From positions 28,272,001 to 28,336,000 of the forward strand of contig OZ296654.1 of NCBI GenBank assembly GCA_965655095.1: a stretch of 64,000 bases of DNA, in the 5' to 3' direction. Shown piece after piece: positions 1 to 64,000 of the stretch. The position numbers and the translations under genes are program-made. The notes beneath the pieces are model-generated. The model did no database searches. It was not told the origin of the DNA and saw nothing but the letters and a program-made list of their open reading frames with translations. Source of the stretch: Haplodiscus bocki. Its lineage: Eukaryota. Each line of letters opens with the position of its first letter. Position 1 is the stretch's first letter.

Positions 1-445
1 TCCAGTTGATTAGAAAATCTATAATTATTTATATTTTTTTAAACGAGATTCTTATTTCAGCCCTGTAATAAAATCATAATTTTTTCCGATTTTTACTAAA
101 GTCATTCAGGAAGAGCGATTTCTTTCAAGACTTTAGGAAGATGGACTTCGTGGAAAAAAATAAAATTTTTCAAAAATTATTAAACTCCATAACAAAACCT
201 TATTTTCTGCTAGTGAAAAAACCTAGTAAATACACACGAGTGTCTGGAACTTTCAAAAATTGTTTTGGTAGGGGGATTCAAACTCCCTACTTGTTGGCCA
301 CCTAGCCACGGTGTCCTCGCGTTCAAGCAAATTGGTGGTCTACAAAGTGAAATCTGAGCGTCATGAGCATTTTTAGGAAAAGAAAGTAAAAGCGCAGCTA
401 CTCAATTGAAATTTAAACCTTTGAAAAGTTTTTTTTCGACGGCAC

Positions 446-469
446 AGAGAGAGAGAGAGAAAGAGAGAG
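446..469 (+). repeat. (AG)n microsatellite
   Basis: agagagagagagaaagagagag read directly. Confidence 0.85.
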
Positions 470-699
470 CTAACACTGTTTCACTGTGTAGGGATAGCTG
501 ACACTGAATATACAAGAAAGTGTGATTGATTGATGCATCAACCATAAATGATATTATCAAGGTCTTAAAAAGGCCTTGGGTTATTTGAATCGGAAATCAC
601 GCCAAGTATTGGCTAAATAAACAAGGACTGCATTTTACTCATTTAAAAGGAAGATTTTTAGTCTGCTTTTAAAAACCTGAAGACTTACACTTGTATCTC

Positions 700-3560
700 G
701 GACGCTGAAAGTCAGTGAGTTCCACCTCAAGAAAATGTGGTAAAAAAAGATTTGGAGGAAAACGAGGAAAACGAAACAGATAGTTCATTCCCCACCCGAA
801 TAGTTGTTCAATCGGGAACTGGCCGTGGGTAACTTTATTCTGTGTACAATTGCTTTTTTTTGTTGTTATACTGGAAAAAATAAATGAATGACTTCAGTTC
901 AAAACGTTGCTGAATGCCGAGTACACTTTTATGTATCCTCAATTCAAATGAACCCTTGATACTGGAACGAAGTTCAACTCAATTCACAGCCCAATTCATC
1001 TGTTTCTCTAATGATAGTAAAAACGTTGAGGTAATTTGCGGCAGAAACACAGCAGAGTTTTCTCGATGACTGAACGCAAGAGCTTAGAAAAGCATGAAAA
1101 GAACTGTTGCTGAAAACATATGTTGCCATATTTTCGATGGTTTTGATACCCACGGCCCTTTTCTTTGACAGTTTTTTGGCTGCAGTCTGGAAACCTAGGT
1201 GCTTATCAATTGTTACATTTACATACTTACACTGATTCGGTTTCTGAATTCTACATGAACCTACTACAATTGTTTCTCAGTTCTGCAGACGTTTATCAGT
1301 TTTGCGACAAAAAGTCAGGAATTTTGTTTTACTTTTGTTCAAGTTCAAGCGGTTAAAATAGAAGTAATATTTGAGTTTTACTAAATTTTCTCCTAAACGA
1401 TTAAGTGCAATCTCCGATTCACTATCACTGTAATAGAGCAAGCAATCATCAGCATACTGTATTATTTGGGCATTTTCATTTACTTGATTGGAACGGTAAC
1501 TTACATTTAAGTTGAACGGCAGTGGTCCAAGCACAGTTCCTCGAGGAGCACATTGTTTTAGTTCAATCTAATCGGAGACTACTCCCTTCACTAAAACTTG
1601 CTGTGATCGCATCTTCAAAAAACTCTCAAGGCATACAATAGTTCATTAGACGAATGAGAGAAATTTAGTGAGATCATTTTTTTTGGAAAAGATTCTATGT
1701 AATAATCAGTCAAAAGCTTTAGATAAATCCAAAATTACGGCATGAACCAAATTGCATTTTTCTATCTCATGACGAAGTGTTTCAATAAGATAAAGATTGG
1801 CATATTGTGAAGAGACCCCACTCCTAAATCGAATTTGAAACGGTGTAAGGATTCCATCATTTTCAACATACTTTGTTATTTGTCTATGTAAATTCCGATT
1901 TTCGATATTGATGTAGTAACTGAGATGGGACGATATTTGTTGCATCTAGAATATCATGTTTTTTGTAGATCGAGGTTATGGTAGCACATTGGAACTTTGC
2001 AGGGAAGCTACCGTTTCTGATACATTCTTTCAAAATGAAAGTTAGATGTGGGACAAAAGCTTGTTTACCGTCAATATTTGCCCAAACAGGAACTTCACAA
2101 GGACCCGTAGGCCTATTGTGATTAAGTCGCTAATGACATTGAAGCAATCTTTCTCTGGTACGACTCAAGAACAAAAAGAAGCATTACCAGCTGTAAAATG
2201 TGGTGCTCTTTCAATCATTTTGCCAAAAGGATAACATAGATTTGAAAAAAAAACGTATTTGAAGTGATTAGCATTTTTTTGTTCTCAAATATCAGCTGTC
2301 CAAACGAGTTTTGTACAGCTGTGAGATTATCGGAATGGAAATTGCTTCCTCTAACGATGTTAAAAAAATTGCCAACGGTTTTTTGCAGAGCCACAGTCGG
2401 ATAAAAATTCGGGCCAATGACTCCTGCTTATCTTATAACTTTTGCGAGTGCCAATCGGCTTCTGCTAAAAGCACGCTAATTATCAGCAAAAGAGTTTTGA
2501 CAGTACCTTTTGAAGGCAAGTTGGCGTTTAGCAAGGAAGTTTTTGCAGTCATGATCGGACCAAGTTTCTTTTGAGAGTTTCGGTGTTTTCTTCTTTAAGA
2601 AGACTTTTTTGAGGGGAGCATGTTTTTTCACAACACTAAACAACAAAGAGACTAACATGTCAAGATTATCAATGGGAGCTGAACACTGATATACTTTAAA
2701 CCATGGGAGACCTGACAATGTTTTGTAAAAACCGATTTTGTCATATTTTTTTAAATTTTCTGTTAACTATGATGGGACTTAATTTTTCAACAGTTATATC
2801 TGTAAATAGAGCACAACCAAATTGATCGGTTTTGAAAAGAACGTCAAAAACAAAGTTTTTGTTGTCCAGCGTACTTTCCGTTGGAGTATATTTCATGTGC
2901 GTCATCGTAGTTTTACAAATGCATGTTAGCAAAGTTGCCCAGCTATTGAAAAACCGTAGAGTAAAATCATAGGTTCTAGTTTTTCCCATTCGAAAGTTGT
3001 GAAGAAATCCAATTTTTAGTCACCCGTCATGGTGAACGGTAGCGATTGGCAAGTAGCGTTATCAAAAAGGCTCAATATTTCTTCGAGGAAGTCAGTTTGG
3101 TTAGGTTTCAGAAGATAATGGGTTACATTCAGAAGCATAAAATTAGCAAAATTATATTGGCATTCAAACCATGAAGATTCAAATTTGGTTTTCTTAAGAA
3201 CTTTCAAATCTGTACGTTCTTTTGGTTCTGGTCTTCAGAGGACAAAGAGCATTGCACCGCCACCCTTCTTTTTTTCCATTGTTTTGACTTCTATCACATC
3301 TAAACAGTTCATGGGTCATGGGTTGGAGAAACGACGTTCCATAAAGATAAAGCAACATCAGGCTTAAGCCAGTTTTCAGAGATACCAAATATAACAATTT
3401 CGCCCATGTCACTTACAAAAGATTTCAATTGCATCCGTTTTTTTAGTTACACCATGATAGTTCATGTGAATGAAGGACACTACTTTTTTATATTTCTCAG
3501 ACCACTGGAAAAACTAAAATAGCTAAAATCAGGACCGGGATTTTTTTCAATGTCACCTCA
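700..3560 (-). pseudogene. LINE ORF2 (APE endonuclease + reverse transcriptase), fragmented
   Basis: APE motifs FRCDRS..GGGAML and MTGD (3016-3412); KKHAPLKK linker; RT motifs QIRFRSG and LDLSKAFD (1706-1945), LGPL and QYADD (1277-1534). Confidence 0.88.
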
Positions 3561-3619
3561 ATTTTTTATGAGTAAGGAAGCGTAAAGGAAAAAAACTAAA
3601 GTGTTAAAAATATTGTCAG

Positions 3620-4361
3620 ATATCCCAAGGTTTCAAAACGGATACTTTTTCAAACCATTGCAGGCATAAAACAATAGCCTAATGTCCCACTTTTACAGCC
3701 TGTAAAGATTATCAAATACCAGCTTTTGAATATCTTGCGTGAATAAAAAAACTTTCCTATATGCAGTTTTAACATCGCAAACATCATCTTTACTCCTCAG
3801 GTCAAGGGTTGTTTTTGTACGTAAAGGAGTCAAGTCACCATTTACATAGATACTGGTTTCTTTCAGATTTCTTTTGAGCTTCATCAATTGGTGCTTAGTA
3901 TTCCGCAGGACAAACTTGGGAATTAAAAGTTTTGGGCACTTAACTCCGCCCGGTAGACGGTGACAAGTACTAGAATCATTAGCAGTGATTGTGACTCCAG
4001 TTTTTCCAGCCATAATAAACACCTTGGCGAAGGCGTCTTTATCCGCTTCCTCCTCTACACCGAAGATGCGCAAGTTCTCCTTTCGCCGGTAGTGCTCAAT
4101 GCTGTCAGCCTTTATGACTGGCAACCGGTCAACGACATTAGAAGTTTTCATCCTCTGCTGCTCGTCAACAGCGCAAACGCTGCAAACGAAGGGTCTTGCG
4201 AAGAAGTTTTTAGGAATGAGCGTAGGCACCTAAACGTTTGTCAAGATGATGCAGCTATTCTCGTCCATTCCAGGCTCAGTGCACTCCTTGAGATGGTTGC
4301 TGCCGTCGTCCTTCTTTGCTGGGTTTGGCACAGATGTTTAGTTTGTGCGCGTTGGCGCCAT
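3620..4361 (-). pseudogene. LINE ORF1 (Tnp_22/L1-ORF1-like RNA-binding protein)
   Basis: ORF 3693..4229 has EHYRRKENLRIFGVEE, STCHRLPG, LMKLKRNLK and IYVNGDLTP, typical of invertebrate LINE ORF1. An upstream ATG lies at 4361. Confidence 0.8.
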
Positions 4362-4813
4362 CAGTATTTTACAACAAATCTGAAAAGATTTCTTGGACAG
4401 CTGCAGACAAAAATTAAGTTCCCAAGAAACTCCCAGCAAAAAACTGATTTTCAGTGAAAAGATGTTCTAACCAATCAAACAAGTAGCAAGCAAAGACAGA
4501 ATCTTTACATATGGCATCAAAAATATGTGCATTTCAGTCGTTATGAAGTGTGCAAGAAAGTGCTTAAGAACATCCGTTAAACCTATGGTGAATTTTTAGT
4601 CTCAACCTCTGTTGGCAAATTCATTATTTTTCGTCCATTGGCACTTTTCTCACATTTCGAAACCAAATACTGGTGAAAAATGTCTGCTGTACGAAAAAAG
4701 GTCAGAAAAAAATACAAATCTTCAGCTCTAATCCCTTTCAAAAAGATTTATGTGGTAATCCCAAAAGTTATCTGGTAATACGTAATCATTATGTTACCCG
4801 GGCAAAAGCGCTA

Positions 4814-5535
4814 CCCAGTGCTTAGAATCTCAATTTTTTTGGCAAGACATGCCAGTTTTTGCAAAATTTCTCAAGATTGCGGAAAGAAATACAAAATTAT
4901 CATAGATCTTGGCGAGAAAACGTGAGGCAATCGTAATATTTTTATAAAGTTCTACAAATTAACTGAAGGTGTACGCTACCACGTCCAAACGTAATAGCAA
5001 TTCTCACTTGTCATCAACATCACGAGCAGATTATGATCACAGCAAACTGAGAGTCGATTTTGAGGTGGTTTGAATAATTGCAGGTGATCGTTTTGCCAAT
5101 TCAACAATGGGCACTGTTTTTGCATAATGACAACTTTGGTCACCCATTGTTTGGCCAACTACTTGGATTTTTGGTAAAAATTGTGTGAAAAACAGTGAAG
5201 TCTGTCTAATTTACATTATAGTTACAAATTTGTAATGTTTAGAAGTTTTCATAAATTTTTTTTGAAAAATTCAGTAAAATGAATCACTTATAACAGAAAT
5301 TATAAAGCTTGCGCAAATAACTTTTTGTTCATCTTGTCAAGAAGATCAAAATTTTTTGCTCTTCTTGTCAAGATATCCAATAAAAATCTTGGATTTCCCG
5401 GCAAGAAGAATTGCCAAAATCTTTGCAAGAACTTTAATATCATCCTATAAATCGAAGATCTTGGCAAAAAACGACACCAGATGATTTAAGAAAGTCCAAG
5501 AAGTTGACAAGAGAACCAAGATTCCAAGCACTGGG
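4814..5535. mobile_element. MITE / non-autonomous TIR element with TA target-site duplication
   Basis: TA|CCCAGTGCTTAGAATCT ... AGATTCCAAGCACTGGG|TA; internal cttggcaaga-like subrepeats; non-coding. Confidence 0.8.
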
Positions 5536-5902
5536 TAGAGTCAACGAGAGAATCGTTTCAGCATTTTGATAAGTAAAAGCAAACATAAAGTGTGTAAGGA
5601 CTCAGATATGTTCGCGCCGTCAAAATTTTCTGCAGCTTCCCCCCTCTTGCGGAATTGCAAAAGTTCGATTTCCGTGTCAAATTTAGAAGGAGGGTGAGGT
5701 GTCAGAACATATTGGATTGATAGCTCAAATGTTGCACTTGAGTTAAGCTATTCGGAAGTCAATTCAGGTGACCTTCGATGAATCAGGCGGAAATAAGCAC
5801 AAGTTATCCATTTCAGTTCTTCACAAAATTTATGCAGAAAACAAAAAATATGCACTTTTGCGAAAGTGGCTATTTTTGAACCCAAAATTACTGTTCGAAA
5901 TA

Positions 5903-6414
5903 CCCGGGTTGCACTTTTTTAGCGAACACGCCGCAGTTTTCCCGGTATAGTAGCGGAAACACCACTAACGCCGTTAGCTTTCTAATTAAACACCGTTTAC
6001 GCCTTTATACCGACAAGGACCGCCATTAACACCTGTATCGTTCCGGTTTACCACATTTAGCTCTGTATACCAGAAAGGAAACGGGCCGACAAAAAATCAT
6101 AAATTTACTAATCGTGATGAATCACAAAGCCATACTCATTCAATTTTTTTCGAAAAAGATTCTGAAACATTTCACAGCAAAATTTCTTCGATATAGTGGC
6201 ATTCCCGTGACAGCGGCAACCAGTGACGAAAGAAAGAAGTTAAATTTCACTCTTTAGTTCATGTTTCTGAAGCAGTTCCGTCAGTTTTAATCTAAGTTAT
6301 TTTCTAAAGTTTTCTTCCGTTCTTTTTCTCAACTTGTTCTTTATTTCCATCTACAAGTGCTCCGGGCATGGTTTTTTTAACGCTGTTGTTCGCTGCGGCT
6401 GATTTCAACCCGGG
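5903..6414. mobile_element. Possible MITE
   Basis: Short inverted ends CCCGGGTTG ... CAACCCGGG. TSD not clean. Confidence 0.35.
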
Positions 6415-7876
6415 AGATAAGAAGGTTCCAGATAATGCAAAAATAATGACGGCGATAGTGATCACCTGTATTTTCCTAGTATACCAGTGTTGAAAAGTTG
6501 CCAGTTTTTTACTGGTATGACACCGGAAAGGACGCTAGTATTTCCTTAGCATTGCAGAGGAAATCGCGACCGGTATTTTTTAGTTAGATCCCCATTAAAG
6601 TCGCTGTTTTTCATTAAACGCTATTTTTTGGGTATTAACCGCGCCGAGGTCAATTTTGAAATTCGTTAATGCTCTCATCTCATTGATTGCCAGTACAAAA
6701 AACAAATGATGGGAGCCTATATTCTTTCGTTCAAAAGTTTCTGGTTAATTTCAGGGCAATTTAGGTCGGCTTATGTTGCAAGCTTCCGCTTGCAGCAGAC
6801 AACTATACAACATCACTTATGGTAATCCTTGCAACGGTTTAACATAGATATATTTGCCTGTAGCCCAGAAAGGAAAAAACAATTGAACCTTTTACATGAA
6901 AAATAGGTTTTTATAGTTTTATGAATGTACGAACCAGAGTATACGTAGATGTATACATGGAAGTATATGTAAGGTGAATTAAACCTATGTAACGAACGAA
7001 AATATCAGTGCAAAAGCAAATGCGTTTGAAAATACAGTGTTGCAAAGTGAACATATAAATATTGGGGCTACTTTAATCGTAATAGCTAAAAATTTGATAA
7101 TGGCTCATCTTAGTAAAAATGGCAATGGTGGACGCTTAAAATGGACTGGCCAAAACTAAATCAGCGCAGTAAAGTGAGTAAGCGTCCGGTTCCTTGGTTG
7201 GCCTAAGACCTGACAAAAAATCACTGTCAATGAAGCTGGACAAGCATTTGAGAGCAGTTAATACGTCATAGTTAGAGTTACTTGATTTTGATGACCAACA
7301 GTGTGCTTTTTGAGAAACCATCACAGTAATATACTCTTACGACCCCTGCATGGAGCGTAGTTCGCCAAGATAATGCATGATTCTGCCCTGTGAGCGGGAA
7401 ATCATGGAAGAACCCAAACGGAGACTCGGAGGTCAAAAACTGGCAATCAGTGGTCAAAACAACACCAACGACCTAGCCAACATGTCTTGACTAGGTTGAA
7501 TGACTGCGTTTGGAGGAAAATTGAAAAACTGTTTTGTTCATGTTTTTTATTGAAACCTACCCCTTATAAATTTATCAATCACCGAAACAAACCATATTAA
7601 ATGTCATAAAGAAGGAATAAACCCCAATGGTGACCACTGGTTCATAAAAGGATTCTGTCTTACCTTTCTTTGCGCCAGTTTGTAGATATTGTCCAAAATA
7701 AACTCGACGACTAGTGTCTGATCTAGACAAAGTGGCACACGCAGGTTATAGGTGTCCAGTTTGATCCAATTCACAAATTCAGCCCCAGCGGTCTGTTTAA
7801 CATACTTTATCCATATCCTAACAATTTTTCCCATTGGTTCTTTTCATAACAAATATCAGATGACGTTAGCACGAAG

Positions 7877-8280
7877 AGAGTGAGTCGATGAGGTAAAGGT
7901 TCACGACCATGCATGTTTTAAGATAGGCGATAGACCCTGGAACTCCGGCTAGATCCTCCACCTATTTATTAGGATAAGCAACATTTCGGCAATGCACCAC
8001 GGTAGGGAGTGGGTCCTTTGTGTTTTAAGATAGTGTTAAGGTCGGGTCGAAGTAATAAGATAGGGGGTTAGAGTCAAGCTATTATCACAGGGCCCCGAGT
8101 TGGTGTACTATAATAGGGAGCAAGATGTAAAAATAGGGTTTTTTGACAACTTTTCGGCACTGTAAGACATTTTCGAGAAACTTTTTTGCTTTTTCTTCCA
8201 AGTCCCCGTGGACAAATATTGCGGGGCGGTATTGAACTTTACGCCTGTAGATATTGCTATGACTTTGAAGTGAATTTTTT
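7877..8280 (+). repeat. Left TIR of Polinton A (contains degenerate 28-bp units)
   Basis: tgttttaagataggcgatagaccctggaac and ttttcggcactgtaagacattttc..acaaatattgcggggcggta match the reverse complement of 21490-21942. Confidence 0.75.
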
Positions 8281-11200
8281 TCTTCCTTTGAAGAGGCCAG
8301 AGTCTCGATCATAGTGTTTCTCACGCCTATTACAGCAAGTATACGGAATGAAATTTGGTTTTGATTTGGCTGGAAACTCATCCGCACAGTCTCCACTTTG
8401 CAAAGAACTCAGCAATTCCTCCTTAGCTCATGCTAGAGAGAGGGAGTCCTAATCTATCTTCAATGCTTCACTTTTTTTAACATCGCAAAGAAATTTCGCA
8501 AAAAGTGTATTGAAACTGTAGCATTCTGTGCTTTGCCTAATGCAGAAAAAAAACCATCAAATAATGCTTCTTTGCTTTCATTTTTTGACTGACAAGCTCT
8601 ACTTCATACGGCTGATGGTTTACAAAACCCAAGAGTTTAAATATTTTGTTCTTGATAGCCCAATGTGTCTCCTCATCTTTGAAACTTTGTTACTGTATGT
8701 TGACTCCGATCCATATTGTGGTAACAATCGCAACAATTAACTAGTATCATCATTGTAAGAGCCACAACAAAGGAATTCGGGTTCCTACTGCCTTTTTCCT
8801 ACCTTCCACAGCAGGAATGGCAAAGTTTTTGAAATAGTCACTTACAGTTTACTGAGCAACGCGATTGGTTACTTTGCAAACACATTTCAAGCCTAAATAG
8901 AAGAGCATCAACGGTGTACTGATTGTACCATCTTCCAAAAAATTTGACTTGACCATTCTCCTAGGCTGAGTCGAAAATCCTTCACTCTGGCATGTTCTTT
9001 CATACTAAGTCCAATCTCATCTCTGGAAATATTACTGTTCTTGAAGAATTGTGGAATGTTTGCAAGTTTTTCCCGGAGATTGTCAATAACTTCATTGTCG
9101 CATTGAACACAAGCAAACGGAATTCCATTTTTGATATCTTTTCAGAAGTCTTTTGCCTCTGAGAGGCATTTGTTGGGGGAAAATGTCACGCAGAAGTTTT
9201 TTAACGAGAACATTTGTCTTGTATACTTTTCCATCAATCAGATTTCTACCTCTCCAAAACGTTATAACAGATTTCCTAAAAATTTTGTTTTCGTAGTCCG
9301 TCTACTTACGTTTTTCTAACGCCTCTTTGAGTTTGTTTGTCAGTGAGAGAAAGACGAGCTTACTAACATGAACAATATTGATAATAACACCCTAAAGTTT
9401 CAATGACAGTGATGTAGTGTCCACAAAAGCTTCAAACCTCCATTTCTCTCTGTGTACTCATCGTGTAAAGTCTATCAATTCACACTGACTCGCTGAAAGT
9501 AAAGCATGACCATGTTTTTTCCTCATCTTGTTTTGACGATGGCTATTTTTTGAGGACTTAGAATCTAACTCCCATTTCGTCTCCAGACGCACAGTCATTG
9601 CTCGTCACGTGGAGTAAGGACGAAGCTGACAAGCAACAACTCCGTTAATTTATTTTTTTAACACCAGTTCGTTGAATTTCGAAACGGCCTATTGTCCACT
9701 CATTTTTCGTGGTAAATACGTTGTACGGTCCACCATGAATTTCTTTGCGTAATTTCTCCAACAATTTTTTGTCGCCCTCTGTGAAGGGACAAAACTTTGA
9801 TGTAGTTGATTAGTGAAGACAAGACTTGCTCCATTCGTGAAAGTACATCCACTTTAACACATATCAAATTCATTATTGTGGTGAAAACTGACCATCTTTT
9901 GCATAGCCACCAACGTTGAAACAACGTTCTCGTTGTTATACCAGCGTAAAAAGTCTTTGAAGGTGCGTTTTTTCTTGTTCTCACTCACTGATCAAATCAT
10001 GGCCTTTTTCTTGTCCTTGTGATGGTGGCTGAGTTACTCAAATTTCAGTTATGCTTCTTCCGATGTCACACTACCATAAATAAAAATTTATGGAATTCTG
10101 GATAGTTTTTCCCAGGGGGAGCTTTATTGCATAAACTGCTGCAAAAAAACTTCTACGAAAGAAGGTGAGTATTGTTGAGCTTTTCTGGATTAACGAACCT
10201 TTCCTGTGGAAAATGAATTTTTGACTCTAATGACTTCTAGGCTTTCGGGAAAAAATCATGACTGTGGCTGCTGCGAAAAATTTCAACAACTCTAGTTACT
10301 GAAAAACTTCAAACTTGAAAAATACCATCTGATTAGCCACCTTGATCACTGTTGATTCACTTTTTCGTTCAATAACGAAGGATGGTAACAACTTTTTTTC
10401 AGATGATTGTCGTATTATGCACTTTTGAAACCAAAGACAGGAAGAATTTTTCTTGAGCCTTCGAAGAGACCCTGCAAATGGATAAATTGGTTTGATTGTG
10501 TCGGTATAAACTGTGTCGATGCATTCTGCTCTTCTGTTTCTTTGCACAAGTCTTCAATTCACAACACTGGCTCTTTGCGAAAGTGACGCTGAGTAACAGT
10601 GCAGAAATTGTGATTGAGTTTGCTCTTTATATTGGTACTGACCTACATTATTTAAAAATTCAGTGGGATTTGGTCTCTGATGAATAGCATCAACAAATGA
10701 TTCCAGCAAGCCTCTTGGAATGGAATTGAATATAAAGATTGGTTCTTCTCTCGAAATACACGAACAGGATATAGACCGTGGTACATTCTTGCCAATCCAG
10801 GCGGTGAGGTGGTGGTGTTGGTGTAACAAGAAGGGTCTTTCTGCACAAAAAACGATTCCAAATGAAATATTGCCAAGTTTGTAAAGAGCTTCTGATCATC
10901 AGTTTAAAAGATACAAAAGGAGTGTTTTTCGATAGACAGTGCTTCTTCTATTTCATACACGTTCTATGTGAAAACGTGTTTACCTCCCTCTTTGCAATTT
11001 GTTTATTGTGTCTTCAGATTAAGAGATTTATTCATGATTTGAAGACGCGATGGACAACGATAGGTTTTGCAGACGACGTTGATACAGACATAGTAATTGT
11101 GTTTTTTGAAGGTATTAGTCGTAGAGTAATTAGTATTTCCCCATACTTCTCCTCGTACGCTATCCAGGCTCAGATTTGTCAAGCATGACAACGTTGTTTT

Positions 11201-12230
11201 TCAAAATATCTGCTCGCAAAATGTCCTCAACATCAGAGCTTTATTCCATACAATCACCCCGAAAGTTTGCAGGGTTAATCTTGTCGTCAGTATTATCCAG
11301 GTTTCGACTGTTAAACTAGAAGTTTTTTCTTCACGTCTTTCATTCCCAAAAAAATGCAATGCTACAGCCCCGATAAGACAAAAACTATCGTTGTACGGTT
11401 TTCGGGTTTTCTTCTGAACTCTAAAACTTTTGACGGTAAAATCTCTCAGTAACGGATCTGGTAAAAAAGCGTACTCACATCATCTGGGATTTCCTTTGAG
11501 TAATGCAGCAAAAATGTTTCTTCGTTCAGCTGGTAAGTTTTCCGCTTTTTGTTTGCACGTTTTCTTGTGCACGATTCGAAGACATCGGTGTCACTTAGTA
11601 ATTTCGTGCTTCTTGACCTTTTTTCCCTGATAGCTACGAGTTTAGATCGGTCCAACACCCTAAATGTTTTTATAGTAAAACCGGAAACTTCCATTTCTAC
11701 ACCTTTGGAAACAAAATCGAATACTACATTCAACTTAGTTGCATATTGATGACTGTCAAGAACAACATCTAACCTTTGCAAAACGGATTTCGGATCCAGA
11801 CTATCCATAAAAACGTCAAATACTCCATGTCTTGCAATCCCCCTCACAACGTCCTATAGAAAGTGCTTGCATGTTTCTAGTTTTTTTTTGTCAAGTTGTT
11901 GGCATCAACTACTCCCATTACTTGTGTAACATCAACCACTTGAGCGTTGGGTTCTCTCCGTGCTCCATATTTTCTTCATTTAGGACCTCGCAATAGGTGA
12001 AAGCTGTGAAAACATTTTATCCCAACTTTTACAATTACAAAAAGCGCTATCACTTGCTGCAGGGTTCTTCAGAGCCAGAAGATGAATCATGTCATCATGT
12101 CAGGTCGGGGTGTTGTCGGGAAGTTAGTACAAGAACGAAAAAGTTGAGTTCCAGCATAAAAAACTCTTTTGGTGACGCACAAAGTTATGCCAAGTTTTTT
12201 CCGCTGCACAAGTAACTTTCTCATTGAGAT
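8280..12230 (-). pseudogene. Protein-primed family B DNA polymerase (pPolB) of Polinton A, 3'-truncated
   Basis: Frameshifted motifs: TAWIGKNVP..EEPIF, IKVANQ..FKF, YNNxNVV, A-QLRPYS (DxxSLYP equivalent), CVQCDNEV, NPNSFVVA.TM, MDRSQHTVTK, DSGLFK. Confidence 0.8.
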
Positions 12231-14649
12231 TGAGGGAAGGCATTTCAGTACAAATAATTGCAACAGAGGAATCTGAAACAGGCTTTGAAAATTGGAGCAA
12301 CTTGGCTGTATTAATGCAAAAAGAAAACTGGTGGTTAACTTTTATCAGCTGTCACTCTTTACTTTATGCAACGTATGAAGAGTCTATAAAAGGAAATACT
12401 AGTCACATCACTACAAGAAGAGCTGTCAATCAAAGTTGCAATTCGAAAACTGACGTGAGCCTGTTGGCATCCCAATGATAATAAACAAAGGAAACATCAA
12501 AACACATTACGTGAAGCTGTTCTCTTTCACTCTTCAGAGCTAGTTTTGTGTACCACTTTTTTTACTTCAATAGTAATATATTTAAAACAAGATTGTAATC
12601 ACTTACGCTTATAACAAATATGAAAAACTTTAAGAAAAGACTGGTCTACATGAGCATGAAAAGTGCGTTTACACTCAAAATTTGAATTATCCCCGCTATT
12701 GGTACGTCGCTAATAAAACTGACGCGAGAATTTAACACAAATGATCTGAATTTGCTCTCTATCAACTGCCAGAACAAGTTTTCCTCTTTGGTCGGTTTTC
12801 AGAGGAAACCAATCAAGTGGAGTGTGGTTTCAGAGCTAGTGTGCCCGCGAAAGGAACTCAAGTGGAACTTTGATCCTCTATTTAGACGGCAGACTGTGCG
12901 TGGAAAACAATCCACTGGAACAATGTCCCACTATAAGGAGTCAAGTTGACTGAGAAAATACTTCAAATGGAAAATTGATCTTCCGGGAAGGCGACAGCTT
13001 TCCAAAGAAAACCATTCAGCAGATCAAGGTCCCCTGATGGATATACAGCTTGTTCGCGGAGTTTAAATTGTATGTGTTGACCAGTTTTGTCTCAACTGTC
13101 AATCAAAACAGTTCCATTACAGAAAAAAGAAACGATGAAAATTTCACAGAGTCTGAAACAAATAGGTTGAAAGGTTCTGATTCAGAAACAAACGGACGTA
13201 AGTTTTCGCAGTGACATAGTGAACTCATCAAAGCTCCTAACCAATATACCACAGTTTCTGAAAACACTGTCCGAAGACGAATGTTTTAGTCTAATTGGTT
13301 GGAACAAAATGAAATCCATCACTGAACGTCTAAAGCTTCAACCAACCGCATCTCTCCTACCGGTACACGACAAAACTTTTCATTTTGTAGACTAGACTTT
13401 ACCGACTAAAAGCAGTTAAGGTCTGTCAAAGAGCAAAAACCTAAACTGTACAACATACAACTTGTTTCCAGTCAACCAAGACATACCAGGACAACTCCAG
13501 GACAAAACGGATTAAGAGAGTTTTTTAACACAACAACTCTGATGTTTTCCATTCTCAGCATTGAACAGCACGAAGTAGCAGAGGTTCAAACAAGAAAAGT
13601 TTCAGAATCAAGTTAGTCCAATTTTGCGATTTGAAGACACATCAGCATTATATCTTCCGATAAGGGTTGAAGTTTCCCGAAAAAAAAGATTGGTTGCCTA
13701 CTCGACATTTTGCGCGATTTTCTCAAAGGTTTTGATCAAGCTGGAAAACTTTCACAAAATCTACTGCAAAAACACGAAATTGTCATTTGATCTACAAAAT
13801 CAAACGACAATGGCTCTGCTCTTTGCTACAAAAACATCGTTGAAAAAAAGAAAAGACATTCATTTTTTGTTCTACTTTGAACTCAACAAAGCTTGCATAT
13901 TTTCGTATATAAAATCTGAATCACACAGTACTCAATTCTTACTTGCAGAAACTGTCAACATTAGTACGGTCAAAACTCACCACCTCTAAGAGAGCCGTAC
14001 TTACGTTGCATACTAGAGTGAAATATTCCAGAGCAATCATAATGTGGAGCTCATTCCCTTCTGATTATTGATTAGAGAAAAGCAATTTTACCCCCACTAG
14101 ATGGGAACGTGTATTAGCCAGAAAAAAGTGTTCTTGAAAACTTTGCGTGCACAGAAAGACTTTTAAATCTCTCCGCAGCAGCGAATATCACTGTCCAGAA
14201 ATCGAAACCACGTGTCAGGTGCACAATGTTTTCTTTGAAAATCAAAGAACTTCATTTTTTTCGTGTGACCAAAAGATTTGGATATTTGAAGAGATGCTAA
14301 AAACAAATAAAGACATTGATTGAGATGTCTTTTGTCCTGCCAGTTATTTTATTGGATATAAATATGGGTATATTCAAACTTGGAGGAGGACAATAAAAGA
14401 TGCTGCGAATGGCCAGAATGTAACTCGTGCTCTCAAGTTTTGATTTTTCCTTCTCGGGAGCAAAAGACAACCTTGGATTTACTTGCCAGAGTTGGCGTAC
14501 ATTTTTTTTATAGAAAAACGATTCGCGACTACGGAAAAGAGAAACCAAGTCATTCTCGAAAAACTTTTTCACCAGTCACAGTTACAACCGATGTTTGTCA
14601 GAATAGGCTAAAATCAATCCCGTGATAGGGTAATCGTGTCAACTTCCCA

Positions 14650-15300
14650 TTGGTTGGTGAAGTGACCAAGATTTTCATTTTTTTTCATTTTGTACTACTT
14701 CAGCCCGACTTTCAGCAGCCTGACCTTCGCACTTTCTATTGGACTGTTGATTTCGGTTCAAAATCTGTGACTGTGAATATGACTGATGTGGTCCAATGTT
14801 TGACAATCAGTTTAAATGAAATTTTTTTCTCTGTGGGAAACTTGCTACTTCAACAGATACAAAGCCTTTCGAATGGTTATGTACGGAGTATTTCTATAAC
14901 TGAAAATCAGCTAGGAACTATGAACATGCGGGGCGAACTAATTTCAAGTGTAGGTGCACAAGAAAAGGACGCCAGCGGGTATCATGTGTCAGGTCTAGAA
15001 GACATTGTGTTTTTCAGACAAGATCTTGGCTTGATTATGAAAACAGGATTTCGACCACGCAAAGGTTGTACCTTCTCCCCCGGAGCGTTTGACGACTTTG
15101 AAATGGCATTTTTGGTCGAAAACACAATGGCGATCGACTACGAGAAAAACGACGCAAATGCTTACCAGTACCATCAACCCCAGTCTCTGAGTTACCGAAT
15201 GAGTGTCTCAGGTTGCTGAGAAGTTGTCCTTTCGGAACGATACAAAAATGTTCCTGATTATTTTTTCGGATTTTTGTTCGAATGCAATTTTTTTCATATG
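14650..15300 (+). pseudogene. Polinton A accessory ORF (acidic, disordered; function unknown)
   Basis: 189-aa ORF with FRP..TFSP.AFDDFEM..EN inside the element. Confidence 0.4.
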
Positions 15301-17124
15301 GACTATTAGTACTAGACTGGAGAGAGTGACTTTCAAAACTGTTCGAATGAAAAGTTCCCTTTCATAGAGTTTTCTTTCGAAAACTTGCCACAAATGTGTG
15401 ATCTTTAATTCTATCAGCAGGAGCAACTTTTGCATATATCAAGTTCATACGGAGAAAACAAACGAACACCACGGCAAAGTCAAAAGCAAAAGTCCCGGTC
15501 AACATGTGTAGAGGAACTATTGTTTCAACGGCCTGTGTTTTTATCCAGTTGATGAAGAAGCTGTGGGTTTTGAATAAACATTGTATATTGGAAAGAATCG
15601 TTGACAAATGTTGATCAAGTGAAAAATGGTTATGATCTTACATTGAAGATCACAAAAGCTTGATTCAAAAGTTGACTCACTTTAGAAAAAAAAATTGATT
15701 AAAAATGTGACATATCGTTTGAAAAATGATTGAAATTTTGACACTTTGTAACAATTTTGATTCAAATTGTAATTTTTCTCCGAAAAACTTCCCGCAGAAT
15801 CTTGATTCGGAAGAAGTTCAAAAAGTTGCGAAGTTTGACGTTTACACGGGATTAAATCAGTCAAAATGTGAATTGCTGAAGGAAACATTTTAAAAAATCT
15901 GGTAATCCATAATTTGCCCAAAGGTAAACCTGACGCGTTCCGAACTTGTTGATTCAAATTCTGACGCGATGTAGAAAATGTGATTGAAAATTTGATTTTC
16001 AAATTTCCTCTGCAGGTTTTTGGGAAATGATCCTCTATCTCACGTAATGTTAGTACCACACGAAAACAGCCTAGAAATTTAATGGAAACTCTCCTTGTTC
16101 AGCGTCTGGATTGTGTTTGCTTGAATATCCTTGGTCTTTCATTATTAACTGCCCTTTTCATGGTAACTGGAACCTTGCTGGCTAGAAGGTATTTAGTTTT
16201 GACCTATCAATAGATATGCACCCGTACCTTAGGGTTGCAAAAAGGGTAAGTTTTTGTGAATTTGATTTGAAATTTTAAGAGAGAATTTTTTCACTACTAT
16301 TTTTATCCGAGCCATCTAAAAAACAGTCTGCACTTTGTTTTAATACCAATTCAAGTTCAGTCTTTTCAACTTTTTCAATTGTCTCTGCAAATAATGAACA
16401 AACGTTGGCGTTGTTTTCAACTTTTGGAATGACCTCATTAGATGCTCTTTGTGCTTTTTCCTATCCAATACTCTGGTTTGTCGATTCAAACCAACTGAGC
16501 TCTGCACAACATCAAACTCGTGTCCACTAAGGGCAACAATTTTTGCCACTGAATCGGTAGTTGAAAATTGCATAAAGACAGTTCAAAGATCGACATGTGA
16601 AGCAGAAGCCCTCGACTTCTCTAGCGATTATTGTGTCCTAATAGCATAATGTGATATCTTCAAATGTGCAGAAAGCACGTCTTGTTGTCGTGGTGCGCAA
16701 TACAGTCGTTTTCGGTAATATTATCTTTTTCGTTTGTATTTGTAAAATTCAGATGACATTTTTTTTCTAAAAGTTTCAAGTAAAAATTAAAAACCATTTC
16801 CATCAAATTATCATTTAAACTATTTTTAAAGAAGTTTTTTCAACTGAGTCTGAAAAACAAATAATCACCATTTTCTGTACAAGCGTACTATAAAACGAAA
16901 GTGGTTGCATATATGGGATTAGTTCGTTGCAAGCACACAGAGAAAAGAAAATATTTTTTCTTCGCTGAAAAATTACGTCATATTGACTGAAAAAGTTATC
17001 AGGTATGGAGAAGCATATGCAAGGAACACATTGAAGCTCAAAAAATTTTCTTTAACGTTCATTTTCGGAAACAAATCACTTCTTTCAATTATGAGCTTGC
17101 TATCTCAAAAACTAAAACCCATAA

Positions 17125-17690
17125 ATTAAAACACTACTGCTTCAAGGTAAGAAATATGTGGATTTTGGCATTGGTAAAGACACGCTTTTGAAAACTCTTT
17201 TAACAGCCCGAGAAGGCTCCAGTTTCTTATTCTCTTGGACGTTAAGCTCAATGTTCCCAAGAGAAATGAGAACAAACAATTTCGATTGGTCCAAAGTCTT
17301 ACAGTCGGAGATGCAGGCATCAAACATTTCATTAGACTAGGAAACCTGCTATTTCTTGCAGCAGGAAACTTAAGCAAAGAGGAAAACTTGTCTCCCATTC
17401 AGGTGCCAACCTTCTCTAAAGATGTGGTTGCACAACGCAGGCCGACTCACAAAGTAGTGTTGATGTAAAATATCGTTGGAACAGAAAAGTTTGAGTAACA
17501 CTGCCGCAGTACAATGCGGATACGCGCGGAAGTTCATCTTCTGAGAGCTAAATAGTTGCACGAAAGAATAAAGAAGAAAAACTTCAAAAATTTGTCTGCG
17601 TAAATTATGAATCTGATGAAATTTTGTTTCTACAGTTTGTTATGAATTCTGTATTCGATAAAGTTAGTACTTCTCAACTCCTTTTTATTG
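17125..17690 (+). pseudogene. Polinton A ORF, possibly a PC4-like nucleic-acid-binding protein
   Basis: YVDFG..., LDVKLNV.K...FRLVQSLTVG..., F.QQ-like..VNY pattern across frameshifts. The fold assignment is inference. Confidence 0.4.
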
Positions 17691-18240
17691 TCCTGCCAAA
17701 GTGATTGCAGTTTTTTACTCTTTATCTTTTTTCTTCCTGTTTGAGACAAAAAAAGTTGGGACATTGGAGATTGCAGAAACCAATGGAGAATAGAAATAGA
17801 AGCATTCTCTATTGATATAATAGAATCTTTTGACATGAACTGGATCACGACCTTCTACTTGGTAGAGCTAGTAGTTATGGACACTCCTACATAGAAATCT
17901 TTTGTGCTGTCTCAAAGATTTGACACTACATAAAATACAAAAGACGCTGCCGGTTTAGTGGAGTCACATACTGGCAAAAGATTTGCTTACTGCTATATGA
18001 TCGGACGAGGTCTAAACTCATAGTTGCTTGGTCTAGTGATTAGACTACTGTTTTAACTTTGCATGAAGCTCGTTGTGCCTTCTATTTTCACTTTGTCGGT
18101 TTCTGCAGCAGTATCTCTTGCCATATACTGAATATCGAGAGAAAAAAGCAGATGGAAATAATACTTAGGAGTTGAAGTTTTTTGTGGCGGGATGAATCAA
18201 GGTTACCCGTTTGGTTCTCCGAAAAAACAGAAATTCGTAA
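17690..18240 (+). pseudogene. Probable minor capsid (penton) remnant, Polinton A
   Basis: Very degenerate FLP..GHW, FAY, EARC.F.F and TRLVL segments in the expected order. Confidence 0.4.
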
Positions 18241-18869
18241 AAGTAGCTCTTTCGGTGTTGAAGATAAGGACATGGAATTGTCTGGGTTAGTGGAAGTTTG
18301 AATTACAGTGAGCTCCCAAACAATCTGCCAAGGGATGTAAAGGATGAACAATTTGCGAAAGGACCAGGAAATTGCAAAATTAACAGAAAATTTATGGACA
18401 TAATTGTCGAAAGCTTGGTTTTTCCTGGTTGCCCTGAAAATAAGGAAATTGTCATTTAATTAAATTGCCCTGGTTGCGCTCTAAAGTAGACAATGAAACT
18501 TCTCTAATGTGGAAAGCATTGTCTGTATCACCGTATTCGAATCTTTCAACTCCATTCAGTTTTTCTGAGACTTCTTACGAACGAAAAAGCCTACAAGCTA
18601 GATGATTGATTAGTGAGATAAGATTCATCCAGGCAAGACTAACTTTGACAACAACAGTCAATATAGAAAAGCGTGAGATTGGAGATTGTTTGGGACAATT
18701 CTGTTCCACATCTCTCACTGTCTCTTTTTAAAAATTTTGCGTTTTTGCTGAATGTCTCTGATTGCTTTTGAACAATTCATTTTCCAAAAACTTGTGATGG
18801 ATCATCTATTAAGATGAATTTTTTTAATAGCTCAGTTAAAAACATTTTAACCTGACCAACACTGTAAGT

Positions 18870-19560
18870 AAAAGATGTTCTTCATCAAATTGCGTCTTTA
18901 TAAATTTGGTTGAACCCGCCAAGTTTGGAAAACCGCAACCTATTTACAATTGGTTGAAAAATGGATTGTATCGGTTAACATTTGACAGAAGAGAAAAATT
19001 TGTCAACAATCTCAGGTACTTTTCTCAGATAAGCAGAAAAAAATAGAAAGTTTTGAGGTTTCTGAGGTGTAATTTTTGAATTTATTGATTCGCTCGGAAA
19101 AAAAATTTATAAAATCATATAATAGTGAACCTTCGACGACTTTTGTGAGATTTGCAATTTCACCCGCTTGTTACCACGAACAGACGAGAGAATACACTGA
19201 AGTACAAGGATTGCGTCCGTTTATTTAACGTTTTCTACCCCTGTATGTTTGATGCACTGAAATTCTTCGGACGATGAACACAAAAACAAATCCACTCTGT
19301 ATCTCTTGCAAGTATAATCCCGCAATTGCAAAAAGCATTTCTTTGAGCTTTGTTCGGGAAGAGTTTACCCGGTTCCTGTAAGAGTGCACAGTAAATCTGC
19401 TCAAAGGAAACCTGCGAAACACAAAAATACATCACCTGGCCAAGTTTCAAACACAAGTTTGCTTGCTTCATCCAGAAGAAGCAACATGGAGGCCAAGGAG
19501 AAACCTTCTGCCATCCGAAAAAGACTTGCGACTAAATAATTTATTGTTCCTCCAGCCATT
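18870..19560 (+). pseudogene. A32/FtsK-like packaging ATPase, Polinton A (internal deletion)
   Basis: CVFINLVEPAKFGKPQPIYNWLK (decayed Walker A), EFIDSL, FDDFCEICN (Walker B), DDEH, basic C-terminal tail. Confidence 0.7.
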
Positions 19561-19859
19561 CACATTTGTTTGAATGTGGATCATTTTTTCTTGTTCCTAT
19601 TTGTGTGTAGAACAAGAGTTTGACTACGTAATCAAGCACTGCGAGGGCACTGCACCTTTAAGTGAAAGCGAACAACCTAACAGTGACGAAGGGAGACAGC
19701 TATGCTTTCGAAAGCTTCCTATACACAATTTACTCTGGCTAGACGTAAATTCAAGAGAGTGGAAGTTTTTCATATCTTCAAAAACCACTTTGGTTCATGT
19801 TGACGAACAAGCGAACGATTCTAACGGTTTAGGGTGTCTAGACTTGTTGGATAGATTCA

Positions 19860-21040
19860 CAGAAGCAAAAAGATGCATCGGAACTATTAAACTGATTTCA
19901 GACAGATTTTCTAAGCTTTGAAACTGAAAGAGGCGGAAGATAGTGTTTACGAAAGTTACAATCCCAAAAAAGTTAGAGAAGCGTGAGGAAGAACGAAAAA
20001 TGCTGCAGCAGATGCTGAAAGAATGGGGAAAATTACTCCCTTCTGTCGGGTAACTCCTGTAAAGAACATTTTTCTTTCAATTTTGTCCACTATTGAGGTG
20101 TGCATGAAAAACAGCAAAAGTCAACTCCATTGGATTGTATCCGCACAAGTCTTACATTTCGATGAACTTTGGGAAGTCATTTTTGTATACTATGACGTTC
20201 TGAACTGCAAAAGCTAAGATTATATGGAATGTGCAGAGAACTTTTTGGACGCACCATTTTTGGACCCCTTTTCTGCAAGCAGTCGATACCTGTTTAGTAG
20301 ACCCGAAAGTTTCTTGTTCTATGGCGAATTGGGTATTGACTTATCCTCCAGTTTTGAATTTGGAGATGCAATTTTAGGAATTAGGCGACCACCCATCAGA
20401 GCAGGATCTAATTTTTAAAAGAAAGGCGACAACCTCGACGTTACTGATGGAATTGTTGAAAATTCGTTTTACGCTCGTAATTTTGTTCTCAAGGACGTTA
20501 TTAGAATCGAAGTATCGATATGCTTGGTTTCTTCCCTGTGGAGTTCAACTAATTTGAGACTCTAGCACAGATTTTCAATATTTCTGCTAGATAAAACCAG
20601 TTCATTCAACAACACATGTTTCAAATGCTCCAGTTCTTTGAACTGCCACTGCAATGAATACAAACTCCTCCTTCACTGGAACATACACTGAAATATTTTT
20701 CTTGTTTCAGCAATTCAATCTCAAACTTAGTCAGGTATAAACTCTGATGCTGCTGATAATCGCTGCTGTTATGTTAACAAAAGTAAAGCAATGAATTTCA
20801 AGATTGTCTGCTTTCATTTCCCACTGATATTTTCAAAGATCACAATGGACTAATGATTGATTTGACTTCAATGCAAGGTGGACTTGAACATTGTCAATAG
20901 CTAGGGCTAATTGAAGAACCAGTGAGATTTCAGGTATATGTTTAGTTCACACTAGAGCACTTTACTGAATTCAATGTGAAGGGAAAATGATTGTCTTCGC
21001 TTTCAGCTGACAAGTTCGACGTTGTTGGAAAAATTATAAG
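19860..21040 (+). pseudogene. Major capsid protein (double jelly-roll), Polinton A
   Basis: NIFLSILSTIEV, GLYPHKSYI, SRPESFLFYGELGID, FN.FETLAQ, AMNTNSSFTGTYTE, DAADNR..KAMNF, FKDH..IDLTSMQ, DKFDVVGK. Confidence 0.78.
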
Positions 21041-21042
21041 AA

Positions 21043-21125
21043 ATGGATAACGTTGCACTTCAGCAAGCTTTCAATCATACTCTTCTTTTCAATCACAGGT
21101 ACAGGGATTCATCCACCTCAGATTT
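21043..21125 (+). pseudogene. N-terminal stub of adenain-like protease, Polinton A
   Basis: MDNVALQQAFNHTLLFNHRYRDSSTSD immediately after the major capsid gene, then truncated. Confidence 0.5.
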
Positions 21126-21489
21126 CGGTCAAAAAAATTTCGAGGAAATTTTTGCCAATATAGAAAAACAACTCAGCAAAATGTAGGAAAAGAAATGGAT
21201 AATTAAAAACCTGGTCACTAGCTGTAATTTGCAGACTCTCACGGACGTGAAAGGTATAGTTTTCTCCTAAAGCTTTAAAAAGAGATGATACCAGAGCCAC
21301 TAGAGTCCCATGCGAGTGTTTGCGGTTTCTACTAGATAACGGCGTAAAATGTTGTTTTTTCTTTAAAAATTTGTACCATCTATTTACCTTTTCAAAAATT
21401 TTGGGAAGCAACCCACTAGCAATGCGTCACAACACTATCTGCGTCCGTAATATACGAACGCAAACGTTATTACTAACAATAAACGTGAT

Positions 21490-21942
21490 AAACTTCCGAC
21501 AGGCGCTGTATTTAGTACCGCGCCATAATATTTGTCGGCAGTTCTTCAGAAAAAGTTAAAAATAAATAATGAAAATTCTCACAGTGTCGAAAATGTTACA
21601 TTAATACATACCCTTACATTCTTCTCCCTATATTCTTACACTACCTAACTCGGCAAATGTCGGGGTATACAATGACTGGGACCCTCTGCCTTAATACGCT
21701 GATCCAGACGCCGTATCTTAAAACACTGAGTCGATCACGCTAATTTGATGCAATGAGCCGTCTTCAACACTAATTCAATACCTTTACGAACCCATTTTCT
21801 ATCATGATACTTTCCCGAGCTGAAGCCCATCTGAATACACATGTGAAGGACCTAACTTGGGTTCCAGGGCGTATAGCTAATCCTAAAACACGAAAAGTCA
21901 TCCAAACTCCACCCCAGCCCCCCAGCTTATCGGCTCACTACT
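21490..21942 (-). repeat. Right TIR of Polinton A
   Basis: Inverted homologue of 7877-8280 ending in ACTACT. Confidence 0.75.
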
Positions 21943-22011
21943 TTACTCTTGACGTCTTACACAGTGCAGTAAACGTTCTTTGATGTTGGGTATAGTATTT
22001 GTTTTTGCTAT

Positions 22012-22805
22012 AGTTACAATTGTGACATCATAAAATGATATACTTTGATTGACTGGATGCCTACTTGAAGGTAGACGAAGGAGATAGGACCATCAAATGA
22101 TTTGGGCTGGTTTTCATATTTTCTGAGCTACTGACGACGAGCTACTGAGCTACTGAAGACTGAAACTCATTTCTTGCTGTCTCTGAATTTACAATCAATC
22201 TCTTTCTAACTGCTGAAGCCGTTTTACAGATTTTTAAAAAAATCATTTCTCGGTGACACCATGGTTTCTACGGGTAGAAAAAAGAAGCAAAATAGAAAGA
22301 TTCGCACACATTAACATGAGTTTACTGACGTTGCCATGGAAACATGAGACAATCATAACACCCAGACGGGAAGTAGAGTAGATACAGTAGACGAAATTGT
22401 GGCTTCAGGTAGGAGAAATTGCGTATTCCCTCTTAATGGCTCCCACGTAGATATGAAAACACTTGAGAGAAGTATTGCTTACAGAGTTCGTAGTGAGACA
22501 GACAACACAGAAGTTACTGTCAAGACCAGGGAACATAATAGAGTCTTGGTTGCAATTTATATTTTGGAAACGTCTAGGGTGGGACTAGCTACAAAAAAAT
22601 GATCAACGCGTCTTGTTTTGTACTTGGCCCAGAAAGACAGATTTCCTAGGGAATGTGAGAAGCTTCCAGAAGACCGTTTCAAGGAGGCTAAACTCAAACA
22701 CCGATTTGAATAGGATCGACGAGACTCGTGGTATAACTAATGTTGAGGCACGTTATTTATCAATTAGTGAAAGAAACTTTGATCAGCAATCACACACTCA
22801 TCACA
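22012..22805 (+). mobile_element. Solo LTR (family 2) with an internal MVSTGRKKK... ORF remnant
   Basis: Ends ...CACTCATCACA, flanked by GCTAT direct repeats (22007-22011, 22806-22810). The 5' TG appears as AG. A decayed ORF from ATG 22261 runs to the terminal CA. Confidence 0.55.
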
Positions 22806-23264
22806 GCTATACTTTTGATTTCTGCTTTTGCGGAAACCATTGTTATGATAAAAACTGTGAGGAGCCTCGTCTGTGTCTGAGTCAGTTGAATGACGGAATT
22901 GACAGACGGAGGGTCCCACTTCAGAATGAGCATCATCCTGGGAACGATCCTCTTTTGGTTCTTGGTTTTCCACATTTGTGTTCCGGAATGTTCCCGGAAC
23001 GGTTCCGGAGTGCGTCCGTATCTGTGAGTTCAGAAGGAACTCGTCTAATTTAGACAGAGCACCCAAAATGCGAGACTCTGTCCTGCTGAACTCCTGGGAC
23101 AGTCTTTCAGTGACTCTGCCTTCAATTTCCTCAGAAACTTGTGTGATATATTCCTTGTTAATTTTATGAACGGATGTGTTTCGTGACTGGCCGTTCCTAG
23201 GATGTTCCTCTTGTTTTCCTCTTGCAACAGCTGGCAACTTCCGTTTGTTTCTCAATGTTGCCAT
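22764..23264 (-). CDS. LTR-encoded ORF (putative Gag N-terminus, MATLRNKRKL...), reading out of the LTR into the flank
   Basis: Intact 166-aa ORF. About 136 codons are inside the LTR. Conserved with 51392-51813 (YITQVSEEIEGRVT..LSQEF..TESRILGALSKLDEFLLN). Confidence 0.65.
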   Translation of the reverse strand: MATLRNKRKLPAVARGKQEEHPRNGQSRNTSVHKINKEYITQVSEEIEGRVTERLSQEFSRTESRILGALSKLDEFLLNSQIRTHSGTVPGTFRNTNVENQEPKEDRSQDDAHSEVGPSVCQFRHSTDSDTDEAPHSFYHNNGFRKSRNQKYSCDECVIADQSFFH

Positions 23265-24406
23265 ATTTTGAAAGGAAATTGCTACGCAGTTTATGAAGAA
23301 TGGTTTAGTTTTTATTTGTTAATCCTCTTGAGAATATAACAAAAGTTATGATTTTTTAGAATAAACAACTAGTTGCAATCAGTACAGTCAACTGATAATC
23401 AAAGTGATATTGAGATTTCGTCCCTTAGTGCTTCCGTTTTTCCATTTTATACTTTTTGCTTGGCGGGAAACAGAAATGTTTGCACGCCAAGTAAAGGTGC
23501 AAAGTAGGGAAAAGTACTTTAATCATAATAATTACAAAGGAAATATGCCAACTCTGGCGGTAATTAAACATATTTCCGTCCATTTCTTCCTTGACAGACC
23601 GCGCCTTCTCCATCTTCCGACGGAAAATATACGGGGTTGATCAGCCAAAAATGGATATCAAAGTGCTTATTCCCGCGCCGACACAATAAATAATAATATA
23701 AACAAAAGATCAGAAAGATTTTCCATAGGAGGAAAGTCTCAAAAATGCACCAGAATTAAGTAAAATACATTAAAATATTCATAAAAAATCATCATTACAT
23801 GCTTGGTAATACTATTGCATCGATTTGATCCATTTTTGGAACGAAACTAGGCTTTTTCCTAGCCCGTTCCTCGCTACTACAGGCCGGTTCCTCATTTTGG
23901 CCAAAGCGTTCCGGAACGACTACGTAGCCGCTTGTAGCACTGCTCGCCGCAGTGCTACTGATAAGAATGAATTAGGTGGCTACGTAAGCGTTCTGTGTTT
24001 GTGCAAATTGACACAGCATAAAACCACAGCGGATAGGTTGAAATTTTTGTGACGTCACCAGATCGGTAGCGACGGAACGCGTACGGAACAAATATTCACT
24101 CCTAGCCTACAGTAGCTACTAGGTAGGTACGTGTCCATTCCGTAGCAGTTCCGTCCCAATTTTGACCAGTACACGGGAGTGCTACGTATACAATGCGTAG
24201 AATTTATATGAAAATTTACTGGGGAGTGATACGTATTTGATACGTATCAACTACATGTAAAGGCGTTGATATATTACTGCAATATTATTATATGAAGAGA
24301 AAAGGAAAAGTCAAAAGTTTCGATACAGTTTCTTCTAACTTCCAGGCAATCCGGGGATGTCCTTTTCTTTCTTTATGCCCGTACGCTTCGTGGATATACT
24401 GCGACA
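22856..24406 (-). mobile_element. Solo LTR (family 1), 1551 bp, Ty3/Gypsy-like
   Basis: Minus strand TGTCGC...CCTCACA, perfect 5-bp TSD AAAAC (22851-55, 24407-11), homologous to 50000-51813. Confidence 0.9.
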
Positions 24407-27209
24407 AAAACTGTGAACAAAGTGAGAGAAAAAGATGCTTCTCAGGTTGCTACATGGCTAGAATCTGTCAACATAGTTTTTCCAATCGACTGAATACAAG
24501 TCAACTGCTTTCACTTCCACTCCACGACTCAAACACATAACGCGCGGAATTCATAAATTTGTAGCTGCGCAAGCGTCGGACGCGTGCTGATAGTCTCAAC
24601 AAAAGCCTTTTTCTGAACTTCTAGAACATCAAACTACTAGAACATCAAAAAATTGAAGCTATCGGAAAAGCGTTAACGACAGCAAAATTTCATCAAATTT
24701 AAAAAGAGAGGAATGCTTAATTTGAGCCACGAGTGGACAAAAACTTTCCGATGTAAGACTCTTGGGTAATTTTCAACGTTTTTGAAAATCTGAATATTTT
24801 TACACTAATCCAATTCTTCCTGATCCTTTTGTAGGCCAAGCGTAAACATTGAACTTTTTTTCTGATTTCAAAAAAGGAATTTTCTCAGTTACTCTTTTCA
24901 GTTCAAAATCGAAAAACGACTTTGACAGTATTTTCATCTAATTTCGATCAGTTCTCTTGTGCAGAGAAGAAACACATCAAAGTTTTACTTGTGTTTGTGT
25001 CCCTCCTTCCGCAGAATTTTCGACACTGTGAGCCAGCAATTTTTGACCAAAAATCGAGATGCCACTTCAATTCAACTTGGGTCTCCGTAACGTCTCAATC
25101 AATGGTCGGATTCCAGAATAAAAGAGCATTTACTTCATTAATGTTTGAATCTTCGAGGATGTGATTAAGATCGATTTAACTGCATTGTCAACACGACCGA
25201 GAGATTACCACATTAATTGCTGATATACAGGACCGTGATAAAGAAATGGAAAATAAGACGGCGAAGAAGAAAAGAGATATTTTAGTTCTTGTCGTTTTAT
25301 ATTCAATGTAAGAAAATTATCGAGGTTTTAATTGACACAAACTCTTCTTCTGGTTAGCTTTTCAAAATTTATGCTAACAAAATTGATCGCAAAAGCTCGA
25401 AGTTCCTGATACTAGGCGCTTTGCAAACACCTCGTAAGCTGTCGCTTTTGACAATTTCCTTCGAAGTATTGTGTATGCAAGCCCTATTTGAGAAACTGCG
25501 ATAACACTACCCCAGCAGAGAATACATTGGTAACATTGATGAGTCATTAATGTTTTCATCGAAAAAACAGGCCTGTTCATTAAAGAGACAACGATGCGAC
25601 ATTGATGCAATAATTATAAAACATTCATGATTTCGAAACATTATTGGTCATTTTTGTTTTTAATGCTCTAATCTCCGAAATATCAATGTTTCATTGATGA
25701 TTCTTTGAAGAAACATTGATGCAGCATTGATGGAATATTGATGATTTCAAAGCAAACGTTAATGATCATTAATGTTTCCACTGTGCTAATCTCTGAAATT
25801 TTCATGTTCAAAGGATGATTCGTTGATGATGTATCAGTCCTGGAAAACTGGTTACGTGCGAAATTACTTGCAAAGGCAGTAACTTTAACTGCGGACCGCA
25901 GGTCAAAAAGTCCCATACGCAGTTTACCAGTAATACATGCAATTAATTTGTAAATACAGGTCAAACTATGGCATCTACGGGGCAATGTCGTCACGCAGAA
26001 TACACACGAAGAAGTTCGAACATACGAATAAGGTAGCGATAGATTGGTAAATCTCATCAATCGTTATCAGAAAAACTAAGGCTAACAAGAACAGGTACAT
26101 TTAAAGAACAGACCAGAATACCCTTCAAATAAACTATCAGAAAGATGTTCTGAACTAAAAAGAGAAAAATGTGAGCAACTAATGCAAATTTCACTCACTA
26201 CGGATATGAATTTGATGAAACAAAACATAAAGTAACAGAAAACTCTGAAATCATCCAAACAGTAGTCTTATCGATTTTGGATTCAGCTTAAAAACGTTTC
26301 CGTAACAGTGGAATACGAGAAAAATTCAATCAAAAACCTGAAAAACGCTTTGCGATTAACCACGCAGCTATATAGACCAAAAAAATGAAGTCAAAAAGAA
26401 ACTGTATTCAATTTTTTCGTTTGTCTGACCAACTTTTGTGCACCAAGTTCAAGTTATTTAACAAAATTCTAGTTTCCGAAGTCAAGTACCACAATTCTAT
26501 CACCAGCAGGGCCTTCAACGATTAAGTGCATTAGCAAGCATCATCGCTATCATCGAAAAATTTCAAGCGCAGCAAGTGGTTAATTGGTCAATTAATTTGG
26601 TAGTGGACAAAAGGAGACGCTTCTATTTCTTACCCTTTCCTACCTGGCACGCGCAAGGGGGTTCATGTAAATTACCTAATGGTGAGGCAATTTACTATCC
26701 GTTACATCCGGAAACAGCAGGCAATCAATACCAGCTCAAAATTGACCAGTATTGACAGGGAATTAGACATATAGAACAGTTTATCTGCGGCCATTGCAAG
26801 TAATTTTGAAGGCAAGTAGTAGAAGAAATCGCACTGGAGGCCAGATGCCGTGGACGCGCACCGGTTCAAAAATAGAGTCCATCAAAAGTTCATACACATT
26901 TAAGTTTTTCCAGCTGCGTAATAAAAAACTCCTTGAAATCTATTTTCAGACCACCACATCAAAGTAAATCAAAAGATATCAACCAAACTTTAAAAAAGAA
27001 TTTTTATACTGTTGGTCAGAAACTTGGTTTTGGTTTCTAGAAATGAAATCAAATTACAATGTGAAATACAATATCAGACGTTTAGCTTGTCGAAACCTAG
27101 GAAATTTCAAGCTACAGAAAAGTGTATTGTACCATATGAAAAGTTTTAGATAGATCTATCGTCTGGTAACATTTTCTGACACATCAACTGAAACTATTAA
27201 CATCTAAAA

Positions 27210-27450
27210 CCGTAAAACGTGGTATATCAATGAATATTTTTTTCTGTTTGCGAAAAAAAAGTATTTTACATCGTTGAAAAGCTTTTGGAGTGTGGATTAT
27301 GAAAATGATATCGATTCCCAATGTGTACTTTCAATTCTTTTCATATAACAACGTTTCTCATCAAAAACTGTTAGTTTAGATTTACGTACTTCTTGAAGAT
27401 ACATTTCATGAATATTAGATTTTATAACTTAATTGTCACATACTTTTCCA
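27210..27450 (-). repeat. Inner part of left TIR of Polinton B (inverted copy of the pPolB 3' end)
   Basis: tggtatatcaatga..atcgttgaaaagcttttggagtgtg..ttccca..tttctcatcaaaa..tagatttacgta matches the reverse complement of 42710-42960. Confidence 0.75.
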
Positions 27451-27480
27451 TTTTTATTTCGAATTTTCTGATACAAATAA

Positions 27481-28000
27481 TTGGATTACTTTTGTGATCA
27501 ATGTGATAGAATAATTAATATTACACTTAAAAGAAAACATCTTGAAAATTCAACACACAGCGAGCTTGAAAAATGTACACGTATAAATCACTTTTTTCAA
27601 AATCCTGATTTATTTGAACTCCGTTCAATATTTGACCAAGATAATACTAATCGCACTGGAAATTTTGAATTATATTGCTCTAAAGATGACTCTAAATTAG
27701 TTTTTGATACAGAAACTTGTCGTTTTAAATTTGATTAACAATTTAATCTTAAGAAAATTTCATCTAATAAAATTGTCATTGTTTTGGATGGACTATTTTA
27801 CTGATAGAGGACACAAATTTGTCCGAAAATTAAATTACGACTACGGGCATCAAAAGATGCGTGAATTGTGACTAACAAATAAAAAAACTAAGGCCATTAT
27901 TCGAATTGAATTTAAAAATTGATTATTTTTAATGGTTCTCATCTCATGAATACATCGGATAGAAGTGTTATTCATCCTTTAATTAGAAAATACCGTTAAG
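27481..28000 (+). pseudogene. C2H2/U1-type zinc-finger ORF, Polinton B
   Basis: YFCDQCD..KRKHLENSTH; decayed continuation to HPLIRKY. Confidence 0.6.
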
Positions 28001-28456
28001 TTCCATTTCGAAATTTTTTTTGAGAAAAATCAATTTTTTGGAAAGATTCTTTTTTATGAAGACTAAAATTTATTCCATCCACTCCTTTAATGTTTTCTTT
28101 CTCTTTGGCTGCTTCTTTTTTATATATTTTTTCCAAGTATTATAGTTGTAAAAAACCAACTCTCAGATAATTCAAATCCTTAACCAAATTTGCAACCATT
28201 CTCTATATAGCCATCAGCGATATATCATCTATTTCGCGTAAAATTTTTTTCAGGGATTTTCATCAAAATGATCACAATTGAAGAGAACAATAATCAAACA
28301 ATCACCAATCAAATTCAATTCTGCTCTTTCTCTTTCTGCTCTACTCTTTCATTGTTATAATGATCGCAGAAGGTAAATACTTTACAGAAGTTCAAAAATT
28401 TTTTTGATAGTTTTCCTTTATAAAGTAGAAAAATTTGAAATTTCCTATTAAAATAA

Positions 28457-28632
28457 ATGTATGCGTTGAATCAAACTGATAATTAGGACGCTTTCACCAG
28501 TTCTACAGATAACGAACACGATGATTTTAATCTCATTCTCAAATTTTTACTTTTATCAATCCCAGGTGGTATTTTATTGATGTATCTCATAGGTTTAATA
28601 TTATGGACAACCGTTAAACCTTTGTTTCCATA
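28457..28632 (+). pseudogene. Small single-pass membrane ORF, Polinton B
   Basis: Acidic N-terminus followed by LLLSIPGGILLMYLIGLILWTTVKPLF. Confidence 0.5.
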
Positions 28633-28643
28633 ACAATCAAATT

Positions 28644-29390
28644 TTGGATAAAGTTATTCATCCAATTCATCCAATCGGATGTATAATAACAGTACCTAGC
28701 GAATGTGGAAAATCAAATGTTCTTACAAATTTGGTTTGAAATAAAATCAACGAATATAAAAAATAAATATCAACTCAAAATCTCTAGAAAATGATTTATA
28801 TCAAAAACTAAACAAATGTTTCAGTAACTACTTACCAAAAAATATAATCCCAAACACTCTCAATCAGGAAGACTTAGATTTGATAAATGAGGAAATAGTT
28901 AACCATAAAGACTTTGAAAAATCAGACAAAGAGATCGAATCTTTTGGATCAATAGAAGAAATAAAATATCCACAAGAATATGTTTCTGATGAACCAGTTG
29001 ATATTATTTTAGATGATTTATATGAAAAGGAAATGAACAATTCTCGAGTTCAAGCAATGTTTAAATGATTTAGACATAACAGTATATCTACTTTTATACT
29101 CAGTCAAGAATACTACGAATTGCCAAAACGCACTATCTGAGCTGAAGAGTTTATCTATCATGTATTCAAACAAAACTCTTTCAAAACTTATCAAAATTTC
29201 TATCAAGACAAAGCATCCATGGAAATGACTCTTGACGAGCGTGAATTACTAACATCTATTTGTTAGAAAGAAAAATATCAACCTCTAAATGTTGATATGA
29301 CCAACACACATATGATTTGATAAACACACAGGGTGATTTCGTTGAGGATTAAACTCTCTATTTGTTCCAGATAAAAACCCTTCTTATTAT
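28644..29390 (+). pseudogene. A32-like DNA packaging ATPase, Polinton B
   Basis: CIITVPSECGKS (Walker A), IILDDL (Walker B), FRHNSISTFILSQEYYELPKRTI. Confidence 0.88.
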
Positions 29391-29399
29391 CCAATAAAT

Positions 29400-30300
29400 T
29401 AGTATCTATTCTAATGTGGCTGAACAAGATTTGAATGTTACAGGTAAAGTAGCAGAACAGTAGAAAAGTCGAAGAGCTTTTAAAAATAAGAAAAATTTTT
29501 TGAAAAAACTCCGGATAAAAAATCAGCGGAAAGCTATACCCAAAACATTAACAGAAAAGAATGATTGTATCGAAAAGTTACCAGATATAGTTGAGAAACC
29601 AGATTCCAAAAATGAAAACACTCAAGAGATAGTTGCTAGTTGATTTAGCTCAAATATTTCAGAAGGTAAAAGTGATGATAATGAACAAAGCATCAGAGCT
29701 ATTCCTAATATTTCCAAAACTAGCGATTTATTGAGAGAAACTTTGGGCTCATTAATGAAAAACCCCACCACGTAAAGATTTGATCAAGACGATTCGGCTA
29801 AAGTGACATTTTTTTGGAAATCTTATATATACAGTAGGTGGTGATAAAGCAAAAGTTAACTATAACGCTTCTGATTCAACTATTGAAATACACAAAGCTC
29901 TATCTTCAACAGTATTTACTGGTAAAAAGATGAAAAAAGATACTGATATTTCAATTTTCAGCAAAAATATAAACGATGTTGGTTATACTGGCGATGGAGA
30001 TAGACCTGCGGAACGTAAAGCTTTTTTAAGGCAGTCTTCCTAGGAGGGTTGCAGAAATTGAATCTAGGATTGTAAACGAAGGAGATTTTGATGATAAACA
30101 AAGTGAAGGAATGAAAATTATCACACTATCCATCATTATTTATGTTTGGACTAGATTGAAAGTCTTGTGAAGATAATTATTAGCTGAAGGTACCGATACT
30201 TTAACAGAAGCTAGTAATTTAGTAGATGAATTAAAAAGGAGAGGCGAAATATAAAACGAACTACAATATCGAAACTCTTTTGATATAATTAATACAAAAT
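29400..30300 (+). pseudogene. Conserved Polinton core/structural ORF, function unknown
   Basis: Ends ..GMKII..WTRL..GTDTLTEASNLVDELKRRGEI, a C-terminal pattern seen in Polinton-like virus ORFs next to the ATPase. Confidence 0.5.
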
Positions 30301-31085
30301 AGACGGAACTACCAGGTAAACTTTTGGAAAAAATAGCTTTCAATAAGAGACCCAAAACGAAGAACAGATGTTTGTTGTTCTGGATAAATCTACTCATGAA
30401 GAGCTTTTATCTGAACCACTGCAAACTAATAACAAACAATTTAAACTCGCTGGCACCTTCCTTAACCTATAACAGGTTATAATGGTTTCTTTTTTGTTAC
30501 AAACAAAAATCGTAAATTCTATTTCGAAACATCAATTTTCAATAAAAATGGAGTCATCCAATTAACAATTCCAACAGGTGATTACGAATTAGAAGCTTGG
30601 AAAGAAGAATTTAAAAAGATTTTTTTTGAAGAATGCCCTTTGACCCAATTAGTTTATCCTTTGACAATCAAAACAATTTTTTTCATACTTAGGTAGTATC
30701 ATAGAAATTTTCAAACAAAGACCAGTTTTAAGTTTTACTCCCGATGATAGTATAAGAGGTCTTTCATGTTTTAAGGCAGCCACAACACATGAAAAAAAAT
30801 CGCCTAATCCACTTGATATATTATCACTGGATCTTTTTTTCCTCGCAACTGATACCACACAGGGGTTATTTTTTAGAGGTGAGAGATCAAGATAAATCTA
30901 CATTTTTACCATGCATATCGATCCGGGGTTTATATACATGGATGAATTTAGAGGGTGTGTTGAATGGTATATGATGGAAAGTCCAGATTTTTTTTCAAGG
31001 TAAGTTTTATATGAAAAATTAGATTAGTGGTTTAGTATCATTCATTGACAATCAATAACTTTTCGTTTATCGTTCAAAGAAGTTT
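30300..31085 (+). pseudogene. Minor capsid protein (penton), Polinton B
   Basis: GYNG.F.VTNKN.KFYF, ITIPTGDYELE, FTPDDSIRGL..F, DPG, ITFRLS.KEV. Confidence 0.72.
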
Positions 31086-31254
31086 AATTTCATACCCAAT
31101 AAAAGCCAAAAGCTTTAATGAAGTCACATTAATTTTTTATTAAACCAAAAATAAAATATAAACCAATAGTACAATTTATCTCATCAACCTATCTTTACCA
31201 CAATATCTACAAATTTTTCAGCAGAAAATATTATCAGGAAGTGGTTTTACAGTG

Positions 31255-32595
31255 TATGAAGACTCTTCAAAAACCTTTTAATCATTTTCTGGATCAGTAG
31301 ACGAGCCTTGAATATTTTTAATTATTAGATGACATATCGATCAATACTTCAAATATTACACATGAATATATGAAAAAAAAATTCAACAATGAACCCAACC
31401 CAATGATCAAATTTGAGGTAATGATTTTTTTGGAGAAAATAACAACTATCACCAGGTAGGTAATGGATACTTTGAATTTGAAAAAACCCTATGAAAGTAT
31501 GGTAAAAATTTTGGTAACCTTGATGGTAATGGCAATGTTGATGAACCAATTAGATTGGTAATTTCTGAATCTGCTTCCTCCTTCAGCATTGCAACGCTCA
31601 GTACCAGAGGTGACAATCTTGTACAGAATAATAATGTTGGTCTTTTTCCGACAATTTTGAAAATTTTAACAAGTAAATGTGTGGATCTAAAATCAAAAAT
31701 TGGTAAAATTAAGGAATCTCAGAATGGGATTAAGGGCTCATCATTGAATAAAACACTTATCGATAATCATGAAAAAGAAGTCAATAGGAGGGAAAGTAAA
31801 AAGCTACTTACCCATAGAACATATTTTCGGATTTTGCAAAAACTTTCAAAGGAATCACAAAAACTTTAGAATTTCACTTAAACCTCAGAACATCGGATTG
31901 ACAAGATCTTAATTACACAACGATAGGTGTTGATATTATTATAACTTTTGTTGAATTATATCCACACATCCAAACATTTATTGCCGATCTGGAAACTGAA
32001 CGACTGTTCCAGGGATCAATCATAAATAATTTACGTTATCATTCGCTTTTTGGACAATTGATAGAAAAATTGAATACAGAACAGGAATATCAATTTGAAA
32101 AGTATCAGCATCCATTAATATTTCACCTCAATACTTAGCGCATCAAACAAAAACCACATCAGGTCATGCAAGAAAAGCGAAGTATTTTGCGGTTTTTGAT
32201 AATGTAGACTTAGGAAAATATTTTTCCGAAATTGATCAAGCCCGTTACCCTAGAGAAGCTGTGGACTCTGAAGAATCTAAAAATGATTATATAAAGCAAA
32301 ACAGAGATCCCAAATAGTGTTTTATTGAGTTTATCGCTGAGCCCCTATCAAACCCATTTATGAATTATAATGGAATTATAATGATATGAGGAACTTCTAG
32401 CCTATTCAGGTCATCGACTTAGGTTGCGAGTCGATCAAGTTGAATCTAAGACAGTCCAACTATTTCTTAGGAAAGTAAAATTCCGAGGAATGTAGAACTA
32501 ACGTGAATAATGTTAGCTTATTTGCTATATTAATGACACACAGGGAAATCAAAGTGGTTTCTCAAGGAATGAATATTTCTCAATTTTTTGTTATT
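31255..32595 (+). pseudogene. Major capsid protein, Polinton B
   Basis: FGENNNYHQVGNGY.EF, EPIRLV, ATLST, EHIF, AVFDNVDLGKYFSEIDQARYPR, PIQVIDL. Confidence 0.78.
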
Positions 32596-32598
32596 CAG

Positions 32599-32992
32599 TA
32601 TGACGAAACCTATCTTAGAGATTTTATGAAGAAATAGATTTTCAAGGATGATAATATGAATGAAATTGAGTTAAAAAAGTTAATGATTTTCCCATTTGTC
32701 CTAGCGATTCAATATTAACAACAAACAAAGGATTTATAATTTTTGATAATGGTAGCATGGGGTGAGTCATCGCGTGTGTTTTGACCTAAAAGAGAACGAA
32801 CCATTTTACTTGGACTCGTTTGGAGGAAATGCCGATTTTTTTTGCGGAACCAATTATCAAAACCAATCACTTTTCATAATTCTAAATTTCAAGATATAAA
32901 TACTAACTTAGGTTGTGTGTAATGCTTGAAGTTTTTATATCTAAAGAAAGAACGGAATATTTCAACGCTGTTTTAAATATCTACTTTGGTTA
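32599..32992 (+). pseudogene. Adenain-like cysteine protease, Polinton B
   Basis: DNGSMG..H, YLDSFGG, FQDINTNLGC..C (His/Asp/Gln/Cys arrangement). Confidence 0.8.
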
Positions 32993-32997
32993 ACTAA

Positions 32998-34405
32998 ATG
33001 CCGATATATTTGTTTTGTAGCACTTCTCGCTCACATGAGAAGGGTAAAAGTCTGACACATCCTTGTTTGATCAAAAGCACTACTTGAAAACTAACTATTT
33101 TGAAAGTAATAAGGAAGAAAACATCAACATGAAAAATCAAAACAGAGTTAAGAAATTCAGCTCTTCCTCTTGATGATGAAGAGACAGTTTCAATATTTTA
33201 TAATGATATTAAGTTCAATGATACAAGTATATTAAATAACTCTGCAGCTTTGACTTTGAAGATAAAAAGCTAGAAAAAAAATTTTTTCAAAGTAAATTAT
33301 CAACCAGCGGTAGATAGCCATGTATTACCAAAATATATGTAGACATTGAAATAAATGAGTTTATTTTGGTGAGAGTTCATCAAAATAATGACTTTCATCA
33401 TAATTCATTAGTTGAAAAATCACGTATGATTCTAAATTCTGAAACAACTAAATTTAATCATGCTGCAACAAAAAATTAAGTTGATGTCACTATAGATGAA
33501 ACATCATCAGCAAAAAAAATCAATGAATATAAAACTAATTCTTAAGGCAAAATCTCACAACTAAAATTAAATTTGGAACCGATGATAATCACGCTGGAAC
33601 CTCAGCTTATGTTGATTCGTTATCTGAAATGAGTCGCAGTAGACGTGATTTATCTTTAGTATTGAATGATCGGGATATTGAATTTGATGAAAATAAGTTA
33701 TCAATTTTAGATATTAATGCAGTTATCAGAAATCCTGCCACAAATAAAGAACTCTCGAACATAATTGTGTCGAGGACTCGTTAGGAGAAGGCACTACTCT
33801 TAGATTCAACCAAATGTTAAAAAAGATTTTGGAAATTATTTTTGGAGAGAGCGTTTAAAACCTTACAAAACATAACAAAGAAAAAAATAGAGATACATCA
33901 AAATTTATTTATCCAATTTCAGGTGGATGGCTTTTGCATTGAGGGAACAATAAATGTAATGATAAAACTATTAATCAGAAAAACAAAAATTACCAACGTG
34001 TTTTTCGGATGCAACGAGCCTACCTCCTATAGGAGATACTTTTATGTTCATTGAAACAAGTGGAAGTAATTCAACAAATCAAAATTACTGTGTTAGTTCC
34101 GAAAGAACAGAATTTCTCCAACTTACTGAAATGCGTTTCTAATAAAAAAGAATTTAAATTTCAACTAATGTTTCATTGAATTCGATGGGGAGCTTAAGAA
34201 TTCAATTATTGATAAATGGTGAGTGGGCAACAAAGTATACAATCAGAAAAGTACTAATTGTAGCGCTACAGAAACTGGCTGGATTTTATTAACTGTAGAT
34301 TTTTCTTAAACTACATATGGAATTAAATTATTTTGTGATCGAATTCATACAGCACTTGCACATATGTGTTTTAGTAAAGCTATGATAGCACAATTTGTTT
34401 TCTGA
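32998..34405 (+). pseudogene. Putative fibre/spike protein: KxYVD repeats plus a C-terminal MAM-like beta domain
   Basis: PK.YVD, HAATKN*VD and HAGTSAYVD repeats; GDTFMFIETSGS; W.LLTVDF..YGIKL. Confidence 0.55.
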
Positions 34406-34939
34406 TGTTTGCGAAACAATCATCTTGTTCTCTTAGAACGAATAAAGAAATCATGTAAATTACTTCGAAGACTTATTTGTATCAATCCCAGATTAATGGA
34501 AGAAGGTCTTATTTTTGTTTTTAGTTAAAAATGATATCGATTTAAAGATTGAATATGGTTTTCTTGAAAAAGTTTTCTCATGGTCTTTGTGTAGAGTTCA
34601 AGGAAAACTGTAAATGAACAAAACGAGGAAAATCTTGGTTATATAAAAAACTAAGAAAATTCAAACATCGAAAAATTTCCTAATAAGTAAATGGGGAACT
34701 ATTTCGAAACTTTGTTTGAGGATGTTGGTTGAAAAAGATTGTTGATATTATTATTATTGGATCAAGACAAAGTAAAACGGCAAATTTACGGATTAAGATA
34801 TAATTGTGAAAAAAAATTAGCTTCGCAAAAAATACATAGACAGAGGATACTAAAAGAATACGTTGCTGAATAAAGATTACAATAGAAATTTCTGTTTATT
34901 AAACAAAATCATTTCTAAATTTGGAAAAAGATCCCGCAA

Positions 34940-35525
34940 TACTAAAAACATCTACCGAAAATGATGAACTCGGAGAGCTAAAATGTAGGACGGAAAAACA
35001 TGATTACAAAAACAATTTAAAATCACTTCATTTTGAGAATGATTTTTGTAAAAAGAAATATAATGTTTAAACAAAAGGAAAAAATAATTGAATATTCCTG
35101 AAATTTTATTACGTTCAAGCCCTACATATGTATCTTCAACATATTCAATTGTTAATCAGTTAACCCTATTATTGGTTTTCGCATAGCAAGTAGTTCAGCT
35201 CTGTTTACATCAATAACTATAATAAACAAAAGTGAATTTATTTCAAATTTATAAGTAGGTTTAACTAAGCTTAGAAATTGTATAATCGTAATTGGTTTAC
35301 TATATGGAAAGTCATTGGAACAAGCGATGTTAGATAAAAAAGATAGACGAAAAAAAAGCTGTTGAATTAACAAAGGTTTAAAAACATTTGTTGGATAGAA
35401 GAACTGATATAATGAAGAATATTCAGTTCAAAGTTGAGGATATTTTTGGTGATGTTTTAGGTAAAGAATGTATTGGTAGTGAGCAAAGAATTAAATTGAA
35501 TAGTTTTTGAGACAAAATGATGTAG
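34940..35525 (+). pseudogene. Helical ORF with a hydrophobic hairpin, Polinton B
   Basis: Charged coiled segments flank SSTYSIV..NPIIGFRIASSSALFTSITII. Confidence 0.45.
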
Positions 35526-36289
35526 AGATTACATTCAATACAAACAGTAATTTATTTATTCGATTTAAAAATGTCTTGAGAAATCAGTTCAATCAAGTGC
35601 ACCTCCTGCATATTTATTTTTTCAGTGAAAAAAGTGATTAGAAGGTTTTTGTTTAGGCGGACGTCACTATAACTAGACGGTAAATCAATATAAAAATGAA
35701 AGTCCTAAGTCTTAGAAAGGATGAAAATGTTAAACTTATTAGAGGTACTTGCCGTATTTGTGGACATAATAGACCACACATTTTTACTAAGTAATTGTCG
35801 AGAAGAGAAGATATTCACAAGAAAGGAAAATATAAACTTGGTAAGTGTAGCTCTATGTCAAATTCAATCTGGGTGTGATTTGAATAGCAAAGGTGATAAT
35901 CTTAACTTGCATGATATGTGTTGAAAACCAAAATGTATTTGTTAGAAACAAAATACGTTTACCCCCAAACAATCCCTGCTGGAAGAAGCTAGATTTAAAA
36001 TCGAAATACAAAAATAAACTTAAAGGAACCCAAACAGCTTGGAACTTTTTTAAGCTCATCAATTAACACAACAGCTCCTGTTTTTGGAATGGCTCTGGCG
36101 GCAAAAACATAGAAGGTTGCAGCGGACCAGGCTACAACAATTTTTTAAAAACTTAAAGTTGAAGTGAGGTTCAATCAATAACAGATATGCACGGAAATGT
36201 CTCGAGATTGATAGTTAAATAAAGCATTCCATACAAAGTTCTCTAACCAAATTAGTGGTTTAATAGCAGATATATTTGGTTATGATTTG

Positions 36290-36850
36290 ATGAAAAGAAA
36301 AAGATATATTCTAAATATAAAGCTGTTTGTTTGAAACTGAACTTTCATAACGTCAAATCAGCTAAAGATTGTTTACATCAACAAAGCAAAAGCCTGCAGA
36401 AAACCTGTAGAAATCAGACACAAAGGGAGTATCAGAGTAATAACAAAGGAAAAAGGAACGAACAGTTGAAAAGCAAAAATCAAACAGATAAGAATATTTG
36501 TTTAATTCAGAATAAAAGACGTAGTATCCATCACGCTCTGAAAGTTGAGTCAAAAACTTCTCCTGCAAAGAGATATATTAGAAATAGACATTGAAAGTTA
36601 TGAAAAGTGGATAACTTTCAGAAGACTCCAGATAAAAACTGGTCTAATAAAGATATCGATCACTTGAAACCAATTTCATCGTTTGATATCCAAAGGTGAA
36701 GAACTAAAAGAAGCATTCAATTGGACGTGCACATAACCATTTTTAAAAAAACAAATTCATCAACATAAAGGAACTGAAATTGATTTCCTTGATTAGAGGT
36801 TGCAGTTTATTAAAGCTCATTAATTCGTTAGGCCCAATGAACAGGGACTT
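36290..36850 (+). pseudogene. HNH-like endonuclease, Polinton B
   Basis: RRSIHHALK..ILEID..W..DIDHLKPISSFD..EAFNW..P, as in NCLDV/phage-type HNH proteins. Confidence 0.65.
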
Positions 36851-37690
36851 AACAAAGATTTTCATTGGTGAAATTGACAGCTTTCCATTCAGATAAAATT
36901 ATCCAACCAACAGGAACAAATAAAATTATATCGACGAAATATGAGTCGTCGACCTAATGGACATGTCCGATTATAAGTCTTCAAGCAATAAAAGAGTTAA
37001 GTACCTTCCAATATCATTGGTAATTTCTCAAGATATACCTAATTTTGTACCACTGGAGAATAAAAACACACAAACAAAATCAGTGAAATTTCCAAACCGC
37101 TGAATATTTTAAAAGGAAAACCCATTGAATTAAAAAGCGATTGAGGAAGAGAATTTCACACTTCTCTTTTTCAAAACTTCTTGCAGGTCAAAAAAATCAT
37201 CCTAACTGCAGATTCAAAGTTAAAAGTCCCTCGATAGCAGAACGAGCGCTTAGAACCATACAAATTTTACAAAAAACTAGTCGTTCTAAGAGGAGACGCT
37301 GAATGGATGACAGCGATTTCATCAATCACTAAACACTATATTAATACCATACACAACTCAATAGAAAGGACCGAATTTCAAGCTTGTAAAAAAATTTGTG
37401 AAAAAGTAGTTTTTACCAATCTCCAAGACAAAAGAAACAGACACGAACCAAAAATAAAACGAGGACAAGTAGTTAGAACCGCTGATTTTTTTAAAAAAAA
37501 GTAGTGTTCAGTAAGAGAGATAGTGCGAATTGGAGTCATATATTATAGACAATAAGTGAACTATTCCAAGACATCATACCAAGTTACAGAGTCATTTATT
37601 TATCCGAAAGAATTATAAAAACCCATAAAGACCTACAAGGCAAACCCGTGAAGAAAAGAACCAAGTAATGAAAAAAGTAAAATTAGTTCA
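36850..37690 (+). pseudogene. Retroviral-like (rve) DDE integrase, Polinton B
   Basis: VDLMDM, IIGNFSRY, KSD*GREF, IAERALRT, YINTIHNS, GQVVRTAD, FSKRDSANWS. Confidence 0.88.
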
Positions 37691-37707
37691 AAAAAACACT
37701 GATAAAA

Positions 37708-38980
37708 ATTGGAAATAACTCGAGATGAACATTTTGAAGACTATGCTGAACGATGTCTATACTGTATGCGTGTTACCCTCCTACCATAAGAACATGAATT
37801 GATTTGTATTGCTTGTGAATATATTGTAATAAAAGAATGGGGGATATAAGTAAACTTTCAAAGAGAAAAAGAATTTTATCAATCGAATAAAAGAAGGTGA
37901 AAAAAAGATTATATGTATTTGTTTTGGCATGTTTAGAAAAATATGAAGGTGGTAATTTGAATGAATTTTTCAAGGTTTTATCAAAATTGAAAAACAAGAA
38001 ACTAAATACCAAAACAGAAATACTTGAAAAATATAAAACTAATGATGAAGAATTTGAACAAAAAGATTAATCTAGCACAGCAAAAATTATGTGTTGAACT
38101 GGACATGATATTATAAAAATAATGAATGGATGGCTTACTATGATGGCTGTTATGAAAAAGATTTTTTTGGGTTAATGTCATCTGTTTTATCAGCTGTAGC
38201 CCAAAAAAAGACAGACTTGACTGGTGAATGTTATGTAGAGGTAAATGATAGAAGATATATTTTACATCCAGATGAAAATAATATAATACGAGAACGGAAA
38301 CCACCAAAATTTTTGAGAACTCGACAACAAGACGTTAATGAAACACAAATAAGGCGAAAGAAAAAGGTTTCTTAAAAAGAAAATAGTGACTTAGGAGTCA
38401 AATCTGATCCGAAAAAGAAAATCAAACAGATTGTTGAAGTACAGAAAACTGATGTGGAATGTCCTGGCTGCAAAAACTGGAATTTGACTGAAGTTGTTGA
38501 GGGATACTTCTGTGGGAATTGTGAATGCAATATTAAAAAACCAAAACATCAAAGAGACATAAAAATATGAAAACAAGAAAATAAGACTTTTAATAGACAG
38601 CCTTCTGCAAACAAAAAAAGGGCAAATTAATTTTTCCCCGATGAACAATAAATTCAAAACAATAGAAGATATGGTTGATAAACAACAAAAATAAAAAGTT
38701 GATACAAAATTGAATTTCCATCAAAAATTAAGTGATTGATATGATCAAATGAATTATATCAGACAAAGTAATTTTTTTATGTTTGAAAAAGGTCGCTTTA
38801 GTAAAGAAGCTCAAGGTATAGCTTTTATATTGCATGAAGCATTGTTATTGATTGAATTTTTGCAGGTGAAAACGTAGAATGTTGATGAAAAGAAACATTA
38901 ATTTGATTTGTATTATACTACAATTGAAAATTTATTAGATGGAGGAGAAAATGGAAGTTCCAGATAACGTATTGCAAGAT
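37708..38980 (+). pseudogene. Cluster of small accessory ORFs (several CxxC Zn-ribbon-like), Polinton B
   Basis: CLYC..CIAC, ORF 38130..38375, CPGC..CGNCEC. Confidence 0.45.
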
Positions 38981-38989
38981 TTTCATAGT

Positions 38990-41900
38990 ATAGATAATTC
39001 GAGACATAAACTAGAAATAGCCGCAGATGTGATATTTGTATTTTTGTTGTTCATCAAGCAACTATTAGGAAACATTTATGAAGTACAAAGCATTTGGAAA
39101 AAATTTATACACTCTAACTTTTTCACGGAAACCGATATATCCAAAAAACCAAACAAAAACTACATAACACTGACCCTTAAAACATAAAGCAAGAAAAAAT
39201 TTAAAAAAACAAATGATAGAGAATTGAATGAAGAACTAGATAAAAAATGATTGACCCATATTACTTTACGAAAATAATTTCAAAGCAGGATTTAAAAATG
39301 TTTCAGACGGCCATCATATTAATCATAAAATTTCTAAAACAACTCAAAGACGAAAATCTTTAGAATTTGAAAAAATTAGTGTCAAGAAATTAGTAGAAAC
39401 TGGCAAATGAATTTGCAAGTTTAATAAATCAATATAATTTTAAAAATCAAAAAGTTTTTCCAGTAAGGTTTGATAAACAAAATGAAGATGATCAGGTATT
39501 AGATGAAAGTGAATTAAATTTTACTTTGAAACATTAATGTAAACTAAACGGTATCTGATATTAATGACATTCGATCTCAATTAGAACAACAGATTAAGAA
39601 TCAAACGACAAAGGATGGTGGTTAGAGATTTGATAAACTTGTTTCAAAGACAAGATAATTTCATTAAATTACTAAAATAAATGGATCATAATTTTCAAAA
39701 AATCCTATAGTATTTTCAACTAATCTAAAATACATGAAAGATGATTAATTTTGTTTCTTTTGTCAATCATAGCTCATCTTAATCATATAGCAGATTCAAT
39801 GAAGGGACACTCAACAAGAGTATCAAGTAACAGACAACTTTTTGATGAAATAGACATTCAAGGATTTGATTTTTCACTAGTATTTAAATGTAGTGATGTT
39901 CATAACTTTGAGAAACTAAAAAAATTCTCTGAAAAAATTTTTGAACTAAGTTTTTATCAAGAGGGAAAAATGGAATGGTTATCTAATTCCTTTTGAAAGT
40001 AGTAAGAAAAATGTGGACAAAGTTAATAACTTATTGATGTAACAAAACCACTATAAATTCCTTAAAAAATGCGTCTGTTTTTAGTTGGACGTGATTTTAA
40101 ATACTTATGTAGACGACGACGCGTGAGTTCTTATTCAAGTCAAAATGTTTTAATAAAACATAGGCGAAATGTGAACACAAGGAAAAAACAGCTATTAAAA
40201 CATCAATTGAATGCCATCTTTATCAGAAAAAAAACAAACATAAGAATCCAATATTTTTAAGCTGTTATGTAGTTTTTGAAGCAGATAATGGAGTTGATAA
40301 GTCCAGTATAGGAAATATAACAAGTAACATCTCTAAACAAAATACAATATGTAATGGTTGTTATGGTTGTTATATAGTCTGTATCATATGATGTTTTACA
40401 AATTGATTTTTATGAGTCACCCTACGATATGATATTATAAACTGGTTTATGGATGAGGTTAAATAAATAGAAAGTATAATGAATTTCTTCTTTGGAAACT
40501 TTAAAAATTGTAATTTTTTGACTGAAAAAGTTGAAGAACTTCAGAGACATATGAACATTTGTCAATTCCGGAGAACAAATTAGGTTCTGGTAAAGTTAAA
40601 GATCATCGTCACTTAACAGGTAAAAGTAAGGATCCCGGATAAAACAATTGTAGTTTTAACGTTACACAGAATTGAAGTAGTTTTATTGCAGTTATTTTTC
40701 ATGATTTGAGGACTTAAGATTGTCATCTGTTCTTCGAAAACTTAGTTGATAAAGAAATGATGAAGTAAGATTGATAAAAAACCTAAGACAATTGAAAAAT
40801 AAAAATCAGTAACATATGGTTGAGCTCAATTCCTTGAAAATTATCGATTTTAGTCTAGCAGTTGGGATTCGTTTGTTAAAACACTTGTGGACAACACACA
40901 CAAAACGCCGAAGACTTTGAAAAAAGAAATTGTTGCAAATTTTGTGAGTCAAGTTGGCTCTTCCAATAATGTTGGTGAAACCAATCACTCCCGAGGAGAT
41001 GATACACTACGTTTTGTTGATGAAATAGAAACATTGAATAGTAAGGATAGATTTGATATTGATTCTACTGGAGTTTTTGATGAAAAGATTTTCGGATGAA
41101 AATGAAAAATCAGAAGCAGCTTCAAATCTTTACAAATCTGAAAGTAATCCTAAAATTTTAAAAACGGAAAGTCCTGATAAATGGTTTTGTATATATTTAA
41201 AAGTATCTTGCCCCTATGAATTGTTCAATAGTTTTGTTGATTTTTAAAAACCTGTTAACAATTTGAAAATCGAAGACTTTCTCAATAAATTTAAAAACGG
41301 CCATCCCCATGACGAAGAAAAAGAAAAAAGAAAACAAAGTAATAAATTTTTTGATATGCAAAGTGGAGATGAGTCTACCAAAATATTTTCAAAGCAATGT
41401 TATTATACTCAAAGGTGCTTTCGAGAAAAATAGAAAAGTATCAACTAACGAATTTGATAACAATCCTTTCTATTGTGTTTGTCTTCCTCGTTTCACCTGG
41501 CAAAGTTGATTGAAATACACAGGTTAAAATTTTACAAACACTTTCAGTTAAAGAATCACTTTTATCCATGAAAATTATTATACGAGGAGGAATTTGATCA
41601 ATATTAGGAGATAGAGATGTAAATGAGATGAAAAAACATCAGACATAGTTGTCAAGGATTCATATGCATAGGAAATGAGTTAATCTCGACCTTATGATAA
41701 AAAATTATTCGCTGGAATTGTCAATGAGAAGACATATTAAATAAGCCTGATGAATCAAATATTGGTTATTTCATTGAAGTTGATTTGAGAAATCTTGAAA
41801 AAATTTAATAAAGTTTCACTTTGTCCTGAAAAAAAAACTAGTCCACAAGATAAATTTAGTGATTTTATGAATGAGATGAAACCGAATAATTACACACAAG

Positions 41901-42860
41901 ATGAGAAGATAGTTTGTGATTGGACTCTTAAAGAGAATTATTCAATTTATCATGGGATGTTGAAATTTTTTGTTAGACACGGAATGATAGTCGATTAGGT
42001 TTATCAGATCATTTCTTTCAAACAAAGTATAAATTTTGGTATCAAAAAAGAAATCAAGCAACAATTGATCTTCAACAGGACTTCTACAAACTACTCAACA
42101 ACGCATTTTATGGTAAACCAACGAAAAACCTGAGAAACACGATGAAAAAGGAAATTGTTAAAAAAGATGAAGAAGAAAAAATTTTTAGAAAGCAGTCAAA
42201 ATTACCATTCAATGGAATTCAAGAGCCTTTTGCTCAATATGATAGTTATTCATTTAAACAGAAGGAAGCGCTTATGGATATTACCTTTTAGCTTGGATTG
42301 GCCGTATTAGAAAAAACTAAAATGTTAATGTGTGAAACAAGTTATGATGCTCTTCAAACTTATTTGGACAAGAAAAATCACCATATCTTTTTTTGTTGCC
42401 GAATTGTTTGCACTGAACGTTTTATCAAACGATATTAACAAATACTTACAAAGTTTCAATGATTTTTTTTGATTTTAGCAATTTGAATTAAGATAATCAT
42501 TTTTTCTGTAGCAAAAACAATAAAGAATGTGGGTAAAATTGAAACAGAAAGTCCTAAGAACATTTTTAACGTTGAATTTATTTGTTTAGGAGGTAAAATA
42601 TATTCTTTTATATGTAGTGTCAAGAACACAAAAAAACTAAAAGGTATATCAAAATCACAAGTTCCTTAGTAAAAATATTAAACTTGAAGAATGTTATAAC
42701 TTTTTACTTCCACGAAAATATCAACACGATTTTTATAAATATAATACAAACTCTTTCAATTATGAAGGGTATATTCAAAAATTACGTAAATCTACATCAG
42801 AAGCTTTCGATGAGAAAAGTGGTTTGATAAATGAAAATGAGTTACAACCTGGGATTATGA
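38990..42860 (+). pseudogene. Protein-primed family B DNA polymerase (pPolB), Polinton B
   Basis: KVKDHRHLTG (40601), IFHDL, PYE, IRGG, GYFIEVDL, FYKLLNNAFYGK (42082), KIYSF, KGISKSQ, FDEK. Confidence 0.9.
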
Positions 42861-43174
42861 AATGACTTTATCATGTCACACTTCAAGAGCTTCCCAACGA
42901 TCTTTTGTACTTTACAAAATTAAAAAATAGAAAGTTTCTCATTGATGTACCATGTTTGTGTACATAACACATAACAGTAGAACCACTCGCAGCAAAGTGA
43001 ACATTTTCAAAATCTTGTTTCAAGCTTCAATACTTTCTCTGACAAGGACTTCTGTAGATGCATCCTATAGGTGATAGGCTGACCTATACCATCTCAGACC
43101 ATTCCTCCAACAAACTAATTCAGTGAAGATCGAAACTCATAGTGGTTTTCTTTTCAACTTTCCCGTTCATCGAT

Positions 43175-43238
43175 AGTAGTATAGAAAAACCCGGATTTTT
43201 GAGCCTTGCTCTAAAATCAGTATTTTTCGAGTACTACT
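43175..43238. repeat. 64-bp imperfect palindrome with AGTAGT...ACTACT ends
   Basis: AGTAGTATAGAAAAACCCGGATTTTTGAGC-CTT-GCTCTAAAATCAGTATTTTTCGAGTACTACT. Confidence 0.7.
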
Positions 43239-45229
43239 ACCTGTATCAAAATCACATTGAAAAAAAAGTCTTCAAGTGTATACACAGCGTGAAACGAAGT
43301 CTATATCTATATCATGCAGGTTGGAAAAATTGACACGATCAATGGGGAACTTCGCCAGGAATGCTCTTTGAGTATTGCTCGAAATAGTACTGTGAAAAAT
43401 TGGCCAGTGAAATTTTTTAAAGTTTTTTACGTAAAAAAACTTAGTCTGAATTTTGAAAAGACTTCTCAAAATATTTTCCTTTGCCTTCTTCATTTTATTG
43501 TCACAAAAGTTACAGAAACAAAAGGTGATCCTTACAAAATTATTAACGTTCGCAAATTGATCTCAAGTTAAAGCAAGAAAATGCATGGCACGATTACCAA
43601 CAACTTGATTTCAAAGACTTCAAAGTAAATTTCTCATGATACTTTTTGAAGCTCGTTTTTTTAACCTGATTTCAAAAACATTTGTTCCTCAATTTCCAGT
43701 TTTTACCTTTATTCTTCCGTGTAACAGTCAATTTTCGTTCCAAACCAGAAGAAGTTTGTTTTTCCGTTATTCATGGCATTTTTTTGGAGAAAAGAATCAA
43801 TTTTTAAGAAAAAGCTTGTCTCTCTTCTCAATGTGAATGTATTTCTTCTTTTTCCATTTTCGTAGATGATTTTTATCCACATTTTGATTTATGATGATCA
43901 AAAGGTTCGAAAAAATTACCTGCTGTTTTTAACAATGCCTCCTTCTCAATGCTATCGAAAGTGGGACAGTGAAGTTTTTTTTGGAAAAATTTACGCAAGA
44001 CAGAAATATCTACATTTTTTTTGTAAAATTTCCTGCATACTCACGAATCATCATTCAATTGAAGACTTCTAGGCAGCATTAAATTGTACAAAGAAAGAAG
44101 TTTGATGACGATTTAAGATAACGAAGCCAGCTCTTAAAAATTGATCGCCACAGCAGTGAAACATTTCTTTTGTGATTTTTGCAAAAAAATTTTCACCAGG
44201 AAGTGTTATTAGGAGCACATAAGAAGAAATAACCACCCAATTAAAAACGAGGATAAAACCAAATGTGAAACATGTAAAAAAAACTACGAAAAGAATCACA
44301 ATTGTTATAGAAAATGTACATTTTGTCTTTTCCATTTTAATATTAACGATTTGAAGATCAGAAATTGTCAGTATTTCTTCCAGGAAACAAATATCCGGTG
44401 TAATTTTTTCAATCGAAGAAATATTCTTTCTATTAACTGGAATGGGATCTCGATAGAGCAATGAAAAGTTTGAACTGAAAAAAAATGTACAAAAAAACAG
44501 AAGGGAATCAATTTAACCGAACAAAGAAAGTACAGTTCTAGACAAGAACAAAAGAGACAGAGTTCGAAAAAAAAGAGCAGAAGAAAAAGAGTGCTTCACA
44601 ATTGACAGTCTTTCTCTCGTAAAGATAACGTAAGTACCAAGACCAGAATTATACTACTATTTAATTTCTCAGTCAAGTAAAATGATAATTCCATCGAAAC
44701 CAGGGTTGTCAGGAGCGCCTGTAAATTTCATCAAATCACAAATTTGACTTTCTGGAACATTTTTTTGAAGTTTTAAATCAAGAAAATTTTCATCAGGGTT
44801 ATATGTTTCACAAATTCAAAACAATTATTTCAATATTTTCAAAACTGATCGCTACCAGATAACGACTACGATAATTATGTTGAATTTTAAATCTGTTCAT
44901 TTTTTTTGTTTAATATAATAACAAAAATTCAACTACAAATGGCTGTTCCGAATGAAACGAAGATTTTCGGAGATTTTATTAAAAGTCACGAAGTATTTCT
45001 CAAAGAAAAAAATGTTCACTCTGGAAAAAAAGTTTTTTACTCAAATTAAATGTCCTCTATTTTTCATAATAAATCAATCTCCAAGTCCGAAAAACTAGAC
45101 CCAACTTCTCTACTGAGATTATGTGAGTGAACCAAAGTGAATCATGTAACTTAGGGAGAAAAAACTAAAAACCTGACCTGCAACCGCAAACAACTTGCAG
45201 CAGAATTAGGTTGCTGACTAAGAGCAGCT

Positions 45230-45429
45230 NNNNNNNNNNNNNNNNNNNNNNNNNNNNNNNNNNNNNNNNNNNNNNNNNNNNNNNNNNNNNNNNNNNNNNN
45301 NNNNNNNNNNNNNNNNNNNNNNNNNNNNNNNNNNNNNNNNNNNNNNNNNNNNNNNNNNNNNNNNNNNNNNNNNNNNNNNNNNNNNNNNNNNNNNNNNNNN
45401 NNNNNNNNNNNNNNNNNNNNNNNNNNNNN
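45230..45429. other. Assembly gap (200 N)
   Basis: Run of n. Confidence 1.
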
Positions 45430-48400
45430 ACTTTATACAGGTGCCGACGAGCGCGAAAACCAGCCTGTGCAGAACAGAATGACAGGACGTCACCTACGTC
45501 AGGGCGGCTCCTCGTGGACGCTGTTCCTGCACAAAGGACTGGTACTCAGCCCGGCACGTCTCAACCTCGCTCCCCTGGTCCAACCCTTCTCCAGCAGCCC
45601 ATCCAAGAGCTTGTTGAAAAGCTGTAAAGGTGCAACATCGTCCCCACCAACCACAATCGCAGGGCAGAAACAACTTAAACCGTGTCCGATGACAGAGCGT
45701 GCAGCAACGGTAGACAGAACACAATTCACGAAATCTTCTAGAAACCGGCGTGCATCACAACGGAATTCCTTTTGTAGATAATGGCTACCGACTTTGCCCA
45801 ACGCAACCATCACACGGGTCCCTTCCAAAAAGTTCTTATCATCGATGGCTGGAAATCGAGAATGATTCGGGACAACGTATTCTTTCCACTGTTCGACGAG
45901 AGGCAATGAGGACGCTTTCTTATTTTCTGCAGCAGGCAATATATGAATCGCGCCAACTCTCCAAAGCGTGGTAACCCTGATCTGCTGCAGTGGAGGAGTG
46001 AATGAATTAATTGGCAACTGAAACAGAAACATGTGCTATAGACAGGGCGACATTGATTACGCCCACTCAAGTCTCACTAACATGTAAAAATCCACCTCAA
46101 AGCAAAACATGGAATCCTGGTGGAATGGCACTAATGTGATCCCAGGGGGGACTAGCGAATTGTCCCGGAACCACGACCCCCCCCCCCCGATCACACAAAG
46201 AAAAACAGATTATAGACCTACTTACAGAGTTCAAGAAGAAAATGCAACAGAAGGAACTTCACGCGTGCCATTTGGTCCATGTAAAAGTACCCGTCAATCC
46301 CCTTCTTCTGAAACACAACACGGCACAATTAGGAGGGGTACGGAAACTGCACCAGCATGACCAAAAGAAAGAAAGACCTTACCACAAGACTATCCCCGTC
46401 GTCTTTGCGTCCCGTCTCCTTCAAATAGGAGACAATCAGGGGCCAAACGCCGATGATATTGGCAACGACGTCAACAGGATGTGGCATACTCAAGTCGTTG
46501 GTCAGGATGGCCTTTTTCAAAGCGGGACGGGAGGACATCCAATCCCGCGTCTCAGCGCCCTTTAGCCGATTGACGATGAATTCAGTCATAGCCAGCCCGT
46601 CTAAACTCCCGAACACACTGGAGGATGTCCGCTGCAAGCACCGTCTAAAAAGCCGAAGATCGAAAACTGGGTAGTCAATGAGTTTTTGACGGTACCCATT
46701 GCCCAGATACTCACAGAAGGCTTCCACAAGGACGGTCAAGCCACCACTAATTGACGCCACCGAAACGTCAGGCCCTAGCGCATCCACCACCCGACCCAAT
46801 GCTGTGACTTCCCGATGAGGATCGCTGCTGTAGCGATCCAACGTGGCCACACAAACTCGTCTGAAGGTGTCTACATCCCAAGTGCGCAGAAACACCCGCA
46901 CCTTGTCACCTTCCTCCTCGAACTCCACACTGCAGCTCCCGTGTGACCTGGCCCAGTTCAAACAGCGCGAAAGAATCCGTGGATACCTCCCATTCAGGAT
47001 AATGGACTAGAACAGCAAACAAACTGGATGCACACAGGCACGTAGAACATACGGAGCAACCTATAACTACTAACCAAGACCTCGTCGCGTGACCACGTGA
47101 CATCCACGTTGACACGAACGGCAGACAAAGTGAACTGCGCCCAGAGACGGTAGACGAGCTCAAAGCTTCCACACAGACGCAGCACTTTAATGAGGGATGA
47201 AACCTTCGCCATCACCCCAGATTCGGGTCCACAGCACCAGTTTCGTCAACAATGACGTCTTCTGAGAATGGGTACTCCCTGTCTCTCACGACCAAAGGAG
47301 CCCTCATGATCTTCTCTCGCTGCTGGCGCTCTACCTCTGCTGGACTCATGACGTTCCCCTCATAGTCAAGCACTTCCAGCCTGGTGTCTCCAACCGCAAA
47401 CGTTGATCGCGCGGAAAGTGTTTGCAGCCCTGGAAGTGCCGCAAAATCTCGTGATGACCATGAGTCACCACAGAAACGTCTTTGCGACAAATTCTGCAGT
47501 AAAAATGACTGGGTTTTGTCGCAACATCTGTCGGCCCAGTCACAAAGAATCGCCCAACGTCACTCGTTCCCCAAGCTCGCTTCATCTTGTACGTCTTCTT
47601 CGAACGTAACCTCCGCCGTGGCTCACCAGCATGACTCTCATCACCACTCGTGTCAGTGGTATCGCCGAACCGAGAAGAACACGAAATGGCCTCTGTTCCA
47701 CCTGCTCCAGTCGGCTCAGAACATCATCTAATCCTGTGAACAGCAAGTCTGCGTGAAATATGTGGACAAAAGGAGAAAAATGAGAATGCAAAAATTATGC
47801 TGCACTACAAAACACGAAGGAAAGAAAACATTATGTGCTGCTGAAAGAAACAATACTAACTTGTCGCAGTCGGCTCAAGAATTTGCGCCCGCTCCTCAGC
47901 ACACACAAAACGACACAGACTCACCAGCTGGTGACCTGTCGCATTGATGGGCGTAATAGCAGGATCCGCGGAAAAGTGGTCTAAAACAAAAACAACGGAA
48001 ATGAGGAACCGCCGTGGGACGCCACTATGAAATTCCTCAATTTGAATAATACCAACCATCGTCGAAAGCCTGCTCAAGTAATGCTCGACTGTGGTTCCGA
48101 CCCGAAGAGTCTTTTGAATCTAACGCACTCCGCGCCAGAGGCACCAGGCGACGAGAAATCCTGGCACTGCGTGACCGCCTCTGTCTTCTTGTTTCAGCTT
48201 CTGTTGAAATGTCCCCCTCTCCGGTGTCAACTGTTGGGACTTCTATTGGACCTGAAAACGAACAGAGATGAGACCGACCTAAATGTCCCCTAGCACAACA
48301 CGTAGAACAATACATACTTGACTCGTAATCCATGGGAGCATGTACTGTGACGCCAAGACTGTCCTCGCATGACGTGCGCCCAACTTCAAACTCAGTCCCG

Positions 48401-48992
48401 GAACAACCCGGAGCAAAAGCATCACTAACGTTTGGATGGCCAGCAGGCTCACCAGACGAATCAAACACTAAAACACAACAGCCCCATGATGCCTTCTTCA
48501 TGATGAGGCGCGCGCTGTTTACTAGCTTATGGAAAGTATGAGTGGCCACCATATGAATCCAACAAACCAAAAAGCTAAAGAGCTATGAAGAAAGAAGACT
48601 CACGTGTAGGCAAACGAGATGTGCCAACAACACCCTCAGCCAAGGTCTCTACTGATAAGTTTGCCCGCACCAACGCATCAGCAAACGTCCAGCCTTCAGA
48701 CTCTGCACCACCTGCTGCACTGATCCCGCTCATGATGTCGACAAAACTATCGTTGTCATCTCCCTCTCCTTCGCGATAACCTACAGTGCTCTTCTCGCCA
48801 GAAACAGCATTTCCAGATTCTCCAACGCACTCCTCGTCTTCCTCCACAACCGCAGACACTCCGGGAACAACACGAACATTTGGCACCAAGCTCACAGTTG
48901 ATGTTGTCTCGTCAATCGCCAATTTCCCCTCCGCTGAACTCGACACGCCCTGAGTGAAGAGAGCGGCCAATCTACTCTCCGAACTTGCTATT
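45430..48992 (-). pseudogene. Multi-exon hAT-transposase-like gene (BED-like Zn finger; expected catalytic Asp residues apparently substituted), a few frameshifts, 3' end in the gap
   Basis: FYCRICRKDVSV..GHHEILRHFQGCKH; CSVEFEE..VRVFLRTWD; GT-AG introns of 66-76 bp restore the frame; higher GC than the flanks. Confidence 0.6.
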
Positions 48993-49409
48993 CAGATTCA
49001 GTGCAAGACGTGGCTAATGGGCTAATGAGCTAATATTTTTACATGGTGGATTTACAAATTTATTCATGAAATTCTAATTATTATTATTCAAAAGTCTGAT
49101 TAATTTGTCTGCCAGCAATGACGTCAGCATGCATTTTCAAGGACATCTTGAGGAATCACACTCAAATATTCCTTGAATTTGAAAAATCCATTTTGAGATT
49201 TGTTTACATCTCATTTAACTTCAACTGCACTCTTGACTTCCTACCTTCCATTGATGCAGAGCAGCGGCGCGGGAACATCAAAGGTCATCCCGCTTCAGCA
49301 AAGTGGACGATTATTATCAGTGATACTGATCACTCTACCAATCTTCATCTAGTGAAATCAGTTGCTTCGATCAGATAAATACTCTTCAAAATTTCTTACA
49401 ACTTTTAAG

Positions 49410-50079
49410 ATGGCACTCAATTTATCACTCAACTCGACTGACTCTGATGTTTTTTATGTGGAGCAATCGTCAAATGACCAAAGCGTACCAAGACCCAATA
49501 CGCCGATTGTCCTTAACTCCACAGAGATATCAGGTGATGATACCCGAGAAATGATCTCTATATCATCAATTTCATCGCCTGAACCACAGATTGTGACAAT
49601 TGATGATGATTCCAATGAGCCTACAATGCTTTATGGTTTTGGACGGCAGCTCGATCGTTCCCCCAAGTCTGAATGACTTGAACCTGCCGCCCAATTCCTT
49701 TAATATCCTGGCGACGATGGCCATAGCTAACAACACCCAAGAAGCTAACGGAAACGACTACAGCCCGGAATCACCTGACCCGTCAGTACCGTCCTCAATA
49801 TCGACGCCCCGAATGAACGCCAGTGCCTTCAACAGCTGGGAGACGTCATACACTACCACTGACGACGACACATTCCACTCAAGCGACGAACCTAGAAGGA
49901 TATATTTCCTTCCTCGAAGTCCCTCACCGACGCCATCACCTCCACGAAGGCAGAAAAGAAAGTTGAGCCTGGGAATGTCCTTTCCAAAAGAGGAGGGACT
50001 GTCGCAGCACATCTGCGAAGCCTGCGGTCAGACGATCCCCTCAACAAAGGACACCCCAGGTCCATCTAGCAGAAGTTAG
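49410..50079 (+). pseudogene. Extra 3' ORF of an LTR retrotransposon (Ser/Pro/acidic-rich, NLS-like motif, CxxC), one frameshift
   Basis: ORFs 49362..49676 and 49600..50079 join near 49655. The ORF runs through the PPT and stops inside the LTR. Confidence 0.6.
49986..49999 (+). other. Polypurine tract
   Basis: AAAAGAGGAGGGAC immediately before the LTR TG. Confidence 0.8.
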
Positions 50080-51813
50080 AGACAGCAACGATACTTCGAA
50101 CTTATATACAAACTCTTAAACTTGAAGCCCTATTTATTTAATTCATGAATTCATTTAATTATACTTAAGGATACGTAGTAGATACGTATCCACCTAATAC
50201 GCACACATGTAATTTAGGTGGACGATACGTAGTAGTTACGTATCGTCCCATAACATTTATTTCATATAAAAAGCACGTATCCGATACGTGTATTTCTGGT
50301 GAACTGATCCTTATTGGGACGGAATAGATGCGGAACAAACGAACATTCACTGATTTTTTTTGTATTAATTTTAGGTGCTATTTTATATAACTAATCTAAC
50401 TAATTATTATATAAATCCACCTTTTTGAATGTGCAGTAATCTATTTAGATTGACAGCTGTAACAAGTTTTCAATAGCTTAACTATTAGAACAGAGCTTGA
50501 CTTTGAAAGTGAATATTTGTTCCGTATGTGTTCCGTCGTAACTAATCTCGTGACGTCGCAAGAATTTCAGCCAATCCGCTGAGCTACTACGCTGTTTCAT
50601 TTTGAACGGCCACGGGACGTCAACGTAGCCACCAGAATCATTCTCCTTAGTAGTACTGCGAAAGGCAGTCCTACAAGCGGCTACGTAGCCGCCACGGAAC
50701 ACTCCGGCCAAAGTGAGGCCTGAGCTGGCAAAAACGTGGAAAGGGCTAGGATTTACGCCTAGTTTGTTCCAAACAGTAGTTTTAATCGACGCAGCATGTA
50801 ATCATGAATCTTTTGAGACTATAAACTTTAATTTTCCTTACTTTAAAATATTTTCCGACTGTATTATTGTATTTATTCCCTGTATGGAAATGACTTTGAC
50901 CTTTTGTTTATGTTATTATTTATGATGTCGGCGAGGGAATAACCACTTTGATGTCCATTTGCGACGGATCGGACCGTACTTTTTTCTGTCGGAAGATGAA
51001 AAAGACGCGCTCCGTGAGGAAAGAAATGGACGGAAGGGTGTTTATTTCCCGCCAGAGTCGTCACCCCATTTCTTTGATAAATAATATGATTAAAGTACTT
51101 TTCCCTATTTCTACCTTGATCTGGCGTGTAAACAATTATGTTTCCCGCCAAGGAAATGTATAAATAGGAGAAATAAAAGTACAAGTATTTTTATATAAAT
51201 TGTAGCCTTTCGGTTCGGTACTTTTATAAAAATCTTGCGACTGTTTAGTAATTGTTGTTTTCTAAAATCATCTTCTGACTTTTATACGATTGGAACTTGA
51301 TCCCTCTTACCAAGAGGAAATTCATCAATATTAAAAATACAAGATATAAATTCAGTCTTCATCACTGACAAGATTTTTCCCCTCAAGAATTATGGCAACA
51401 CTGAGAAACAAGAAAAAATTAGCGGCAGTGTCAAGAGAAACGCCCGACAGCAGGCAGTAGAGCCGGTAGAGGACGGAATGTACTTGACCCTGAGTTAACC
51501 CAGGATTACATCTCCCAGGTCTCCGAGGAGATTGAGGGGTGGGTAACTAAGAAACTGTCGAAGGAGTTTAACAAAACGGAGTCACGTATCTTGGGTGCTC
51601 TATCGAAACTTGACGAGTTTCTTCTTAACCCACAAGTTCGGACTTGTTCTGTAGCCGCTCACGGAACGTCCAGAAACTCTAATTTAGAAAACCGGGAAAC
51701 TCATGAGGATCGCTCCTCAAACGATCCTTATCCCGAAGGGTGGTATTTTCCTCACCACTCAGGACAACTCAATAGTTCTGAGGCAGACATGGTGACTGAA
51801 TCCTATCCTCACA
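50000..51813 (+). mobile_element. 3' LTR (family 1), 1814 bp
   Basis: TGTCGCAG...CCTCACA, homologous end to end with solo LTR 22856-24406, preceded by a PPT. Confidence 0.88.
51392..51813 (+). pseudogene. LTR-encoded putative Gag N-terminus (MATLRNKKKLAAVSRETP...), frameshifted
   Basis: Homologue of 22764..23264. Confidence 0.65.
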
Positions 51814-54160
51814 GCGGCCATCTAATGATTAAGGTGAATGCTGGTGAAAACAGTTGCTTTTGGTTGGTTCTATTTTCCAATTCCGTTTGAAGAAAAACAT
51901 TTTTCGCAAATCGTTGTCATAAAGATATGCTTAGTAGTTTTGCGAGCCATTTATGTCAATGGACAATAAGTTGATGCAGTTTCGCGCCTTTTGGTAGCGA
52001 ATGTGAAGCGCAGCTTCGACTCTGCGTTACACTTGCCAGTTGAGCTCAACGGGCTACGCACGTGTATAACGGTCCACGAGTACTCTTTTCCCATCTGTTC
52101 ACAACTTGATTTTCAGCAAAACTTCAAAAAAACATGAGATCTGAAGTTTCAAGATTTGTGTGAAGTTGGAACCAGATTTCAGGTGATTCCGCCATCTGCT
52201 CACCAGGGTTGCAAATTTTACTTCAACAGAGATTGCAAAAAAGCAGGTTTTTTTCGAAATAATTGCTGAGTTGTGGTCCAAATTAAACTTTTTTTAGAAC
52301 TTATCGATATGATTGCTGTAAATTTTGGATGTTAAAAGAACGGAATAAAACGAAATTTTGTTTTTCTCTGAGGATTGCATTTTTCTAGAAGTATCTTCAG
52401 GTGTAATTTGAAGTTGAATATTTTTTTTTAATTCTGCTGTGCATTAAAATTGATTATCTCAATGTTTATTTGCCATAGTGGGTCCATTTATCACTGAATC
52501 TTCTGCGGACAACTTCAATGTTAAGCTGAATTGCATCCATGGGCTATTTTTTGTTTGCATTGTGAAAAACGTGGACTTGACTATCAAAAATTAAAGTTGT
52601 TTACGATTGCTCTGTTTGTTTTGCCTACCGAGTAGGGGCCGAATTGGGCCAATTTCAAATTTATTCAACTACTCATGGCCTGAGGGTTCTGGGAAAGAGC
52701 TTTAGTTGTCTGTTTTTTAAGCGAGAACCCTTAGTCCTTTGGAAAAACGAAGATGTTTTTTTTCTGTTTTTGTTGAAATAATTTTTCTCAGCAACTAGCT
52801 GGTCCTATTGTGTCCACTGAAAAATAATTCAACTACTCGCAGTCGAGAGAGCGTGCAATGTATTTTCATCGGTCCGTTTTTTTTTCATTTTTACTTGCAT
52901 TTTTCATTTTTCATGTGTACTTGAAATATTGATCATCTTTCGACTGGCATTGTTCGTTAAAACTGTTTTGCTTGATGAATAAATGTCTGACTGGATCATT
53001 CTAACGTTGTTTTAACTAATTAAGCCCAAAAGTATCCGCTGCAGAGTTGGAGGGTGATTTTTTAAAGTTTCTGCCGGAAACAATTTATTTTGTAATCGGG
53101 AAATATACGATATCTATATTTTCATTGCTGAAGAAAACTATTTTATGCAATTGTCAATGGTCAGATTGCCTTTTTTCTAACTTTTTGAAGTACTAATGGC
53201 CGGGACTTTCGATTTTAAACCACGGATTATGATTTTAGACTTGTAATTCACTTTGTAACACTGACTTGTAATTCTAAAAGTGATGATGTCTTTACTTGCG
53301 TTGTTCGTCACAGCGGTTTTGTGAAGGACTTGTGGTCGGACGAGTTGCAAACTTGTTGGACTCACTGAACTACTCGTTGCTTGTTGCGTTTATAGAGTTG
53401 CTTGGATGGAAAAATATAAAAGTGTACTCCAACAATTGTCGACTTCCTTTCAAAAATTGAGGCTTGATCTAATAGGTTTTTCGATAAAAACTGTTTTTCG
53501 CAGTGAAAGACAATCTGAATGCGTTCATCTTTTGCGTTTCAAAAAATACTCACCAGCTTGCAGTTTTGTTAGGCAGCAGGAACTGTCTATCCTGTTCTTT
53601 AATTACAAAAAATTGTAAGTTGATGTGACCTGAAAGATGCTAGTGTTTTTTTGTATTGATTGCTCAAACGTCTTTTTCCTCATAACTAGTCGTTAAATTT
53701 TGCCATCCACAGCCATTTCGAAAATTCCATTGTTTGAGGTCTTATAAGGTAGCAAGTATGGTCTGTTCTCACTTTTTTAAGGAAGGTGTCTGACACGTTT
53801 TTATAAAATGAGCGAGTTTCAACTTGTCTTCATAAAAACCATTGATTTTTTAACGGAATTGAATCGTGAGCGAAATTAGACCACAAGCGTCAATCCAGGC
53901 AAAAGTATCAAAATATTTCGTCATTTGTGGTCTAGCGGGAAGAAATGTGTGACAATTGTACCAGAGTTTGTGATTTCGGATCGGAGTTCGCTTTTTTGTT
54001 TTGATGCAAGTGTTTCTTTCTTTTAATTCATTTTCAGCAAAGCAGAAACATGCCATAATTACAATTGTGCAAGCAAATATTTTTCTTAAGTTTTCTGTGA
54101 TGTTTTTGATCCATTGTCAACTTAAAAAAAATGAACAATATTTTGCAAAATAAACTGATA

Positions 54161-54226
54161 TGTTCCGGATCGAACCTGAAAGCAATCGCTCCCTAATCGA
54201 ATGCTCAACCAACTCAGTTCATCGGC
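54161..54226 (-). pseudogene. tRNA-like sequence (tRNA pseudogene or SINE head)
   Basis: Reverse complement gccgatgaactgagttggttgagca...caggttcgatccgg has A-box-like and B-box (GGTTCGATCC) motifs; stems are imperfect. Confidence 0.55.
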
Positions 54227-56069
54227 TTGAGCATTGACTGTGTTAACGATAATGGGAACTAACAGCTGTAGCGTTTCGCAAATGTAATTAGAGATCTAAG
54301 AAGCAACTTACTTTTTGGACGAAGAGTTCTATTTCAATTCACTTGGTCAATCAATTGTACTCGCATTGACGTGGTACCTTCAGAAAGTATTAAAATGTTC
54401 CACTTTATTTATTAGTACGTACACTACTATTCCTCTGATGCAATTGGTTTGAACAGAAGCTCCACTTTCTTGTAGATAAGTGTCTGCCTTTATTTGTTTT
54501 ATCTGTTTCATTGCGGCCCAAAGCAAAGTTAGTTTTGTCAAAAATCACCGAGACGCTGATTAATCATACATTATTCATTTACTATTGAAGGAACTACTAT
54601 AATCTGATTTTTGGTGCTATGGCAAAGGGTAACAATCTCATGCTCGCCTGAAGGAAATACATCTACACAAACATCAAAATGCAAATAGCTTTTGTCCGAT
54701 TAACAATCCCATACTCTATCAATTATGTTTCATGCAGCAAACTATCAGAACCGATATAAAAGCCACTTTGATTAATTATTTCTTCCCTCACAATATCAGC
54801 ACAACAACTCACGAGGAACATTGGAAATTGATGCAAAGAGAAACACCAGTTGAGGAACCGAAACAACCTTCCACGAAAAAACTATTGAGACAATTTCACA
54901 TAAGCATGTACTCTAGAAGAACAGACTCAAATGACGTTTCACATAACTCCTTGTTCCGACCACAAAAGTGAACAACGAATTACGGGACGAAAGTAAAAAT
55001 GAATTTAACGATTTCTACGTTGCACACATCCCAATTCAACCAAGTGTACAGACGAATGAACAGGATTGAAACACATCAGATGATACATTGTTTCTCATGC
55101 CAGTAATTTGTGTACCGAATCACCCATAGGGACCTGTTATAGAAATTGAAAATCCGCGAGGAGCATTCACTAACCAACGTAATCGAAATTTTGTGAGCTT
55201 TATGAACGATTACAAAAAAAGTCTAAAATGAATGAGTTCTGAAAAAAATCAACATGAAAACTCTATCGTGGTGTCAAAATTCCGGCGTCGAGTAAAGCTT
55301 ACTTCAAAACTTATATTTGTCTTTCGGTGCCTTCCATAAGAAAAGCGTTAGTTCGGCGATTAATAACACAAACACCTCCGTTGTTGAAAAAAACGTTTTC
55401 CCATTGCAGTCATTCCATCAAAACAGCACCAGTTCGTTATATAATTCATCTACGAGAACTGCCAATTTTGGGTATTGGAAAGTAATTGTGAACGCAAGTC
55501 AGCAGCTGCTGAAAAACCACATGGTTCATTATAAATAAACTCATTAAGAGACCATAACGAGGACCGAAAAACACAGTACCTAACCTTAGGTTATACGGCA
55601 CCCAAACCCTACGCCGTAACATCAATTATCTGGCCTAAAATTGACTTCGTAACAAATAATTTTTGCTGTTCTATACCGGCTGCCTCAAAGCAGTAAATCA
55701 AAGTACTCAAATAAAATCAGACTTAAAACCTGTCGACACTTGGATTTATCTCGCTGTCTATCTCATTTGAAGTCATGCCAAATTTTAGCAATTGATAGTG
55801 AAAATCTTTTTCTTTCGTCGCTACCCGATTCTTCTGGGTGGTGCAAACCAGCAAGTTCAACCAACTGACTAGTAGGTGTTCGACTCTCTTCAGGCAATTT
55901 TGTTTTCACTGGTGTAAACTTAGAATTGGAAAAAAAGCAGGCTCGCTACAAAATTACAAGGGCTGAAACAGTCGTTGGGAGGACTCAGTGAAAAAAGTTC
56001 TGTTGGCTCGGCAGTAGGGAACTTGATGTGTGAACGATCAAGATTGTCTTGTCAACGTTATCATATGGT

Positions 56070-56575
56070 AGTAGTTGAAGATTGAGCCGACCAGACGGGG
56101 GTGTGGAGGCCCCTATCTGTTAAGATAGGCTATAGCGAGCCGACTCGAGCCGAGAGCCGACAAGGGACCTCCACGCTAGCCGAGAGGTTTCGGGCGACGT
56201 GATACTCGATTCTGATTGGCTGACAACTAGGGCGACGTAATACTCAATTCTGATTGGCTGACGAAGTTGAAGGGTTTTTTCGTGCTCGATTCTGATTCGC
56301 TAACGAAGTAGGAGGGTCCTTCGTGCTGGATTCTGATTGGTTGACGATAATTGTTTGATTCTGGACACGAGCCGAGTGTGTGCGACAAGGTATAAAGATA
56401 GGCAAGGGGCTGAATGACTCATTTTCGGTACCGTGAGACTTTTTCGAGAATGTTTTTTTGAACTTTTTCCAGGGCCCCCGCGCGGATAAATATTACGGCG
56501 CGGACCAATTATGACGCTTGCGGTTAATTTCTACGCCTGCGGCTACTCTTTTAACTTAATGCAATGTGAGGACGA
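56070..56575 (+). repeat. Polinton-type terminal region (AGTAGT start) related to the TIRs of relic A
   Basis: AGTAGTTGAAGATTGAGCCGA..GGGGGTGTGGAG..TTAAGATAGGCTATA; four TTCTGATT(G/C)G repeats; 56422-56505 matches 8151-8232. Confidence 0.7.
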
Positions 56576-58455
56576 ACTTCGGCAATGTATTAAGATAGTG
56601 TATAGTTCGATATTGTATTAAGATGGAGTATAATTTGGAAATGTATTAAGATAGGGTAGAATTTGGTAATGTATTAAAGTAGGGTCTAGATCGGTAATAC
56701 ATTAAGATAGAGTTTAGTTCGGTAATGTAAAAAGATAGGGTATAGTTCGATAATAGAATAAGATAGGGTATAGTTCGGTAATGTATTAAGATTGGTTATA
56801 GCTCGGTAATGTATTAAGATAGGGTATAGTTCGATAACGTAACAAGATAGGGCATACTTCGGTAATGTTTTACGATAGGGTATAGTTCGGTAAGGTAATA
56901 AGATAGGGCATAAAACAATAATCTTTTAGCATAGGGTACAGTTTGGTAATGTCTTAGGAATGGCTATAGCACGGTAATCTATTAAGATAAGGTAAGATTC
57001 AATAATGTGTTACGATAGGGTCTACTTCGGTGATGTATTAAGATAGGGTAAAAATTGGTAATGTATCAAGATAGACTATAGTTCGATAATCTATTAAGAT
57101 AGGGTATAACTCAGTAATGTGTTAAGGTGGGGTATAGTTCGGTAATGTTTTACGATAGGGTATAAATCGGTAAGATATTAAGATAGGGTATAGTTTTGTA
57201 ATGTATTAAGATGAGGTATAGTTCGGTAGTGTATTAGGATAGGCTTTAGTTCGGTAATGTATTAAGATAGGGTATAGTTCGGTACTGTATTATGATTGTT
57301 TTTAGCTCAGTAAGGTATTAAGATAGGGTATAGTTCGATAATGTAATAAGATAGGGTGTACTTCGGTAATATATTTCGATAGGGTTTAATTTGGTAACGT
57401 ATCAAGATAGGTTATAGTTCGATAATGTATTAAGATGGGGTAAAACTCGGTAATGTATTGAAATAGGGTGTAGTTCGGTAATGTTTTTAGGTAGGGTATG
57501 AATCGGTAATGTATTAAGACAGGGTATAATTTGGTAATGCATTAAGATGGGTTGTAGGTCAGTAATGGAATAAGATAGGGTACAATTTGGTAATGTATTA
57601 GGAGTGGCTAGAGCTCGGTAATGTAATAAGATAGGGTATAATTCGATAATGTATTAAGATAGGTTATAACTCATTAATGTGTTAAGGTGGAGCTTAGTTC
57701 GGTAATCTATTAAGACAGGGTATAATTCGGTAAGGTATTAAGATAGGGTATAGTTTTGTAATGTATTAAGATGGTGTATAGTTCGGTAATGTATTAAGAT
57801 AGGGTTTAGTTCGGTAATGTAATAAGATAAGGTATAGTTCGGTACTGTATTATGATTGTTTATAGCTCGGTATTGTTTTAAGATAGGGTATAGTTCAATA
57901 ATGTAATGAGATGGGGTATACTTCGGTAATGTAATAAGAAAGGTGTAATTTGGTAATGTGTTGAGATAGGTAGAATTTGGTAATGTATTAAAGTAGGGTC
58001 TAGTTCGTAATGTTTAGAGATAGGGTATAGTTCGGTGATGTATTAAGACAGGGTATAGTTAGGTAATGTATTAAAATTGGTTATAGCTCGGTAATGTTCT
58101 AAGATAGGGCATAATTCGGTAATGTATTAGGATAGGCTAAAGTTTGGTAATGTATCAAGATATGGTCTACTTCGATAATGTATTAAGATAGGGTATGCTT
58201 CAGTAATGTACTAAGATAGATTATACTTCGGTAATGTCTTAAGATGGGGCTGAGTTCGGTAATGTATTAAAATAAGATATCATTTGGTAATGTAAATAGA
58301 TGGGGTATAGTTCGATAATGTTTTAAGATTGATTTTAGCTCGGTAATGCAAAAAGATAGGGTATTGTTCGATAATGTATTAAGATAGGGTATACCTTGGT
58401 ATTGTGTTAGGATGGGGTTTAGTTTTCCAATCTATTAAGATAGGATATAGCTCGG
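56575..58455 (+). repeat. 28-bp tandem satellite, ~67 units
   Basis: Consensus TAAGATAGGGTATAGTTCGGTAATGTAT, head to tail, no spacers. Confidence 0.97.
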
Positions 58456-59759
58456 TTGCACCTGCGGAACAGTAATTTAGCAACAAACCTCAAACAAACG
58501 TAAACATTGTAGCAACTTGACTGAGGCAACGCAAAAGAAAATTGGTGAAAAGCTGCAGCCTGTGTTGTCTATTACAGAAAACACTATATGGAAAGACCAC
58601 AAAAGGAAAGACCAGCCTTTAAAAGGAAGACTAACCACGAAAAAAAAACTGCACGAGCTGTCAATCTTTTTCTTTTAAGCCTCAGGATACAGTTTTGACC
58701 TAATGTTATGTAGAACGATTGATTTTAAGTGCGAAAAAGTTAGTTGGAGAGAACAAATGCAAACAAAAACCTTGTATACCCTGCACATTTACATTGATGC
58801 AGACGATAGAAAATATGATTTTGCACTCATGCGCCTTTATTGTACGCCTGCATGTACTCATTTGCTATGTCAACACATGTTTGCAACCTCTTAATAACAG
58901 ATTTTGTTAAAAAGTCCGGATTTGAGTCTTGTTTCTGATCCTCGCAAGGTTTTGAGAGAGAAGCAAGGACGTCTGATAATAAAAAAAGATTGGGTTTTTA
59001 CTTCGCTGAACGTACAATGATGGAGCATCATATTAAATGTTGTGTACTGCAACATTTTACGTTCAATGAAAGCCGCATTTCTTCAACTAGAAAAAGCAAT
59101 GTTCACCAATGCAACTGTTGTTCTCATGTTTACCATCAACACTCCTGGTCCTTATACTCAGAGTAAACAATCAAAGACATTTCATGCCAAATCTTACTTG
59201 AAGGTAAAATGCGAGAAACTAAGTCTCTGATAAGGAAAAATGATTGTATGCGTGTTACAGATCTCAATCATGCAGTCAGACATTTATGCCAAGCAGTTGA
59301 CGTTTGTTCTAAAGTGCTGAAGGATTTTCATGACTATTGTCTCTTTAACATGACTGATCAATTAGTCGTGGGAATTGTGTTTAGTTGTTTCTGATTGAAA
59401 AACTACAAAAACATAGTTTTGCGCTACAAAATGACCAGTAAGCAATACTTTTGCGTCAAAAAGTCACTGAAATAATAAAAAATGGTTTCAATGCACAGCA
59501 ATGGATTCTGCACGACTGTTAGATACCATAACAAATTCGAAAAAGTTGACAGATAAACTGTGTTTTTTGAGGCTTCCTTTGGGTTCTTTCACCCAAGTCA
59601 TGGAGTTTGAAGACGAACAAGCATTCAAAATGTTCGAGACAGGAGTCTTAATTTGAAAATCAGAGAACATGAAGCCATATCAACTACTTTTTACTTGGGT
59701 AGCAATATGCTTAAAGCTAAATGATGAGCTCATCTGTCTCGCGGCTTATCCAAAACGAA

Positions 59760-60430
59760 TGCCGAGTAATGCCGACGGCATATGCAGGAAGGTAGGCTAA
59801 ATGTTGAGGGGACCGGCTCCACAGGCTATCATATTACATTGTGGAACAAAATTGGCTAATATCGGACCTTCTAAAACATTGACGGGCTCATACACTCATT
59901 TTTTTGCCAAAATGCCAACCCTAACTAAATTCCTTGACTCGGAAACCCAAATTCAAAGCACATATTTTTATATTACCGAAGTACACCCTGTTCTTATACA
60001 TTGGTTCGTAGTGTACGGTATCCTTTTACTTCGCTGAAGTACAGCCTGTTTTGTTTTATTGTTGAGCCAATCACAACAATATTACACTGCTGAGCTATAC
60101 CCACTCCTAAAACATTGTCAACGTATACCCTCTTTTATCACATTGCAAAGCAAATCCCAATTTCAATATATTGCTGAGCTATACCCAACCCTAACACATT
60201 GTTTAGGTATACCCAACTTAATTACATTGCTGAGGTAAACCGTAACTCTTTATATTGCTGAGTTATATCCACTCCTAACACATCGTTGAGGTATAACCAG
60301 CATTGATACTTTGCTGAGGTTTACCCTATCTTAGTACATTGTCGAACTATGGCCGATCTTACTATACTGCTGTCAGTTTTCGCGAAACGTTGTCGAAAGC
60401 CAATCAGAATCGAATATTACGTCAATCAAT
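59760..60430 (-). repeat. Diverged inverted 28-bp array plus CCAAT-repeat head
   Basis: acattgctgagctataccc units; gccaatcagaatcgaatattacgtc at ~60399-60423 is the reverse complement of the 56.2-kb motif. Confidence 0.8.
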
Positions 60431-60999
60431 AGCACAATCAAAAATTGACCTGACAGAATTACAAACAAACAACCTAATACCTACATGTACTTTTATGGGC
60501 ACAAATTGAAGCCTTTGCCGTAAAAAAAATTCTGTGGACCAATCATCAAGTAACAGTTCCAGCGAGCTGATTCATGAGTATCAAATATGTAAAACCATTC
60601 CGTAAGTCGTTAGGAGCGAAAAACGATCAATATAGATCGAGAAAGGCTGGGAGTGACTACATCTTTAATTGTTATTTAAAAAAAACTGGACTTAACCTGT
60701 GACAGGAAACCACCTCCATAGATGGATAATAACCCGACCGCCTTCAACTACATAACTAAAAAGTAGTACAGTTTATGTTCTTACGGGTCAAAGTTAAAGA
60801 ATCCGGACACTCAAAAGAAGCTACAAAGATTAATGGGTAGATAACAAGGATGCAAATTGCATGAAGGTTGCTTTGTAACTTGTTACTTGCAAGAGAATAT
60901 TTTCCATCTTTCAGGTGAGGTTAAAAATTGAAAAACACCTAATTGTTGTCAACTAAAACTGCAGTCAAGTTTCAGGGGTCAATTGAGGAAAGTAAAGAA

Positions 61000-62700
61000 G
61001 TAAAGAGAGGTAAGTCTGGGAAGTTGTTGAGAAATTGGGACACTGAGTATAATGAAGCGTCCCAGTTGAACATCTCATATAACGTCGGAAAATGATTCTC
61101 CTAGTTTGTGTTCCACAAATTGCACGAGTAATTCTTTCGGAGCGTTTGACGGAAGACAGTTGAGTTTTAGTAGTATAAAAGAAGTTTCTGAATTAAACGT
61201 AAATTTCTAGAAACCTGACTCAAGCAGTGGAAAAGAAATAATGGCAAAAAAATTTAGCGAGTGTTACTCATTACTTTATATTAGATATGAAATGTCCAAA
61301 AAGGGAAAGAGTAACAACGAGAGGAGCTGTCAATCAATTTCTTTCAAACCGACTATATAAAATTAAAAACTAGTTACAAGCATGAAAGTGCTTGTCTGCG
61401 AAAGCAACTCAAGTGGAACAAGTTTCACTTTCATGGAGACAGACGGTCGGGGAAAAAATTCAAGGGGATTTACATCGCAGACAGTGTGTCTGAAAAAATC
61501 ACACCAGAGGAACAAAATCCTTTGTTAAGTCGACAAGTTGTCTGGAGGAATTACTCTGAACAAATGACTGAAAAACAAAACAGTGTTAAAACTTGCACCA
61601 AGTCCCCAAAATTGAAAACACCTCCCATTAATGGAAATCGTTGTAGCTTCGACCACAAAACGAAAAGTTGTCCAAAAAAAAGCAGGTATGAATCGGTTAA
61701 AATCATACAAAAGCAGGAACTTGGTACTCTGAAAAACCATTCTTTAAAAATTGTTCCCAACAACAGCAACTCGCTTCTTCCATCTACCAACGTACCAAAC
61801 CACTGGTGAAGTTTCTCAACATTACCTGCTCACAATCCGACTTCAGTGCTCAACTTTATCGAAATTGAATAAATTCTCCCTTTGCAGGAAGCAATGTGCA
61901 ACTACAATAAAACCCAAGTCTCTGCTTATGATCCTACAAATCTTGCAATTCATTCTACTTTGCGTCCAGAAGAAAATCTTATATCAAATTGTGGTCAGAA
62001 CATCAAACAGACTGTCTCTTTCGATGACATTGTGCAATTAATTGATGAAGAGAACAACGTGACCTATGTAGATTTTGATTGTGGTATTACTTTGTACCTT
62101 GAAACTCCTACAACAATCAGCCCGATCAACCGAAAAGGGACTTATATTTCCAGAACCTGTGAAAAACCCAAGTGTATTCCCAGCAACGATCAACATAACT
62201 AATGTTTTGATGAGCAGCATAGATCCAATACCTTTTTGAACCCGTACAATTTATGGGAGGTGGTTGCAGCAGCTCTTATGTCACTCAACCACATTAATGA
62301 TAGACACTCTATGTCCAATCAGTACCCTCAACCAACAATCCAACAATCTAGAACAGTCTCATATCCGGTGTTCTCTTCCTTGCGAACGATGGACAGTAAA
62401 AGAGGAATTGCGCGTGAGCTTTGCATTCTTTCGAAGAAATTACCTAACAGATGGACGAGTGGACGAAACAGTTGCCACGGTTGAAGAGTTGAGTGATCTC
62501 TGGAAACCCTGAGCAAGGGATGGATTTCCACCATTTGTGATGAACTGTATTTGTATTTGAAGGTACCTATTTGTTTCAGTTGTTTGATATCTATTGTATG
62601 CTAATGCAACATTTGTTTTTTTTTGAAAATTTACTTTTTCTGTCCCCTTTCTTTGATGAATTTGAGTTAGAAGTAAAATTTCATCGAAATCTTCTATGTA
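61000..62700 (+). mobile_element. Fragment homologous to the accessory region of Polinton A (12.3-13.4 kb)
   Basis: Shared gagctgtcaatca, agcatgaaa(a)gtgc and aactcaagtggaac blocks in the same order. Confidence 0.55.
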
Positions 62701-63419
62701 AGGTACGACTCCGTAAGGTAGCCGAAGCCACAACCTATCTTAGTACATTGCAGAAGTTCACCCTAGCGTAATACATAGCTGCGCAACCTCCTCAGCCACC
62801 ACTCTCTAAAACCTACTTCAATAATTGATCAGGTCGGTTCTCTGCCTGATCATAGGACATGACGTCATGATGAATGAGTCATTCAAATCAGACTAATTAT
62901 CTCGTACGTTGCAAACCTCTTAGTCTCTAGTAGAACCATGTTGAAAAGCATTCCTTATCTACGTATATCCATGAAGAAACTCGGATCGGATTGTTTTTCC
63001 AATCTAAAATCTGACGCATTTTAAATCTTTTATATCAAAATCTGGCTCGTTGTGAAATTTCTGTTTCAAAAACTAACACGTTAGAAAATTTCAATTCAAA
63101 ATCTGACAGGTTTTAGGACTTTTTCTCCGAAATTTGATTTTTATCTTGTTTCGCAGGTTCTGACTGAATGATGATTTGTTCTGTCAACGTTACAACCAAC
63201 CTATTGTAGAAAGGAGAAGTAGAATACAATGCGTGTTATAGATTTAGTCGCCAGATAAACAACTGAGAGCTGCCACACGTCAATTTGTCTCTGAATGTGA
63301 GGGTTAGCATTATGACAACACACAATTTTCACAGTAAAGACAGTCAGAACTCTGTGGAGCATAGAATGTAGCAGCTCAGCAGTTTTATTCAAAATACACT
63401 TTTGTCAAAAAGATTGGGA

Positions 63420-63910
63420 ACATCTCAGCAACGGAATAAGCTAAGGTATGCCCCAGCAATGTTATAAGGTGAAGAACAGCCCAGCAATGTAACAAGACAG
63501 GTAATACGTAAGCAATGTTTCAAAATTGGGAGCTTTTTAGCAATGTAATAAGAGAGGGTATACATCAGCAATGATTTAATGTTGGGACTAGTTCAGCATC
63601 GTAATGAGGCAATATATGACTCAGCAATGTTATGAGATTAGGAACAGCTCAGCAATATATTGAGACCGGGTGTACCTCAACAATGTGTTAAGATTCGGTA
63701 TAGCTCATCAATGCATCAAAATTGGAAATTTTTCAGCAATGTAATAAGATTGGCTTTACCTCAGCAATGTGTTAGGATTGGGTGTAGTCCAGCAATGTAT
63801 TAAGGTAGAGTGTACGATAACAATGTGCCAATGCTGGGTATATCTCGACAGAGTAATAAGGCAGCGTATACCTCAGCAGAGTAATAAGATAGCGTACACC
63901 CGAACCTTTG
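63420..63910 (+). repeat. Diverged 28-bp array (ctcagcaatg subfamily)
   Basis: cagcaatg(t/a)..taagat..g recurs every ~28 bp; short inverted units also at 62720-62780. Confidence 0.8.
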
Positions 63911-64000
63911 TATATTTCTGCAATGTAAAAGTGTATGGTATGGTTTTGGGTTTCCGAGTCCGTAACTTGAGATAACATTAAATATTAAGGTTTTGGCAAA

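Follow-up and report, generated by a model that had tools for sequence, protein, structure and literature searches.

A 28-bp repeat array in the terminal inverted repeats of a Polinton family and in its core-gene-less palindromic derivatives

Results

A palindromic element at the right end of the window

The window analysed here, a stretch of 64,000 nucleotides from a genome of 1.5 Gb (C7:28272001-28336000), carries near its right end a 1.9-kb array of 28-bp tandem units (Table 1). As the original prediction had described, the array starts ~500 bp from an AGTAGT terminus, the exact distance being 508 bp from position 56070 to the array delimited by Tandem Repeats Finder (TRF). The element that begins at this terminus is 14.6 kb long and runs past the window to window-relative position 70650 (C7:28342650, L030:6650). 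It is almost wholly an inverted repeat, with arms of about 6.9-7 kb, the mirror image lying just past the window and including a second outer array of 27 units and an AGTAGT end. The element is flanked by a 6-bp target-site duplication (TSD) in which TATGGT on the left (56064-56069) and CATGGT on the right match at five of six bases. Both termini thus show the AGT/AG-repeat end motif of Polintons, although AGTAGT alone is weak evidence, as it occurs 18 times on the plus strand of the window. However, 13 other inspected ends start with the motif at the base aligned to 56070, and nearly all of the 40 scored genome matches of a terminus probe align from base 1; because other copies begin at the aligned base, 56070 is the true end.

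A tblastn search with eight family proteins at E 1e-4 detected no Polinton core genes in the window element, and we therefore file it as a non-autonomous derivative rather than a full Polinton. It shows neither the polymerase B, retroviral-like integrase, ATPase and capsids of Polintons nor terminal inverted repeats (TIRs) in their range of 0.05-1.5 kb, the inverted arms being ~6.9 kb long. Structurally it is a foldback element, with long TIRs that contain internal tandem repeats and little or no coding centre. Coding copies are matched by three pieces of the arms: the inner TIR, a stretch that precedes the polymerase gene and an intergenic repeat region. The outer head holds a 42-bp repeat at 56243-56338, and the right arm has no equivalent of about 56159-56507. 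A motif that we take to be CCAAT-like is repeated in the head with the 42-bp period (56190-56340) and occurs once, inverted, in the arm (60393-60423).

The related arrays that the original prediction had noticed at 59.8-60.4, 62.7 and 63.4-63.9 kb do exist, but are not separate from the first: they are modules of the same 14.6-kb element and recur at the same places in other copies. What had been missed is that the carrier is a core-gene-less giant palindrome with the inner arrays as its parts.

Table 1. Features of the palindromic element and of its coding relative, in window positions
Feature	Position	Strand	Remarks
Left TSD copy (TATGGT)	56064..56069	+	right copy CATGGT follows C7:28342650
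Left arm and start of centre, 14.6-kb palindromic Polinton derivative	56070..64000	+	ends at C7:28342650
Outer TIR head: AGTAGT end, terminal block, inner block common with coding Polintons	56070..56577	+	
Outer 28-bp array, 67 units	56578..58456	+	TRF, unit profile
Inner part of family TIR	58461..58797	+	66-73% identical to the same part of coding copies
Arm segment without match in tested coding loci	58798..59700	+	99.0% identical to right arm; 87% at best to other scored copies
Second 28-bp array, more diverged, opposite orientation	59819..60346	-	TRF, unit profile
Segment resembling (65-71% identity) the non-core DNA that precedes the polymerase gene in coding copies	61016..61556	+	
Broken copy of orphan ORF, ~222 codons, in both arms	61810..62545	+	
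A few 28-bp units	62728..62800	-	unit profile
Central 28-bp array, in loop between arms	63424..63943	+	TRF, unit profile
Polinton A, old decayed coding family member	7868..21950	.	polymerase 8287-11416 (-); ATPase 18843-19530; major capsid 19879-21047

Coding relatives with the same terminal repeats

The ends of Polinton A lie at about 7868 and 21950, 8-9 bp outside those given earlier, with flanks GACGTT/GACGTC (read by eye). It matches six of the eight family protein queries, including polymerase, ATPase and capsid and excluding integrase. Alignment bears out the earlier observation that the 56070 end has blocks in common with both Polinton A TIRs (8151-8229 vs 56422-56503: 74%, E 1e-6). These TIRs also contain the few decayed units attributed to them: one unit per end, at 7985 (+) and 21621 (-), passes the unit profile at a threshold of 0.01 false hits per kb, accompanied by one to three weaker units (6-9 bits) in near-register.

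Other coding copies with this TIR have the polymerase (pPolB), integrase, packaging ATPase and double-jelly-roll capsid of Polintons/Mavericks. The integrase was recognized by Pfam (rve, 8e-8) and the ATPase under the cut-off (Pox_A32, 2.5e-4); the polymerase has no direct Pfam match and resembles a protein with family B motifs that is itself PF03175-positive (E 1e-12), and the capsid is nearest to DJR-like clusters, which we treat as a lead. In the search for an adenovirus-like maturation protease, none of the candidate ORFs of the coding copies had a Pfam match, and a comparison of the family polymerase with phages and solved structures gave nothing significant. In the L103 polymerase, residues 689-751 show weak similarity to Vsr endonuclease (E 0.1-0.2). 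The core genes could be annotated only with natural family proteins as queries, a Pfam scan of window segments being insufficient: among 34 stop-to-stop segments, the cut-off was passed only by a reverse transcriptase fragment at 1280-1567.

The original prediction had depended on intact members having the unit, and coding copies do: it occurs in 28- and 30-bp forms with a common core, and its location within the TIR is constant at both ends. In the five coding pairs whose heads are shortest, the arrays contain 9-18 units, in a mix of the two forms.

The outer array and its unit

TRF describes the outer array with period 28, 67.2 copies and 72% matches. Its 67 units have a mean pairwise identity of 74% and are 85% identical to the natural unit at 57250-57277. 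Identity between units is flat with distance (0.72 at lag 1, 0.73-0.77 elsewhere), so that neighbouring units lack the excess similarity by which concerted evolution is recognized in classical satellite DNA. A small peak of similarity at lag 19-20 is accompanied by near matches of units 19-26 to units 39-46, suggestive of a 20-unit duplication. The right-arm outer array comprises 27 units, compared with the 67 of the left arm.

Across copies, the columns of the array agree at 84%, compared with 92% for columns of the neighbouring arm. Conservation along the unit is uneven: positions 7-11, 14-15 and 17-19 of the window units keep 0.86-0.95, whereas several others drop to 0.67-0.82. This pattern is concordant between the window units and 405 other units (rho 0.73, the units of related copies not being independent), and its correlation with that of the inner arrays is not significant (rho 0.23). 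Such unevenness is compatible either with a constrained binding core or with inherited variants. That the unit is a multiplied binding site for an element or host protein is a tentative idea, to which we give a little less than even weight. To our knowledge, the function of Polinton TIRs beyond the terminal bases has not been tested; the variation in unit number and among unit columns marks a candidate cis-signal in them.

A family of palindromes

Three other elements analysed end to end, of 14.5, 19.5 and 24.2 kb, have the same plan as the window element, and the eight family proteins found no core genes in any of the four palindromes, compared with six of eight for Polinton A. The derivative is characterized by AGT-repeat ends, 6-bp TSDs, arms of 5-7 kb or more, two to three arrays per arm and one orphan ORF, and its arms contain pieces of the coding element's non-core DNA. 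All 16 scored family pairs have TSDs matching at five or six of six bases. This count omits L018/L021, in which the right end is truncated, L105/L106, in which no left end was found, L131/L132, for which the ends were not inspected, and three older coding pairs without exactly placed ends (L059/60, L071/72 and L094/95). First-look candidates, which are not a copy count, numbered 2,829 for an inner-arm probe and 1,220 for the terminus, which suggests that the genome contains on the order of a thousand such elements. We considered whether the fold-back axis always falls within an array: in most of 13 loci the arrays occupy or adjoin the loop, but the centres are irregular and two loci have no inverted match. 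One central array includes a 1,569-bp, 56-unit duplication.

The orphan ORF, of ~222 codons and present once per arm, is decayed, and we found no assignable function for it. At E<=0.001 it retrieves 1,030 database proteins, and the best 120 of these 1,030 are 79-93% identical to it and unnamed. It had no match in Pfam, in the Atlas or in the 32 coding sequences tested, and its predicted fold is unusable (pLDDT 29). With an uncorrected pN/pS of 0.71 and 74 of 83 indels out of frame, its sequence offers no evidence of current function.

Several rearranged or composite copies were encountered. An 18-19-kb palindrome at L038:1120-L040:434 (C4, about 88.366-88.385 Mb) belongs to a different Polinton family, so palindrome formation is not limited to one family; each of its arms, which are 98.7-100% identical, contains a polymerase gene, the ends read AGTAT, the 6-bp duplication is perfect and the loop holds a copy of the orphan ORF. 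At L107/L108 (C2:79.43-79.45 Mb), a coding family member is inserted, with a perfect duplication, in the orphan ORF of a core-gene-less palindrome. Terminal segments are duplicated in tandem or inverted at L097/L098, L017, L019-L021 and L029, with extra ends 1.5-4.6 kb apart; one of them is a coding element's capsid end, copied in inverted orientation over 3.5 kb.

Probable homogenisation of the arms

Between the arms of core-gene-less pairs, the pooled mismatch falls from 7.0% at the terminus and 6.4% in the inner head to 1.9-2.9% inside of the array, compared with 13-20% between different elements. The TSDs of ten core-gene-less elements mismatch at 8 of 60 bases (13%), in excess of the inner-arm rate (binomial p 2e-5 against 1.9%, 3e-4 against 2.9%), and those of six coding elements at 1 of 36; taken alone, the comparison of core-gene-less with coding elements is not significant (7/48 vs 1/36, Fisher p 0.13). 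A 401-bp inner-arm probe matched the partner arm at about 100% and the next scored copy at 87% (40 of 2,829 candidates scored); 20 of the other 38 scored matches come as inverted pairs, and no close siblings of the palindromes were found among the 40 scored. Because the inner arms are ~2% apart, the TSDs 13% and the nearest other scored copy is 87% identical, the arms have likely been homogenised in place, by gene conversion from arm to arm after insertion. Three older coding pairs, whose TIRs are short, are 89-91% identical in the corresponding segment of the inner TIR. A counter-case is L131/L132, with inner segments only 87-90% identical, and several centres stand at 81-88%.

Alternatively, the palindromes could be recent insertions of diverse old lineages, their arms identical from fold-back replication and not converted since. 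Fold-back copying would be expected to yield identical arms, and L122/L123 is indeed 98.5-100% identical throughout. Yet even L122/L123 has a mismatched target duplication, TSDs (13%) and terminal blocks (7%) have aged where inner arms have not, no close sibling appears among the scored matches, and the indels of the orphan ORF are mostly out of frame (74 of 83), all of which renders recent insertion an improbable explanation.

Conversion of the arms after insertion, which we prefer, may depend on the arrays. Termini are 98% identical outside equal arrays (11 and 11 units) and 80% in the window element (67 and 27), which suggests that unequal array length blocks their conversion; a pair with 12 and 13 units and termini at 90% is a counter-case. 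We also considered arm-to-arm exchange as a way of copying array units and rejected it: in the window element, the 67 units of the left arm and the 27 of the right have no colinear match, and conversion is thus not supported as the driver of array growth.

Linkage of the unit to the element

The natural unit has 508 exact matches genome-wide, compared with 0 for the control. Grouping by eye of the 63 matches on C1 gave 47 loci, 40 of which were scored as outer arrays; of the remaining seven, six had been examined before and the last was omitted. In 37 of the 40, the terminal block is found 169-802 bp upstream and correctly oriented, so that the originally proposed linkage of arrays to Polinton termini holds; three arrays instead lie next to other sequence of the family. 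The terminal block had no match in 200 kb around other Polintons, used as control loci. The best PF03175 loci represent other Polinton families, with no head, unit or tail in the 20 regions examined.

All 40 outer arrays could be classified, 22 of them in core-gene-less copies and 18 in copies where polymerase or capsid adjoins the TIR, with median lengths of 22.5 and 5 units, respectively (Mann-Whitney p 6e-6). Because the five short-head coding pairs reach 9-18 units, the expansion over coding copies is ~2- to 4-fold and not categorical. A sequence word taken from the central array matches exactly at 181 places, 22 of them on C1; 19 regions cover 20 of the 22, each flanked by element modules (19/19), and the remaining two matches lie in loci already examined. 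Altogether, 0 of 59 sampled array loci on C1 are free-standing, in a sample that required one exact unit, favours long, little-decayed arrays and could miss diverged free arrays.

These counts bear on whether the unit might be an independent dispersed satellite, captured by Polintons or escaped from them and now spreading on its own, as its 508 exact copies, arrays as long as 156 and 219 units and one small contig that is largely array could suggest. However, long free-standing arrays, the mark of a classical satellite, are absent from the 59 sampled loci, the longest array (219 units) still sits between head and tail within a perfect target duplication, and the position and orientation of arrays are fixed; we regard an independent satellite as very unlikely. 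The 28-bp repeat is a regular constituent of the TIRs in one family of Polintons, carried and spread by the element. The earlier proposal that the element seeds and disperses a satellite family therefore stands as far as the location of the unit in a Polinton TIR and its dispersal by the element are concerned, but not in according the satellite a life of its own.

Support from reads

Palindromes are a known artefact of long-read sequencing, and either fold-back chimeric reads or polishing that copies one arm onto the other could in principle have produced those described here. L016 contains a 2.7-kb direct duplicate, 99.9% identical, that might be such an artefact, and no read-derived contig spans a whole arm. 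Against this, the flanks of the palindromes are unique, non-mirrored and marked by target duplications, and the arms differ in array length and by a deletion. Between arms, 33 differences were counted over 1.3 kb, and both arm versions occur in read-derived contigs, which contain the left-arm version over six distinguishing sites and, separately, a right-arm substitution and gap; one sample may be the assembly source and the second is a different sample. An artefactual origin is highly improbable.

Discussion

Comparison with known systems

Non-autonomous Polintons are reportedly on record in Repbase and in the 2006 work of Kapitonov and Jurka. Published Polintons have AGT-type ends, 6-bp or 5-8-bp duplications and TIRs of 46-1,447 bp (vertebrates) or 100-1,500 bp (PMC8097293, PMC10748475). 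The palindromes agree with Polintons/Mavericks, as portrayed in the available text of these sources, in their AGT-repeat ends, 6-bp TSDs and size of 14-24 kb, and the window element has its TIR in common with relatives coding polymerase, integrase, ATPase and capsid; it differs in having no core genes, arms of ~7 kb and several 28-bp arrays per arm.

The nearest working analogues in the literature accessible to us are both cut-and-paste elements. Tetris of Drosophila virilis, with its TIR-220 satellite, is likewise non-autonomous, with long TIRs in which internal tandem repeats grow into kb arrays inside the element (PMC4079207); it is tentatively assigned to Mutator, with arrays of up to 66 copies, 8-10-bp duplications, an unknown helper and three complete copies according to the accessible part of that report. 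Here, by comparison, the presumed helper is a virus-like Polinton in the same genome, the elements are complete with both ends and no escape of arrays was seen. Galileo of Drosophila mojavensis also extends its TIRs by growth of tandem repeats and recruitment of internal sequence; conversion between its TIRs has been proposed and its repeats are described as extra binding sites (PMC3573991). It differs in belonging to the P superfamily, with 7-bp duplications, and the available text of PMC3573991 contains no test of conversion against target-site age. A foldback of such a cut-and-paste superfamily (Mutator or P), with ends that merely look like those of Polintons, would have the same architecture of long TIRs, internal tandem repeats and no transposase (in the accessible part of PMC4079207), but is refuted, and can hardly be right, because the TIR and the ends are common to copies coding polymerase, integrase, ATPase and capsid and the inner segments match those copies, with duplications of 6 bp, not 7-10 bp, and a Polinton rather than a DDE/THAP transposase as partner.

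Inverted arms much more alike than age predicts are known from sex-chromosome palindromes (PMC3723533) and nematode inverted repeats (PMC1803023); as far as the available text of these papers goes, those cases concern few gene-bearing loci, whereas here many copies of a mobile element are dispersed, each with a TSD as a clock. Satellites of Crassostrea gigas also form scattered short arrays inside mobile elements, among them the 1,656-bp CgiSat52, listed as similar to Polinton, but their carriers are mostly Helitrons, stand-alone arrays exist, and the accessible text describes no Polinton TIR array or palindromic carrier (PMC8268682). We found no paper on palindromic non-autonomous Polintons or a Polinton TIR satellite, although subscription papers, Repbase and supplements may hold such entries.

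Proposed origin

Taken together, the observations make it probable that the array is a variable-number repeat in the TIR of one Polinton family, found here in a 14.6-kb core-gene-less palindrome that was likely copied and inserted with proteins supplied by coding relatives; since then, gene conversion has likely homogenised its arms. Polintons are said to replicate by protein priming through a paired-end intermediate, following Kapitonov and Jurka (2006). The palindromic derivative may have arisen by deletion and fold-back copying during such protein-primed replication. It would then have spread in trans in one old burst, to judge from copies 13-20% apart and the lack of close siblings among those scored; the ends point to mobilisation by the proteins of coding relatives. 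The arrays are longer in the derivative and differ between arms, changes that could reflect slippage or unequal exchange. After insertion, the inner arms would convert each other, while arrays of unequal length and the heads outside them would mostly escape.

The structure and size of the palindromes are also compatible with a snap-back defective interfering genome. Like snap-back/copy-back defective viral genomes, they are near-complete palindromes that keep their termini and have no coding capacity, and they differ, on the part of PMC13506859 available to us, in being chromosomal, inherited and dispersed, whereas those genomes are transient and mainly from RNA viruses. At 14-24 kb, the palindromes are similar to the coding pairs seen (about 12-19 kb). 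A bolder and doubtful possibility, drawn by analogy, is that snap-back defective interfering genomes of a polintovirus are preserved in them as germ-line fossils; these would have kept both origins, multiplied a cis-acting 28-bp binding site, retained a helper-like packageable size and out-copied the helper, leaving about a thousand self-correcting palindromes on all chromosomes.

The foldback architecture with tandem repeats is hereby extended to Polintons, with a likely helper in the same genome, and a scattered 'satellite' turns out to be transposon cargo. The satellite itself is of less interest than the palindromes, mainly because of their size, their likely number and their self-homogenising arms. 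If the arms are indeed converted, the many parallel palindromes of 15-25 kb would allow arm-to-arm conversion to be measured outside sex chromosomes for its rate, tract length and bias, with the TSD of each palindrome as a clock and unequal arrays as possible barriers.

Other features of the window and genome

The window contains a second decayed, AT-rich Polinton of another family at 27270-42901, with inverted ends at 27270-27409 and 42762-42901, an integrase at about 36.9-37.6 kb and a polymerase at about 40.4-42.6 kb; an isolated unit-like match at 37329 within it is probably due to chance. With 10,957 first-look candidates genome-wide for the PF03175 polymerase family, this is an extremely Polinton-rich animal genome. 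A 200-base assembly gap lies at 45230-45429, and the reverse transcriptase fragment mentioned above (Pfam RVT_1) is part of a decayed stretch at 977-2766. Finally, two copies of another interspersed repeat, in opposite orientation and 70-78% identical, are located at 22919-24100 and 50508-51738.
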